This document shows, piece after piece, positions 1 to 64,000 of a stretch of DNA of 64,000 bases. This DNA comes from Parcubacteria group bacterium (GTDB lineage Bacteria > Patescibacteriota > Minisyncoccia > Phycocordibacterales > Phycocordibacteraceae). Each line of letters begins with the position of its first letter. Position 1 is the first letter of the stretch. The notes beneath the pieces were generated by a model that was not told the DNA's origin, did no database searches, and saw only the letters and a program-made list of their open reading frames with translations. The DNA is taken from the NCBI GenBank assembly GCA_028286615.1, contig JAQBRG010000003.1:211800-275799 (forward strand), given 5' to 3'. A program made the position numbers and the translations under genes.

Positions 1-3000
1 CCACTTACCTGAGTTATTGAAGATTGCAGCAACAAGATTTGTCTCAGTGTCGAGGTCTGCTGCACGCACAACAACTGTGTTCTCCGTGTTTGTTCCTTGC
101 TCTGGTGGAGTTGTGTCCTTGGTATTTGTGAAGGTACACACACCATCATCGCCAGTTGCAAGAGTTATGCTCTGAGTGTTATTAACATCAGTTAGCACGA
201 GATCAGTACCTCCGGTGCAGGATGCGCCCGTAAGGGTCCAGCCAGTAGGTACTACTTCAGATACGTTGTAGGTACCTGTAGCAACCTCCTTAGTTGTGCT
301 GCCCGCGTGTCCGTCTCCAGTTGTTGTAATGTTTGGATTCCATGTCTCAGCACCTGTTACGTTGAAGGAGAATACTGAGTCTCCACCCACTGCATTCTTT
401 ACGATTGTAAGAGTCGTAGTGGTGTCTACTGGAGGTACGTCATCTGCACACTTCTCATTCACTACGATTACGTAGCGGTCTGAAGTTAGGCCGGTGTATG
501 TTGGCGCTGTTGCGTGAACACTGTCTGCCTGTGCTGCTGCAAGTGTCACACCTGACTTGTATCCGACAAGGCGATACTTGTCTGCCTGGCAGGTGCTGCC
601 GATAGGAAGTACTACTGATCCATCTGTATTTTCAGAGGTTGTGTAATTAGCAGGGGCGCTCATTGCAGAGGTATCTGCTGCGTACTTAAGATCTGGCTGG
701 CCATGGTAATTGCCAAGAACATAACCTGCTGTGCCCGCTCCGATGTTCGTAGCGCTCCACGTAGCCGTCATAGGGAAGGCGGGTGCCGTTGAGTCGTTAG
801 GAACCTGGGCTGTTGAGTTCTCAGTCTGAAGGTACTTGAAGATATGTACCTTGAGCGTCTCTTGTGCTGGAGGATTCTCCGTACAGTTAGCCCCGTCAAC
901 TATGAGCTTGTAGAGAAGGCCACCAGGATTAGTACCTGAGGTACCTCCCGCCTGTGGGAAGTTGTTAACCGTGAACACGAGAGTGTTAGCGCCGGCAACA
1001 AGGAGCAGAGGATTAATCGTGATTACATCCTGTCCTGAACCAGGTCCGTAATCGCCAGGTGCGCCGTAGTTGAACTCTTCAATGTCTCCGCCGATTGGTG
1101 TTCCGTTAAGCGTTACGGTGTACGCGTTGTCTGCAGCAATTTGAAGAGTTGAGCTGGCTGCTGTTGTATCAAGCCAGAAAGTCTTTGAGAAGGTCTCTGT
1201 CTTTCCTGTCTCGGTATCGGTTGAAGGGTCTTCGCCCCAGATCCAAGAGAATCCGCTAACAATTGCTGTCCAGCGAGCGTTGAGAACCGTTACGATATTT
1301 GAAGGGCTTCCGCCTTCAAGCGTCGTTGTGTTGCTACCAAGTACACACTGCTTGGTTGGCTCAGGTGCGGCTGGCTGACATGTTACGTGTACGTTGTCGA
1401 TGAATGCTCCGAGAGAATCATCTGGAGTTCCTGCATCGCGGAATGCGATACGAGTTGAAGAACTTGTTGCAACGAATGAGTAGGTCTGTGGCAACCAGTT
1501 GGTTACTCCCGTACCCGCAAGAGGACCTGCGGTTACACCGAGTACGCCGCCATGAGAGGCTTCAATAACGTTCTCGTTTGCAGCTGCGTCAGGACGTGCT
1601 GAGTAATCGAAGGCAACGGTGTAAGTCTTTCCAGGAACGGTAGTGATGTCCTGGTAAAGGTTAATCGCAGCCGGTTCGCCAGAAACAGCGCTTGTAGGGC
1701 CGCTCCAGTCTGTGTCGATTTCTGCCCACTGATTTCCATTTGAAGCTAGCCAGCCTGCTACGAGACCGTTCTTCTGAATTTCAACCTGTGCGGCGTCAGG
1801 ACGGGTGTCCCCTCCGAACGAGGTTATGGCGCCAACCCAAGTAGCGAGCCATGAGAGGCCGGTGCTGCCCGAAGCATATACGTTCCAACCTTCTGAAGTT
1901 GTTACGGTTGGTGCTTCAAAGCTTCCGTTGTTGATAAGGTTTACACCTGCTTCACAAGTACCTACAGGGGTCGCGTCTTCATTTGTATTTACAACCGTGA
2001 AGTTGTGGCTGTCTGCGTTAACTATTACTGCCTGAAGGCCAGATACGTTTGTCCAACCATCCTGATCTACTTCATCGATGGTGTAGTCGTTGAAAGGAAC
2101 ATCATCGAATGTTACACATCCGTTTTCTCCTGTTACGCCAACGTATCCTTCGTCGATATCAACGCTAAGATTGCCTGAGTTATCGCCAAACCAGCTTTCA
2201 TTCTGTGTGGTACCTGATCCGTCAAAGATACGGAAGTTTGCAGGGCCAGCTGAAGGCTGTACGAAGGACTGTGCGTAGGTGTGAGTGCTGTTATAAGGTC
2301 CCCAATTACTATTAGGGTCAAAAGCGCTGTTGATCTGAAGCTCAAGAATGTCGCTCTGGTATCCGGTGTATCCGTCCATCTGCGTTGCCCATCCATTGGT
2401 TGTTGAGTATTCAGTATCTACAATGTTTGCTCCGTTCTGGTTGCTCCATGTGCCTGTTGCAGTAGCAATGTATGACATGCCGGCTACAAGCGTGTTTGAA
2501 CTAACACCTGCTGAAGAGGTGGCAGGGACTGAAAGGCCGCTCTGCACGTGGTCTCCCTTAAGCATGAGTGTCCAACCTGAAAGAGGGTGGTGATTCTCGT
2601 CTACCTTACAGATCTTCACGTCTGCATGATGAGTTGGAGGAGGAACGGTGCCACACTCGCTACCATCGATAGTGAGTTTGTAGATAAGACCTGCTGGGTT
2701 GTGTGCGGGGTCTGAGTCGTCTGGAGTAGCTGTGTTAGTAGCTGTTGCTTCAATTGTGTTGGTGCCTGTGTGGAGAAGGGGCGTTACGTCGTATGAGTGT
2801 GTTGGATTGTAGTTGATATTGCCTGATGGGAGGTTAGCAACTTCAGTACCATTAACCTTAAGCACTACGCCATTGTCGACAGCGATTTCGATGTCAGCAT
2901 TAGTTGGAACGCTTGAAAGGCTGAAAGTACGTGTAAATACCTGGGTTTCTAGGATTGTTGGGTTAGAAACTGGGTTGTCTCCCCAAATCCATGACGCACC

Positions 3001-3543
3001 AGTAATGGTGGCCCATGCGCTGTGTACGACGCTAAGGATCTTCGCTGCACCCTTGCCTGTTACCTGTGTGCTAGTGTCGCTCACAATAGTACAAGTGCCG
3101 GATACTGGGTGTGTTGGTACACAGTCGTTTTCGGTGTACGGGAAAGGTCCATGTGCTGTAGCGTCGTATCCAACAGGAGGTGTTGGAGGAACTGTTCCTT
3201 CTGGGCAGACAGGATTTACTACTGCAGTTACATCACTAACCAATCCATTAACAGTTGGATTGGTCTCATGAGTCGGAGGAGTTGGGTCAGTTGGATGAGT
3301 GTCTCCTGTTGGATTAGTGTTTGGAGTCTCGTTTGTTGCAGGAGCATCTCCGTGTGTTACTGGTGCAACAGGGTCAACAACCACGTCTGGGGTTATTGCA
3401 GTTGTTTCAACTACATCAGGAGAAACAACCTGAGCAAGAGCATCAACTGGGAAGCTCATGGCGATAAGAGAGAACATGAGGAGGCCAGCATTGAAGGCGG
3501 CAAAGGATTTACGGAATGCCGACGTGCGAGCATCTGAATTGGT
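1..3543 (-). CDS. Large secreted cell-surface protein, partial (C-terminus lies beyond window start); signal peptide, DUF642-like beta-sandwich segment and repeated Cna-B/prealbumin-fold-like domains
   Basis: The minus-strand frame is open from ATG at 3543 to the window edge, so it has no in-window stop and is absent from the ORF track. N-terminus MTNSDARTSAFRKSFAAFNAGLLMFSLIAMSFPVDALA is signal-peptide-like. Repeats such as GCVTFDDVPFNDYTIDEVDQDGW and TGTYNVSEVVPTGWTL...CTFTNTKD resemble Cna B-type repeats. NLINNGSFEAP...W resembles the DUF642 N-terminus. The short plus-strand ORFs in this span are antisense shadows. Confidence 0.7.
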
Positions 3544-3691
3544 CATGGAAATATAAGTTATGAAGTGCGCACCACCCCTAATACCTAAAGAGCCCCTTTG
3601 CCCTTTATAGGCACATTCGTACCATTATAAACATGACGAGTCAATGAAGTTCCTTGGGTAATTTTAATGAATATTAAAGGGAAAACCAGGA

Positions 3692-4405
3692 CTAAAAGTC
3701 TTGAGTGTTGAGGAAATAGCTGCGCATTTTCTTACCATTTCTCACGTTCTCGATATGGCGCCTTAGGGAAGTTAGAGAGGATGTTTCTTTAATTTTGGCT
3801 GTAACCCAGGTTTTGTTCGTAACCTCCACCGGACCTCGCTTATGCATGAAGAGGCTAAACCAGTAATCATCCGGATTTCGAGAAAGGTTGAGTTGTTTTG
3901 AGAGATCAATTCCTTTTTTGAATGACTCTTGTATGTATTCCTTGTCCTTAGCCCAGAACGCCATGCTTGGACCCCATACCCACTCAGTTGCTCGTATTCC
4001 TTTTGATACGCACACGTACTTAAAATAGAAACTTTGAACTGAAGCTAGGATTGTTCCAGAGAAATACACTAAAGACCCGACAAGAATATTTCCATCTTTG
4101 TTGAGCGTGTCTGCCATAACCTCAATCCAATTAGGAGCTACGACAGTGTCGCCATCTGTGCATATGATCATGTCTCCAGTTACCGCAGCAATGCCTCGCA
4201 TACGAGCGTAAGCTGCGCCCGCTGGACCTTTATAGGGAAGTACGGTTATGGGAAAATCTTGGGCAATGGCGAGTGTACGGTCAGTGGAGTTATGTACAAC
4301 CAGCACCACTTCGTCTGCAGGTTTGGTTTGAGCGAGTACTGACTCTATACAGCCTTTAATACCCTCTTCTTCATTATGAGCGATTATCAAGACTGAAGTC
4401 TTCAT
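3692..4405 (-). CDS. Glycosyltransferase family 2
   Basis: LIIAHNEEEGI...DEVVLVVHNSTDRT...ICTDGDTV is the GT2 DxD-type signature. ATG at 4405 (MKTSV) is preferred over the upstream TTG of the track ORF. It overlaps the upstream stop (TAATG). Confidence 0.75.
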   Translation of the reverse strand: MKTSVLIIAHNEEEGIKGCIESVLAQTKPADEVVLVVHNSTDRTLAIAQDFPITVLPYKGPAGAAYARMRGIAAVTGDMIICTDGDTVVAPNWIEVMADTLNKDGNILVGSLVYFSGTILASVQSFYFKYVCVSKGIRATEWVWGPSMAFWAKDKEYIQESFKKGIDLSKQLNLSRNPDDYWFSLFMHKRGPVEVTNKTWVTAKIKETSSLTSLRRHIENVRNGKKMRSYFLNTQDF

Positions 4406-4689
4406 TAATTGGCACTTGTCCTGATGAGCCAAGTCCTCAACTCCGCAGCGGATTTCATGTACTGTTCTGATTCTCCCCGATCTGTTTTGACTCTAATGTA
4501 ATGGTCATTGAAATTAAACCCGCGGTCTGCAAGCATTTGCTCTACCCCCACATCATTTGCTTGTAATATTTGTCCCACGTCTGACGATGATAACTGGAGA
4601 GTCCGAATCTTTTCCAAACCTTCCTGCATCGCCTCTGCCACATCTTCAGTTGCTGTCTTCACTTTTTTCTCGAAGCCATTTTCGTTCAT
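4405..4689 (-). CDS. Hypothetical acidic protein (94 aa), likely co-transcribed with the GT2 gene
   Basis: ATG-initiated ORF whose stop overlaps the GT2 start. No recognisable family. Confidence 0.45.
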   Translation of the reverse strand: MNENGFEKKVKTATEDVAEAMQEGLEKIRTLQLSSSDVGQILQANDVGVEQMLADRGFNFNDHYIRVKTDRGESEQYMKSAAELRTWLIRTSAN

Positions 4690-4745
4690 ATAGACTTATG
4701 TTAACACTGCCTCATAAGAGAACGGACGCTAAACATCAACAGCCA

Positions 4746-4834
4746 GGCGGAGGCGGAGAGATTTGAACTCTCGAGACCCTTTCGAGCCTGCCACCTTTCC
4801 AAGGTGGTGCACTAGACCACTATGCGACGCCTCC
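4746..4834 (-). tRNA. tRNA-Ser (anticodon GGA)
   Basis: Reverse complement folds as acceptor GGAGGCG/CGCCTCC, anticodon stem CCACC/GGTGG with loop TTGGAAA (anticodon GGA), long variable arm CAGGCTCGAAAGGGTCTC typical of Ser, and T-arm GAGAG-TTCAAAT-CTCTC. Confidence 0.85.
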
Positions 4835-4859
4835 AACGTCTTGCTTTTTATAACACAAT

Positions 4860-5750
4860 CTACGCTTTCGTACCGAGAAGTGCCGCTATACGCTGTGCTG
4901 TTGGTGGGTGTGTTGCAAACAAGCGGTTAACAAACTGTCCCGCATTCCTTCCAAAAGGATTTCCAATAAAGAGATGTGCGGTTGCGTGGTTCGCCTTTCG
5001 CATGGGAATGTTCGCGTTCTCAATCTTCTGAAGCGCTGAAGCTAGGCCTTCTGGATACCTTGTTAGGAGTGCTCCGGAAGCGTCTGCGAGAAACTCTCGG
5101 CGACGAGATATGGCGAGTTGAATAAGCTGTGCGGCAATTGGCGCGAGGACCGCTGCGACAACTGCAAGTACGAGAAACAGCGCTCCACTTTTGTTATCGT
5201 CCCGGCTTCCTCCTCCAAAGTACGACATGCGCAGAAAGATGTCGGCGATTATAGCTACGAATCCAGCAAGCACAACGGCAACTGTCATAAGAAGAATGTC
5301 CTTGTTCTGCACATGTGAAAGTTCATGCGCTATAACCCCTTCGAGCTCAGGGCGCGTCATCATGGCAAGCAAACCTGTAGTTGCCGCGACAACGGCATGC
5401 TTCTCGTCCCTTCCTGTAGCAAATGCGTTAGGTGCAGGATCTTGAATAACGTAGAGCTTTGGCATCTGTATGCCGGCTGTTATGGCGAGGTTTTCTGTAA
5501 CGGTGTAGAAGTCGAAGTATTCCTCGCGCGTAGCAGGCTTTGCTCCTGTCATAGATATCGCTACTTTGTCTGAGAACCAGTAGCTCCCCACGTTCATAAT
5601 GAGCGAAAAGATAACCGCGCCGTACAAAATAGCAGGGGAGTTGTAGTACAAGGCAATTACGTATCCTAAAGCAACAACTACGAGCAGGAACCCGAGCATA
5701 AGTACCCAGGTCCTAAATACGTTCTGAGATCGTTGTTGGTAGAGATTCAT
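4860..5750 (-). CDS. htpX: Zinc metalloprotease HtpX (M48 family)
   Basis: HELSH zinc motif, N-terminal TM helices and overall HtpX-like sequence. Confidence 0.9.
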   Translation of the reverse strand: MNLYQQRSQNVFRTWVLMLGFLLVVVALGYVIALYYNSPAILYGAVIFSLIMNVGSYWFSDKVAISMTGAKPATREEYFDFYTVTENLAITAGIQMPKLYVIQDPAPNAFATGRDEKHAVVAATTGLLAMMTRPELEGVIAHELSHVQNKDILLMTVAVVLAGFVAIIADIFLRMSYFGGGSRDDNKSGALFLVLAVVAAVLAPIAAQLIQLAISRRREFLADASGALLTRYPEGLASALQKIENANIPMRKANHATAHLFIGNPFGRNAGQFVNRLFATHPPTAQRIAALLGTKA

Positions 5751-5774
5751 AATGTGAGAACCCTACGAGGGGTC

Positions 5775-6056
5775 TTAAACGTGCATCTCAAGTTCTTTGA
5801 GTCTGGTTGCGTGCTCGTTCAGTGTTGGGAGTACAACAGTATCAATAAGACGATTTGTATCTTTTACCAGTATTTCTACAGCGCCTAGACGATTCTCAAC
5901 CCTGTCAAATCGTGAATCCATGGCGCCAAAACGCGCGTCTATCGTCTCAAATCTTTCATCAACAGCGTCGAATTTCTTATCCATGTATTGCTGCATAGAA
6001 GAAAAACCTTCTGCAACCATACGAGCAAGTCCTTCAATCTCCGTTTCCTTCTCCAT
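5775..6056 (-). CDS. Hypothetical coiled-coil protein with repeated D-x-RF motifs
   Basis: ATG (MEKETEIE) at 6056. Sequence FDAVDERFETIDARFGAMDSRFDRVENRL is a heptad-like repeat. No family assigned. Confidence 0.45.
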   Translation of the reverse strand: MEKETEIEGLARMVAEGFSSMQQYMDKKFDAVDERFETIDARFGAMDSRFDRVENRLGAVEILVKDTNRLIDTVVLPTLNEHATRLKELEMHV

Positions 6057-6086
6057 ATCGCACAATTATATCACCGTTCTTTTTTC

Positions 6087-6647
6087 TTAGAAACTAACTT
6101 TCACTGGTTCCTTTGCTGCCTGTTCGCCTTCTGTGAGTTCAAAGAGTTCCATCTGCTTGAAGCCAAAGCTTCCTGCGACAATGTTGCCTGGGAATTGTTC
6201 AACAGAAGTATTGAGCTGCTGCACGGTTGAGTTGTAGAAGCGACGAGAAGCCATAATCTTGTTCTCAGTGTCTGAGAGTTCGCGCTGAAGCTCCACGAAG
6301 TTAGCGTTTGCCTTGAGGTCTGGGTATGCCTCAGACACTGCAAAGAGTGTCTTAAGAGTTCCTGTGAGCTGGTTCTCGGCTTCAGCGTGTCCTGCAACTG
6401 AAGTTGCACCCATAGCAGCAGCGCGTGCCTTGGTTACGTTCTCGAATGCAGCATTCTCATGCGTTGCGTATCCCTTAACTGTTTCAACGAGGTTAGGGAT
6501 GAGGTCATAGCGCCTTTTCATCTGTACTTCGATGTCAGACCAGGCTTCTTTTGCGCGGTTTCGGAGCCCAACGAATCCGTTGTACGCGAATATGAACCAG
6601 AGCACGATGAGAGCAATGATGCCGAGGAGGATGTAGAGGATAGTCAT
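6087..6647 (-). CDS. lemA: LemA family membrane protein
   Basis: N-terminal TM helix followed by a LemA-like sequence (RRYDLIPNLVETVKGYA...FPGN). Its neighbour is htpX, as is common. Confidence 0.85.
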   Translation of the reverse strand: MTILYILLGIIALIVLWFIFAYNGFVGLRNRAKEAWSDIEVQMKRRYDLIPNLVETVKGYATHENAAFENVTKARAAAMGATSVAGHAEAENQLTGTLKTLFAVSEAYPDLKANANFVELQRELSDTENKIMASRRFYNSTVQQLNTSVEQFPGNIVAGSFGFKQMELFELTEGEQAAKEPVKVSF

Positions 6648-6758
6648 GGGAATGTGATTTACCTTTTAAGTATAGCGTATTGTGCATTTGGTGCCATGTA
6701 TTAAGTGGTTATCCACATCACTTTAATTGAGTCTTCATATAGAGGGTATGCTTCGCGT

Positions 6759-7019
6759 ATGACCATAGAACAAATCACCGCGTTCGTTCAGAGTCCTTGG
6801 GCTCTCGTTATACTTATAGTAGTTATAATCTCCGGCGTCTGGTACTTCATAAAGGAAGGCGCAAAGGCAGCTAAGGGTGAGTTAAATGCAAAGACACCTC
6901 TAGAACTCTTTAAGACGTTTGTGTACGGCAAGCCTCTTATACTCATCTTGGTCGCTGTTGTTATCATCGGCGTAATAATGGCGGTTACCCACTACCAAAT
7001 AAGCCAGATCGGTCAGTAG
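6759..7019 (+). CDS. Small two-TM membrane protein (hypothetical)
   Basis: ATG at 6759 (MTIEQITAF...) with two hydrophobic helices. The track ORF begins at an upstream GTG. Followed by a terminator. Confidence 0.4.
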   Translation: MTIEQITAFVQSPWALVILIVVIISGVWYFIKEGAKAAKGELNAKTPLELFKTFVYGKPLILILVAVVIIGVIMAVTHYQISQIGQ

Positions 7020-7036
7020 CAGGGAAGTTACATCGC

Positions 7037-7071
7037 AAAAACCGCTCTCCATTACTAGAGAGCGGTTTTTC
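7037..7071. terminator. Bidirectional rho-independent terminator between the small membrane gene and groEL
   Basis: AAAAACCGCTCTCcattactaGAGAGCGGTTTTT: a 9-bp GC-rich stem flanked by an A-run and a T-run. Confidence 0.7.
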
Positions 7072-7088
7072 GTAAACAAATACCCTGT

Positions 7089-8765
<1,677 letters not shown>

Positions 8766-9071
8766 CTAGGAAAGTACTGCGAGGACACCTGATTCAGAGA
8801 GAATGAAGTACTCCTGGCCGTCGATCTTAACTTCGTCGAAGCCGTACTTGGAAAAGAGCACTAGATCTCCGACCTTGACGGTCATAGGGGTGGTTTTGCC
8901 GTCTTCATACTTGCCGGAGCCAACAGCGACAACCGTGCCGCGCTCTGGCTTTTCTCGGTTCGCCGAGTCGGGTATGAGGATGCCTGAGCCGGTGACGTCT
9001 TCTTTTGCGAGTGGTTTAACCACAACACGGTCTGCGAGCGGTGTAATAGATAGTCTTTCAGCTTTTGCCAT
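8766..9071 (-). CDS. groS: Co-chaperonin GroES
   Basis: 101 aa. ITPLADRVVVKP...VGSGK is GroES-like and sits immediately upstream of groEL. Confidence 0.95.
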   Translation of the reverse strand: MAKAERLSITPLADRVVVKPLAKEDVTGSGILIPDSANREKPERGTVVAVGSGKYEDGKTTPMTVKVGDLVLFSKYGFDEVKIDGQEYFILSESGVLAVLS

Positions 9072-9266
9072 ATCGAATTGTTCGCTACTAAATGCGCGAG
9101 TAATAAATTAGGTGAATTCCCTTGCCTAAAAGTTATCCACAGTTGGATAATTAAGCTAAGAATACCGGTTGCAGTCAGATATGTACACAACATGAACGTT
9201 TGACGAAGGTTATTTCAATGGTATGAATAACAAACTCATTAACCCCTGGAACTGAGGAGATCTTTC

Positions 9267-9563
9267 ATGAAAATTCGTGCGTTGGTATTGGCAGTAGTAC
9301 TGTTCCCCGCTACTGCAGGCGCCGAGACTCAACAACTGTCCCGGCTCAACATCAACAACATCCTCACCGGCAAGAACTGCGCGGTCACCAACACGGACAA
9401 CCGAAAACTTGTTTTCGTCTGCGGGAACTATGAAGAGTTCCGCAAGTCCTACCGGAACCAGCTGATGAAGTTCGTTCCGCAATACAACTTCGGCGCCATC
9501 AGTTCCTATCAAAGGGACGACGGCTACACCCGGTACGAAGTGCCGATGTCTCTGAAGAAATAG
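9267..9563 (+). CDS. Small secreted hypothetical protein (signal peptide, 2 Cys), in a GC3-rich islet
   Basis: MKIRALVLAVVLFPATAGA is a signal peptide. Codon third positions are strongly G/C, unlike the flanking groES and secG genes. Confidence 0.5.
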   Translation: MKIRALVLAVVLFPATAGAETQQLSRLNINNILTGKNCAVTNTDNRKLVFVCGNYEEFRKSYRNQLMKFVPQYNFGAISSYQRDDGYTRYEVPMSLKK

Positions 9564-9689
9564 ACCAGCTCTTGCCACCTGCCCCGGATTTCCGTTCCGG
9601 GGCTTTGCATTATATCTACGTAGATTGACAAATCATATTTTAAGACGCACTATTGTTTTAGGAAATCACCGTCTTTGGAGATCAGACGC

Positions 9690-10031
9690 ATGCTGCACCC
9701 TATCCTTTTGCTTCTCGGGCTCTTTTTGAGTTTGGTTATGTTTGTCATCATGTACAGCATTGCGTTCATGTCGGCAACAAAGAACTACAAGACAACCCCG
9801 TACGACACGCCGCCCTATGTGAAAGCATTGATTCGGCGAAACCGGTATGTGGCAGTAACCCTCCTTCTAATTGGTGTGGGCGGCCTTGTCACCTACTTGG
9901 GTCGGGACTTTCTTCAGACCCTGCCGATGCTACTCGTTCTTGCCCTGTTAATTGTCCTGTTCTTCCTTATTTCTTGCCGCGTTACCTATCTTTCCATCAA
10001 GGAAATGAGCAACCGTGACAACAAATCCTGA
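9690..10031 (+). CDS. Hypothetical polytopic membrane protein in the same GC-rich islet
   Basis: ATG at 9690 (MLHPILLLLGLFL...). The track start at 9675 is TTG. Three predicted TM helices. Confidence 0.45.
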   Translation: MLHPILLLLGLFLSLVMFVIMYSIAFMSATKNYKTTPYDTPPYVKALIRRNRYVAVTLLLIGVGGLVTYLGRDFLQTLPMLLVLALLIVLFFLISCRVTYLSIKEMSNRDNKS

Positions 10032-10116
10032 AATTGGCGCCCTCGAGGGATACACCTCGGGGGCGTAGCGTTTAGTTGCCCCGCCTCCCCTTCCGTGGTA
10101 CTGTTCCGGACACGAC

Positions 10117-10347
10117 ATGCAGATTCTTCTGGCAAACCTGCCCTACATTCAAATCGCGCTTTCGCTCCTCCTTATAGTAGGTATCGTGCTCCAGCAGCGC
10201 GGTGCTAGCCTTGGAGGTGCTTTCGGTGGCGATAACTTTGCCTCGACCTTCTACAAGCGCCGAGGTGCTGAGAAGTTCATCTTTAATGCAACTATCGTAA
10301 TTGCAATACTGTTCGTGCTGGCAGCAGTTGCTGGCTTTGTAGTCTAG
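10117..10347 (+). CDS. secG: Preprotein translocase subunit SecG
   Basis: 76 aa. Two TM helices and the SecG pattern LQQ-G-(S/G)LGGAFGG...F..RG.EK..T. Confidence 0.8.
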   Translation: MQILLANLPYIQIALSLLLIVGIVLQQRGASLGGAFGGDNFASTFYKRRGAEKFIFNATIVIAILFVLAAVAGFVV

Positions 10348-10402
10348 CGTACAGGGCTCTTTGAGCTCTGTATTGTTTCTATTTCACTCTGATTATTTAT
10401 TT

Positions 10403-12124
10403 ATGAAAGAACGGTTCTTCCGATTCATTCATCTCCTCTTTAAACGCAGAAGCGTACCGCTCCTTGAGCGGATCTCTACGTTCGCACGCAGACTTTCTCC
10501 TGGAGATAGGTTGATTGTTAATATCCTGTGCGTGCTTGTTATTAGTACGAGCATTGCGGGACTTATAACGCTTGAGCGTTCAATACTTGTAAAAGCTCCT
10601 GCGTACGGGGGAACCTTGGTAGAAGGGGTTATCGGAGCGCCCCGATTCGTGAATCCCCTACTCGCCTTCTCTGACACAGACAGAGACCTTACAGCGCTTA
10701 CCTACGCTGGGCTTATGGGTCTTGATGGGGACGGAAAGATTGTGCCGGTACTTGCTGAGAGCTACTCGGTTTCAACAGACGGACGAGACTACACCTTTGT
10801 TATACGTGCTGATGCGGTATTCCAGGACGGTACGCCGGTTACTGCAGACGACGTTGCCTTTACCGTTCAGAAAGCACAGGACCCAACACTCAAGAGTCCG
10901 CAGTACGCTAATTGGGCAAATATACGCGTTGAGGTTGAGGATGCGCGTACCGTTTCTTTCATACTTCCTAAAGCATATTCTCCATTCGTTGAAGATCTTA
11001 CGCTTGGCATCCTCCCTGCCCACCTTTGGAAGAATGTGAAGAGTGAGGAGTTCCCCTTCTCCCCTCTTATGCAGAACCCGGTTGGTGCAGGGCCGTTTAA
11101 GGTAGACCAGGTTATTCGTGAAAAGGATGGCACGGTTAAGGAGTTCCGTTTGGTTGCGTTTAAGAAATTTGCTCCAGGACGTGCATTCCTTGATGGCATA
11201 CGGTTTAAGTTCTTTGATAACTCCTCCACGCTTCGTGATGCTCTTGCCCGTGGCACCATACAAAGCGCGTACGGTGTTTCGCGTAAAGGAGTACTTCGTG
11301 CACCGTACACGCGCGTATTCGCTGTCTTCTTCAACCCTGAGGAGAAACCAGTACTGGCCCGTCTTGAGGTCCGCAAAGCGCTTTCTCTCGTTATCGATAG
11401 AGAGAAGATAGTAAACGACATGTTGGGTGGTTATGCCTCCCCTCTTAACGGTCCTGTGCCTCCTGGAAGCGGTATAGACGAGCCGGCACTCCCGGCTCCT
11501 GGTACCAGGCTCGAAGACGCCCGTGCAGTATTAACTGATGCAGGGTGGGAATTTGATGAGGAAGCTGGTGTGTGGAAGAACGCAAAGCAAAGTCTCACAC
11601 TCGATTCCATAACGCTCCGTACCTCTGATGTTCCTGAGCTCAAGACCATTGCAAGTCTTGTTCGTGAGGAATGGATAGAACTTGGTGTTCCGACAACACT
11701 CGAACTCTACGAACCGGGAGATCTGACCCAGAATGTTATTCGTCCCCGCAAATACGATGCGCTTCTCTTCGGTATGGTTGTGGGACGTGAGCGAGATCTG
11801 TTTGCGTTCTGGGACTCAAGCGAGCGAACAGACCCGGGTCTTAACATTGCCGGATATACAAACAGGACCGTTGACGGCCTCTTGAGCGCTCTGCGTGAGA
11901 GCACTGACCCGGCAACAGTCCAGGACTCCCTCCAGCAGGCCAGCGACCTTATATCCGCTGATTACCCCGCGGCCTTTACTCATGCACCTGAGTTCCTGTA
12001 TGCTGTACCACAAGGACTGGAGGGCGTTCGCCTTCCGCAGATAACCTCGCCTTCGGACCGCTTTGCCTCAGTTGCAAGCTGGCATACCCGAAGCGAATAC
12101 ATCTGGCCATTCTTGGCACGATAA
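10403..12124 (+). CDS. ABC transporter substrate-binding protein, family 5 (oligopeptide/nickel type), membrane-anchored
   Basis: ATG at 10403. SBP_bac_5-like segments (LAESYSVSTDGRDYTFVIRADAVFQDGTPVTADDV). N-terminal TM anchor. Confidence 0.8.
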   Translation: MKERFFRFIHLLFKRRSVPLLERISTFARRLSPGDRLIVNILCVLVISTSIAGLITLERSILVKAPAYGGTLVEGVIGAPRFVNPLLAFSDTDRDLTALTYAGLMGLDGDGKIVPVLAESYSVSTDGRDYTFVIRADAVFQDGTPVTADDVAFTVQKAQDPTLKSPQYANWANIRVEVEDARTVSFILPKAYSPFVEDLTLGILPAHLWKNVKSEEFPFSPLMQNPVGAGPFKVDQVIREKDGTVKEFRLVAFKKFAPGRAFLDGIRFKFFDNSSTLRDALARGTIQSAYGVSRKGVLRAPYTRVFAVFFNPEEKPVLARLEVRKALSLVIDREKIVNDMLGGYASPLNGPVPPGSGIDEPALPAPGTRLEDARAVLTDAGWEFDEEAGVWKNAKQSLTLDSITLRTSDVPELKTIASLVREEWIELGVPTTLELYEPGDLTQNVIRPRKYDALLFGMVVGRERDLFAFWDSSERTDPGLNIAGYTNRTVDGLLSALRESTDPATVQDSLQQASDLISADYPAAFTHAPEFLYAVPQGLEGVRLPQITSPSDRFASVASWHTRSEYIWPFLAR

Positions 12125-12245
12125 GGGCGAGTTAGGAATCACCAGTGAGTTTGGTCCCAAGGACTACTAACTATTGATTCGTGCCTCGCGCAAAATCAGC
12201 GCCGCATTTACCAAACGTTATATATTCTGATTAATCTATTATCTT

Positions 12246-14189
12246 ATGTCAGCAGCACCCGCTCCGGCGCCGGCTCCTAACCCACGCTCGAACCCCGAGC
12301 CATTAGCCCCTCGCCCACCACGCGAGCAAACTTCACCTAACCATGGTCCTCGTCCAGAAGGCCCAGGTCGCCCACAAGGCGATCGTCCTCAGCAAGGACG
12401 TCCAGGCCGCGTTGGACGACAAATTCGTCGTACCCTTCGCCGTCCTAACGGACCTTCTTCTACTAACGGTGCCTCTCCTCAAAAGAAAGGTGCGGATTAC
12501 ATTCCTGCTCCCGTAGACGAGAAGACCGTCCGTATTATTCCTCTTGGAGGAGTTGAAGAAGTGGGACGCAACATGTGTGCCATTGAAACAGGCAACGACA
12601 TCTTCGTGATGGACGTTGGTTTCCAGTTCGTGTCTGAAGAAGCAAATCCAGGCGTGGACTACATCCTTCCAAACACAAAGTATCTTGAGAAGAACGCAGA
12701 TCGTGTACGTGCCGTTATTGTGACGCACGGACACCTCGACCACATCGGTGGAGCTCCCTTCCTCATGAATCGTTTCGGCAATCCGCCTATCTACACCATG
12801 AACCTTTCAGCAATCATGCTTGCAAAGCGTCAGGAAGAATACCCGGACATGCCAGCTCTTAACTTGGTTGTCGTTGATCCAAACTCAACCGTTACGATTG
12901 GTTCTACTCGCGTGAAGTTCTTCTCAGTTACGCACTCCATTCCAGACTCAATGGGCGTTTCTATTGAGACTCCTTGGGGCAACGTGGTTGTTACAGGAGA
13001 CCTTAAGCTTGATCACGTGGATGGCGTTCCTGCCAAGCACGAACAAGACAAGTGGGGTGCACTCGGCAAGGACAACAACCTCATGTTCATCGCAGACTCA
13101 ACGAATGCTGAGAAAGACGGATTCTCTATTCCAGAGACCCGTGTTAACCAGACTCTTGAAGACATTGTGAAGACCGTGAAGGGCCGTCTTATTATCGGAA
13201 CCTTCGCCTCACAGTTCGAACGTTTGATCCGTATCATTCAGATTGCTGAGGAGATGGGCAAGAAAGTTGTTACTGAAGGACGCTCAATTAAGACCAACCT
13301 TGAAATTGCCCAGAAGACCGGACTTCTTACGGTTAAGAAGGAGACTATTATTTCCGCACAAGAGATTGGAGACTACCCTCCTGACAAAATAGTTATCCTT
13401 TCAACAGGAGCTCAGGGAGAAGAGTTCGCAGCGCTTATGCGTATTGCAACCAAGCAGCACAAGAACATCACGCTTACTCCGCGCGATACTATCGTGCTCT
13501 CCTCTTCGGTTATTCCAGGCAACGAACTTAACGTGCAGAAGTTGAAGGACAACCTTTACCGCAACGACGTTACCCTCATTCACTACCGCACTTCAGACGT
13601 GCACTCAACCGGACACGGAAACTCTGGCGAGCTTGTATGGATCAACCAGCAGGTTAACGCAAAGTTCTTCATGCCCGCATACGGCTTCTACTCCATGACC
13701 AAGTGTCACGCGAAGGCAGTTGAACAAGCGGGACGTGATCGCGATACTATCGTTCTTGCTGATAACGGTTCTGTTATCGATATGATCGAGGGAAAGACAC
13801 TCTACGTGCACAAGGAGAAGGTTCCTTCAGCACCGCTTGTTGTTGACGGCTTCTCTATTGGCGACATTCAGGAGGTTGTTATCCGCGACCGCCAGGCGCT
13901 CGCTAAGGACGGTATGTTCGTTATCATCGCAACCGTTAACCTTAAGACGGGCAAGCTACGCAAGTCTCCGGATATTATCTCCCGCGGTTTCGTATACCTT
14001 CGCGAGTCTCAGGACATGTTGAACCAAGCACGTCTCCTTATTAAGAAGACTGTTGAAGACTCAACTAAAGGCATGAACCCTGTTGACCTTGATTACGTGA
14101 AGAATGCGCTTTCCGATACCATGGCAGGTTATCTCTTCGCACGTACGAACAAGGCACCGATGGTTATTCCGGTTTTGATTGGAGTGTAA
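12246..14189 (+). CDS. rnj: Ribonuclease J (metallo-beta-lactamase/beta-CASP) with ~95-aa Pro/Arg/Gly-rich N-terminal extension
   Basis: VTHGHLDHIGG motif and the beta-CASP region. N-terminus MSAAPAPAPAPNPRSNPEPLAPRPPRE...GRPGRVGRQIRR is low-complexity. Confidence 0.9.
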   Translation: MSAAPAPAPAPNPRSNPEPLAPRPPREQTSPNHGPRPEGPGRPQGDRPQQGRPGRVGRQIRRTLRRPNGPSSTNGASPQKKGADYIPAPVDEKTVRIIPLGGVEEVGRNMCAIETGNDIFVMDVGFQFVSEEANPGVDYILPNTKYLEKNADRVRAVIVTHGHLDHIGGAPFLMNRFGNPPIYTMNLSAIMLAKRQEEYPDMPALNLVVVDPNSTVTIGSTRVKFFSVTHSIPDSMGVSIETPWGNVVVTGDLKLDHVDGVPAKHEQDKWGALGKDNNLMFIADSTNAEKDGFSIPETRVNQTLEDIVKTVKGRLIIGTFASQFERLIRIIQIAEEMGKKVVTEGRSIKTNLEIAQKTGLLTVKKETIISAQEIGDYPPDKIVILSTGAQGEEFAALMRIATKQHKNITLTPRDTIVLSSSVIPGNELNVQKLKDNLYRNDVTLIHYRTSDVHSTGHGNSGELVWINQQVNAKFFMPAYGFYSMTKCHAKAVEQAGRDRDTIVLADNGSVIDMIEGKTLYVHKEKVPSAPLVVDGFSIGDIQEVVIRDRQALAKDGMFVIIATVNLKTGKLRKSPDIISRGFVYLRESQDMLNQARLLIKKTVEDSTKGMNPVDLDYVKNALSDTMAGYLFARTNKAPMVIPVLIGV

Positions 14190-14204
14190 ATTCGCAATTT
14201 GAAC

Positions 14205-14236
14205 AAAACACGCCGCACATGCGGCGTGTTTTTGTT
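14205..14236 (+). terminator. Rho-independent terminator after rnj
   Basis: ACACGCCGCacatGCGGCGTGTTTTTGTTT. Confidence 0.8.
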
Positions 14237-14259
14237 TACAGATGCTAAAATAATATTTA

Positions 14260-15417
14260 ATGCATGCTCGTCGCGTTCTTTCTTTAGGTAACTTCTTTTC
14301 AGTTGCCCACTTCTATCTCATCTTGCCGGTGATAGTGCCGTATTTGGCGACCATGCTTCCAGCTGACAGTGCGGGTCTGGTGGTCTCAGCTGGTGCGTTA
14401 TTTACGCTTATTGCTTTTATGTTCATGCCGCGTCTTATACGAAAGTATGGGGCGCGAAAACTTGCTCTATTCTTTGGATACGCCCAAGCAGTTACGCTTG
14501 TATTGCTCGGAGAGAATCCAGGGCCTGTAATAGCAATTGCGGCGGTGGCAATTGCATGTGCGCTTGCTCCACTTATTGCGTACCAGCTAGACCTTTTGCT
14601 TGAGGCAACAGTTTCTGAAGAAAACAGTACGGGACGCGTGCGCACTGCATTCCTTACTGCGGGGAACGTTGCACTGGTACTCGCCCCCATTGCAGTTGGT
14701 CTCATCTTAGACGGCGCAGAAGCATACTCGCACGTGTTCTTCTATGCAGGGCTTTCTCTCACCCCTTTCCTAGTATTGTTCTTTGTTGACCGTCTTCCAG
14801 AAAAGACTCCCCCATCCATGCATTCAGTGCGTTCGTCGTTCGCGTGCATGCTTAAAGATAAGGATTTGATGGCGGTTGCAGGAAGCAATGCGGTTCTGCA
14901 ATTCTTCTATCATCTAGCTCCGCTTTATATTCCGCTCTATTTGCATACCGCTCTTAACTTCGCCTGGAGCGATCTTGGCTGGATGTTCGCTATTATGCTC
15001 CTCCCCTATTTCTTGCTTGAGTACCCTGCAGGTTATATTGCAGACCGGTGGCTTGGAGACCAAGAACTTCTTCTGGCAGGGTTTGTAATTATGGGTCTGT
15101 CATTTGCTTCTCTTGCGTTCGTAACCTCAACCACGCCACTTGTATTCATTCTCCTTATTCTTGTACTAACGCGAGTGGGCGCGGTATTTGCCGAGGCTAT
15201 GACAGAAGGACATTTCTTCAGGCGTATAACCGCAGAAGACGCGAGTACCGTGAGTATCTTCCGCATGATGCGCCCGAGCGCTGCGCTACTCGCTCCTGTC
15301 TCTGCGAGTGTACTTTTGTTTGCAGGTGGCAGCTACGCGATGCTATTTATTCTCTTTGGTCTCGCTATAGCCGCAGCCGGAAGCCTCTGTGCTTTTCGTA
15401 TTCAGGATATTAAATAA
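14260..15417 (+). CDS. MFS transporter
   Basis: 385 aa with about 12 TM segments and MFS-like topology. Confidence 0.7.
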   Translation: MHARRVLSLGNFFSVAHFYLILPVIVPYLATMLPADSAGLVVSAGALFTLIAFMFMPRLIRKYGARKLALFFGYAQAVTLVLLGENPGPVIAIAAVAIACALAPLIAYQLDLLLEATVSEENSTGRVRTAFLTAGNVALVLAPIAVGLILDGAEAYSHVFFYAGLSLTPFLVLFFVDRLPEKTPPSMHSVRSSFACMLKDKDLMAVAGSNAVLQFFYHLAPLYIPLYLHTALNFAWSDLGWMFAIMLLPYFLLEYPAGYIADRWLGDQELLLAGFVIMGLSFASLAFVTSTTPLVFILLILVLTRVGAVFAEAMTEGHFFRRITAEDASTVSIFRMMRPSAALLAPVSASVLLFAGGSYAMLFILFGLAIAAAGSLCAFRIQDIK

Positions 15418-15420
15418 GTA

Positions 15421-16245
15421 CTAACTTGGGAGCTGGTATCGGCTTTTAGAGGTTAGTTCTATAAAGCCTTCTTTTAGGAGTGCTTGAAGCTGCAACGTCA
15501 TCTGCTCTGTACGGTCTGGACCTAGAAGGTTTGCTAGCTGTTCTGAACTCTTAGAGCCTGTGCTTAGCGCTTTTAGAATTGCCCCTCGCGCCTGTCTTGC
15601 TGAACCGTTAAACGCTTTCTGTTTGGTATAGGTTGAAGCACGTGCGTTAACACGTACTCCCGAACGCTTGAGGTATGAGCCGTAGTCCATGAGAGCTGCG
15701 TACCACTCCCGCGAACCCCTTTCTGGCGTTGCTTTTGGGAGTACCTTCTCAAGTATTGAAAGAACCTCTACATCAGACACCCTCCCCTCTCCTGGAAAGA
15801 AATGATGCGTAACAACCGTACGTAGATTTGTTTCTACAAAGACAACCGGTTGATTGGTTGCAAAGGCTACAACCGCGCGTGCAGTATAGGGACCTACGCC
15901 CGGCAACGCTTCAAGTTGCTCGGGATTCGTTGGCATCTTGCCTTTGTATTCTTCTACAACTCTCTTTGCCGCTTCATGCAGCATCTTTGCTCTTCGGTTG
16001 TATCCTAGTCCCTGCCAAGAAAGGAGTACTTCTCCGAGAGAAGCCTTTGCGAGTGCCTGCACGGTTGGAAACTTTGTTAGAAAGGCTTTGTAGAAAGGCA
16101 TAACCCGTTCAACCTGGGTTTGCTGCAACATTATTTCCGATACCAGAATACGGTATGGGTCATGCGTCTTTCGCCACGGCAGATTGTGTCTGCCATGTTC
16201 TTTGTAGAACTTCCAAACAAGAGCTCTAAACTTTTGCGGTGTCAT
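15421..16245 (-). CDS. HhH-GPD base-excision glycosylase, MutY-like catalytic domain, no cysteines (no Fe-S cluster), C-terminal winged-helix-like tail
   Basis: ILVSEIMLQQTQVERV...LPGVGPYTA is MutY/EndoIII-like, including the HhH-GPD loop. The whole 274-aa sequence contains no Cys. Confidence 0.75.
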   Translation of the reverse strand: MTPQKFRALVWKFYKEHGRHNLPWRKTHDPYRILVSEIMLQQTQVERVMPFYKAFLTKFPTVQALAKASLGEVLLSWQGLGYNRRAKMLHEAAKRVVEEYKGKMPTNPEQLEALPGVGPYTARAVVAFATNQPVVFVETNLRTVVTHHFFPGEGRVSDVEVLSILEKVLPKATPERGSREWYAALMDYGSYLKRSGVRVNARASTYTKQKAFNGSARQARGAILKALSTGSKSSEQLANLLGPDRTEQMTLQLQALLKEGFIELTSKSRYQLPS

Positions 16246-16477
16246 GCACCTCAGCAGGAGGAACAGGGGTTGCGTGCGTAACGAATGGAGCTTCTGGGAT
16301 TATTGCCATGGCAACTACGTAGCCAAGAATACCCGGGATTATGCCAGTGAATACAGAGGCGAAAATGTACACAAGACGGATGAGGAGAGGGTCGGTATCA
16401 AAGTATTCTCCTATCCCTCCCATAACCCCTGCAATTACCTTGTGCTCTGAGCTCTTCGTTAGTTTTTTCGTGATCAT
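16226..16477 (-). CDS. PspC-domain membrane protein
   Basis: LTKSSEHKVIAGVMGGIGEYFDTDPLLIRLVYIF matches the PspC domain pattern. Confidence 0.75.
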   Translation of the reverse strand: MITKKLTKSSEHKVIAGVMGGIGEYFDTDPLLIRLVYIFASVFTGIIPGILGYVVAMAIIPEAPFVTHATPVPPAEVHDTAKV

Positions 16478-16514
16478 ACGTACAGTATATCAAATACTAC
16501 TCTGGATGCTTTTA

Positions 16515-16967
16515 TTAAGTAGCGGGTGGATTCTGACGTAGTCTTAAGTCGGTATATCGTTGCGCGTATCCCTTTAGCACATCCAGTGGGACATTCTCGG
16601 GCCAATTGAATACATGTAGCGCGTCGTCCCCCGGTACGGGTTTCCACCCACGTCGCTCATACATTCCTTTGGCGGGATTGCCATCTATAATGGCATCCAC
16701 CAATACGCCAGGTCTCTTTCTATCTTTAAGAAACTTCTCTACTTGTTCCATTATTTGAGAAGCGTATCCTTGTCCACTAAACTCATGCTCTACATATAAG
16801 TCTGTTACTTGAAAGAGCCGTAAGGGTTTCGAATAGTAATCAATAGTAGCAGCTCCAATCTTTTCTCCACCCACAAAAAGATCTAATCTTCTTTCGGGAT
16901 AACCCTCTTCTTCCAGGGATTCTTTTGGAGAAACATATTTAATTTCTGGTCCCTTTTCATTTGACAT
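16515..16967 (-). CDS. GNAT family N-acetyltransferase
   Basis: 150 aa with an acetyl-CoA-binding-like segment (QGYASQIMEQVEKFLK...). Confidence 0.6.
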   Translation of the reverse strand: MSNEKGPEIKYVSPKESLEEEGYPERRLDLFVGGEKIGAATIDYYSKPLRLFQVTDLYVEHEFSGQGYASQIMEQVEKFLKDRKRPGVLVDAIIDGNPAKGMYERRGWKPVPGDDALHVFNWPENVPLDVLKGYAQRYTDLRLRQNPPAT

Positions 16968-16989
16968 AGGTTTATGTTATCCCACTCCA

Positions 16990-17682
16990 CTAGATCTCGT
17001 AAATAACGTCCTTTCGCTCCACAACAATATCCCACTCCTTTTGTTTTGCATGTCTGTACAGGAGTCTGTTCGGGTTAAATGCTATGGGGTGCTCAACCAA
17101 CTCAAGCATTGAGATGTCGCTTTCAGTGTCGCCAACTGCGTAGGAGCCATTAAGTGTTAAGTTCCCCTTTTCAACTGCGCGCTTAAGTACGCTCGATTTG
17201 TTCATAATCACATGCTCTTCGGCAACCGTACCAGTGAAGCAACCAGTTGCGTCGGTTTCGTAAAAGGTACCGTAGGATTTGTCGAAGCCGAGCTCGTAGG
17301 CAAAACCGTCAACAATAAACTTTGGTGAGTGCGATACGGCAAGGAGATAGTATCCCTTTCCTTTGAGTTCTTTAATAAGGTCACGGGTATATTGGTATAC
17401 GCGTTCTTTCTTAGATTCAATAATCTCCCCGGCCACATCTGCCAGATCTACGTAGCGAAGTCCTTTCGCATGCTTAGCAAAAGCGAGTACAACTTTCTGT
17501 ATATAAGGACCGTACTCCCCTCTACGATTCATCCACATCTCCTGCGCATCCTCGTACGTCTTGCGTAATTCTTTTGGAAAGATATCTCGTTCGATAAGAG
17601 CTTCTACAAGCTCAATAAGGAGCGAGGAACGAAAGACCGTTCCATCTATATCAAACGCTGCTACCGGAGGCTGTGTGTTCAT
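16990..17682 (-). CDS. HAD-superfamily hydrolase (HAD-IB/SerB-like)
   Basis: N-terminal FDIDGTV motif I and C-terminal GDTESD motif. Confidence 0.8.
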   Translation of the reverse strand: MNTQPPVAAFDIDGTVFRSSLLIELVEALIERDIFPKELRKTYEDAQEMWMNRRGEYGPYIQKVVLAFAKHAKGLRYVDLADVAGEIIESKKERVYQYTRDLIKELKGKGYYLLAVSHSPKFIVDGFAYELGFDKSYGTFYETDATGCFTGTVAEEHVIMNKSSVLKRAVEKGNLTLNGSYAVGDTESDISMLELVEHPIAFNPNRLLYRHAKQKEWDIVVERKDVIYEI

Positions 17683-17696
17683 ATCGAAATATTACC

Positions 17697-18380
17697 TTAT
17701 TTAGCCTTTGGCCAGCGATGGGCTGCCGGAGGCCAGATCTTGGTTAATGGGTGCTTGCTGCACTCATGTGGAATTGCATTACATACGTAACGGCCATAGA
17801 GCACGAGTCCGTTATTAACGAACTTCCAATCCGCTTTCGGGATGAGTTCTTCCAGGTCTTTTGAAATCTTTGTTAGCTCAGTATGGCTCGTTAAATCAAA
17901 ACGAAGTGCGAAACGCCTTACATGCGTATCAGTTGGAATGCCTTCCCATATATTGTGTAACTCTCCGAGCACTACGTGCGCTGTCTTGTATGCAACTCCT
18001 GGCAAACGTATGAGTTCTTCTTCAGTCTTTGGAATCTTTCCTTTGAATTCGTCTCGAACTAGCTGCGCTGAAGCAATAATATGTTTAGCTTTGGTGCGGT
18101 GATAGGTTATGCTCGAGGTCTCTTCAGAAAGAGTTGCCCAGTCCGCATTCGCAAAATCATTCACGCTTTTATATTTCTTAAACAGCTTTTCTGTAACAGC
18201 GTTAACTTTCTTGTCCGTACACTGAGCAGATAGCATAACTGACACAACCAATTGAAAAGGCGTCTTGTATGCGAGTTCTGTCTTTGGAATTGCATATGCT
18301 TTCTTAAGATATGCGACTATCTTCTTAGCCCGTGCTCTGCGTTCCTCTTGAGTGCTTAGTACCGGGAATCCGCTACTCAT
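17697..18380 (-). CDS. nth: Endonuclease III family glycosylase (HhH-GPD) with degenerate Cys cluster
   Basis: VVSVMLSAQCTDKKVN...LPGVAYKTA are HhH-GPD motifs. Only C-x6-C is present at the C-terminus instead of the full 4-Cys ligand set. Confidence 0.8.
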   Translation of the reverse strand: MSSGFPVLSTQEERRARAKKIVAYLKKAYAIPKTELAYKTPFQLVVSVMLSAQCTDKKVNAVTEKLFKKYKSVNDFANADWATLSEETSSITYHRTKAKHIIASAQLVRDEFKGKIPKTEEELIRLPGVAYKTAHVVLGELHNIWEGIPTDTHVRRFALRFDLTSHTELTKISKDLEELIPKADWKFVNNGLVLYGRYVCNAIPHECSKHPLTKIWPPAAHRWPKAK

Positions 18381-18844
18381 GCGCTCTCTAAATCTTTAAG
18401 AATCTGTTCTGCGTGCAGGTCTGGCTTTACGTTCTCGTATACCTTTTTGATATTCCCGTCTGGACCAATGAGGAAGGAGGTACGGAATACGCCGTCATAC
18501 TCTTTGCCCATAAACTTCTTTCGTCCCCATACGCCATACAAATTAACTACTTCTTTCCCTTCGTCAGCTAAGAGCGTAAACGGAAGTCCGTACTTCTCTG
18601 CGAACTTCTTATGGCTCTTAACCGTATCTGCAGAAATACCGAGCACAATCGCATTGAGCTTGGAGAAATCAGGTAGCGCATCTCTAATTGCACATGCTTG
18701 TTTGGTGCATCCTGGAGTATCGTCTTTGGGATAGAAGTAGATGAGTACATGCTTCCCTTTGTAGTCCGTTAATGAATGTTCCTTTCCGTCTTGGTCTGGA
18801 AGGGTGAAAAGAGGTGCGGGAGATCCAACAGTTGGTAGCGGCAT
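18377..18844 (-). CDS. bcp: Thiol peroxidase Bcp (peroxiredoxin)
   Basis: FYPKDDTPGCT motif with the peroxidatic Cys. 155 aa. Confidence 0.9.
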   Translation of the reverse strand: MPLPTVGSPAPLFTLPDQDGKEHSLTDYKGKHVLIYFYPKDDTPGCTKQACAIRDALPDFSKLNAIVLGISADTVKSHKKFAEKYGLPFTLLADEGKEVVNLYGVWGRKKFMGKEYDGVFRTSFLIGPDGNIKKVYENVKPDLHAEQILKDLESA

Positions 18845-18845
18845 A

Positions 18846-20000
18846 TTATGGAAGGGTCATATCAACCTCTTCCTTCGCAAAGGCGAAATTGTAGGCGATG
18901 GTAATAATGGTACCTATGGCGGCAAACGAAAGCACAAGCGTAACGGCCAGTCCCATTCCAGGGATAACACCGACTAGATACAGTACAAGCATTCCGAGCA
19001 CGGCACTCTGCCAAGTTAGCCGTTCACGCTTGAGTACTCCTCGATACAGAGCCGCTCCAGCCAAGATACCTGCGTAGAGATATCCTGCGATAAGTAGCAG
19101 TACGTAAATAGCCGCAAGGAGAATGGCGACTCCCATGCCAACAAACGAGACAAGGAGCAGGATAATAAAGACAGGAGTTGCAACACACACGCCAAACCCT
19201 AGAAGGGCTAGAAGAATGAAGCTGCGAAGGGATCTTCCAAGAGCTCTGTCTGCAACTCGTTCAGCAAATATTGGGAACAGTCCCCCAACCAACCCCGCAG
19301 CGACAAGTGCTGCAATTACTCGCACTACAAAGAACACGCCCGCTCCTGCTATAGCAAAAGTCTTCGCTTCCTCAACCGTTGGAAGGTACGAGGAAGAACC
19401 GGTGTAAGTAACTCCTCCATGCACCATAGATGAGTCCGGAATCTCAGCTTGCTGCGGTGCATTGTATTTGAGTACACCGTTAATAACAGTACCCTCTGCG
19501 AGAGTAAGTCTGTCTGAGGCAACCACGTCCACGTCTCCATTAAATGTTCCTGACAGAACAATATCCGCGCCGTATGCATACACGGGACCTCCTGAGCCAT
19601 TTAGGTTAATGCTTCCTCCAACGACATGAGTGTCTGAAGCTGTTGTTGAGGCAGTAATGCTTCCCCCGGCGAGCATAAGGTCTCCTGCCACAGTGTCTTC
19701 AATAATTATTCTTCCACCAACAGCACGTACGTCGCCCAGAACAGGCTTCTTAACATCAACAGTGCCGCCAACGGCAAGGACATCGCCCGCCACACTATTG
19801 TTTATGGTTACTGTTGCCCCAGCCGCTATTACATCGGCCTTAAGAGGCGCAACAACTGTTATGTCTGTACCCAACAGGTATGCGTTTGTCGCAGGTGTTT
19901 CAGATACAACCAATGTTCGTTTTGCCTGGAGTTCAGACGCAGAGGCCGCGAAGGGAGCGGCCAGGAAGAGGATGAGCGCTAAAGCGATACTCTGGCGCAT
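18846..20000 (-). CDS. Secreted repeat protein with C-terminal polytopic membrane domain (bactofilin/DUF4097-like G-x-V repeats)
   Basis: Signal peptide, then a repeated GDVLAVGGTVDV / GDLMLAGGSIT beta-helical-like motif, then 5-6 TM helices. Confidence 0.5.
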   Translation of the reverse strand: MRQSIALALILFLAAPFAASASELQAKRTLVVSETPATNAYLLGTDITVVAPLKADVIAAGATVTINNSVAGDVLAVGGTVDVKKPVLGDVRAVGGRIIIEDTVAGDLMLAGGSITASTTASDTHVVGGSINLNGSGGPVYAYGADIVLSGTFNGDVDVVASDRLTLAEGTVINGVLKYNAPQQAEIPDSSMVHGGVTYTGSSSYLPTVEEAKTFAIAGAGVFFVVRVIAALVAAGLVGGLFPIFAERVADRALGRSLRSFILLALLGFGVCVATPVFIILLLVSFVGMGVAILLAAIYVLLLIAGYLYAGILAGAALYRGVLKRERLTWQSAVLGMLVLYLVGVIPGMGLAVTLVLSFAAIGTIITIAYNFAFAKEEVDMTLP

Positions 20001-20069
20001 ATGTCAAAAGTATACCGCTTCATAAAACTTCATCAAAACTTGACCTTTGGAAAGTATACTGGTGTTTAT

Positions 20070-20474
20070 ATGGAACCCGTACAGAAAACAGAGGAGGAGT
20101 GGAAGGAAGAATTAACCCCTGAAGAATATAAGGTTATGCGTGAGAAAGGAACGGAGGCACCTTTTACTGGTGAGTTCGTAGATAATCACAAGGACGGTAC
20201 CTATAGATGCAAAGCATGTAATGCAGTGTTGTTTGGTTCAGACACCAAGTTTGATTCTGGCTCTGGTTGGCCTTCCTTTACGGATCCTAAGGTTGCCGCA
20301 AACGTTGGTACTCGTTCAGACGACGAACACGGTATGCACCGCACAGAAGTGTATTGCAAGAATTGTGGAGCGCACTTAGGACACGTGTTTGAAGACGGAC
20401 CCAAAGACAAGGGTGGCAAAAGATACTGCATCAACTCTGTCTGTCTTGCGTTTGAAGAAGAAAAGAAAGATTGA
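20070..20474 (+). CDS. msrB: Peptide-methionine (R)-S-oxide reductase MsrB
   Basis: CxxC...CxxC zinc site, SGWPSF and the HLGHVFEDGP motif. ATG at 20070 (MEPVQK) is preferred over the track start at 20001. Confidence 0.9.
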   Translation: MEPVQKTEEEWKEELTPEEYKVMREKGTEAPFTGEFVDNHKDGTYRCKACNAVLFGSDTKFDSGSGWPSFTDPKVAANVGTRSDDEHGMHRTEVYCKNCGAHLGHVFEDGPKDKGGKRYCINSVCLAFEEEKKD

Positions 20475-20489
20475 CGCTTTCAGCACAGA

Positions 20490-20525
20490 ATAGGCGCCCT
20501 CATTAAGTTGAGGACGCCTATTTTC
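20490..20525. terminator. Rho-independent terminator after msrB, left boundary of the GC-rich islet
   Basis: ATAGGCGCCCTCattaagttGAGGACGCCTATTTT. Confidence 0.7.
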
Positions 20526-20540
20526 GTGAAAAGAAAAAGT

Positions 20541-21047
20541 TTAGATGTACGGACGAAGCGCGTTTTCGAGAGCCTTGACTCGAACCTTGCCCCCCGATTG
20601 CTGCGGTTGGAACGCCACTTGCGCATGCTGTCCGCAATATGGCCCTTCATCAAGATCGAGCTTCCGTCCGCAGAAAGTGAAGCTGTCGGCGCACGGATCT
20701 CCTATGGGCCACTTGCACATATGCGCGCCGAGAGTGAGAACGGTTGCTGAACCCGGCGACTCGCAGTAGAGGGAACGGAAACTATCCGGAGCCTCGTGAA
20801 CCACCGCTTTCTTTGGCAGAGGCGGGGATGCGACCGCGACAAGCCGACGAGCAGGCCTGGGTGCGGGAGCCGCCTGTACCCTACGCGGCTTTGAAGCAGT
20901 CTCGCGGCCCGAAAGTCCCAACCGATGCACCTTGCCGATAACTGCATTGCGACTTGTACCGCCCAGCTTTTTTGCGACCTGACTTGCCGACAACCCGTCG
21001 AGCCAAAGTTTCTTGAGAAGAGCAACGCGTTCATCATCCCAACCCAT
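20541..21047 (-). CDS. gcrA: GcrA-family cell-cycle regulator homolog
   Basis: MGWDDERVALLKKLWLDGLSASQVAKKLGGTSRNAVIGKVHRLGLSGR at the N-terminus, and C-terminal CKWPIGDP...FCG...PYC..H, match the GcrA family. GC3-rich codons. Confidence 0.8.
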   Translation of the reverse strand: MGWDDERVALLKKLWLDGLSASQVAKKLGGTSRNAVIGKVHRLGLSGRETASKPRRVQAAPAPRPARRLVAVASPPLPKKAVVHEAPDSFRSLYCESPGSATVLTLGAHMCKWPIGDPCADSFTFCGRKLDLDEGPYCGQHAQVAFQPQQSGGKVRVKALENALRPYI

Positions 21048-21250
21048 GCTACAGCTCCCATCTGAAATACCGGTGTGACCGCCGGCAGTGTATGAGAAAT
21101 GCGAAGAACTTTAGAAGCCCTTCTGGTTTGGATAATACACCCGCGTCATGCAGCTATCCCCATGTGCATCCATTCGTAACAAAAGCGTGTCCATATTGTC
21201 TTGTTTGACACATCCTAAATTCAGGTGTCTACTTACTTCAGGTTAGAACA

Positions 21251-21293
21251 CCTCCCCCGCAGCCGGCCTCCTTGGGACTTGCTTCGGGGGAGG
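21251..21293. repeat. Inverted repeat CCTCCCCCG-N25-CGGGGGAGG upstream of the gcrA-like gene
   Basis: Perfect 9-bp arms at 21251-21259 and 21285-21293. Confidence 0.5.
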
Positions 21294-21360
21294 ACACGAG
21301 ACGATTGGTCTTGGCAATGCATAGTCGTGCATTGATAAACCATCCTCCCCGATATTAGGT

Positions 21361-21585
21361 ATGCCAGTACTAAAGGCACTTGGTCTCGGGGTCGTGATCA
21401 TCGTTCTCAAGGTTCTCACCCCGCAGATCTTTTCTGAACTTCAAGGGACAGCTATAGCATTTCTGCATGGCGCCCACGTTTCTGCTGACATGGCCACAGA
21501 TTTAGCCGCGAGCGCTGGAACATCTATCGAATTCTCGAATGCTCCGCCCAGGCTTCCTCAGGCACCACAGATCGTAGGCTACTAG
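21361..21585 (+). CDS. Hypothetical small protein in the GC-rich islet (doubtful)
   Basis: 74-aa ORF with GC3-rich codons followed by a strong terminator. No family assigned. It could equally be noncoding. Confidence 0.3.
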   Translation: MPVLKALGLGVVIIVLKVLTPQIFSELQGTAIAFLHGAHVSADMATDLAASAGTSIEFSNAPPRLPQAPQIVGY

Positions 21586-21596
21586 CTTCCCTCTCA

Positions 21597-30630: not shown

Positions 30631-32304
30631 CTACTTAGTATAAAACACCCGCGCAAGTTTTATGTCCTCGAAAGAATATTTTCCTTTCAATTTTGCAAAC
30701 ACGGGCGTTAGTTTGTCTGCTCCAACCTCGTTAAAGGCTTTATGTATCGCAGGAAGTGCGTCCTGCACTTTTTCTGGAATAAGTTCTTGTACAGAATCTA
30801 AATCAAGCTTCTTCCCTGCTGCGAGCGCGCTAACGTGGTCACAAATAGTTCCTATAGTAAGACTGCGGATACGCGCAATGTCTTCTAAGGTCTTTCCTTC
30901 CTCTATAAGTGCGAGTGTCTCCTCTTGCGTTGTTTTCTTTGCGGGCCGCGCGACTCCTTCAGCGAGTGCGCTCAATGTTCCGCCTGAAGCTTTTATAAAG
31001 TTCTGCTCGAGCTTTTCTCGTTCGCCACTCTCTTCAAGAGCATCAAACGCTTCTGCTGCTTGTTCAGAAGCATCTTTAAGTTCGGTGTCTTTTGCAGAGA
31101 CGGCCGGGTGTATCGCGAGAGCCTGCTCGCTCCAGCCAAGAAGATGCAGGCCGTCTAAAGTTCGTACGCGCGAGAGCGCAACATACCCTTGTCCGTATTC
31201 AAATGCACGAGAGAGATCCATGGCAGCGGCGTCCATACTCATACCCTGGCTCTTGTGTATGGTTATAGCCCACGCAAGACGAAGCGGGACCTGAGAGATC
31301 TTTGCGCGTACCTTGCCATTCTCTTCAACGGCCCAGGCCATAGGCGCCATGGTTATGTCTCGGCCGTCACGCGTTTCAATAATTGGATAGTTCGTACCGC
31401 TTTCAAAGCCCGTAACAATACCAAGCGTTCCGTTTGCATATCCTGCTGCCGGATTGTTCTTGGTACACATAACAATGGCCCCCTCTTTAAGGGTGAGGCG
31501 CTCAGGAGAAAGACATCCGCGCTTAAGTGCTTCAACAAGTACATTGCCTCCTGCACTTTCCATGAGGAACGGGTATGGCTTTCCTGAAAGCGCAGCAAGC
31601 TTTTCGTCGTTGAGTTTGTCCACGTCAACATTGTGCGTGAACAGACGTGGCGTATCTTCGTCGATAGTCTCTGAGTCTCCATCGCTTTCGCGTGAGGTTA
31701 GTACAGACACGTGCGTATGGTCCCATTCTCCCGAGCGAATAGCAGAGAGAAGTGAGAGGAACACTCCGTCTTCTTGGCGATGCTGCTCGTGCAAGTAACA
31801 TATTATCGGATTCAGCTTTTCCCACGCGCCAGACTGGAACGCGAATACTGCCTGCTTTCCAGCCTTAGCAATTGGCGGCAGCTGGAAGAAGTCTCCAACA
31901 AGCACAACCTGCATTCCTCCAAACGGTTTGTCTGTGTGGCGTACTTCTCGTGCAACCTCATCAACCATGGAAAGCACGTTGGCTGAAAGCATAGACACCT
32001 CGTCGATTATAAGGACCGGTGCTTTCTGAATACGCTTAACCACATGCTCTTTTGAAGCAATGGCATCAAGTGCTTCTGGAGAAAGATAATCGTTAATGCC
32101 TATGCCACTCCACGAATGGATAGTCATGCCGTGAATGTGGGTGGCCGCAATGCCTGTTGAAGCTGTTATGGCCGGTTCAATAGCATGGGAACGCAGCCAT
32201 TTCACATACTCATTAATAGTATGTGTCTTTCCGCTTCCTGGTTCTCCCGTAAGAAAAACATTAGCGCCGGTCTTTAATATAGAAAGCGCTTCACTCTGTA
32301 ACAT
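30631..32304 (-). CDS. Pif1/RecD-like ATP-dependent DNA helicase with C-terminal HTH-like tail
   Basis: Walker A GEPGSGKT, DEVSM and VGDFFQLPP (Pif1 motif III). The C-terminal ~90 aa (TLEDIARIRSLTIGTICDHV...) is HTH_40-like. Confidence 0.8.
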   Translation of the reverse strand: MLQSEALSILKTGANVFLTGEPGSGKTHTINEYVKWLRSHAIEPAITASTGIAATHIHGMTIHSWSGIGINDYLSPEALDAIASKEHVVKRIQKAPVLIIDEVSMLSANVLSMVDEVAREVRHTDKPFGGMQVVLVGDFFQLPPIAKAGKQAVFAFQSGAWEKLNPIICYLHEQHRQEDGVFLSLLSAIRSGEWDHTHVSVLTSRESDGDSETIDEDTPRLFTHNVDVDKLNDEKLAALSGKPYPFLMESAGGNVLVEALKRGCLSPERLTLKEGAIVMCTKNNPAAGYANGTLGIVTGFESGTNYPIIETRDGRDITMAPMAWAVEENGKVRAKISQVPLRLAWAITIHKSQGMSMDAAAMDLSRAFEYGQGYVALSRVRTLDGLHLLGWSEQALAIHPAVSAKDTELKDASEQAAEAFDALEESGEREKLEQNFIKASGGTLSALAEGVARPAKKTTQEETLALIEEGKTLEDIARIRSLTIGTICDHVSALAAGKKLDLDSVQELIPEKVQDALPAIHKAFNEVGADKLTPVFAKLKGKYSFEDIKLARVFYTK

Positions 32305-32482
32305 GTAAATATAAGCTCAAGTACCTATCTTAGCATTCCCTTCCTAAAGCCCTGCTAAAGCAGACTTATGAAGAAGATGAAGATGTAGAAAGTCCCCGGG
32401 CGCATCACTGCGGCCGGGGACCCTTGGTCGGAAGGACAAAGTATCAGAGGGACAAAGGGCCGAAGCTCTAGTTCCAAGGATC

Positions 32483-33214
32483 TTAGTCCTGAGTGACCTT
32501 GCGAAGACGGAACACGAGGCGACGGCCGAGACCCCACTGATCGTCGGGATCCGTCCAGTCCGCATCGAGCCACTGCTCGCCGTCCGAGTCCCGCCCGACG
32601 TAGAAGACGCCTGGGTCGCCGTCGGAATCGGTGATCCGTTCCATCGCGATCCAGAGGACTTCGTCGCTGGGCTGGTCCTTGTACTGGTCGCGAATGTGCG
32701 GGCCGGCTTCGGCGGGAAGCAGTTCAACGACATGGCCGTCGAGCCGTTCTGCGTTCTGCGCGCTCCACTCGGCAAGCCGAGTGGGATTGAGCAGTTCGGT
32801 CGTGGTCGGCATGCGCTCGTAGCCGAAGTCGGCAGGGGTGAGGATGATCGTATCGATCGCCTCTTCCTTGTCGAGCGTCGTCAAGGCGGGATTGTTCACC
32901 AAGCTCTTTGCGTAGTCGCTGACCACAAAACCAGCTTCGACGCGCTTGAGAAGCACCTCCTTCGCGACACCGCCGATCAGGAAGGTGCGCCATTTGGCGA
33001 ACTTCGGAAGATCAGTGCAGGCGTGTGTCTCATCGCTCTTCACGATAAGGCAGGCGCCGTTTTGGAGCCAGGTCGTAAAGCGCGCCGTGCGCTCTTCGGG
33101 AGACAGGTCGATGATGGCCTGCACGTTTCCCGAAGTGAGAGCGTCCCAATTGATGTCGCGACCAAATTGGCCAACGAGTTCCAGAGCTTGACCGCGAGTG
33201 ACGGCTTTACCCAT
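32483..33214 (-). CDS. Hypothetical acidic protein in a GC-rich islet
   Basis: ATG at 33214 (MGKAVTRGQ). Strongly GC3-rich codons unlike its neighbours. No family assigned. Confidence 0.5.
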   Translation of the reverse strand: MGKAVTRGQALELVGQFGRDINWDALTSGNVQAIIDLSPEERTARFTTWLQNGACLIVKSDETHACTDLPKFAKWRTFLIGGVAKEVLLKRVEAGFVVSDYAKSLVNNPALTTLDKEEAIDTIILTPADFGYERMPTTTELLNPTRLAEWSAQNAERLDGHVVELLPAEAGPHIRDQYKDQPSDEVLWIAMERITDSDGDPGVFYVGRDSDGEQWLDADWTDPDDQWGLGRRLVFRLRKVTQD

Positions 33215-33283
33215 GTCTAAGTCCTCCAAGAGGTTATGCGCTTGACCATCTGCACATTGCAAATAGCTTGACGCTACCGTGGT

Positions 33284-33333
33284 TTCGCCACAGCGGAGAA
33301 AGGCCTATATAAGCCGCTCTACGCTGTGGCGAA
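33284..33333. repeat. Inverted repeat TTCGCCACAGCG-N26-CGCTGTGGCGAA upstream of the GC-islet gene
   Basis: Perfect 12-bp arms at 33284-33295 and 33322-33333. Confidence 0.6.
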
Positions 33334-33441
33334 TTCACAAAGTTTTATCAAAGAACTTGGGGGTAAAGATACCACTTTTAGGACAAAAAGTCAAGGTATT
33401 CTATACTATACACATCGACTCTCTGGTGCCTGCTAAGTAAT

Positions 33442-33470
33442 TTGACACAAATACATTTTTAGTATATAAA
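33442..33470 (+). promoter_or_regulatory. Near-consensus sigma70-type promoter giving a leaderless (or near-leaderless) transcript for the RND adaptor gene
   Basis: TTGACA (33442-33447), 17-nt spacer, TATAAA (33465-33470). The ATG at 33477 lies about 7 nt downstream of the -10 element. Confidence 0.5.
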
Positions 33471-33476
33471 ATACAC

Positions 33477-35018
33477 ATGATACAACGTTTTATAGCCAAG
33501 ACAGGAGCTTTTATTAAGAAAGTAGTTAAAAAGACCAAGCAGCTGAGCGCCACAACATGGCGCCGATTTCGTGGTTTAAAGCGCTGGCAGCAGGTTGTTG
33601 TTGTGCTTATTATCATTGCCCTTCTAGTAGGGCTCTTTGTCGTACTCAATAGCGGAAAGAAGGCAGACGAAGCTAGCCAGGATCGTACCGTGACTCTCGC
33701 AACCGTAGGAGAGCTTTCAGGCTCTGGAAGCGGCGTGAATATTATTGGTGCCGTTCGCTCCGTAACTGAGGCAGATCTTCTTGCCCAGACTGGCGGGACT
33801 GTTCGCTCAGTTAATACACGTATTGGAGCTACCGTAGGCGCTGGTACGGTTATAGCTGAACTCGAGAACGCGAGCGAGCGAGCTCTCGTACTTCAAGCAG
33901 AAGGCTCATACGACGCAGCGGTTGCAAGTCGCCAGGCAGTATCTCCTCGAGACTCTGCTACTGACGCACGTAACGCATACCGTGACGCATTCGACACGCT
34001 TGATACCGTTCTTGAGACTCAGGTTGACCAGCTCTTCGGCAACCAGACTCCATCGGGCCCTGATCTTCTTATTAACCCTGAGAACAGCAACGACGTATAC
34101 GCACTTCCCCGCGAACGTACTGCAATTGATAAGCGTATGACTGCGTGGCGTGATCGCCTTCCTCAAGCAGGAAGCCGTGACCCCGAAGTTCTTCTATCAG
34201 AAGCTGAGACTGAAGCTCGTGCTATCGCTACATTTGTAAACAATCTTGCAACAGCAGCTAACGAGCGTAACTCACGTGCAACTCCTGCGCAGATAACGGC
34301 TGTATCAACAGCTCGTGCAAGCGTGAACGCAGTCCTTGCAGAAATTGCTGCAGCACGTACTTCCTACCGCTCTCGCAGCACAACTTCAACCGCAAGCGTT
34401 GATGCCTCTGTAAAGTCCGCACTTGGAAGCCTTCGTGGTGCACAGGCTCAACTCGAGAAGACCGTTATCCGCGCTCCTATTAGCGGACAGGTTAACTTCC
34501 TCCCAATACACGTTGGAGACTACGTAACTGCCTTTACGCACGTAGCCACTGTTGCCCAGAACGGCGCACTTGAAATCGTTGCCTACATCTCTGAGGACGA
34601 CCGCGATCTTCTTACCGTTGGAAGCAAGGTTCGTGTTGAAGATGCGTATGACGGCATTGTTACCTCTATTGCCCCTGCACTTGATCCTTCAACCAAGCAA
34701 ATTGAAATTCACGTTGCTGTTACCGGTGCTTCCAAGCTTGTAAACGGACAGTCTGTTCGCATCTCTCTTCCTGGAGCGGTTAAGAAGGAAGAGACCGCCA
34801 CGGGTCCTATTCTTCTTCCCCTAGCAGCCGTTAAGCTTCGTAGCGACTCACGCATCGTATTTACGGTTGGCGAAGATGGACGTCTTATAGCCGTACCCGT
34901 TGAGATTGGAGACGTACGCGGAGACCGCATTGAAGTTCTAACTCCTCTTGATCCAGCACAGCGCATCGTTAGTGATGCTCGCGGTCTTTCCGAAGGACAG
35001 AAAGTAAACCATGACTAA
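33477..35018 (+). CDS. Efflux RND periplasmic adaptor (membrane fusion protein, HlyD family)
   Basis: N-terminal TM, biotinyl/lipoyl-like hairpins (TVRSVNTRIGATVGAGTVIAELEN and VIRAPISGQV) and a coiled-coil region. Confidence 0.8.
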   Translation: MIQRFIAKTGAFIKKVVKKTKQLSATTWRRFRGLKRWQQVVVVLIIIALLVGLFVVLNSGKKADEASQDRTVTLATVGELSGSGSGVNIIGAVRSVTEADLLAQTGGTVRSVNTRIGATVGAGTVIAELENASERALVLQAEGSYDAAVASRQAVSPRDSATDARNAYRDAFDTLDTVLETQVDQLFGNQTPSGPDLLINPENSNDVYALPRERTAIDKRMTAWRDRLPQAGSRDPEVLLSEAETEARAIATFVNNLATAANERNSRATPAQITAVSTARASVNAVLAEIAAARTSYRSRSTTSTASVDASVKSALGSLRGAQAQLEKTVIRAPISGQVNFLPIHVGDYVTAFTHVATVAQNGALEIVAYISEDDRDLLTVGSKVRVEDAYDGIVTSIAPALDPSTKQIEIHVAVTGASKLVNGQSVRISLPGAVKKEETATGPILLPLAAVKLRSDSRIVFTVGEDGRLIAVPVEIGDVRGDRIEVLTPLDPAQRIVSDARGLSEGQKVNHD

Positions 35019-38000
35019 ATTCTGGAGTTTCTTCCTTCATAAGCATCACTTCACGATATTCTTGATGCTGGTCCTCCTCGCAGGAGGACTCTACGCGGTA
35101 TCAGCTATTCCTAAGGAATCTACACCTGATATTGCTATTCCTCTTGGTGTAGTTAGTACGGTGCTCCCAGGAGCCGGGTCTGCTGACGTTGAGCGACTTG
35201 TTACAGACAAGATTGAGAACGGCGTACTTGGTGTTGAGCACGTATCGAAAGTTACCTCTACCTCAGGCGACGGTATTTCTATCGTCTCTGTTGAATTCGA
35301 TGCATCTGCAAACATTGATAAATCTATCCAGCTTCTTAAGGATGCTGTTGACGCAGTTAAGTCTGACCTTCCAACTGAAGCTCTTGATCCAGTTGTATCT
35401 GACGTTAACTTCGCAGACCAGCCAATCCTTATCATTTCTATATCTGGAAATCTTGCTCCTGCTGAGCTAACCGCACTCGGGGAATCAGTGAGCGACGAGA
35501 TTAAACGCGTCTCAGGCGTGTCTAAGGTTTCTGTGTCCGGCGTTCGTGCACGTCAGGTACAGGTAGTCGTGAAGCAGGAACGTCTTCGCGAATACAACCT
35601 TGCCCTTTCAGACGTAACTAATGCTATTCGTTCAGCAGGTGTGGCTTCTCCAGCAGGTTCTATAACCGTTGACGGGGTTAACTATGCAGTTCGCTTTGAA
35701 TCAGGAGTTCCTTCAACCGACGCTGTAGCGAACGTAGCGCTTGCAGGTCCTGGAGGCGCAACTATTCACGTGCGCGATGTTGCAGAAGTAATCGATGGTC
35801 TTGAGGACCCTACAACCTACTCACGTGTTTCAGTTGATGGAAAACCATCGCAGCCTTCTCTTACTCTTACTATCTTCAAGAGTCGTGGAGGAAACATCGC
35901 ACAGATAGGACATGCAGTTGAGAAGAGACTTGAAGATCTGAAGGCAGACATGCTTGCAGGCACCAACACGGTTATTTCATACAACGGTGCAGAAGAAGTG
36001 AACAAGAGCTTGATTGAGCTAACGCGTGCCGGTGTTGAGACCGTTATCCTCGTTATGCTCGTACTTCTCTTTACACTTGGATGGCGTGAGTCTTTGGTTG
36101 CTGCTGCATCCATTCCTCTTTCATTCCTCGTTGCTTTCATTGGTCTTCTTGCTTCAGGCAATACCCTCAACAACGTTTCTCTCTTCGCACTTATTCTCGC
36201 GATTGGTATTCTCGTTGACTCAGGCATCGTGGTGGTGGAAGCATTCCACACTCGTCTTCTTAAGTACGGAGACAAGCATGAGGCAGCTGTAGCGGCTATT
36301 CGCGAATACGCATGGCCTCTTATTGCCGGAACATTCACTACCATCGTGGTGTTCATCCCGCTCTTCTTCCTTTCCGGCATTGTTGGAAAGTTCCTCGCAT
36401 CTATTCCGTTCACGGTTATATTCGTGCTTCTTGCCAGTATCTTCGTGGCGCTCGGATTCGTTCCTCTTCTCGCTATCTACTTCGTAAAGGACAACCACTC
36501 ACCCGCACAGGAGCGTCAGGAGAAATATAACCAGGCTGCAAGAGTGTGGTACCAGGAGTTTCTTCAGAAGATGCTTCGCAACAAGAAAAGCCAGAACCGC
36601 TTCTTTGCGGCCATGGGTATTCTCTTTGTGCTTGCTCTCGCACTTCCCGCAACAGGACTTCTTAAGTCTATCTTCTTCCCAGGAGACGATACCGATTATA
36701 TCTATGTTCAAATAGAGAAACCTCGAGGAACTGAACTCGCACAGACAGACCTCGCACTCCGCGAGGTTGAAGAAATACTCTATGCCAATCCGCATGTTGC
36801 CTCATTCGTGAGCGAAGCTGGTGCTGGTAGCTCCTTCTCAGGAAGTGGTGCTTCCGGTGGCAACGTTGGCAACATAACCGTTAACCTTCCAGAGGGTCAC
36901 AAGCAGACCAGTGCTGAGCTTGTTACTGAACTACGCAAGCAGTTTGAGACTGTTACTTCAGCAAGCATCACTGTTGCAGAACCCGCAGGCGGTCCTCCTT
37001 CAGCTGCCCCCGTTACCATAACCTTCTCAGGAGACGATCTTGGTGCACTCACTAAGACCTCAGACAATGCAGCACATGTACTCTCTGATATTCCTGGCGT
37101 TGTTAACATCAACTCTAGTACCAAGGACTCAAGTGCAGAGTTCGTAGTTACGCTTGATAGCGCGAAGGCTGCAGAGCTTGGTGTTTCTCCTGTGGTAGTT
37201 GCAGACACGCTTCGTACGGCACTCTTTAGCGCTAAGGCTACGTCTATTCGTACCGGCAAAGACGATATCGAAGTACGCACGAAGCTGAACCTCAACCCAA
37301 CCTACAGCGACCCTTCAGAGACTACGCACACTACTATTGATGCGGTACGTGCCCTCACCATTCCTGGCAAACAAGGTCCGGTACTTCTTTCAAGTATCGC
37401 TACCATTACATACGAGCCTGCTGAAGCTAGCATTCAACATGAAGCTGGAACACGTATCTCAACCGTTACAGCAGACGTTGCGCCTGGAGCTAACGCTATT
37501 GATGTGTCGAACCAGTTTGCGAAGAAGTTTACCCAAGACCAGATTGTGCCGGGCGTAACGATGAAGCTTGGAGGAGCTTCTGAAGACATTGGTAAATCAT
37601 TTATCGAACTCTTCGTCGCACTTATCGCAGGAGCGGCACTCATGCTCTCTATCCTCGTCCTTGAGTTCAACTCATTCCGTCAGTCCTTCTACCTGCTTCT
37701 TATCATTCCTCTTTCGCTCGTTGGAGTGTTCGTGGGACTCACGGTCTTTGGCCAACCACTCTCTCTTCCTTCGATGCTCGGTGTTATTGCGCTTGCAGGT
37801 GTGATTATCAACCACGCCATTATTCTCATGGACTCCATTGCGCGTATCCATCGAGAACAGAAAGATCTCTCGCTTGAGGAGGTTGTGGTGCAAGCTGCGT
37901 CTACTCGTCTCCGTCCTATTCTTCTTACGACTATCGTGACGGTTGTAGGCATGATCCCGCTTACACTCGCTTCAGCATTCTGGGCACCACTCGCCTTCGC

Positions 38001-38115
38001 TATTATGGCCGGGCTTGCCTTCTCTCTCCTTCTTACCCTCGTCCTTATTCCTATCCTGTACTTCCGTTGGCCAGGAAAGGCAGTGCGCGAACATTACGAA
38101 GATCGCGGAGTATAA
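35011..38115 (+). CDS. RND efflux transporter permease (AcrB/HAE family)
   Basis: 1034 aa with a 12-TM RND architecture and two large periplasmic loops. It overlaps the adaptor gene by 8 nt. Confidence 0.9.
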   Translation: MTKFWSFFLHKHHFTIFLMLVLLAGGLYAVSAIPKESTPDIAIPLGVVSTVLPGAGSADVERLVTDKIENGVLGVEHVSKVTSTSGDGISIVSVEFDASANIDKSIQLLKDAVDAVKSDLPTEALDPVVSDVNFADQPILIISISGNLAPAELTALGESVSDEIKRVSGVSKVSVSGVRARQVQVVVKQERLREYNLALSDVTNAIRSAGVASPAGSITVDGVNYAVRFESGVPSTDAVANVALAGPGGATIHVRDVAEVIDGLEDPTTYSRVSVDGKPSQPSLTLTIFKSRGGNIAQIGHAVEKRLEDLKADMLAGTNTVISYNGAEEVNKSLIELTRAGVETVILVMLVLLFTLGWRESLVAAASIPLSFLVAFIGLLASGNTLNNVSLFALILAIGILVDSGIVVVEAFHTRLLKYGDKHEAAVAAIREYAWPLIAGTFTTIVVFIPLFFLSGIVGKFLASIPFTVIFVLLASIFVALGFVPLLAIYFVKDNHSPAQERQEKYNQAARVWYQEFLQKMLRNKKSQNRFFAAMGILFVLALALPATGLLKSIFFPGDDTDYIYVQIEKPRGTELAQTDLALREVEEILYANPHVASFVSEAGAGSSFSGSGASGGNVGNITVNLPEGHKQTSAELVTELRKQFETVTSASITVAEPAGGPPSAAPVTITFSGDDLGALTKTSDNAAHVLSDIPGVVNINSSTKDSSAEFVVTLDSAKAAELGVSPVVVADTLRTALFSAKATSIRTGKDDIEVRTKLNLNPTYSDPSETTHTTIDAVRALTIPGKQGPVLLSSIATITYEPAEASIQHEAGTRISTVTADVAPGANAIDVSNQFAKKFTQDQIVPGVTMKLGGASEDIGKSFIELFVALIAGAALMLSILVLEFNSFRQSFYLLLIIPLSLVGVFVGLTVFGQPLSLPSMLGVIALAGVIINHAIILMDSIARIHREQKDLSLEEVVVQAASTRLRPILLTTIVTVVGMIPLTLASAFWAPLAFAIMAGLAFSLLLTLVLIPILYFRWPGKAVREHYEDRGV

Positions 38116-38150
38116 ACAAAAGAACGCCCCGGATGGGGCGTTCTTTTGTT
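38116..38150. terminator. Bidirectional rho-independent terminator after the RND operon
   Basis: AAAAGAACGCCCCggatGGGGCGTTCTTTTG. Confidence 0.8.
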
Positions 38151-38161
38151 AGGAGAACAGC

Positions 38162-38593
38162 TTAGTTCTTGATCTTAAGCTTGTGATCTACTGAGTACTT
38201 TCCAGGACCAGTAATCATAAGAGATACGGCTGCGGCAAAGAGAAGGATGATGTATTCGTATCCTCCACCTGCTAGGAAGAAGCCGTGTGTAATGTGTACG
38301 GTGAAGAATGCAACAACCGAGACAAAGGCGAGGATTTTTGCAACCCAGTGTGTGTATGCGCCAAGAATAAGCATAAGACCGCCAACGAGTTCAGCGGCGA
38401 TAAGGAGTGCCGCGAAGAAGCCTGCAGCTGGGAATCCAAGACTGCCAAGGAAACCACTAACTCCTGGAAGTCCCATCATGGTGAGCTTCTGGTATCCGTG
38501 CATCGCAAAGATAAGACCTGTTACAACGCGAAGGATAAGAGGAGCAAGATCTGCTGCTCGTTTGGTACAGCTACAATGGAACAAGTTTTTCAT
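38162..38593 (-). CDS. DoxX family membrane protein
   Basis: 143 aa with four TM helices. The APLILRVVTGLIFAMHGYQK start is DoxX-like. Confidence 0.65.
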   Translation of the reverse strand: MKNLFHCSCTKRAADLAPLILRVVTGLIFAMHGYQKLTMMGLPGVSGFLGSLGFPAAGFFAALLIAAELVGGLMLILGAYTHWVAKILAFVSVVAFFTVHITHGFFLAGGGYEYIILLFAAAVSLMITGPGKYSVDHKLKIKN

Positions 38594-38640
38594 GAATATA
38601 CGCTAAGGGATATGCGTACAGTGTAGCTCCTTCCTGGGAT

Positions 38641-39285
38641 TTAGGGAGTGGCTGGAAGTGCGTCAGGAAGCTTGAGCGAGAGCGCTACAGAACGGAGAAG
38701 TTCGTTTACATCTTTGAGTTCGTCTGCAGTATTGGTTGGAGGTGCATACACGAGCACACCGCTAAACTTCGATGCTCCCTTTGTTCCTGTTGGGAATACA
38801 TAGACTGAAACGTCTGAGGTTAGGGTTGAGTCTGAGCCCGCAGTGCGCTTGGTAAGAGTCATGCGGTATTCGTATGCCTTGTCTCCTGAGGCGCTGAAGA
38901 AAGAGGGCTGCACTTTAACATTGTCGCAACTAAGAATCTGTCCAGGCAGATCTGCCGCACAGGTGAGCTTTGCTTGAGCTGTGAAGAAAGCTTCCTCACT
39001 TGCTGGAGGAAGTGCCGGGTTACTCTTTACAACGCTTACGAGGACGTCCGTATCAAAATTCTTCCCTGTTGTGTCCTTTGCATCTTTCGTGCCAATTGCC
39101 ACAAAGTCGCTCTGGTACTCATTGATGTCGTATTTCGCGGGGAATGAGAATGAGAACGCACGGTTCTTGTACTCAGTTATGCCATCGCGCTTTGTCTGCA
39201 TGAGGGTGTGTGCAATAACCACGACAATACCCACAAGTGCGATAGCAGCGATTATAACGGCGATTCTTTTTTGCGATAAGGACAT
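38641..39285 (-). CDS. Hypothetical membrane-anchored secreted protein
   Basis: N-terminal TM or signal anchor. No family assigned. Confidence 0.5.
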   Translation of the reverse strand: MSLSQKRIAVIIAAIALVGIVVVIAHTLMQTKRDGITEYKNRAFSFSFPAKYDINEYQSDFVAIGTKDAKDTTGKNFDTDVLVSVVKSNPALPPASEEAFFTAQAKLTCAADLPGQILSCDNVKVQPSFFSASGDKAYEYRMTLTKRTAGSDSTLTSDVSVYVFPTGTKGASKFSGVLVYAPPTNTADELKDVNELLRSVALSLKLPDALPATP

Positions 39286-39351
39286 ACAGTATTTAAAATT
39301 TAAACAATAACTAAGTATCTATTAATGTCGTATGAAGCACCTTACTCTTAC

Positions 39352-39684
39352 CTACTTCAATTTACGTACAACAAATGAGGTAACGGTAACCTGACCAGCA
39401 GTGCCCTTAGTATAACTAAAATCAGCGGTAAATGCGTTATGTCCGTCTTCATATGACACCACGCCTACTCCCTCATTTGTCGTTATCTGGGTTACAAACA
39501 ACGTCCCTCCAAGGACTGCGGGCTCAGGCGATAATTCGCTTATATGAGCCCGTACGTACTCTTCAGCGGCACTGTTTGAGACTGGTTGCGTCTGAGGTGC
39601 TTGAGCTTTGTGATGCGCAAAGGCCAAAAGACAAAGCACAACAGCTACAGCCAAGACAAGATACCGAGACACCTGTTTGGCCAT
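39352..39684 (-). CDS. Hypothetical small secreted protein
   Basis: Signal-anchor N-terminus. No family assigned. Confidence 0.45.
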   Translation of the reverse strand: MAKQVSRYLVLAVAVVLCLLAFAHHKAQAPQTQPVSNSAAEEYVRAHISELSPEPAVLGGTLFVTQITTNEGVGVVSYEDGHNAFTADFSYTKGTAGQVTVTSFVVRKLK

Positions 39685-39767
39685 AGACTCCTATCCTATC
39701 AGATATCAGGATAGAGTTTCTTGTGTTTGACAGTGTAGGAAAACCAGGGTTTAGCAAAGCTTATATC

Positions 39768-40397
39768 CTATTTCTTTGCGCAGACAGTTTCTAACACTGG
39801 CGCAAGACGTGCAGCAATCTTCAAAGACCCTGCAGCGTTCGGATGAAGCTGGTCGCTGGTTAATTCTTTAGAACCAACAATGCCTGCGAGAATGTTTGGC
39901 ACAAGTGTTGCGTCATACTTCTTTGCAAGTCGTTCAAACATAGATTTGTATGGATCGTTAAACAGGTTTCCAGGAACTCCTGCCAGGACAATATGAATGT
40001 CTGCATCATGCAATTCCTTTAAGATTGCATCGAGGTTCTGTTCTGTATCTGTAACAGGAATACGTTGAAGTGCATCGTTCCCTCCAAGTACAACAAGTAC
40101 TATGTCGGGCTTCGCATTAAGCACCTTCTGTACGCGAACAAGTCCTTGAGCGGTTGTGTCTCCGCTAACACCAAGATTCTGTATGGGCACCCCAATAGTG
40201 CGTGCCGTAACTGACACGAAGTTATCTTCTGTCTGCACACCATACCCGGCAACAAGACTGTCGCCAAAGGCAACGATGGTGGGCTGAACATCAGCACAGG
40301 AGACTAGTGGATCAGGACGCATGAAGAAATAATAAGCGCCAACTCCAGCGAGTAGTAAGACCGCCAAACCAGCAAAAAGAATAGTACGTGAACTCAT
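39768..40397 (-). CDS. SGNH/GDSL hydrolase (TesA/arylesterase-like)
   Basis: AFGDSLVAGYG (GDS block I), GGNDAL (block III) and a C-terminal DxxH-type block. Confidence 0.8.
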   Translation of the reverse strand: MSSRTILFAGLAVLLLAGVGAYYFFMRPDPLVSCADVQPTIVAFGDSLVAGYGVQTEDNFVSVTARTIGVPIQNLGVSGDTTAQGLVRVQKVLNAKPDIVLVVLGGNDALQRIPVTDTEQNLDAILKELHDADIHIVLAGVPGNLFNDPYKSMFERLAKKYDATLVPNILAGIVGSKELTSDQLHPNAAGSLKIAARLAPVLETVCAKK

Positions 40398-40406
40398 ATG
40401 AGTTCC

Positions 40407-41108
40407 TTATGATACCTCAATCAGAAGAAAGGTAGCGGCTGATGGAGACTGAATAGATATGTCCTTGGTATCCCAGAAGCCCATAGCATCTCGCTTCTCT
40501 AACGTGTCGCCTTCGATAATCAGAGTTCCGTCTATAACCAACACGTATACCTTCCCTTCTTCAGACTTAAGTGAGTACGTAAGAGGGTGCGCTGCATTAA
40601 CAACACCTTCGTATATATACGCGTCTTGGTGTATGTGAAGCCCTTCCTCGCTTCCCTCAGGAGAAACAAGCGTAGTTAGTCCAGGTTCCGTTCTCCTGCC
40701 AAAAGCGTGTTGTGCGTATCTTGGAGCAATGTTAGTACTCTTTGGCTCTATCCAAATCTGAAAGAGCGAAAGCGGTTCGTCTTTCGATACGTTGAACTCG
40801 CTATGCACTACGCCTGTTCCTGCTGACATAACCTGCACCTCCCCAGCTTTCACCGTCCCCTCGTTCCCCATGCTGTCTTTGTGCGTAACCGTACCGTCCA
40901 TGACGATGGTTATAATCTCCATGTCTTTGTGCTGATGTGCGCCGAATCCTGAATCTGGCGCGATAGAGTCGTCGTTAATGACGCGCAAGGAACCGAATCC
41001 CATGCGAGACGGTTCGTACCAGTCAGCGAAGCTAAAGCTATACTTAGTCTTGAGCCAGCCATGGTCCCCTCCACCGCGCGAATCTGCTCGATGTATAAGT
41101 CGTTCCAT
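40407..41108 (-). CDS. Pirin family protein (cupin)
   Basis: Pirin N-terminal HxH...H...E metal site (FGAHQHKDMEIITIVMDGTVTHKDSMGN). Confidence 0.85.
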   Translation of the reverse strand: MERLIHRADSRGGGDHGWLKTKYSFSFADWYEPSRMGFGSLRVINDDSIAPDSGFGAHQHKDMEIITIVMDGTVTHKDSMGNEGTVKAGEVQVMSAGTGVVHSEFNVSKDEPLSLFQIWIEPKSTNIAPRYAQHAFGRRTEPGLTTLVSPEGSEEGLHIHQDAYIYEGVVNAAHPLTYSLKSEEGKVYVLVIDGTLIIEGDTLEKRDAMGFWDTKDISIQSPSAATFLLIEVS

Positions 41109-41120
41109 ATGCGGGTGTTG

Positions 41121-41669
41121 TTACTTAGTAACCACTAACTGTCCTTCTACGATCTTCACGCGCGTGGTAAGTGGGATGGTTGGGTTAACAGTTGGTGCTT
41201 CCCACGTGTTACGTCCCTTGTACTTAGCAAGAATAGTTCCGCCTTGAATGCTAACAGAATCTGGTGCAATACGGTCTCCAAGAAGAATGGCGTTGGTACC
41301 TGAGTACAAGGTGTCTGTCTTAAATGCAGCTACGAGATAGTACATAGTTGCAGCACCTCCTTTGTTCTGACTAATGATGAAAGCGATGTCTTCTTTCCCG
41401 TCTCCGTTAAGATCTCCGGTTGCTTCATTTCCTACGTACGCGGTCTTGATCTTAACTGCCGAGCCAGGTGCAGCTTCAACCTCTGATGTTCCGTTTAAAA
41501 GCTGCACATCCTTTCCGTCGATGGTGTAGACCCCGTCCTTATAACTGGTTACGGGTGCTTCGGGTGCCTGCTTATACTTTGCTGTTGAAAGCGTAATGAA
41601 GAGGTACAGCCCGCCAAGAACGAGGACGAGTACTGCGAGGGTTAAAAGGATTCTTTGTTTTGATGGCAT
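41121..41669 (-). CDS. Hypothetical membrane-anchored protein
   Basis: N-terminal TM helix. No family assigned. Confidence 0.45.
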   Translation of the reverse strand: MPSKQRILLTLAVLVLVLGGLYLFITLSTAKYKQAPEAPVTSYKDGVYTIDGKDVQLLNGTSEVEAAPGSAVKIKTAYVGNEATGDLNGDGKEDIAFIISQNKGGAATMYYLVAAFKTDTLYSGTNAILLGDRIAPDSVSIQGGTILAKYKGRNTWEAPTVNPTIPLTTRVKIVEGQLVVTK

Positions 41670-41680
41670 AGGTATAAAAA

Positions 41681-42235
41681 TTAATTAATAGGTCCAGTTG
41701 CGTTGTCCTTTTTCAGAACAAAGAACATGAGCACCGCAATGAGTACGAAGACGGTAAAAGACATGAGCGGGAAGGTTATGTACCCGAACTCAAACACAAA
41801 CCGCTGCGCGCAGTCTACCGCAGTTGGCGCCGCAGGGCACGACACAAAGCTGCTTCCTCCCATCTGCAAATAATGCTGATACAAGGCGATAGCGGCACCC
41901 GGCACACAGAGCGCTCCGACATATGCGGCGATATTTCTGTCTTTCTTCCAGAGGCCCATAGCTAGAAGAATAGGAAGAGGATACAGAAATACCCGTTGCA
42001 ACCAGCAAAGGCCGCAAGGAGCGTATCCAAACACTTCTGAATACACAAGCGTAAGCACGACTCCAGCGGCTGAGATTACAAACGCAGCCTGAAGTGCGTA
42101 GCGCTTCAGGTACATAGATACCACCGCTCCTTCTTTAGGGAAAAGAAGAACTAAGATAAGTAGCAGGATTAGAAGCTGGGCTCCAAGCGTTCCGAGCGCG
42201 AGTATCTGCGTTGTTATCTCTGCGTACGGATGCAT
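41681..42235 (-). CDS. Disulfide bond formation protein DsbB/BdbC family
   Basis: Four TM helices with the Cys pairs CGLC and CxxxxxC in loops, DsbB-like. Confidence 0.7.
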   Translation of the reverse strand: MHPYAEITTQILALGTLGAQLLILLLILVLLFPKEGAVVSMYLKRYALQAAFVISAAGVVLTLVYSEVFGYAPCGLCWLQRVFLYPLPILLAMGLWKKDRNIAAYVGALCVPGAAIALYQHYLQMGGSSFVSCPAAPTAVDCAQRFVFEFGYITFPLMSFTVFVLIAVLMFFVLKKDNATGPIN

Positions 42236-42236
42236 A

Positions 42237-42611
42237 TTACGAAGGAAGCACGCAACCTGTCTTCTCGCTCAACGTCTGGAGCGACTGCGGTCCGCTTACA
42301 CGGCTTCCATCAGCAAACTGCCATGTTGGGTAGCTCTTGATCCCGTTATCAATACATACTTGTGTCTGGCTCTTTCCGTCAGGCAGTGAGCATTCCACAT
42401 AAGGAAGAAGTTTCTCGGACTTCCCGAACAATGCCTTCTGTTGCTGGCAATGGGGGCACCAGAACGCGCCGAAGAACGTTGTCTTGCTCTCGGCTATACA
42501 GGTAGCGAATCCGTCATATTTGCCCGGGTGCACCATGTACCAGCCCCAATATCCTAAAGGCAGCCCAAACACCACAAGAACCACGATTGCGTATATGTAT
42601 TTCTTCTTCAT
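42237..42611 (-). CDS. Membrane-anchored thioredoxin-like protein (CPHC)
   Basis: ATG at 42611 (MKKKYIY). TM anchor then a Trx fold with a CPHC active site. Immediately downstream of dsbB, suggesting an operon. Confidence 0.7.
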   Translation of the reverse strand: MKKKYIYAIVVLVVFGLPLGYWGWYMVHPGKYDGFATCIAESKTTFFGAFWCPHCQQQKALFGKSEKLLPYVECSLPDGKSQTQVCIDNGIKSYPTWQFADGSRVSGPQSLQTLSEKTGCVLPS

Positions 42612-42643
42612 GGGGAAAGTATACCAAGCTTTGGAACTTAAGA

Positions 42644-43066
42644 TTACTCCCAAGAACTAGCTTTCAGGAGACCGTCTTTTAAAAGCTCTTTCACGTATAT
42701 GTCTAGGTCCTCTTCTGAAGAAAGCTCCTCAAAAGAAACCCATTTGTATTCGCCATTCTCTTTAAGGTCTAGATCCGGTTCTCCTTCTGTTTGAGCAACA
42801 TACGTAAGGCGGACAATATGCCGTTCATCGTTTGGGATAATATCTTGAGCTGCAATTAGTCTTGGCTTTGAGGTAATTACAAGTTTGGTTTCCTCTTGCG
42901 TTTCTCTTTCAAGGTTTGCAATGAGCGACGTACCTGGATCTATCCGGCCACCAACAATATCCCAGGACCCGTTTGTCTTACCGTACTTCTCTAAAGACCT
43001 CTTAAGCAAGAGTATTTTGCCTTCGTTATTCTTTAACAGGACTTTGACTCCTACCTGTAAATTCAT
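42644..43066 (-). CDS. NUDIX hydrolase
   Basis: Nudix box GGRIDPGTSLIANLERETQEETKL. ATG at 43066. Confidence 0.8.
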   Translation of the reverse strand: MNLQVGVKVLLKNNEGKILLLKRSLEKYGKTNGSWDIVGGRIDPGTSLIANLERETQEETKLVITSKPRLIAAQDIIPNDERHIVRLTYVAQTEGEPDLDLKENGEYKWVSFEELSSEEDLDIYVKELLKDGLLKASSWE

Positions 43067-43070
43067 AAAG

Positions 43071-43418
43071 CTACATCTTTCTCCATTCACCAGTCTCTTC
43101 GTTAAACTCTGCAATTGACTCTGAGCCTACCGGCACACCATCTATATAGAAGATGGCAGTAATAAGTGTTCTCTCTTCTGCGTTTTTAGTACCATTTCTA
43201 TTAGGATATTTACCTTTCCTCATAAATCGGTACTCGGTCATTTCCCCCTCTTTCTCTCCCTTAACTTCAACTTCTCGCAGATATACTCCTTGCTCGTCTG
43301 AAAGTTCCCGACCGGGAGTAAAGCCCTCAGCGTATTGTGAGATAGCATCAAGTACTTCTTGGCTTGAAAGGATTTTATCCTGCTTCTTTTCTGGGTTATT
43401 TATGTTTGGTCCTTCCAT
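43071..43418 (-). CDS. Hypothetical protein
   Basis: 115-aa ATG ORF. No family assigned. Confidence 0.4.
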   Translation of the reverse strand: MEGPNINNPEKKQDKILSSQEVLDAISQYAEGFTPGRELSDEQGVYLREVEVKGEKEGEMTEYRFMRKGKYPNRNGTKNAEERTLITAIFYIDGVPVGSESIAEFNEETGEWRKM

Positions 43419-43447
43419 AGAGCGTTATAACAAAAGTATAGCAAAAT

Positions 43448-43939
43448 CTAAGCTTTTAAATACGAATCGAAATATATGGCGTGACAGGTATACCCTCCAG
43501 GGTTCTTCTGGAGATAGTCCTGGTGGTATTCCTCGGCTGGCCAGAACTTGGTGAAAGGTTCAAGAGTAGTAACCACTGGATCTTTCCAACGCTCTGAGTC
43601 GTTCACAATCTGAATAAACTCTTCTGCAAGTTTCTTCTCGTCTTCGTCCTGATAAAAGATTGCCGAGCGGTATGACATGCCCTTATCGTTTCCCTGCTGG
43701 TTTAGGGTTGTTGGGTTATGTATCTGGAAAAAGAAATCAAGAAGCTGTTTGTAGTTTGTCTTCTCGGAGTCATACGTAATCTCGAGAGCCTCAGCATGCC
43801 CTGGGTGATTCTCGTAGGTAGGATTCTCATTCTCACCACCTGTATACCCTGCCTCTATAGAAACAATGCCTGGTTGAGTACGGAAAAGTTCTTCAAGCCC
43901 CCAGAAACAACCGCCCGCTAGATACGCTTTCTTGGTCAT
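43448..43939 (-). CDS. msrA: Peptide-methionine (S)-S-oxide reductase MsrA
   Basis: [10 protein letters not shown] active-site motif. Confidence 0.92.
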
Positions 43940-43995
43940 AGAATGTGATTAAACATGAGTATACCTCCGTACACATTAGCAGCAGATGAAGTGCC

Positions 43996-44024
43996 TTGAC
44001 TCTTGCCTCCTAAAACCCTAGGCT
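43996..44024 (+). promoter_or_regulatory. Putative promoter of the candidate ncRNA
   Basis: TTGACT, 17-nt spacer, TAGGCT. The predicted TSS near 44031 coincides with the 5' arm of the closing helix. Confidence 0.4.
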
Positions 44025-44030
44025 ATCCCT

Positions 44031-44258
44031 GGGGGTGTTCGGGCAACACTTGCGGCTAGTAGTACTGGATCAGCATGCCAGTGCGAATTACCGTCGTGAC
44101 CTCAGTCAAGCCATCTCGGATAGTAGAGTGTGCCAGGCCGGGCAAAAGCAAGCACATTCAGTACCCCGCAAGATCGCAGCACGTTACACTTACGTGCCAC
44201 ATACTCAGGTGCCCGAACACCTTCACTTTCAGACCGTCTCTTGTGGCGGTCTTTTTTA
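44031..44258 (+). ncRNA. Structured noncoding RNA candidate (~200-230 nt; 6S RNA or SRP RNA are the leading guesses)
   Basis: No ORF. The 5' segment GGTGTTCGGGCA (44034-44045) pairs perfectly with TGCCCGAACACC (44210-44221) across about 165 nt. There are internal hairpins (GCACGTtacacttACGTGC) and a GUGCCAGGCCGG...AGCAAGCA motif. An intrinsic terminator follows at 44231-44258. Confidence 0.5.
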
Positions 44259-44275
44259 ATTCAATATAATTTGAA

Positions 44276-44668
44276 CTATTTCCCGTACCAGCTCTTCTTC
44301 CAATCTTGCATCTGCTTAATCTCAATGTTCTGGGCTGAGATTATAGCCTGAGCAAGATCTTTTATCTCCTGATGCTTTGCGTTCTTAAGAGCTGCTTCTG
44401 CCATAGCTACGGCTCCCTGATGGTGTACGGTCATCTCTTCCAAGAAAGCCTCGTCAAATGCGTCGCCAGTTTTGCCATCCAGTGTTTGCATCATTCCATC
44501 CATTTCATCCTTCATGCCCATAGAGCCTTGCATCGTGGCTCCATTCGGCATGACATGTTCAGAGCCTGCCATCTTCACGTCTGTCTTTCCTGTAAATGCC
44601 ATTACCCCACCGGCTCCAACAATTACTCCAATAGCTGCCGCGAGAGCGGTTTTGGTGATGTTGTTCAT
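44276..44668 (-). CDS. DUF305-family protein (ferritin-like, metal-stress associated), secreted/anchored
   Basis: HHQGAVAMAE and a second half-site, as in DUF305. N-terminal signal anchor. Confidence 0.7.
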   Translation of the reverse strand: MNNITKTALAAAIGVIVGAGGVMAFTGKTDVKMAGSEHVMPNGATMQGSMGMKDEMDGMMQTLDGKTGDAFDEAFLEEMTVHHQGAVAMAEAALKNAKHQEIKDLAQAIISAQNIEIKQMQDWKKSWYGK

Positions 44669-44697
44669 AGGAAAAGTATATCAATCAATTAGAATTC

Positions 44698-45105
44698 TCA
44701 TCCAAGCAAAAGTCCACAGACAGTGGCTCCAATCCAACCAATAACTGAGACTGCAGCACTAACAATAAGTTGCTTTCTCTTAAATGGAGAAACATCCTTG
44801 GACTCTTGTGTAGCAGCAATATCCACGAGAGACCCTATAAGAAGACCGTTTATTGTAAGTGCGGCTACAAAAACCATCTTAGCCAGGAACATAGGGTCGT
44901 GAATGAATGCGGGCTTATCAATGAACATGAGACCGCCCGTCAGAATAATTCCTGCGAGCCCAAGACTAACGATAACGTGAAGTATGTCGAGCTTCTTCTT
45001 GCTAAGCATTTTCTGTCTGCCACGGAACCACTCAAGCCCTTGCTCGTCTGAATACAGAACAGCAAGACCCGTGATGATGATCAAAAGTACATGGAGAGTA
45101 GTCAT
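44698..45105 (-). CDS. Hypothetical four-TM membrane protein
   Basis: ATG at 45105 (MTTLHVLLIII) avoids overlap with the upstream gene. Polytopic. Confidence 0.5.
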   Translation of the reverse strand: MTTLHVLLIIITGLAVLYSDEQGLEWFRGRQKMLSKKKLDILHVIVSLGLAGIILTGGLMFIDKPAFIHDPMFLAKMVFVAALTINGLLIGSLVDIAATQESKDVSPFKRKQLIVSAAVSVIGWIGATVCGLLLG

Positions 45106-45107
45106 GG

Positions 45108-45587
45108 TTAAGAAGAGAGGTTTCCGATAAAGAATGAGGCGAGCTCTTGCTCGGGTCGAGCCTGACCCCCATGCTCTCGTTCGAATGCCGCAGTGCCGTC
45201 GTGTCCGCAAAGAGACAGAATGGCGCGCGATCCTCCAGGGTGCTGCTTAACCCATAAAGTCAGGTCGTATACCTTGCCGCCGATGGTGGTCCAGCAACTT
45301 GAGGCGTCTGCGTGCGCAGCAACTTGTACCGAGGTATAGCCTGACGTAACTGGCGGAGTGGTTTCTTCTGGAGTGGCAGTAACTGGCTGCTTTGGCTCAC
45401 CAGAACTTGCAGATGCACTGCCTGAATTATTTGCAGAGACACCCATGCTCGAAGAAGCGATAGGCTGCGGTACTTGAGAAGTCTCTTGTTGCGCGAAAGA
45501 ATCAGGTTCCTGGCTTTTGGTTAGATAGACGGTCCCGAGTATTCCCGCAACTATAACAAGCGCTATGGGGAAGATGTGCTTCATCAT
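45108..45587 (-). CDS. Membrane-anchored cytochrome b5-like heme-binding domain protein
   Basis: The C-terminal domain has the HPGG motif (WVKQHPGGSRAIL...CGHDGTAAFE). N-terminal TM and a Ser/Thr/Pro linker. Confidence 0.7.
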   Translation of the reverse strand: MMKHIFPIALVIVAGILGTVYLTKSQEPDSFAQQETSQVPQPIASSSMGVSANNSGSASASSGEPKQPVTATPEETTPPVTSGYTSVQVAAHADASSCWTTIGGKVYDLTLWVKQHPGGSRAILSLCGHDGTAAFEREHGGQARPEQELASFFIGNLSS

Positions 45588-45596
45588 AGAAATATA

Positions 45597-46931
45597 TTAA
45601 TTAGAAAGCTGCGCTAACAAAGTCTGGAGCGAAGCAGCGGCATTGCTGGCATTTGGCTTAACTGCCCTAACCTGGCGGAGTGCAGCATCAATAGCATCAT
45701 CAATTTCCGTCCACTTTGTCTTGTTCATTGGTTTGAGGCGAGCTTCAGAGTTATCCCACTCGTACTCAAGATCTCCAATACGATCCTTTGCTCCTGCGAG
45801 ATTCCCCTGATTCACAAGATTAAGCGTGTCCTGAGTAATAGTGCGTAGTGATGAGAGATCTCCAAGTGGAGAGGTTGCCGGTGTCGTCTGTGCAGCAGGC
45901 TTGGGCGAGGTTACAGCTGGAGCACCAGTAGATGCAGTCGCAGCTCCCTCTTCGGTTTCAGCTTCCGTAGCATCAGAAGCTCCACCATCTTGCTCTTCAC
46001 TTTCTGCCTGGGCATCCAAGGTTTCGGGTGCGCTCTTTTGCAGAGACTGTTGCCGTGCGTGATACCCGACTCCCGAGAGAACAATGAGCAAAACAAGCAC
46101 AGCAACAGTCTGCCACAGGCCGCGATGTCCTCCCTGAGCTGTTATTTCTTTTTGAACAACGGTGGGGTTGGTTACATCCTTCTTGCTGATAGCGAGATAT
46201 ATAACTGCTCCAATGATGGCTGCAATGAATAGAACACTCGTGACCGTAGCACCAAGCCCAAGACCGCCATACTTGGTCGGCTGCGAAAGAAGATCTCCAA
46301 TAGACGCTCCGAGTGGACGGGTAAGGATATAAATAGCCCAGAACGCGAGAATGGAGTTAAGTCCCATACGCCAAGCAATGGCGAATGCTCCAATGGCGAC
46401 AGCAACGATTACACCGGTCGTGAAGTATCCAAGCCCTAGACCTTCAGCAAGCAGGTCCCCTGCCGCTGTACCAAGCGCGAAGGTAAAGAGAATGGCGAGC
46501 CAGTAGAAGGACTCTCTTTGGGAAGTAACGATTGAGTGTATCGAAAGGGTCTTTTCTTTTAGATACCAGGCGATGAACGTAAGCCCTAAGGCAATACTGA
46601 AGAAGATCGTACTCGCTTCAAGAGGTACGCTAAGAGCATCTGTGAGGTTATCCGTAACCAAAGTGCCAAATACGCTGATGAGCACAACCGCAGACCAGTA
46701 AATACCAGGTACGTAACGCTTTGCTTTGAACTGAAAGAATAATGCGACTGCCAAGAGAACTCCCGTCACGATAGAAGTGACCGTAAGGCCTAGATTGAGG
46801 TTTACGTTGAGAAAGTCTGCAGCGGTCTCTCCCACGGTAGTACCTAGGATCTTGATGATCCAAAAGAAAGCAGTTATCTCAGGGACTCTATTCAGTAAGT
46901 TGCGAATTGGGGTCTCGGCTACGGATGTCAT
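45597..46931 (-). CDS. Polytopic membrane protein with three internal repeats (COG4705-like) and C-terminal soluble domain
   Basis: Repeats FWIIKILGTTVGETAAD / FYWLAILFTFALGTAAGD / AFWAIYILTRPLGASIGD, about 10 TM helices and an acidic linker. Confidence 0.55.
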   Translation of the reverse strand: MTSVAETPIRNLLNRVPEITAFFWIIKILGTTVGETAADFLNVNLNLGLTVTSIVTGVLLAVALFFQFKAKRYVPGIYWSAVVLISVFGTLVTDNLTDALSVPLEASTIFFSIALGLTFIAWYLKEKTLSIHSIVTSQRESFYWLAILFTFALGTAAGDLLAEGLGLGYFTTGVIVAVAIGAFAIAWRMGLNSILAFWAIYILTRPLGASIGDLLSQPTKYGGLGLGATVTSVLFIAAIIGAVIYLAISKKDVTNPTVVQKEITAQGGHRGLWQTVAVLVLLIVLSGVGYHARQQSLQKSAPETLDAQAESEEQDGGASDATEAETEEGAATASTGAPAVTSPKPAAQTTPATSPLGDLSSLRTITQDTLNLVNQGNLAGAKDRIGDLEYEWDNSEARLKPMNKTKWTEIDDAIDAALRQVRAVKPNASNAAASLQTLLAQLSN

Positions 46932-46995
46932 GAATGAGGGTTATTAGGGCGCAGAACGCCTTCCTATGTACTATGCCGTTCGTCTCAATTTTCTT

Positions 46996-47484
46996 TCAAA
47001 AAGGCAGGACTATGTCATCACTCGTCTGAAGTACGGCCTCGTAGAACGACGTGTCGTGCGTGAGGTAGTAATAGATTGTATGCCCGAAATCAAAGGAAAT
47101 CAGGATGAGTCCTAGAAGCAAGGTCACGCCAGCAACCAATACCACAGTCTTGATTGTCTTAAATTTGTAGACAGTCTGAGTCTTCTTTAGACTGAGATAC
47201 GCACCTGTTACGAAGAGTGCGAATAGAATGAGCCAAACTATCGGTGCTCCTTGCAAGATGCCTTCAAGCGGAGATTCGATGAGTACGGCCGAGCTGACTC
47301 CTTCGCTGTCAAAGAAAACATAGTCTGCAACTGAGAGCGCGATAGCGCCAATAAAGACCGAGAGCACGGCAAGCGTCCAGAAGACTCCTCTGCGTAGGAG
47401 GAAATACCAAAAAGGACGGGGTGTTATCCCTCTGTCTCGAATCTCGCTTATGACGTCTTTTGAAAAGTCATCCATCGTTTCCAT
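46996..47484 (-). CDS. Putative anti-sigma factor (membrane protein) cognate to the ECF sigma factor
   Basis: Immediately downstream of, and translationally coupled to, the ECF sigma gene. Cytoplasmic N-terminus plus TM helices. Confidence 0.5.
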   Translation of the reverse strand: METMDDFSKDVISEIRDRGITPRPFWYFLLRRGVFWTLAVLSVFIGAIALSVADYVFFDSEGVSSAVLIESPLEGILQGAPIVWLILFALFVTGAYLSLKKTQTVYKFKTIKTVVLVAGVTLLLGLILISFDFGHTIYYYLTHDTSFYEAVLQTSDDIVLPF

Positions 47485-47485
47485 A

Positions 47486-48052
47486 CTATACGCTTGTTAT
47501 ATGCATTTCCCTTAGCAACTTCTCAAGAGCGACCTTTCCACGCGCTATGTGGGTAGCAACCGTTCCTGGGGCAATCTCTAGAATATCGGATATCTCGTCG
47601 TAACTCTTCCCTTCAAAGAATCTGAGTACGAGCGTCTCTCGATATTCGGGTTTCAGTTGCCACAAGGCTTCGGCTACGTGTACGCTTCGAAGACGTGCGT
47701 CACTTTCGGCGAGGATATCAAGCTCGTCTGGAATAGACTCAAACAGTGTAAGTGCATCTTCGCTCGCAAAGGCATGTGCACGGTTCCGCATATATCGGAA
47801 GTACGTCATAACTTCGTTGTGTGTAATCCTATAGATCCAAGAGCTAAACGAGAGCGAGGGTTTGTAATCGTTAAGGTTCAGATACACCTTAATAAACGAT
47901 TCTTGGAGAAGGTCTTTTGTCGTGTCCGTGTCAAATGCACCAAGTCGCTGAATATACCTGGATAGCGGATAGCGATACCGATCAATAATGGTCGAGAACG
48001 CTTCTGGATTCTGCAGAGCGGCTTGCACAGCTTTTTGGTCCGAGTCTTCCAT
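47486..48052 (-). CDS. RNA polymerase ECF-type sigma-70 factor
   Basis: Region 2 (SWIYRITHNEVMTYFR) and region 4 HTH (ETLVLRFFEGKSYDEISDILEIAPGTVATHIARG). Confidence 0.85.
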   Translation of the reverse strand: MEDSDQKAVQAALQNPEAFSTIIDRYRYPLSRYIQRLGAFDTDTTKDLLQESFIKVYLNLNDYKPSLSFSSWIYRITHNEVMTYFRYMRNRAHAFASEDALTLFESIPDELDILAESDARLRSVHVAEALWQLKPEYRETLVLRFFEGKSYDEISDILEIAPGTVATHIARGKVALEKLLREMHITSV

Positions 48053-48215
48053 TGTCTTATTCTACATTCTTAAACTCCTATCGGTTTCTCTTTAAGGGTG
48101 TTTGGGTCGCACAAAGCCGACCCCTAAATTGCTGCGGGTCGTGAGGAGGGTTCGAACTATCTTAAGTGACTAAAGAAATTTAGAGCTTCGCAGCTCAGTA
48201 TAGACACTGGTGATT

Positions 48216-50015
48216 TTACCTAGACTGATTAAGAACTTTGTCCAAAAAAGAAACTACTTTCGGATATGCATCTAGCCGATTCTTAAGTTTAGCCAATCCG
48301 TGACCCTCATCCTCATACACAAGGAGTTCAACTTCCCTCCCAAGCTCCTTGAGCTTTGCAACGACTTGCTCGGCTTCTGAAAGCGGGACACGAGGATCAT
48401 TTGCGCCATGAATCACGAACAGAGGAGCAAGTATCTTTTCGACAGAGTTAAATGGTGAGATTCTCTCAAGAAGCTCGCGGTCACTCTCCAATGAGCCGTA
48501 TTCAGCTTCTCGTAATGCCCTGCGGTAAGAGGCTGTATTCTCAAGGAATGTTACAAAGTTACCAATACCTACAATATCGATAGCTGCTGCCCAGAGTTCC
48601 GGATAGAACGCCAGACCAGCCAGTACCATAAAGCCGCCGTAGCTACCACCCATGAGTACAATTTTCTCTATATCTACTTCAGGCACAGTCTTCAGATGCT
48701 CTCGGAGCGACACAATGTCTTTAACTGAATCCATGCGCTTCTCCACATCGTCGAGTGCCATGTATGTCTTTCCATATCCTGAACTTCCTCGCACATTAGG
48801 CGCAACGACAATATACCCGCTGTAGACGAAGTACTGAGTAATTGAGGCTAGGCCAGGTTGATACTGGTTTTCCGGACCGCCATGAATATTAATGATCACC
48901 GGAAGCTTGTTGTCTTTTGAAATGTCCTTTGGACGATATACAAATGCTGGTACTGAAAGCCCGTCAAATGATTCATAGCGAATCAGCTCCGGCTCAACCA
49001 TAACCTCAGGAGGTACAGCTTGAGGACTGTGTGTTATTTGGCGGCATTCTCCATTCTCAAACTCCATTACCCACACATTAGTAGCGTGACGTGAATCACC
49101 AATGGAAAGTGCTAGCTTCGTGCCATCTTGTGAGAAATGGGTAGTAGTTATATTCCCTGCAGGAAGACTGTATGAAAGCTCTTTGAGTGTTCTGGGGTCA
49201 TAGAACTTTGCCTTATTGTAGCCGTCTTCGTTTACAATAACCGCCAATCTCTTGGCTTCGTTATCAATTGCTAGACCATCTATATCCCATTCGGGCGTTA
49301 GGAGGTATTCGGTACTTTTGTCCGCGAGTGTGTATCTAGCAAGTCCTAGAAATTCTCTGTCTTTGTCTTGTGTAAATAAGAATGCCGATTCGTCAGGTAG
49401 CCATCGAGGATCCATGTGCAGAACATTACCTTCATGGGGTGTTATATGTTCAACTTCGCTTGAAGCTACGTTACACAGATATGCGTCGTTATTGAAATTC
49501 GAATGCTGTTGCGCTGCTATGACGTAGGTGCCGTTAGGCGAGAAGCCGGTTGCTGCACACCAACCTCCTCCATCAAATATGCATTTCTTTTCGAGCGAAT
49601 CAATATCCATAACGTACACGTCAAAGTCCTTGCCGTTGCGTTCTGTTGAGGCAAAGCAAATTTTCTTACCGTCTCTCGACCAAGCACCGAAATCATGGCG
49701 GGCCTCTGGTTGTTTTGTAATATCCGCAATCTCTCGAGTTTCGAGATTTAGAATGAAGAATTGTGTCTGCTCATTTCCTCCCACACTCTTACCAAAAATT
49801 ATCTTGTTCTCGATTGGAGAGAATTGAGCAAAATCAATTGAGTCTGGATAGTCGGTGAGTTGCTCCGCGCCCATCCCATCTGAGGACATAAGGTGCACCT
49901 GGGTAGTTCCCGTTATGGTACTGAGATAGGCAACCATAGAGCCATCGGGACTAAAAGACGGAGAACCTGCTGCCTTAACTTCCAAGAAGTCTTGAATGGA
50001 ATACTCTTTCTTCAT
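48216..50015 (-). CDS. S9 family serine peptidase (beta-propeller + alpha/beta-hydrolase; acylaminoacyl-peptidase/DPP-like)
   Basis: N-terminal propeller repeats. C-terminal GGSYGG nucleophile elbow, with Asp and His downstream (HGANDPRV). Confidence 0.85.
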   Translation of the reverse strand: MKKEYSIQDFLEVKAAGSPSFSPDGSMVAYLSTITGTTQVHLMSSDGMGAEQLTDYPDSIDFAQFSPIENKIIFGKSVGGNEQTQFFILNLETREIADITKQPEARHDFGAWSRDGKKICFASTERNGKDFDVYVMDIDSLEKKCIFDGGGWCAATGFSPNGTYVIAAQQHSNFNNDAYLCNVASSEVEHITPHEGNVLHMDPRWLPDESAFLFTQDKDREFLGLARYTLADKSTEYLLTPEWDIDGLAIDNEAKRLAVIVNEDGYNKAKFYDPRTLKELSYSLPAGNITTTHFSQDGTKLALSIGDSRHATNVWVMEFENGECRQITHSPQAVPPEVMVEPELIRYESFDGLSVPAFVYRPKDISKDNKLPVIINIHGGPENQYQPGLASITQYFVYSGYIVVAPNVRGSSGYGKTYMALDDVEKRMDSVKDIVSLREHLKTVPEVDIEKIVLMGGSYGGFMVLAGLAFYPELWAAAIDIVGIGNFVTFLENTASYRRALREAEYGSLESDRELLERISPFNSVEKILAPLFVIHGANDPRVPLSEAEQVVAKLKELGREVELLVYEDEGHGLAKLKNRLDAYPKVVSFLDKVLNQSR

Positions 50016-50117
50016 ATCTCGAGTATATCGTTATTTCCTTAATAGAATAGATATGTGCTTATTGGTGTATTTCGTGCTGCAGTACCCCAGAGTAGGGCAC
50101 GGAATCTGGTTTGTTAA

Positions 50118-50726
50118 TTAACTCGTACTTGTCTTGAGTGCTCCTACAGGTTCGTAGGTTGCGACAATAACACCGGTACTAGATATATTTGAGTCAACGA
50201 GTTTGAAGTTCTCGGCTTGCGTTCCTTCTGCAAGAAGTCGTTTGCCTGTACCGATGGTGATGGGATAGATCCACAATTGCATGCGATCAATCAGATGTTC
50301 TTTGAGCAACGTCTGAATAAGGTTGCCGCTGCCCCACACCCACAAATCCGGACCGTCCTGTTCTTTCAGCTTCTTAAGCTCTGCCACCACGTCTCCTGTT
50401 ATACAGAAAGAGTTTTGCCACGTGGGCTCAAATGATTTGTGTGTTACCACGTACTTCTTTGTGCTGTTAAATGGATTCGCAACTTCAAGGTCTGTCTTTG
50501 CATTAGGCCAGTACGAAGCAAAGATATCGTAGGTTGTTTTTCCAAGCAGAAGCTCGAACGGACTGCTCATAATTTCATTTAATTTAGCGTCCAGCATCTG
50601 GTCTGAAGGAAACGATAACTGCCAGCCACCGTATGGAAATCCATCTGTCTTATCCTCCTCAGGGCCTCCCGGAGCCTGCATCACACCGTCGAGCGTAACG
50701 AATGTTGTGGTGATTATTTTTCTCAT
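50118..50726 (-). CDS. Dihydrofolate-reductase-like RibD C-terminal domain protein (copy 1)
   Basis: MRKIITTTFVTLDGVMQAPGGPEED...GSGNLIQTLL matches RibD_C/YwjB-like proteins. Confidence 0.7.
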   Translation of the reverse strand: MRKIITTTFVTLDGVMQAPGGPEEDKTDGFPYGGWQLSFPSDQMLDAKLNEIMSSPFELLLGKTTYDIFASYWPNAKTDLEVANPFNSTKKYVVTHKSFEPTWQNSFCITGDVVAELKKLKEQDGPDLWVWGSGNLIQTLLKEHLIDRMQLWIYPITIGTGKRLLAEGTQAENFKLVDSNISSTGVIVATYEPVGALKTSTS

Positions 50727-50860
50727 GGGAAGATTATAACAAATCGTATCTAAGTGTCGTCCGGGGTTTGGTGCGGTTCCTAAAGCCTCAGCGCTTGACT
50801 TACAGCATTTATAGTATTAAATGATATATAACGTTCACTGGTCTTATACAGGAGATACAG

Positions 50861-51244
50861 ATGCCCAAGGTGACGATGTTCATTCAAGCAGGAGAAATGA
50901 CAAAAGATTTTCTGCTCAAGTTTCCTATCGAAAAAGCGTCTCTGGCTATCCGTCAGATGGTCGCCGATGCGGCGAGCACCGAGGGTTGTATCTTCGGTGT
51001 CGAAGATGTGGACTTTTTGCCCACTTTCTATCCAGCCGGCACAAAGGTCTCGGAACTCATCTCAATTGAGATCGAGACAATCGGTTATCCCGAACGCAAG
51101 GCGAAACTAACGGAAAGCGCCGTGCGCCAACTCAAGCTGGCCTTCCTGCAGATTCTAGCTGAGGATCCAGCCGGCATTACGCTCGATCCAGATAAACCGC
51201 TTGTCTGGCTCAAGTTTCAAGATCCAGACGGCCATCATATCTAG
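50861..51244 (+). CDS. Hypothetical protein, possibly tautomerase-superfamily (Met-Pro N-terminus), in a small GC3-rich islet
   Basis: Begins MPKVTMFIQAG. Two beta-alpha-beta-like halves. The codon bias differs from its neighbours. Lone plus-strand gene with its own terminator. Confidence 0.35.
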   Translation: MPKVTMFIQAGEMTKDFLLKFPIEKASLAIRQMVADAASTEGCIFGVEDVDFLPTFYPAGTKVSELISIEIETIGYPERKAKLTESAVRQLKLAFLQILAEDPAGITLDPDKPLVWLKFQDPDGHHI

Positions 51245-51267
51245 CCGCCGCTCGGCGAAACGAAATT

Positions 51268-51307
51268 TAGCCCCTTCGTCTCGTGCGAAGGGGCGGTTTT
51301 CTTTTTA
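51268..51307 (+). terminator. Rho-independent terminator
   Basis: GCCCCTTCGtctcgtgCGAAGGGGCGGTTTTCTTTTT. Confidence 0.8.
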
Positions 51308-51327
51308 TAAAGTTACAAGCTAGATGT

Positions 51328-51936
51328 CTAAATTTGTGGGCGCTCGTTAATATAACGCAAAAGCGGATTCGTTGATGTCTCTCTGCTGTGGCAGATTCGT
51401 CGACAAATACGTACTAAGCCAATAAACACTACGTAGCCGATTGTGACACCCAGAGTATTGAATATCACGTCATTAACGTCAGCAACACGGAACGTCATAT
51501 TTGCTACGAGTCCGGATATGAACTGCAGAACCTCAATACCGATACTAAGCAGCATTCCTATTTGAACCACATTTTTCATTCGAAGATCCGTAATAAACGG
51601 AAGCCCAAAGCCAAAAGGAACCATTAGCAGAATGTTTAGAAGCGATGTCTTCACATCCCCTAGCGTGAGCGTGACGAGTGGAATGAGGTTCATACTTTCT
51701 CCTGCCGCTTGTCCTTGCAACATAAGGCCAGGCACAAAATACTTTAGAAACAGTAGCGACTGGAATTGAAATAGCGTGTAATCAAGGACCTTAAAAAGAT
51801 AGGCGTAAAATATAGAGAGGAACAGTAGATATACGAGGCTTTTCTTTTTCTTCAGACGATGAAGTGCGACAAGGCTGATCCAAATTAAACCAAAAAGAAG
51901 AATGATTAACAATTTAAAATACAGTATGAATTCCAT
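51328..51936 (-). CDS. VanZ-like family membrane protein
   Basis: NLIPLV...PFGFGLP...SIGIEVLQF...DVNDVIFNTLG matches the VanZ family pattern. Confidence 0.7.
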   Translation of the reverse strand: MEFILYFKLLIILLFGLIWISLVALHRLKKKKSLVYLLFLSIFYAYLFKVLDYTLFQFQSLLFLKYFVPGLMLQGQAAGESMNLIPLVTLTLGDVKTSLLNILLMVPFGFGLPFITDLRMKNVVQIGMLLSIGIEVLQFISGLVANMTFRVADVNDVIFNTLGVTIGYVVFIGLVRICRRICHSRETSTNPLLRYINERPQI

Positions 51937-51943
51937 AAGAAAA

Positions 51944-52441
51944 TTATATCTGTGCCTTCAGTCCCTCAATATCTTTAAAGTCTGACTCACGCTGCCACAC
52001 AAGCATTTCTTTGTTCTTAATAATAAGCTTCTTGGATAGAAGTGGTAGCTTAAAGTCTTGAAACTCTCCTATCTCTACATCAGGGAAACCATCTTTATAG
52101 AAATTCTCGTACTTCCCTGTTTCTTTTATAAAGATACTCATCTCTGCCATGGGACAAATATCGAGAATCTCCATAACTTCGACATTGTAGTTGTCATAGT
52201 TCTGATCCACGAAGTGCTCTAGTGGACTCGTTATGTTTGGCTCGACAAGCTTCAGGAATTCCTCAAAGACCGGATCGTCTTTTGATACCTCAATGTCTAT
52301 ATCAATATCTGTTATGTTCCGAGGAACACCGTATACGTAACAAGCGAAACCACCAGTGATACACCACCGTAGCTTTAGCTGTTCTAGAATCGGGATGATA
52401 TAAGCGAGTGCGTCGTATGCCTTTTGCTGTTCAGGTGTCAT
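51944..52441 (-). CDS. Nucleotidyltransferase of the Lnu(A)/ANT(2'') fold (putative lincosamide/aminoglycoside nucleotidyltransferase-like)
   Basis: WCITGGFACYVYGVPRNITDIDIDIEV parallels LinA WLDGGWGVDVLTGKQQREHRDIDIDFD. It is about 165 aa, as for LinA. Confidence 0.6.
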   Translation of the reverse strand: MTPEQQKAYDALAYIIPILEQLKLRWCITGGFACYVYGVPRNITDIDIDIEVSKDDPVFEEFLKLVEPNITSPLEHFVDQNYDNYNVEVMEILDICPMAEMSIFIKETGKYENFYKDGFPDVEIGEFQDFKLPLLSKKLIIKNKEMLVWQRESDFKDIEGLKAQI

Positions 52442-52758
52442 ACAATCTCGATAGGATAGACGTCAGTGGCCGGCTCTTCGTACGGATGATTCTCTCGAAT
52501 GGCCTTCATAACTGCTTCCAGATTATTTGCAGAACAGACAGTCTCAATGCGATCTTCAGGGACTTCCTCGAGTCTGCCTACTTCTCCGATGGTAGGATTC
52601 GCTCCCTGTTCGGGTTTAAATCGGCCAGTACCTTTAAGTGTAAAAGTACAATGAGAGTAGTTTCCTATCTTTCCCGCTCCCGCATTCCCCATTGCTTCGC
52701 GAAGCTTTTCCGCATTTTCTTCTGGGACGTAGACAACTATCTTGTATTTCTTTTCCAT
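52438..52758 (-). CDS. Small PII/Nif3-C-terminal-like protein (COG3323-like), function unknown
   Basis: KIVVYVPEENAEKLREAMGNAGAGKIGNYSHCTF...HPYEEPATDVYPI matches this conserved small-protein family. Confidence 0.55.
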   Translation of the reverse strand: MEKKYKIVVYVPEENAEKLREAMGNAGAGKIGNYSHCTFTLKGTGRFKPEQGANPTIGEVGRLEEVPEDRIETVCSANNLEAVMKAIRENHPYEEPATDVYPIEIV

Positions 52759-52765
52759 ACCAGCC

Positions 52766-53155
52766 TTAGGTTTCCATTACTTTCTTAAGGTTATCCAGAA
52801 TCTCTTGCATAAAGGGCGCGTGCAGTTGGCCTGATTCACTCCATTCGTAATACTCAAGTACTGTCTCGTTTTCTGAAACTGGAGTATAGGTATAACGAAC
52901 TTTATAATCCTGACGGGTCGCATCTAATTGGAAGACTTTAGGAGATTCGTATTGAGTAACTTTGTACTCATTTATGTTTCCTGCAGCGTCCCAGTTTTGA
53001 TATATTGTTCCGATTTCAGGAGGATAGGAATCTGCTTTCTCTCCCTCGACTGAATCAATCCACTTCGCAGTATTTGCCGGATTCGTTGTAAATTCAAAAA
53101 CCTCGCGAACCGGCTTATTAATCTTGACCGTAAGTTTAAGGTCTTTCATGAGCAA
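52766..53155 (-). CDS. SRPBCC-superfamily protein (polyketide cyclase/AHSA1-like)
   Basis: 129 aa. The LTVKINKPVREVFEFTTNPANTAKW start is SRPBCC-like. Confidence 0.6.
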   Translation of the reverse strand: MLMKDLKLTVKINKPVREVFEFTTNPANTAKWIDSVEGEKADSYPPEIGTIYQNWDAAGNINEYKVTQYESPKVFQLDATRQDYKVRYTYTPVSENETVLEYYEWSESGQLHAPFMQEILDNLKKVMET

Positions 53156-53222
53156 ATTATAACTCCAAATCAGAGAATCGGCTTTTTTAAGGTTTCCTGT
53201 AGTTAGCTGACCAGGAGATGCA

Positions 53223-53660
53223 TTACTCCCATTTTATAACCTCAGCCAATCTATCGAAGCAAGCACTCCACGCATCAAACGTTGACTTGTCGTACGAGTC
53301 TTCAGGCGGGATAGAAGTAAGAGTTATCTTCGTTTGTTCGCCAACCTCCTCAAATACAATTTTGAACCCCGCTGCTACACCTGCAGGGTCTTCGCTCTGG
53401 GAGAAATCTAAGACCTTGAAGGAGAGTTCCTTTAGAGGCTCAACCGTTATATACGTTCCCGTGTATTCTCCTGAGTCTTTATCATTGGGATCAGCGAATC
53501 GGAAATGACCACCTGGTCGCGCATCAAGCTCGCGCACCTCTACAATTACTCCTGGCGCAAACCACTGTGCGATTTGTTCAGGTGTAGTCCATGCTTTCCA
53601 AATGAGTTCGCATGGAGCATCGAAAACATGTGTGACGACTAATTCATTAGTATTCTCCAT
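53223..53660 (-). CDS. SRPBCC-superfamily protein, Aha1-domain-like
   Basis: ATG at 53660 (MENTNEL). VVTHVFDAPCELIWKAWTTPEQIAQWFAP is an AHSA1-like start. Confidence 0.65.
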   Translation of the reverse strand: MENTNELVVTHVFDAPCELIWKAWTTPEQIAQWFAPGVIVEVRELDARPGGHFRFADPNDKDSGEYTGTYITVEPLKELSFKVLDFSQSEDPAGVAAGFKIVFEEVGEQTKITLTSIPPEDSYDKSTFDAWSACFDRLAEVIKWE

Positions 53661-53665
53661 ATTCC

Positions 53666-54235
53666 TTAACGGACAACAGCATAGTGAAGACATAGTACCC
53701 CGCTGTCTAATGTCTCTGACGACAGAAGTTTAAGCGGAATCTTTTCCTCAATGCTTCGTATAAAACTCTTTCCCTTCCCAAGGATGACTGGACTTACAGT
53801 GAATTGAAACTCGTCAATAAGATTATGCTCCATGAGCGAAGTGGCGAGCGTTATGCTGCCAAAGATAACCAGGTCCTTCCCTTCTTCTTGTTTTAGCTTT
53901 GAAATCTCTTCAACAACATTCTCACGTATTACTCTGGTGTTATTCCAGTCTTGATCGGGGAGGGTTGTTGAAACTACAATCTTCTCTACGTTTTCTATCC
54001 ATGCAGCATGCTCTTTATCATGCTTCGAAGCTGATGGATCATTAAGCAGCGTCGGCCAGTATGATTTCATCATCTCGTACGTAACACGGCCGTATACGGG
54101 CGAACCTACCGTGCCAACTAATTTCTCAGCATACTTTTCAAGCGACTCATCATAGGTTATCCAATCAAGACCGCCATCTTCTGCGGCACTAAATCCATCG
54201 AACGATAGGTGTAGAAAGAGTACTAGGTTTCTCAT
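53666..54235 (-). CDS. Dihydrofolate-reductase-like RibD C-terminal domain protein (copy 2)
   Basis: MRNLVLFLHLSFDGFSAAEDGGLDW...LVIFGSITLATSL. Paralogous to 50118-50726. Confidence 0.7.
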   Translation of the reverse strand: MRNLVLFLHLSFDGFSAAEDGGLDWITYDESLEKYAEKLVGTVGSPVYGRVTYEMMKSYWPTLLNDPSASKHDKEHAAWIENVEKIVVSTTLPDQDWNNTRVIRENVVEEISKLKQEEGKDLVIFGSITLATSLMEHNLIDEFQFTVSPVILGKGKSFIRSIEEKIPLKLLSSETLDSGVLCLHYAVVR

Positions 54236-54316
54236 GGCTAAAGTATAGCAATTTCAACGGCATTATAATCATTTCCTAAACCCACCATGGTGAGATTTTA
54301 GAGCTTCAAAGTCTGT

Positions 54317-55141
54317 TTATTTCTGTTTAAGAAGAGAAATACAGAAGAAGGCGATGAGGATAAGGACGATTGTCCCGCCCGCCGATAGATTCAGGTAGAA
54401 CGAAAGTACAATGCCGGACAAGACCGAAAAGACGGAGATGAGTTCTGCAACGATAATAGTCTTCTTGAAGCTCTGCTTGAACTGAAGCGCGGTCAGCACC
54501 GGAATGACAATGAGCGCTGCAACAAGTAAAGCGCCGACTATGGGTATCGAGATAGAGACCGTGAGGCCAGCGAGAACAACAAGTAGAAGATTAATGAATT
54601 TGGCCGGAATGCCAGCTACTTGAGCGGCTTCCTCATCAAAGCTTATGAACACGAGTTCTTTGTAGGTGAAGTAAACGGCGGCAAGCACGACAAGACCGAC
54701 TCCTGCTATGAGATATAGATCACTTTGTCCAACAGTCACAAGACTCCCGAAGAGGTAGCTGAAGAGATTTACGGAGAATCCGTGAGCGATGGAAAGCAAA
54801 GTAAGTGCGACCGCAAGACTGCCGGAAAGAAATACGGAAAGCGCGGCGTCGCTGTAGACGCGACGGGAAAGGCGTAGTCGCTCGATGAATAAGGATGCGA
54901 TGGCTGACACGCCGAATGCAGTAATGAGCGGGTTGATCTTCAAGAGAAGTCCGAATGCAATTCCTGCGAGCGAAACATGTGCAAGTGTATCAGCTATCAG
55001 AGAGTAGCGGCGAAGCACAAGGAATATGCCAATGAGCGGGGCGATGACCGCGATGACTGCACCTGCCTCGAATGCTCGCACTATGAAGCTGTACCCGAAG
55101 ATGGACAACATACTAGTGGTGGGAGTCCATGTGTCGTTCAC
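54317..55141 (-). CDS. znuB: Metal (Zn/Mn) ABC transporter permease
   Basis: ABC-3 family polytopic permease, in an operon with the ATPase and SBP genes. Confidence 0.85.
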   Translation of the reverse strand: MNDTWTPTTSMLSIFGYSFIVRAFEAGAVIAVIAPLIGIFLVLRRYSLIADTLAHVSLAGIAFGLLLKINPLITAFGVSAIASLFIERLRLSRRVYSDAALSVFLSGSLAVALTLLSIAHGFSVNLFSYLFGSLVTVGQSDLYLIAGVGLVVLAAVYFTYKELVFISFDEEAAQVAGIPAKFINLLLVVLAGLTVSISIPIVGALLVAALIVIPVLTALQFKQSFKKTIIVAELISVFSVLSGIVLSFYLNLSAGGTIVLILIAFFCISLLKQK

Positions 55142-55841
55142 GCGCTACTGCCTCGTATGGATCGCTGTAGTAACGAAGGTTCTTCTCCATGACAGCAACG
55201 CAGCTCGCCTCCCGCGCTATTCGCTCCAAATCGTGAGAAACGAGAATGAGCGTCATGCCTTGTTCTTTGTTCAGGCGCGCGAGAAGCGCGTAGAACTGTT
55301 CCTCGGATTCATGATCGACGCCGGTAGTCGGCTCGTCAAGTACGATGATTTCCGGCTCACTCGTAAGAGCGCGTGCAAGGAAGACGCGCTGCTTCTGGCC
55401 GCCTGAGAGGTCGCTAATACGACGATTTAAATAGTCTCCCATTCCGACTTGGGTGAGCGCTTCCTTGGCTTTGATACGATCTTTGCTCGCTGTACCTCGA
55501 AAGAGACCTCGGCGAGCATAGCGACCCATCATGACGACTTCCTCGACTGTTGCCGGAAATAGCGAATCGAAACCTGTTGCTTGCTGAGATACATAGCCGA
55601 TTCGATACCACTCGCGAAAGCGAGAGATGTCCTTGCCGAGGATTGAAACAGTACCTCGTTCTGGCGTGAGCTGGCGAAGCATCAGCTTCAGGAGCGTCGT
55701 CTTACCCCCACCGTTAGGACCGATGAGGCCGAGATAATCGCCCTTGCACACAGAAAGACTCACGTCCTCAATAACGTCAGTCTTTCCGTCGTACGAGAAC
55801 GAGAGGTTTTCTACGAAAACGATTGGTTGCGAATTGCTCAC
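55113..55841 (-). CDS. znuC: Metal ABC transporter ATP-binding protein
   Basis: Walker A GPNGGGKTT, the LSGGQKQR signature and Walker B ILDEP. Confidence 0.9.
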   Translation of the reverse strand: MSNSQPIVFVENLSFSYDGKTDVIEDVSLSVCKGDYLGLIGPNGGGKTTLLKLMLRQLTPERGTVSILGKDISRFREWYRIGYVSQQATGFDSLFPATVEEVVMMGRYARRGLFRGTASKDRIKAKEALTQVGMGDYLNRRISDLSGGQKQRVFLARALTSEPEIIVLDEPTTGVDHESEEQFYALLARLNKEQGMTLILVSHDLERIAREASCVAVMEKNLRYYSDPYEAVARERHMDSHH

Positions 55842-55844
55842 ACC

Positions 55845-56780
55845 TTACATTCTAGCGCCACCCTTGCACTCCAGCGCTGTCTTGAGGTTCTGAAGATTGC
55901 TGCGCATGACGCTGAAGTAATTGTCTCCGTCCGCCATGTCCTCGTCGCTGATGCCTTCAATAGGGTCGAGTACCATCGTCTGCGCCCCGATCTCAGTGGC
56001 GATGGTCTGCGAAAGTTTTGGGCTTACAAGGCTCTCGAAGAAGATATATTTGACCTTGTTCGTTCGAGCGAAGTCAGCAACCTTGGCAAGCTGTGCAGAG
56101 GATGGTTCCTCGTCAGGCGAGAGTCCAGAAATAGCCACCTGGTTGAGACCGTAGTGCTCGGAAAGGTATGCAAAAGCCGCATGTGACGTGACAATGTTCT
56201 TACTCGTGCATTGCGCTAGACCTGCTTTATATTCACCATCCAGCTGATCAAACTTCGCGTCGAGTGTTTGTTCGTTCTGTGCATAATAGCTGGCATTCGC
56301 CGGGTCAGCTTTCGCTAGTCCCTGCGCGATAGTGTGCGCCTCCTGTTTTGCAAGAATTGGGTCAAGCCAAATGTGTGGATCACTCATTGTTTCGCCTTCC
56401 TCGGTTATCTGCTTAGAAAGAAGTCCTTCACCGGCAGTAATGACCATGACCTTCGATCCGGCGAGCACGCTCTTTTCTTTATCGCCCCATGCCTCAACGC
56501 TACCGTTGAGTACGAGCACATCTGCACCTTCGATACGAGCCACGTCCTGTGTAGATGGCTCGTAGTCATGCGGCTCTGCTCCAACTGGAGTTATGTTTGT
56601 GACGCTCACTTTGTCCCCACCGATCTGACTCGCAAAGAAATACATCGGGTAGAACGAGGCGACGACCTGAATCTTTCCGCTGGTATCCATCAGCGACGGC
56701 TTGTTCTTAAAGGCGAGGAAGCCGACTGCACCGATGACAATGACGACAAGGATAATAGCTGCTAGTTGCTGTTTGCTCAT
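55845..56780 (-). CDS. znuA: Metal ABC transporter substrate-binding protein (TroA/ZnuA family)
   Basis: Signal anchor, and the conserved His ligands of the ZnuA/TroA fold (EPHDYEPS, DPHIWLD). Confidence 0.85.
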   Translation of the reverse strand: MSKQQLAAIILVVIVIGAVGFLAFKNKPSLMDTSGKIQVVASFYPMYFFASQIGGDKVSVTNITPVGAEPHDYEPSTQDVARIEGADVLVLNGSVEAWGDKEKSVLAGSKVMVITAGEGLLSKQITEEGETMSDPHIWLDPILAKQEAHTIAQGLAKADPANASYYAQNEQTLDAKFDQLDGEYKAGLAQCTSKNIVTSHAAFAYLSEHYGLNQVAISGLSPDEEPSSAQLAKVADFARTNKVKYIFFESLVSPKLSQTIATEIGAQTMVLDPIEGISDEDMADGDNYFSVMRSNLQNLKTALECKGGARM

Positions 56781-56821
56781 AAATACGGGTTAAGCGGTTA
56801 TTAGAGTCAATGTATAGTAAA

Positions 56822-56836
56822 TGCAATAATGTTGCA
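56822..56836. promoter_or_regulatory. Putative Zur/Fur-type 7-1-7 palindromic operator in the znuA-zur divergent promoter region
   Basis: TGCAATAaTGTTGCA, with 6 of 7 symmetric positions matching. A related TTGTAATTGCAAGT element lies at 56871-56885. Confidence 0.4.
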
Positions 56837-56911
56837 AGTACTGAAAGGGCCTCTGGTGGATTGCTTATTATTGTAATTGCAAGTCTTTTGCATTTGTATT
56901 ATTCTGTGGAC

Positions 56912-57343
56912 ATGATTAAACAGAATGAGGAATCGGAATATGCAGACCTTCTCCGACAAGCGGGGCTCCGCGCTACTCCGGGCCGCATATTGCTCCTCAA
57001 ATTACTTGAGCAGGAGCCGAAGCCGCTTACGGTGTATCAGATAGAAAAGAAACTTCACGGCAAGGTAAATCAAGTCACAATCTATCGTTCCCTCGATGCC
57101 TTATATAAGGTGCAAATTGTTAAGCGCGTGAACCTTGAACATGACCACGCGCACTTTGAGCTGGCGGCAGGACGAGAACACCATCATCACGCTGTCTGTC
57201 GTAACTGTGGGCATGTCGAGAACATAGAAGTACCTCACGCTCCCAAGCCGGAAGAAGAGGCGTTGAAACGCTCTAAGAGTTTTTCTATACTGGATAGCTA
57301 TTCTCTTGAATTCTTTGGAGTTTGTATTAGATGTTCTAAATAG
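56912..57343 (+). CDS. zur: Fur-family transcriptional regulator (Zur-like)
   Basis: ATG at 56912. DNA-binding LRATPGRILLLKLL... and the metal site HHHAVCRNCGHV...C(x2)C. Divergent from znuABC. Confidence 0.85.
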   Translation: MIKQNEESEYADLLRQAGLRATPGRILLLKLLEQEPKPLTVYQIEKKLHGKVNQVTIYRSLDALYKVQIVKRVNLEHDHAHFELAAGREHHHHAVCRNCGHVENIEVPHAPKPEEEALKRSKSFSILDSYSLEFFGVCIRCSK

Positions 57344-57347
57344 AAAT

Positions 57348-57382
57348 CAAAAGGCCACCGAGTATCGGCGGCCTTTAATTTG
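57348..57382. terminator. Bidirectional rho-independent terminator
   Basis: AAAAGGCCACCGagtatCGGCGGCCTTTAATTT. Confidence 0.75.
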
Positions 57383-57507
57383 AATACGGCTCTCAACTGG
57401 TATGTCTTTTCTGGATGGAGAAACTTTCCTCAGGTTACCGATGCGTCTCGAGCGTAATTCCCTAGCGCGAGTTGGCTGGGAGCCGGGAACGACGTTGGAA
57501 TCTATGT

Positions 57508-64000: not shown

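Follow-up and report, generated by a model that had tools for sequence, protein, structure and literature searches.

The spacer that separates msrA from a DUF305 gene in a genome of the Parcubacteria (Patescibacteria) raises the question of why a long noncoding stretch is kept within a compact run of genes, and in particular whether it holds the gene of a structured RNA. The spacer occupies positions 43940-44275 of the analysed window (i.e. the whole 64-kb stretch of DNA) and by our count measures 336 nt, instead of the 340 nt given in the initial annotation. Both flanking genes, msrA (43448-43939) and the DUF305 gene (44276-44668), lie on the minus strand, which holds every gene of at least 100 aa over 38162-50726. 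The genes seen around the spacer (DUF347, cytochrome b5, DUF305, MsrA, NUDIX, DsbB and pirin) place it in a redox and metal-stress gene cluster (as typified by DUF305, cytochrome b5, DsbB, pirin and NUDIX). With a median intergenic distance of 46 nt (crude ORF-based gene model) the spacer is 7 times longer than the median, and the G+C content of its 190-nt core (0.55) is raised over that of the 64-kb window (0.48). Furthermore, its sequence was recovered base for base in an independent Logan assembly of the run SRR13312974 (locus L001). To our knowledge, the noncoding RNAs of the Candidate Phyla Radiation (CPR) are almost unexplored and, as these genomes are compact, a retained noncoding locus of 336 nt is a reasonable place to seek function. 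By the same crude ORF-based model, further long gaps (329-598 nt) are located at 21048-21645, 2594-3021 and 10032-10360; these showed no Rfam match at gathering score and may contain small genes or RNAs.

We considered the coding potential of the spacer, which had initially been described as free of ORFs. In a mechanical sense this description fails, since ORFs of 74, 64 and 73 aa are found inside it; none of these (64-74 aa) has a Pfam match, and the two longest ones on the plus strand extend through or beyond the terminator described below. The six-frame concatenated translation, when compared with 5.8 billion protein clusters, returned no match at E<=10, which argues against both a small protein and a recognisable pseudogene. 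A small protein was thus rejected (ORFs lacking Pfam matches and protein relatives, and running through or past the terminator), as was an msrB pseudogene: the products of the genes that precede msrA in relatives, mostly MsrB, fail to match the gap. In the window itself msrB is located at about 20079-20465 on the plus strand, i.e. 23 kb from msrA and on the opposite strand.

A strong plus-strand terminator stands where no plus-strand protein gene exists. This element (44231-44258; AGACCGTC-tcttgt-GGCGGTCT followed by T6 at the DNA level), which had been noted as a canonical intrinsic terminator behind the 3' arm of a long-range helix, was confirmed as an 8-bp stem (AGACCGUC/GGCGGUCU) with a 6-nt loop and a U6 tail, starting 9 nt past the 3' arm. 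It is the sole terminator-like site in 43400-44800 and ranks second of the 25 found in 34-54 kb; the top-ranked one lies after a plus-strand ORF, which indicates that this genome does use terminators of this kind. The hairpin is clearly directional: its predicted energy is -12.6 kcal/mol on the plus strand, where the T6 tail follows, and -7.5 kcal/mol on the minus strand, which offers no U tail (one U-G pair turns into a mismatch there and GAAAGUG comes next). Since a strong unidirectional terminator requires a plus-strand transcript, the most economical reading is that of an orphan sRNA: an independently transcribed, structured candidate gene of about 225 nt on the plus strand, which we regard as having an even chance of being correct. 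Such a gene would most likely be embedded antisense within the long minus-strand gene run of this genome.

At the other end of the putative transcription unit, the sigma70-like promoter that had been proposed (TTGACT-17-TAGGCT) is present in the place indicated: the -35-like hexamer TTGACT (43996-44001, plus strand) agrees with TTGACA in 5 of 6 positions and is, with its partner, unique in the window, and the -10-like hexamer TAGGCT (44019-44024, plus strand), 17 nt further on, agrees with TATAAT in 3 of 6 (T1, A2 and T6). The -10 hexamer is weak, and the pair was not called by a consensus promoter scan. The promoter-like site equals in quality the motif upstream of the tRNA-Gln gene in the same window (TTGAAA-17-TATCGT, a comparable arrangement); the broader pattern TTGAC-N17-19-TANNNT is encountered in the window at chance frequency (7 seen, 5.9 expected). 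From the spacing, transcription is predicted to start in the G-run at 44031-44033 (plus strand), 7-9 nt past the -10 hexamer.

The predicted start coincides with the 5' arm of a long-range helix. The segment GGTGTTCGGGCA (44034-44045) is fully complementary to TGCCCGAACACC (44210-44221), and the 12-bp perfect helix thus formed, with 164 nt between its arms, bears out the exact complement that had been reported about 165 nt downstream. A terminal G-U pair (44033/44222) lengthens it to 13 bp, so that the closing stem P1 consists, on the plus strand, of the 5' arm GGGUGUUCGGGCA (44033-44045) paired with the 3' arm UGCCCGAACACCU (44210-44222), with pair probabilities of 0.7-0.99. Three plus-strand hairpins are predicted inside P1, in agreement with the stable interior hairpins initially described: P2 (44052-44094), an interrupted stem with the 9-nt loop AUCAGCAUG, found in both the minimum free energy (MFE) and the centroid structure (pair probabilities 0.7-0.99); P3 (44110-44177), a long irregular hairpin with an apical GUGUGC/GCACAU stem and the 18-nt loop CAGGCCGGGCAAAAGCAA (pair probabilities 0.8-0.99); and P4 (44179-44197), the hairpin GCACGU-UACACUU-ACGUGC (pair probability 0.99). 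The resulting four-way junction (P1-P4) is both the MFE and the centroid structure of this single-sequence prediction, with pair probabilities of at least 0.7 and up to 0.99. The 226-nt plus-strand fold reached -85.8 kcal/mol (z = -4.2), none of 200 dinucleotide shuffles being as stable, and the 190-nt core reached -72.5 kcal/mol (z = -4.0; 200 shuffles). When 190-nt windows across the 64 kb were scored in a rougher test (20 shuffles each), 1.7% attained z<=-4 and 4.9% attained z<=-3. Five UCAG motifs, mainly unpaired, were found; by a rough estimate they are insignificant after correction for 256 tetramers. The most extreme folding z-scores in the window are mostly accounted for by hairpins formed from perfect or nearly perfect palindromes between A/T-rich flanks (38115-38150, 21599-21627, 14205-14232, 26726-26769 and 33279-33338), several of which resemble bidirectional terminators at gene ends. 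An inverted repeat longer than that of the candidate (21988-22009/22229-22250; 22 nt, 86% complementary, 219 nt between arms) was also observed.

As the gap carries no canonical minus-strand promoter for msrA (promoter scan), the minus strand may also be transcribed across it, and we weighed whether the structure belongs to that strand. According to this alternative, one transcript spans DUF305 and msrA, and the gap forms a structured spacer between the two cistrons or a 5' leader of msrA, where it could govern processing or stability of the RNA or regulate an msrA start coupled to a mini-ORF. It would fit the minus-strand orientation of all genes over 38162-50726, the missing msrA promoter and the reverse-strand fold (-76 kcal/mol, z = -3.0; 200 shuffles), as well as the translation start of msrA: this gene has no Shine-Dalgarno of its own, and on the minus strand (43939-43970) a GGAGG-7nt-ATG opens a 6-codon mini-ORF (MFNHIL) whose TGA overlaps the msrA ATG (ATGA), which suggests translational coupling. 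The two strands are not separated by the count of G-U pairs in the core (5 vs 7, uninformative) nor by a rougher test with 20 shuffles (reverse strand z -3.5 vs -3.4 for the candidate plus strand); with 200 shuffles, however, the plus strand has the better z-score, and the terminator favours the plus strand, its minus-strand hairpin being weaker and lacking the U tail. Moreover, no Rfam cis-regulatory family was matched on either strand of the 421 nt searched (E<=10), and in the relatives msrA is not preceded by a leader. We therefore consider a minus-strand element unlikely.

Taken singly, each of the features of the candidate is close to chance level in the window: in addition to the promoter motif and the folding scores given above, the 64-kb window contains 3 perfect 12-bp inverted repeats with more than 50 nt between their arms. 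What lies beyond chance is the ordered set (promoter, 5' arm of the helix at the predicted start, 3' arm, and terminator 9 nt further on), and it is this ordered conjunction, inside an unusually long gap of a compact genome and with raised G+C, that is notable.

We searched for relatives of the candidate by several routes. The synteny set comprised 80 msrA loci (from GTDB species representatives) and 11 loci of the closest DUF305/msrA relatives. Searches with blastn, nhmmer and a single-sequence covariance model (R1) over 95 loci found no homologue besides the candidate itself and the identical L001, and none was present in the Patescibacteria loci searched, which are genome fragments centred on msrA or DUF305 genes and total about 820 kb. 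Across the 80 msrA loci the gene order is not conserved, and msrA mostly has another gene as a close neighbour, no more than about 30 nt away; in many Patescibacteria relatives (L006-L040) this position directly upstream of msrA is taken by msrB. The closest msrA relatives (87-90% identical; L091-L095) show the arrangement GST-EamA-msrA with spacers of 8-11 nt, while in the closest DUF305 relatives (66-73% identical) about 100 nt of downstream sequence is followed by unrelated genes. In these nearest relatives other genes are thus located 8-105 nt from msrA or DUF305, and the element is absent. A scan of JGI metagenomes for the arms of the closing helix gave three matches, all judged to be due to chance (two high-GC sequences alike only in the searched 11-mer arms, and a third that is an unrelated palindrome); three pattern scans of IMG/VR returned nothing, and BLAST against phages and plasmids nothing meaningful. 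No homologue carrying compensatory base changes was found in the 95 loci, the metagenome and viral scans, the phage and plasmid BLAST or the protein search, and with no homologue from any route neither covariation nor a sign of selection was obtained. As far as visible from the sequences compared, the candidate RNA appears to fit no described family and to be lineage-restricted. Among the loci retrieved, a JGI metagenome contig (L089, 1-210) carries a perfect palindrome of about 55 bp that contains the 11-mer arms by chance, and a Paceibacterota contig (L019) harbours a group I intron (2937-3197, plus strand; Rfam RF00028, 79 bits) and, upstream of its msrA, a region that resembles an msrB broken by a stop or frameshift.

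The empty searches are also what would be expected of a non-functional scar, left by rearrangement in a fast-shuffling neighbourhood, in which the inverted repeat and the promoter motif are fortuitous and the terminator alone is functional (e.g. by keeping stray antisense transcripts out of the DUF305 operon). None of the relatives examined shares the gene order found here around msrA and DUF305, the element is without homologue in any search, 12-bp long-range inverted repeats (3 per 64 kb) and promoter motifs (7 vs 5.9 expected) are at background frequency, and about 5% of windows reach z<=-3. Against a scar stand the order and spacing of the features, which are those of a transcription unit, the three further hairpins (pair probability 0.7-0.99), the raised G+C, the retention of 336 nt in a streamlined genome whose spacers have a median of 46 nt, and the absence of degraded gene traces in all frames. 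We judge this explanation to be somewhat improbable, if still worth serious weight. Far less probable is a MITE or other mobile remnant, for which the 12-bp arms would represent terminal inverted repeats: the size (about 190 bp), the perfection of the repeats, the variable neighbourhood and the absence from relatives are compatible with such an origin, but the element is present as a single copy in the 64-kb window, has no target-site duplication beside its arms and no match in phages and plasmids, and JGI metagenomes and IMG/VR yielded no other copy with these termini (chance matches only).

If the spacer does encode an RNA, the next question is which one, and here the initial annotation had suggested 6S or SRP RNA. 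We searched the whole window with Rfam 15 at gathering score and, with permissive filters, 421 nt around the gap on both strands at E<=10. The former retrieved two tRNAs only; in the latter no 6S, SRP, RNase P or tmRNA model was among the matches (E<=10, both strands of the 421 nt), which had 13-17 bits and consisted of a microRNA model and of sRNA models aligning to the terminator hairpin alone. Thus, of the promoter-to-terminator noncoding unit with its closing helix that had been put forward, the unit itself fits the orientation of the terminator, the fold and the absence of a coding signal, whereas its identification as 6S or SRP RNA falls, no 6S or SRP covariance model having matched even at E<=10.

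With regard to 6S RNA (ssrS; RF00013), the candidate resembles it in being a stand-alone noncoding gene with a 190-nt core (about 180-200 nt) and long paired ends (12-13 bp). It differs in its predicted four-way junction, which takes the place of a rod with a central bubble, in the lack of a model match and in being unconserved in relatives. The rod was modelled and rejected: the best unbranched fold (-58.5 kcal/mol; single-sequence prediction) is 14 kcal/mol worse than the branched one (-72.5 kcal/mol), and when the rod is forced the large loop falls nearly all on the 3' side, unlike the 6S bubble. A divergent 6S RNA (i.e. a decoy of RNA polymerase) beyond the reach of the Rfam models in this phylum could explain the core size, the end-to-end closing helix and the stand-alone gene, and the rod alternative does offer a long internal helix (GUACUG/CAGUAC) with a 3'-side loop that bears a hairpin. 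The missing match to the 6S family at E<=10, the energy deficit of the rod, the local hairpins predicted with probabilities of 0.7-0.99, and the almost wholly 3'-sided bubble all speak against it; furthermore, 6S RNA is normally conserved within a phylum, and no conservation was found here. We leave this possibility only a slight chance.

The resemblance to SRP RNA (ffs; RF00169 and RF01854) is likewise restricted to paired ends formed by the closing helix, a terminator of its own, and a short purine-rich stretch (CCAGGCCGGGCAAAAGCAAGCA) that carries AGG, a GNRA-type GCAA and AGCA. Both bacterial SRP models rank among the most sensitive of Rfam, and neither the small nor the large one (RF00169, RF01854) matches at E<=10. 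The likeness to SRP helix 8 that had been perceived does not hold, as the GNRA loop has no closing stem: the GCAA (44143-44146) lies between CCGG and AAGC, two flanks unable to pair with each other, and is part of an 18-nt loop on a 6-bp stem, so that a helix-8 hairpin with its symmetric and asymmetric loops is absent and was rejected. Moreover, ffs is universal, and the candidate has no homologue in the fragments of relatives' genomes that were compared (about 820 kb). An SRP RNA is in practice refuted, with next to no probability remaining. Neither ssrS nor ffs is an appropriate annotation for the locus; this negative is the firm result of the analysis and, at present, its practical value. 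A literature search on 6S or structured RNAs in the CPR found nothing relevant.

Other known systems share parts of the architecture. By analogy, the candidate may be likened to divergent stress sRNAs of the OxyS type (OxyS sits next to oxyR), in that it would have its own promoter and Rho-independent terminator and adjoins an oxidative-stress gene, in this case msrA, in back-to-back orientation. It is, however, about twice as long as OxyS, multi-branched and closed at its ends by a helix, has no sequence similarity to it, and its co-regulation is putative; in a target prediction, duplexes folded with 75 translation-initiation regions did not stand out from those of shuffled RNA. Bacterial Y RNAs (YrlA type) also have 5' and 3' ends that form a long stem with a branched module, within a size of 100-200 nt, but the candidate has neither an Rfam match on either strand, nor a tRNA-like T-arm, nor Ro/Rsr among the neighbouring genes seen. 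The retron msr-msd noncoding RNA is similar in having a structured RNA of about 165 nt enclosed by inverted repeats (a1/a2-like); as no reverse-transcriptase domain is encoded in the neighbouring genes, a retron was rejected.

Returning to the orphan plus-strand sRNA, a possible mode of action can be outlined. Transcription would begin in the G-run 7-9 nt past the sigma-70-like TTGACT-17-TAGGCT, and the 12-13-bp helix would join the predicted start to a base 9 nt ahead of the terminator, thereby protecting the termini of the molecule against exonucleases, as is the case for other stable RNAs; such sealed ends suggest a stable RNA. The three hairpins that leave the junction may offer their loops to a protein partner, which suggests a scaffold or decoy and not a short base-pairing seed. 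The position of the promoter, back to back with the upstream region of msrA and amid redox and metal-stress genes, suggests stress-linked expression, and co-regulation is probable; as a further possibility, convergent transcription could insulate msrA from DUF305 read-through. On this model the locus would specify a genuine, expressed, protein-binding RNA of a new class (a four-way junction of about 225 nt with sealed ends, retained by an ultra-streamlined Parcubacteria genome and so far confined to one poorly sampled lineage), a proposal that we advance tentatively and consider doubtful. If it is real, it would constitute a lineage-specific structured RNA beside methionine-sulfoxide and redox genes, open a way to study stress regulation in a group of uncultivated episymbionts, and add one more stand-alone bacterial sRNA gene outside the described families. 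Being a single sequence without relatives, the candidate cannot yet bear any functional claim.

Elsewhere in the window we observed a tRNA-like element (26049-26118, minus strand) whose acceptor-type stem (AGCCGGCGG/CCGCCGGCU) has 9 bp and whose T-arm (GAGGG-UUCGACU-CCCUC) is canonical; no homologue of it was found in 1.37 Mb of retrieved loci. It is missed by ARAGORN at default settings and by the Rfam tRNA model at gathering score; sub-threshold Rfam matches were obtained to tRNA-Sec (23.3 bits) and mascRNA (23.5 bits), and relaxed ARAGORN reported a tRNA-Arg(UCG) whose anticodon is at position 29. On the same strand the element is followed by a promoter-like TTGACA...TATTAT (26042-26014) and then by a segment carrying blocks complementary to the tRNA-like interior, after which comes a perfect 16+16 palindromic terminator (25936-25967; context 25930-26150). 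The 221-nt fold of this region has z = -6.3, and a 190-nt window within it reaches z -11, the most extreme value in the window as a whole.
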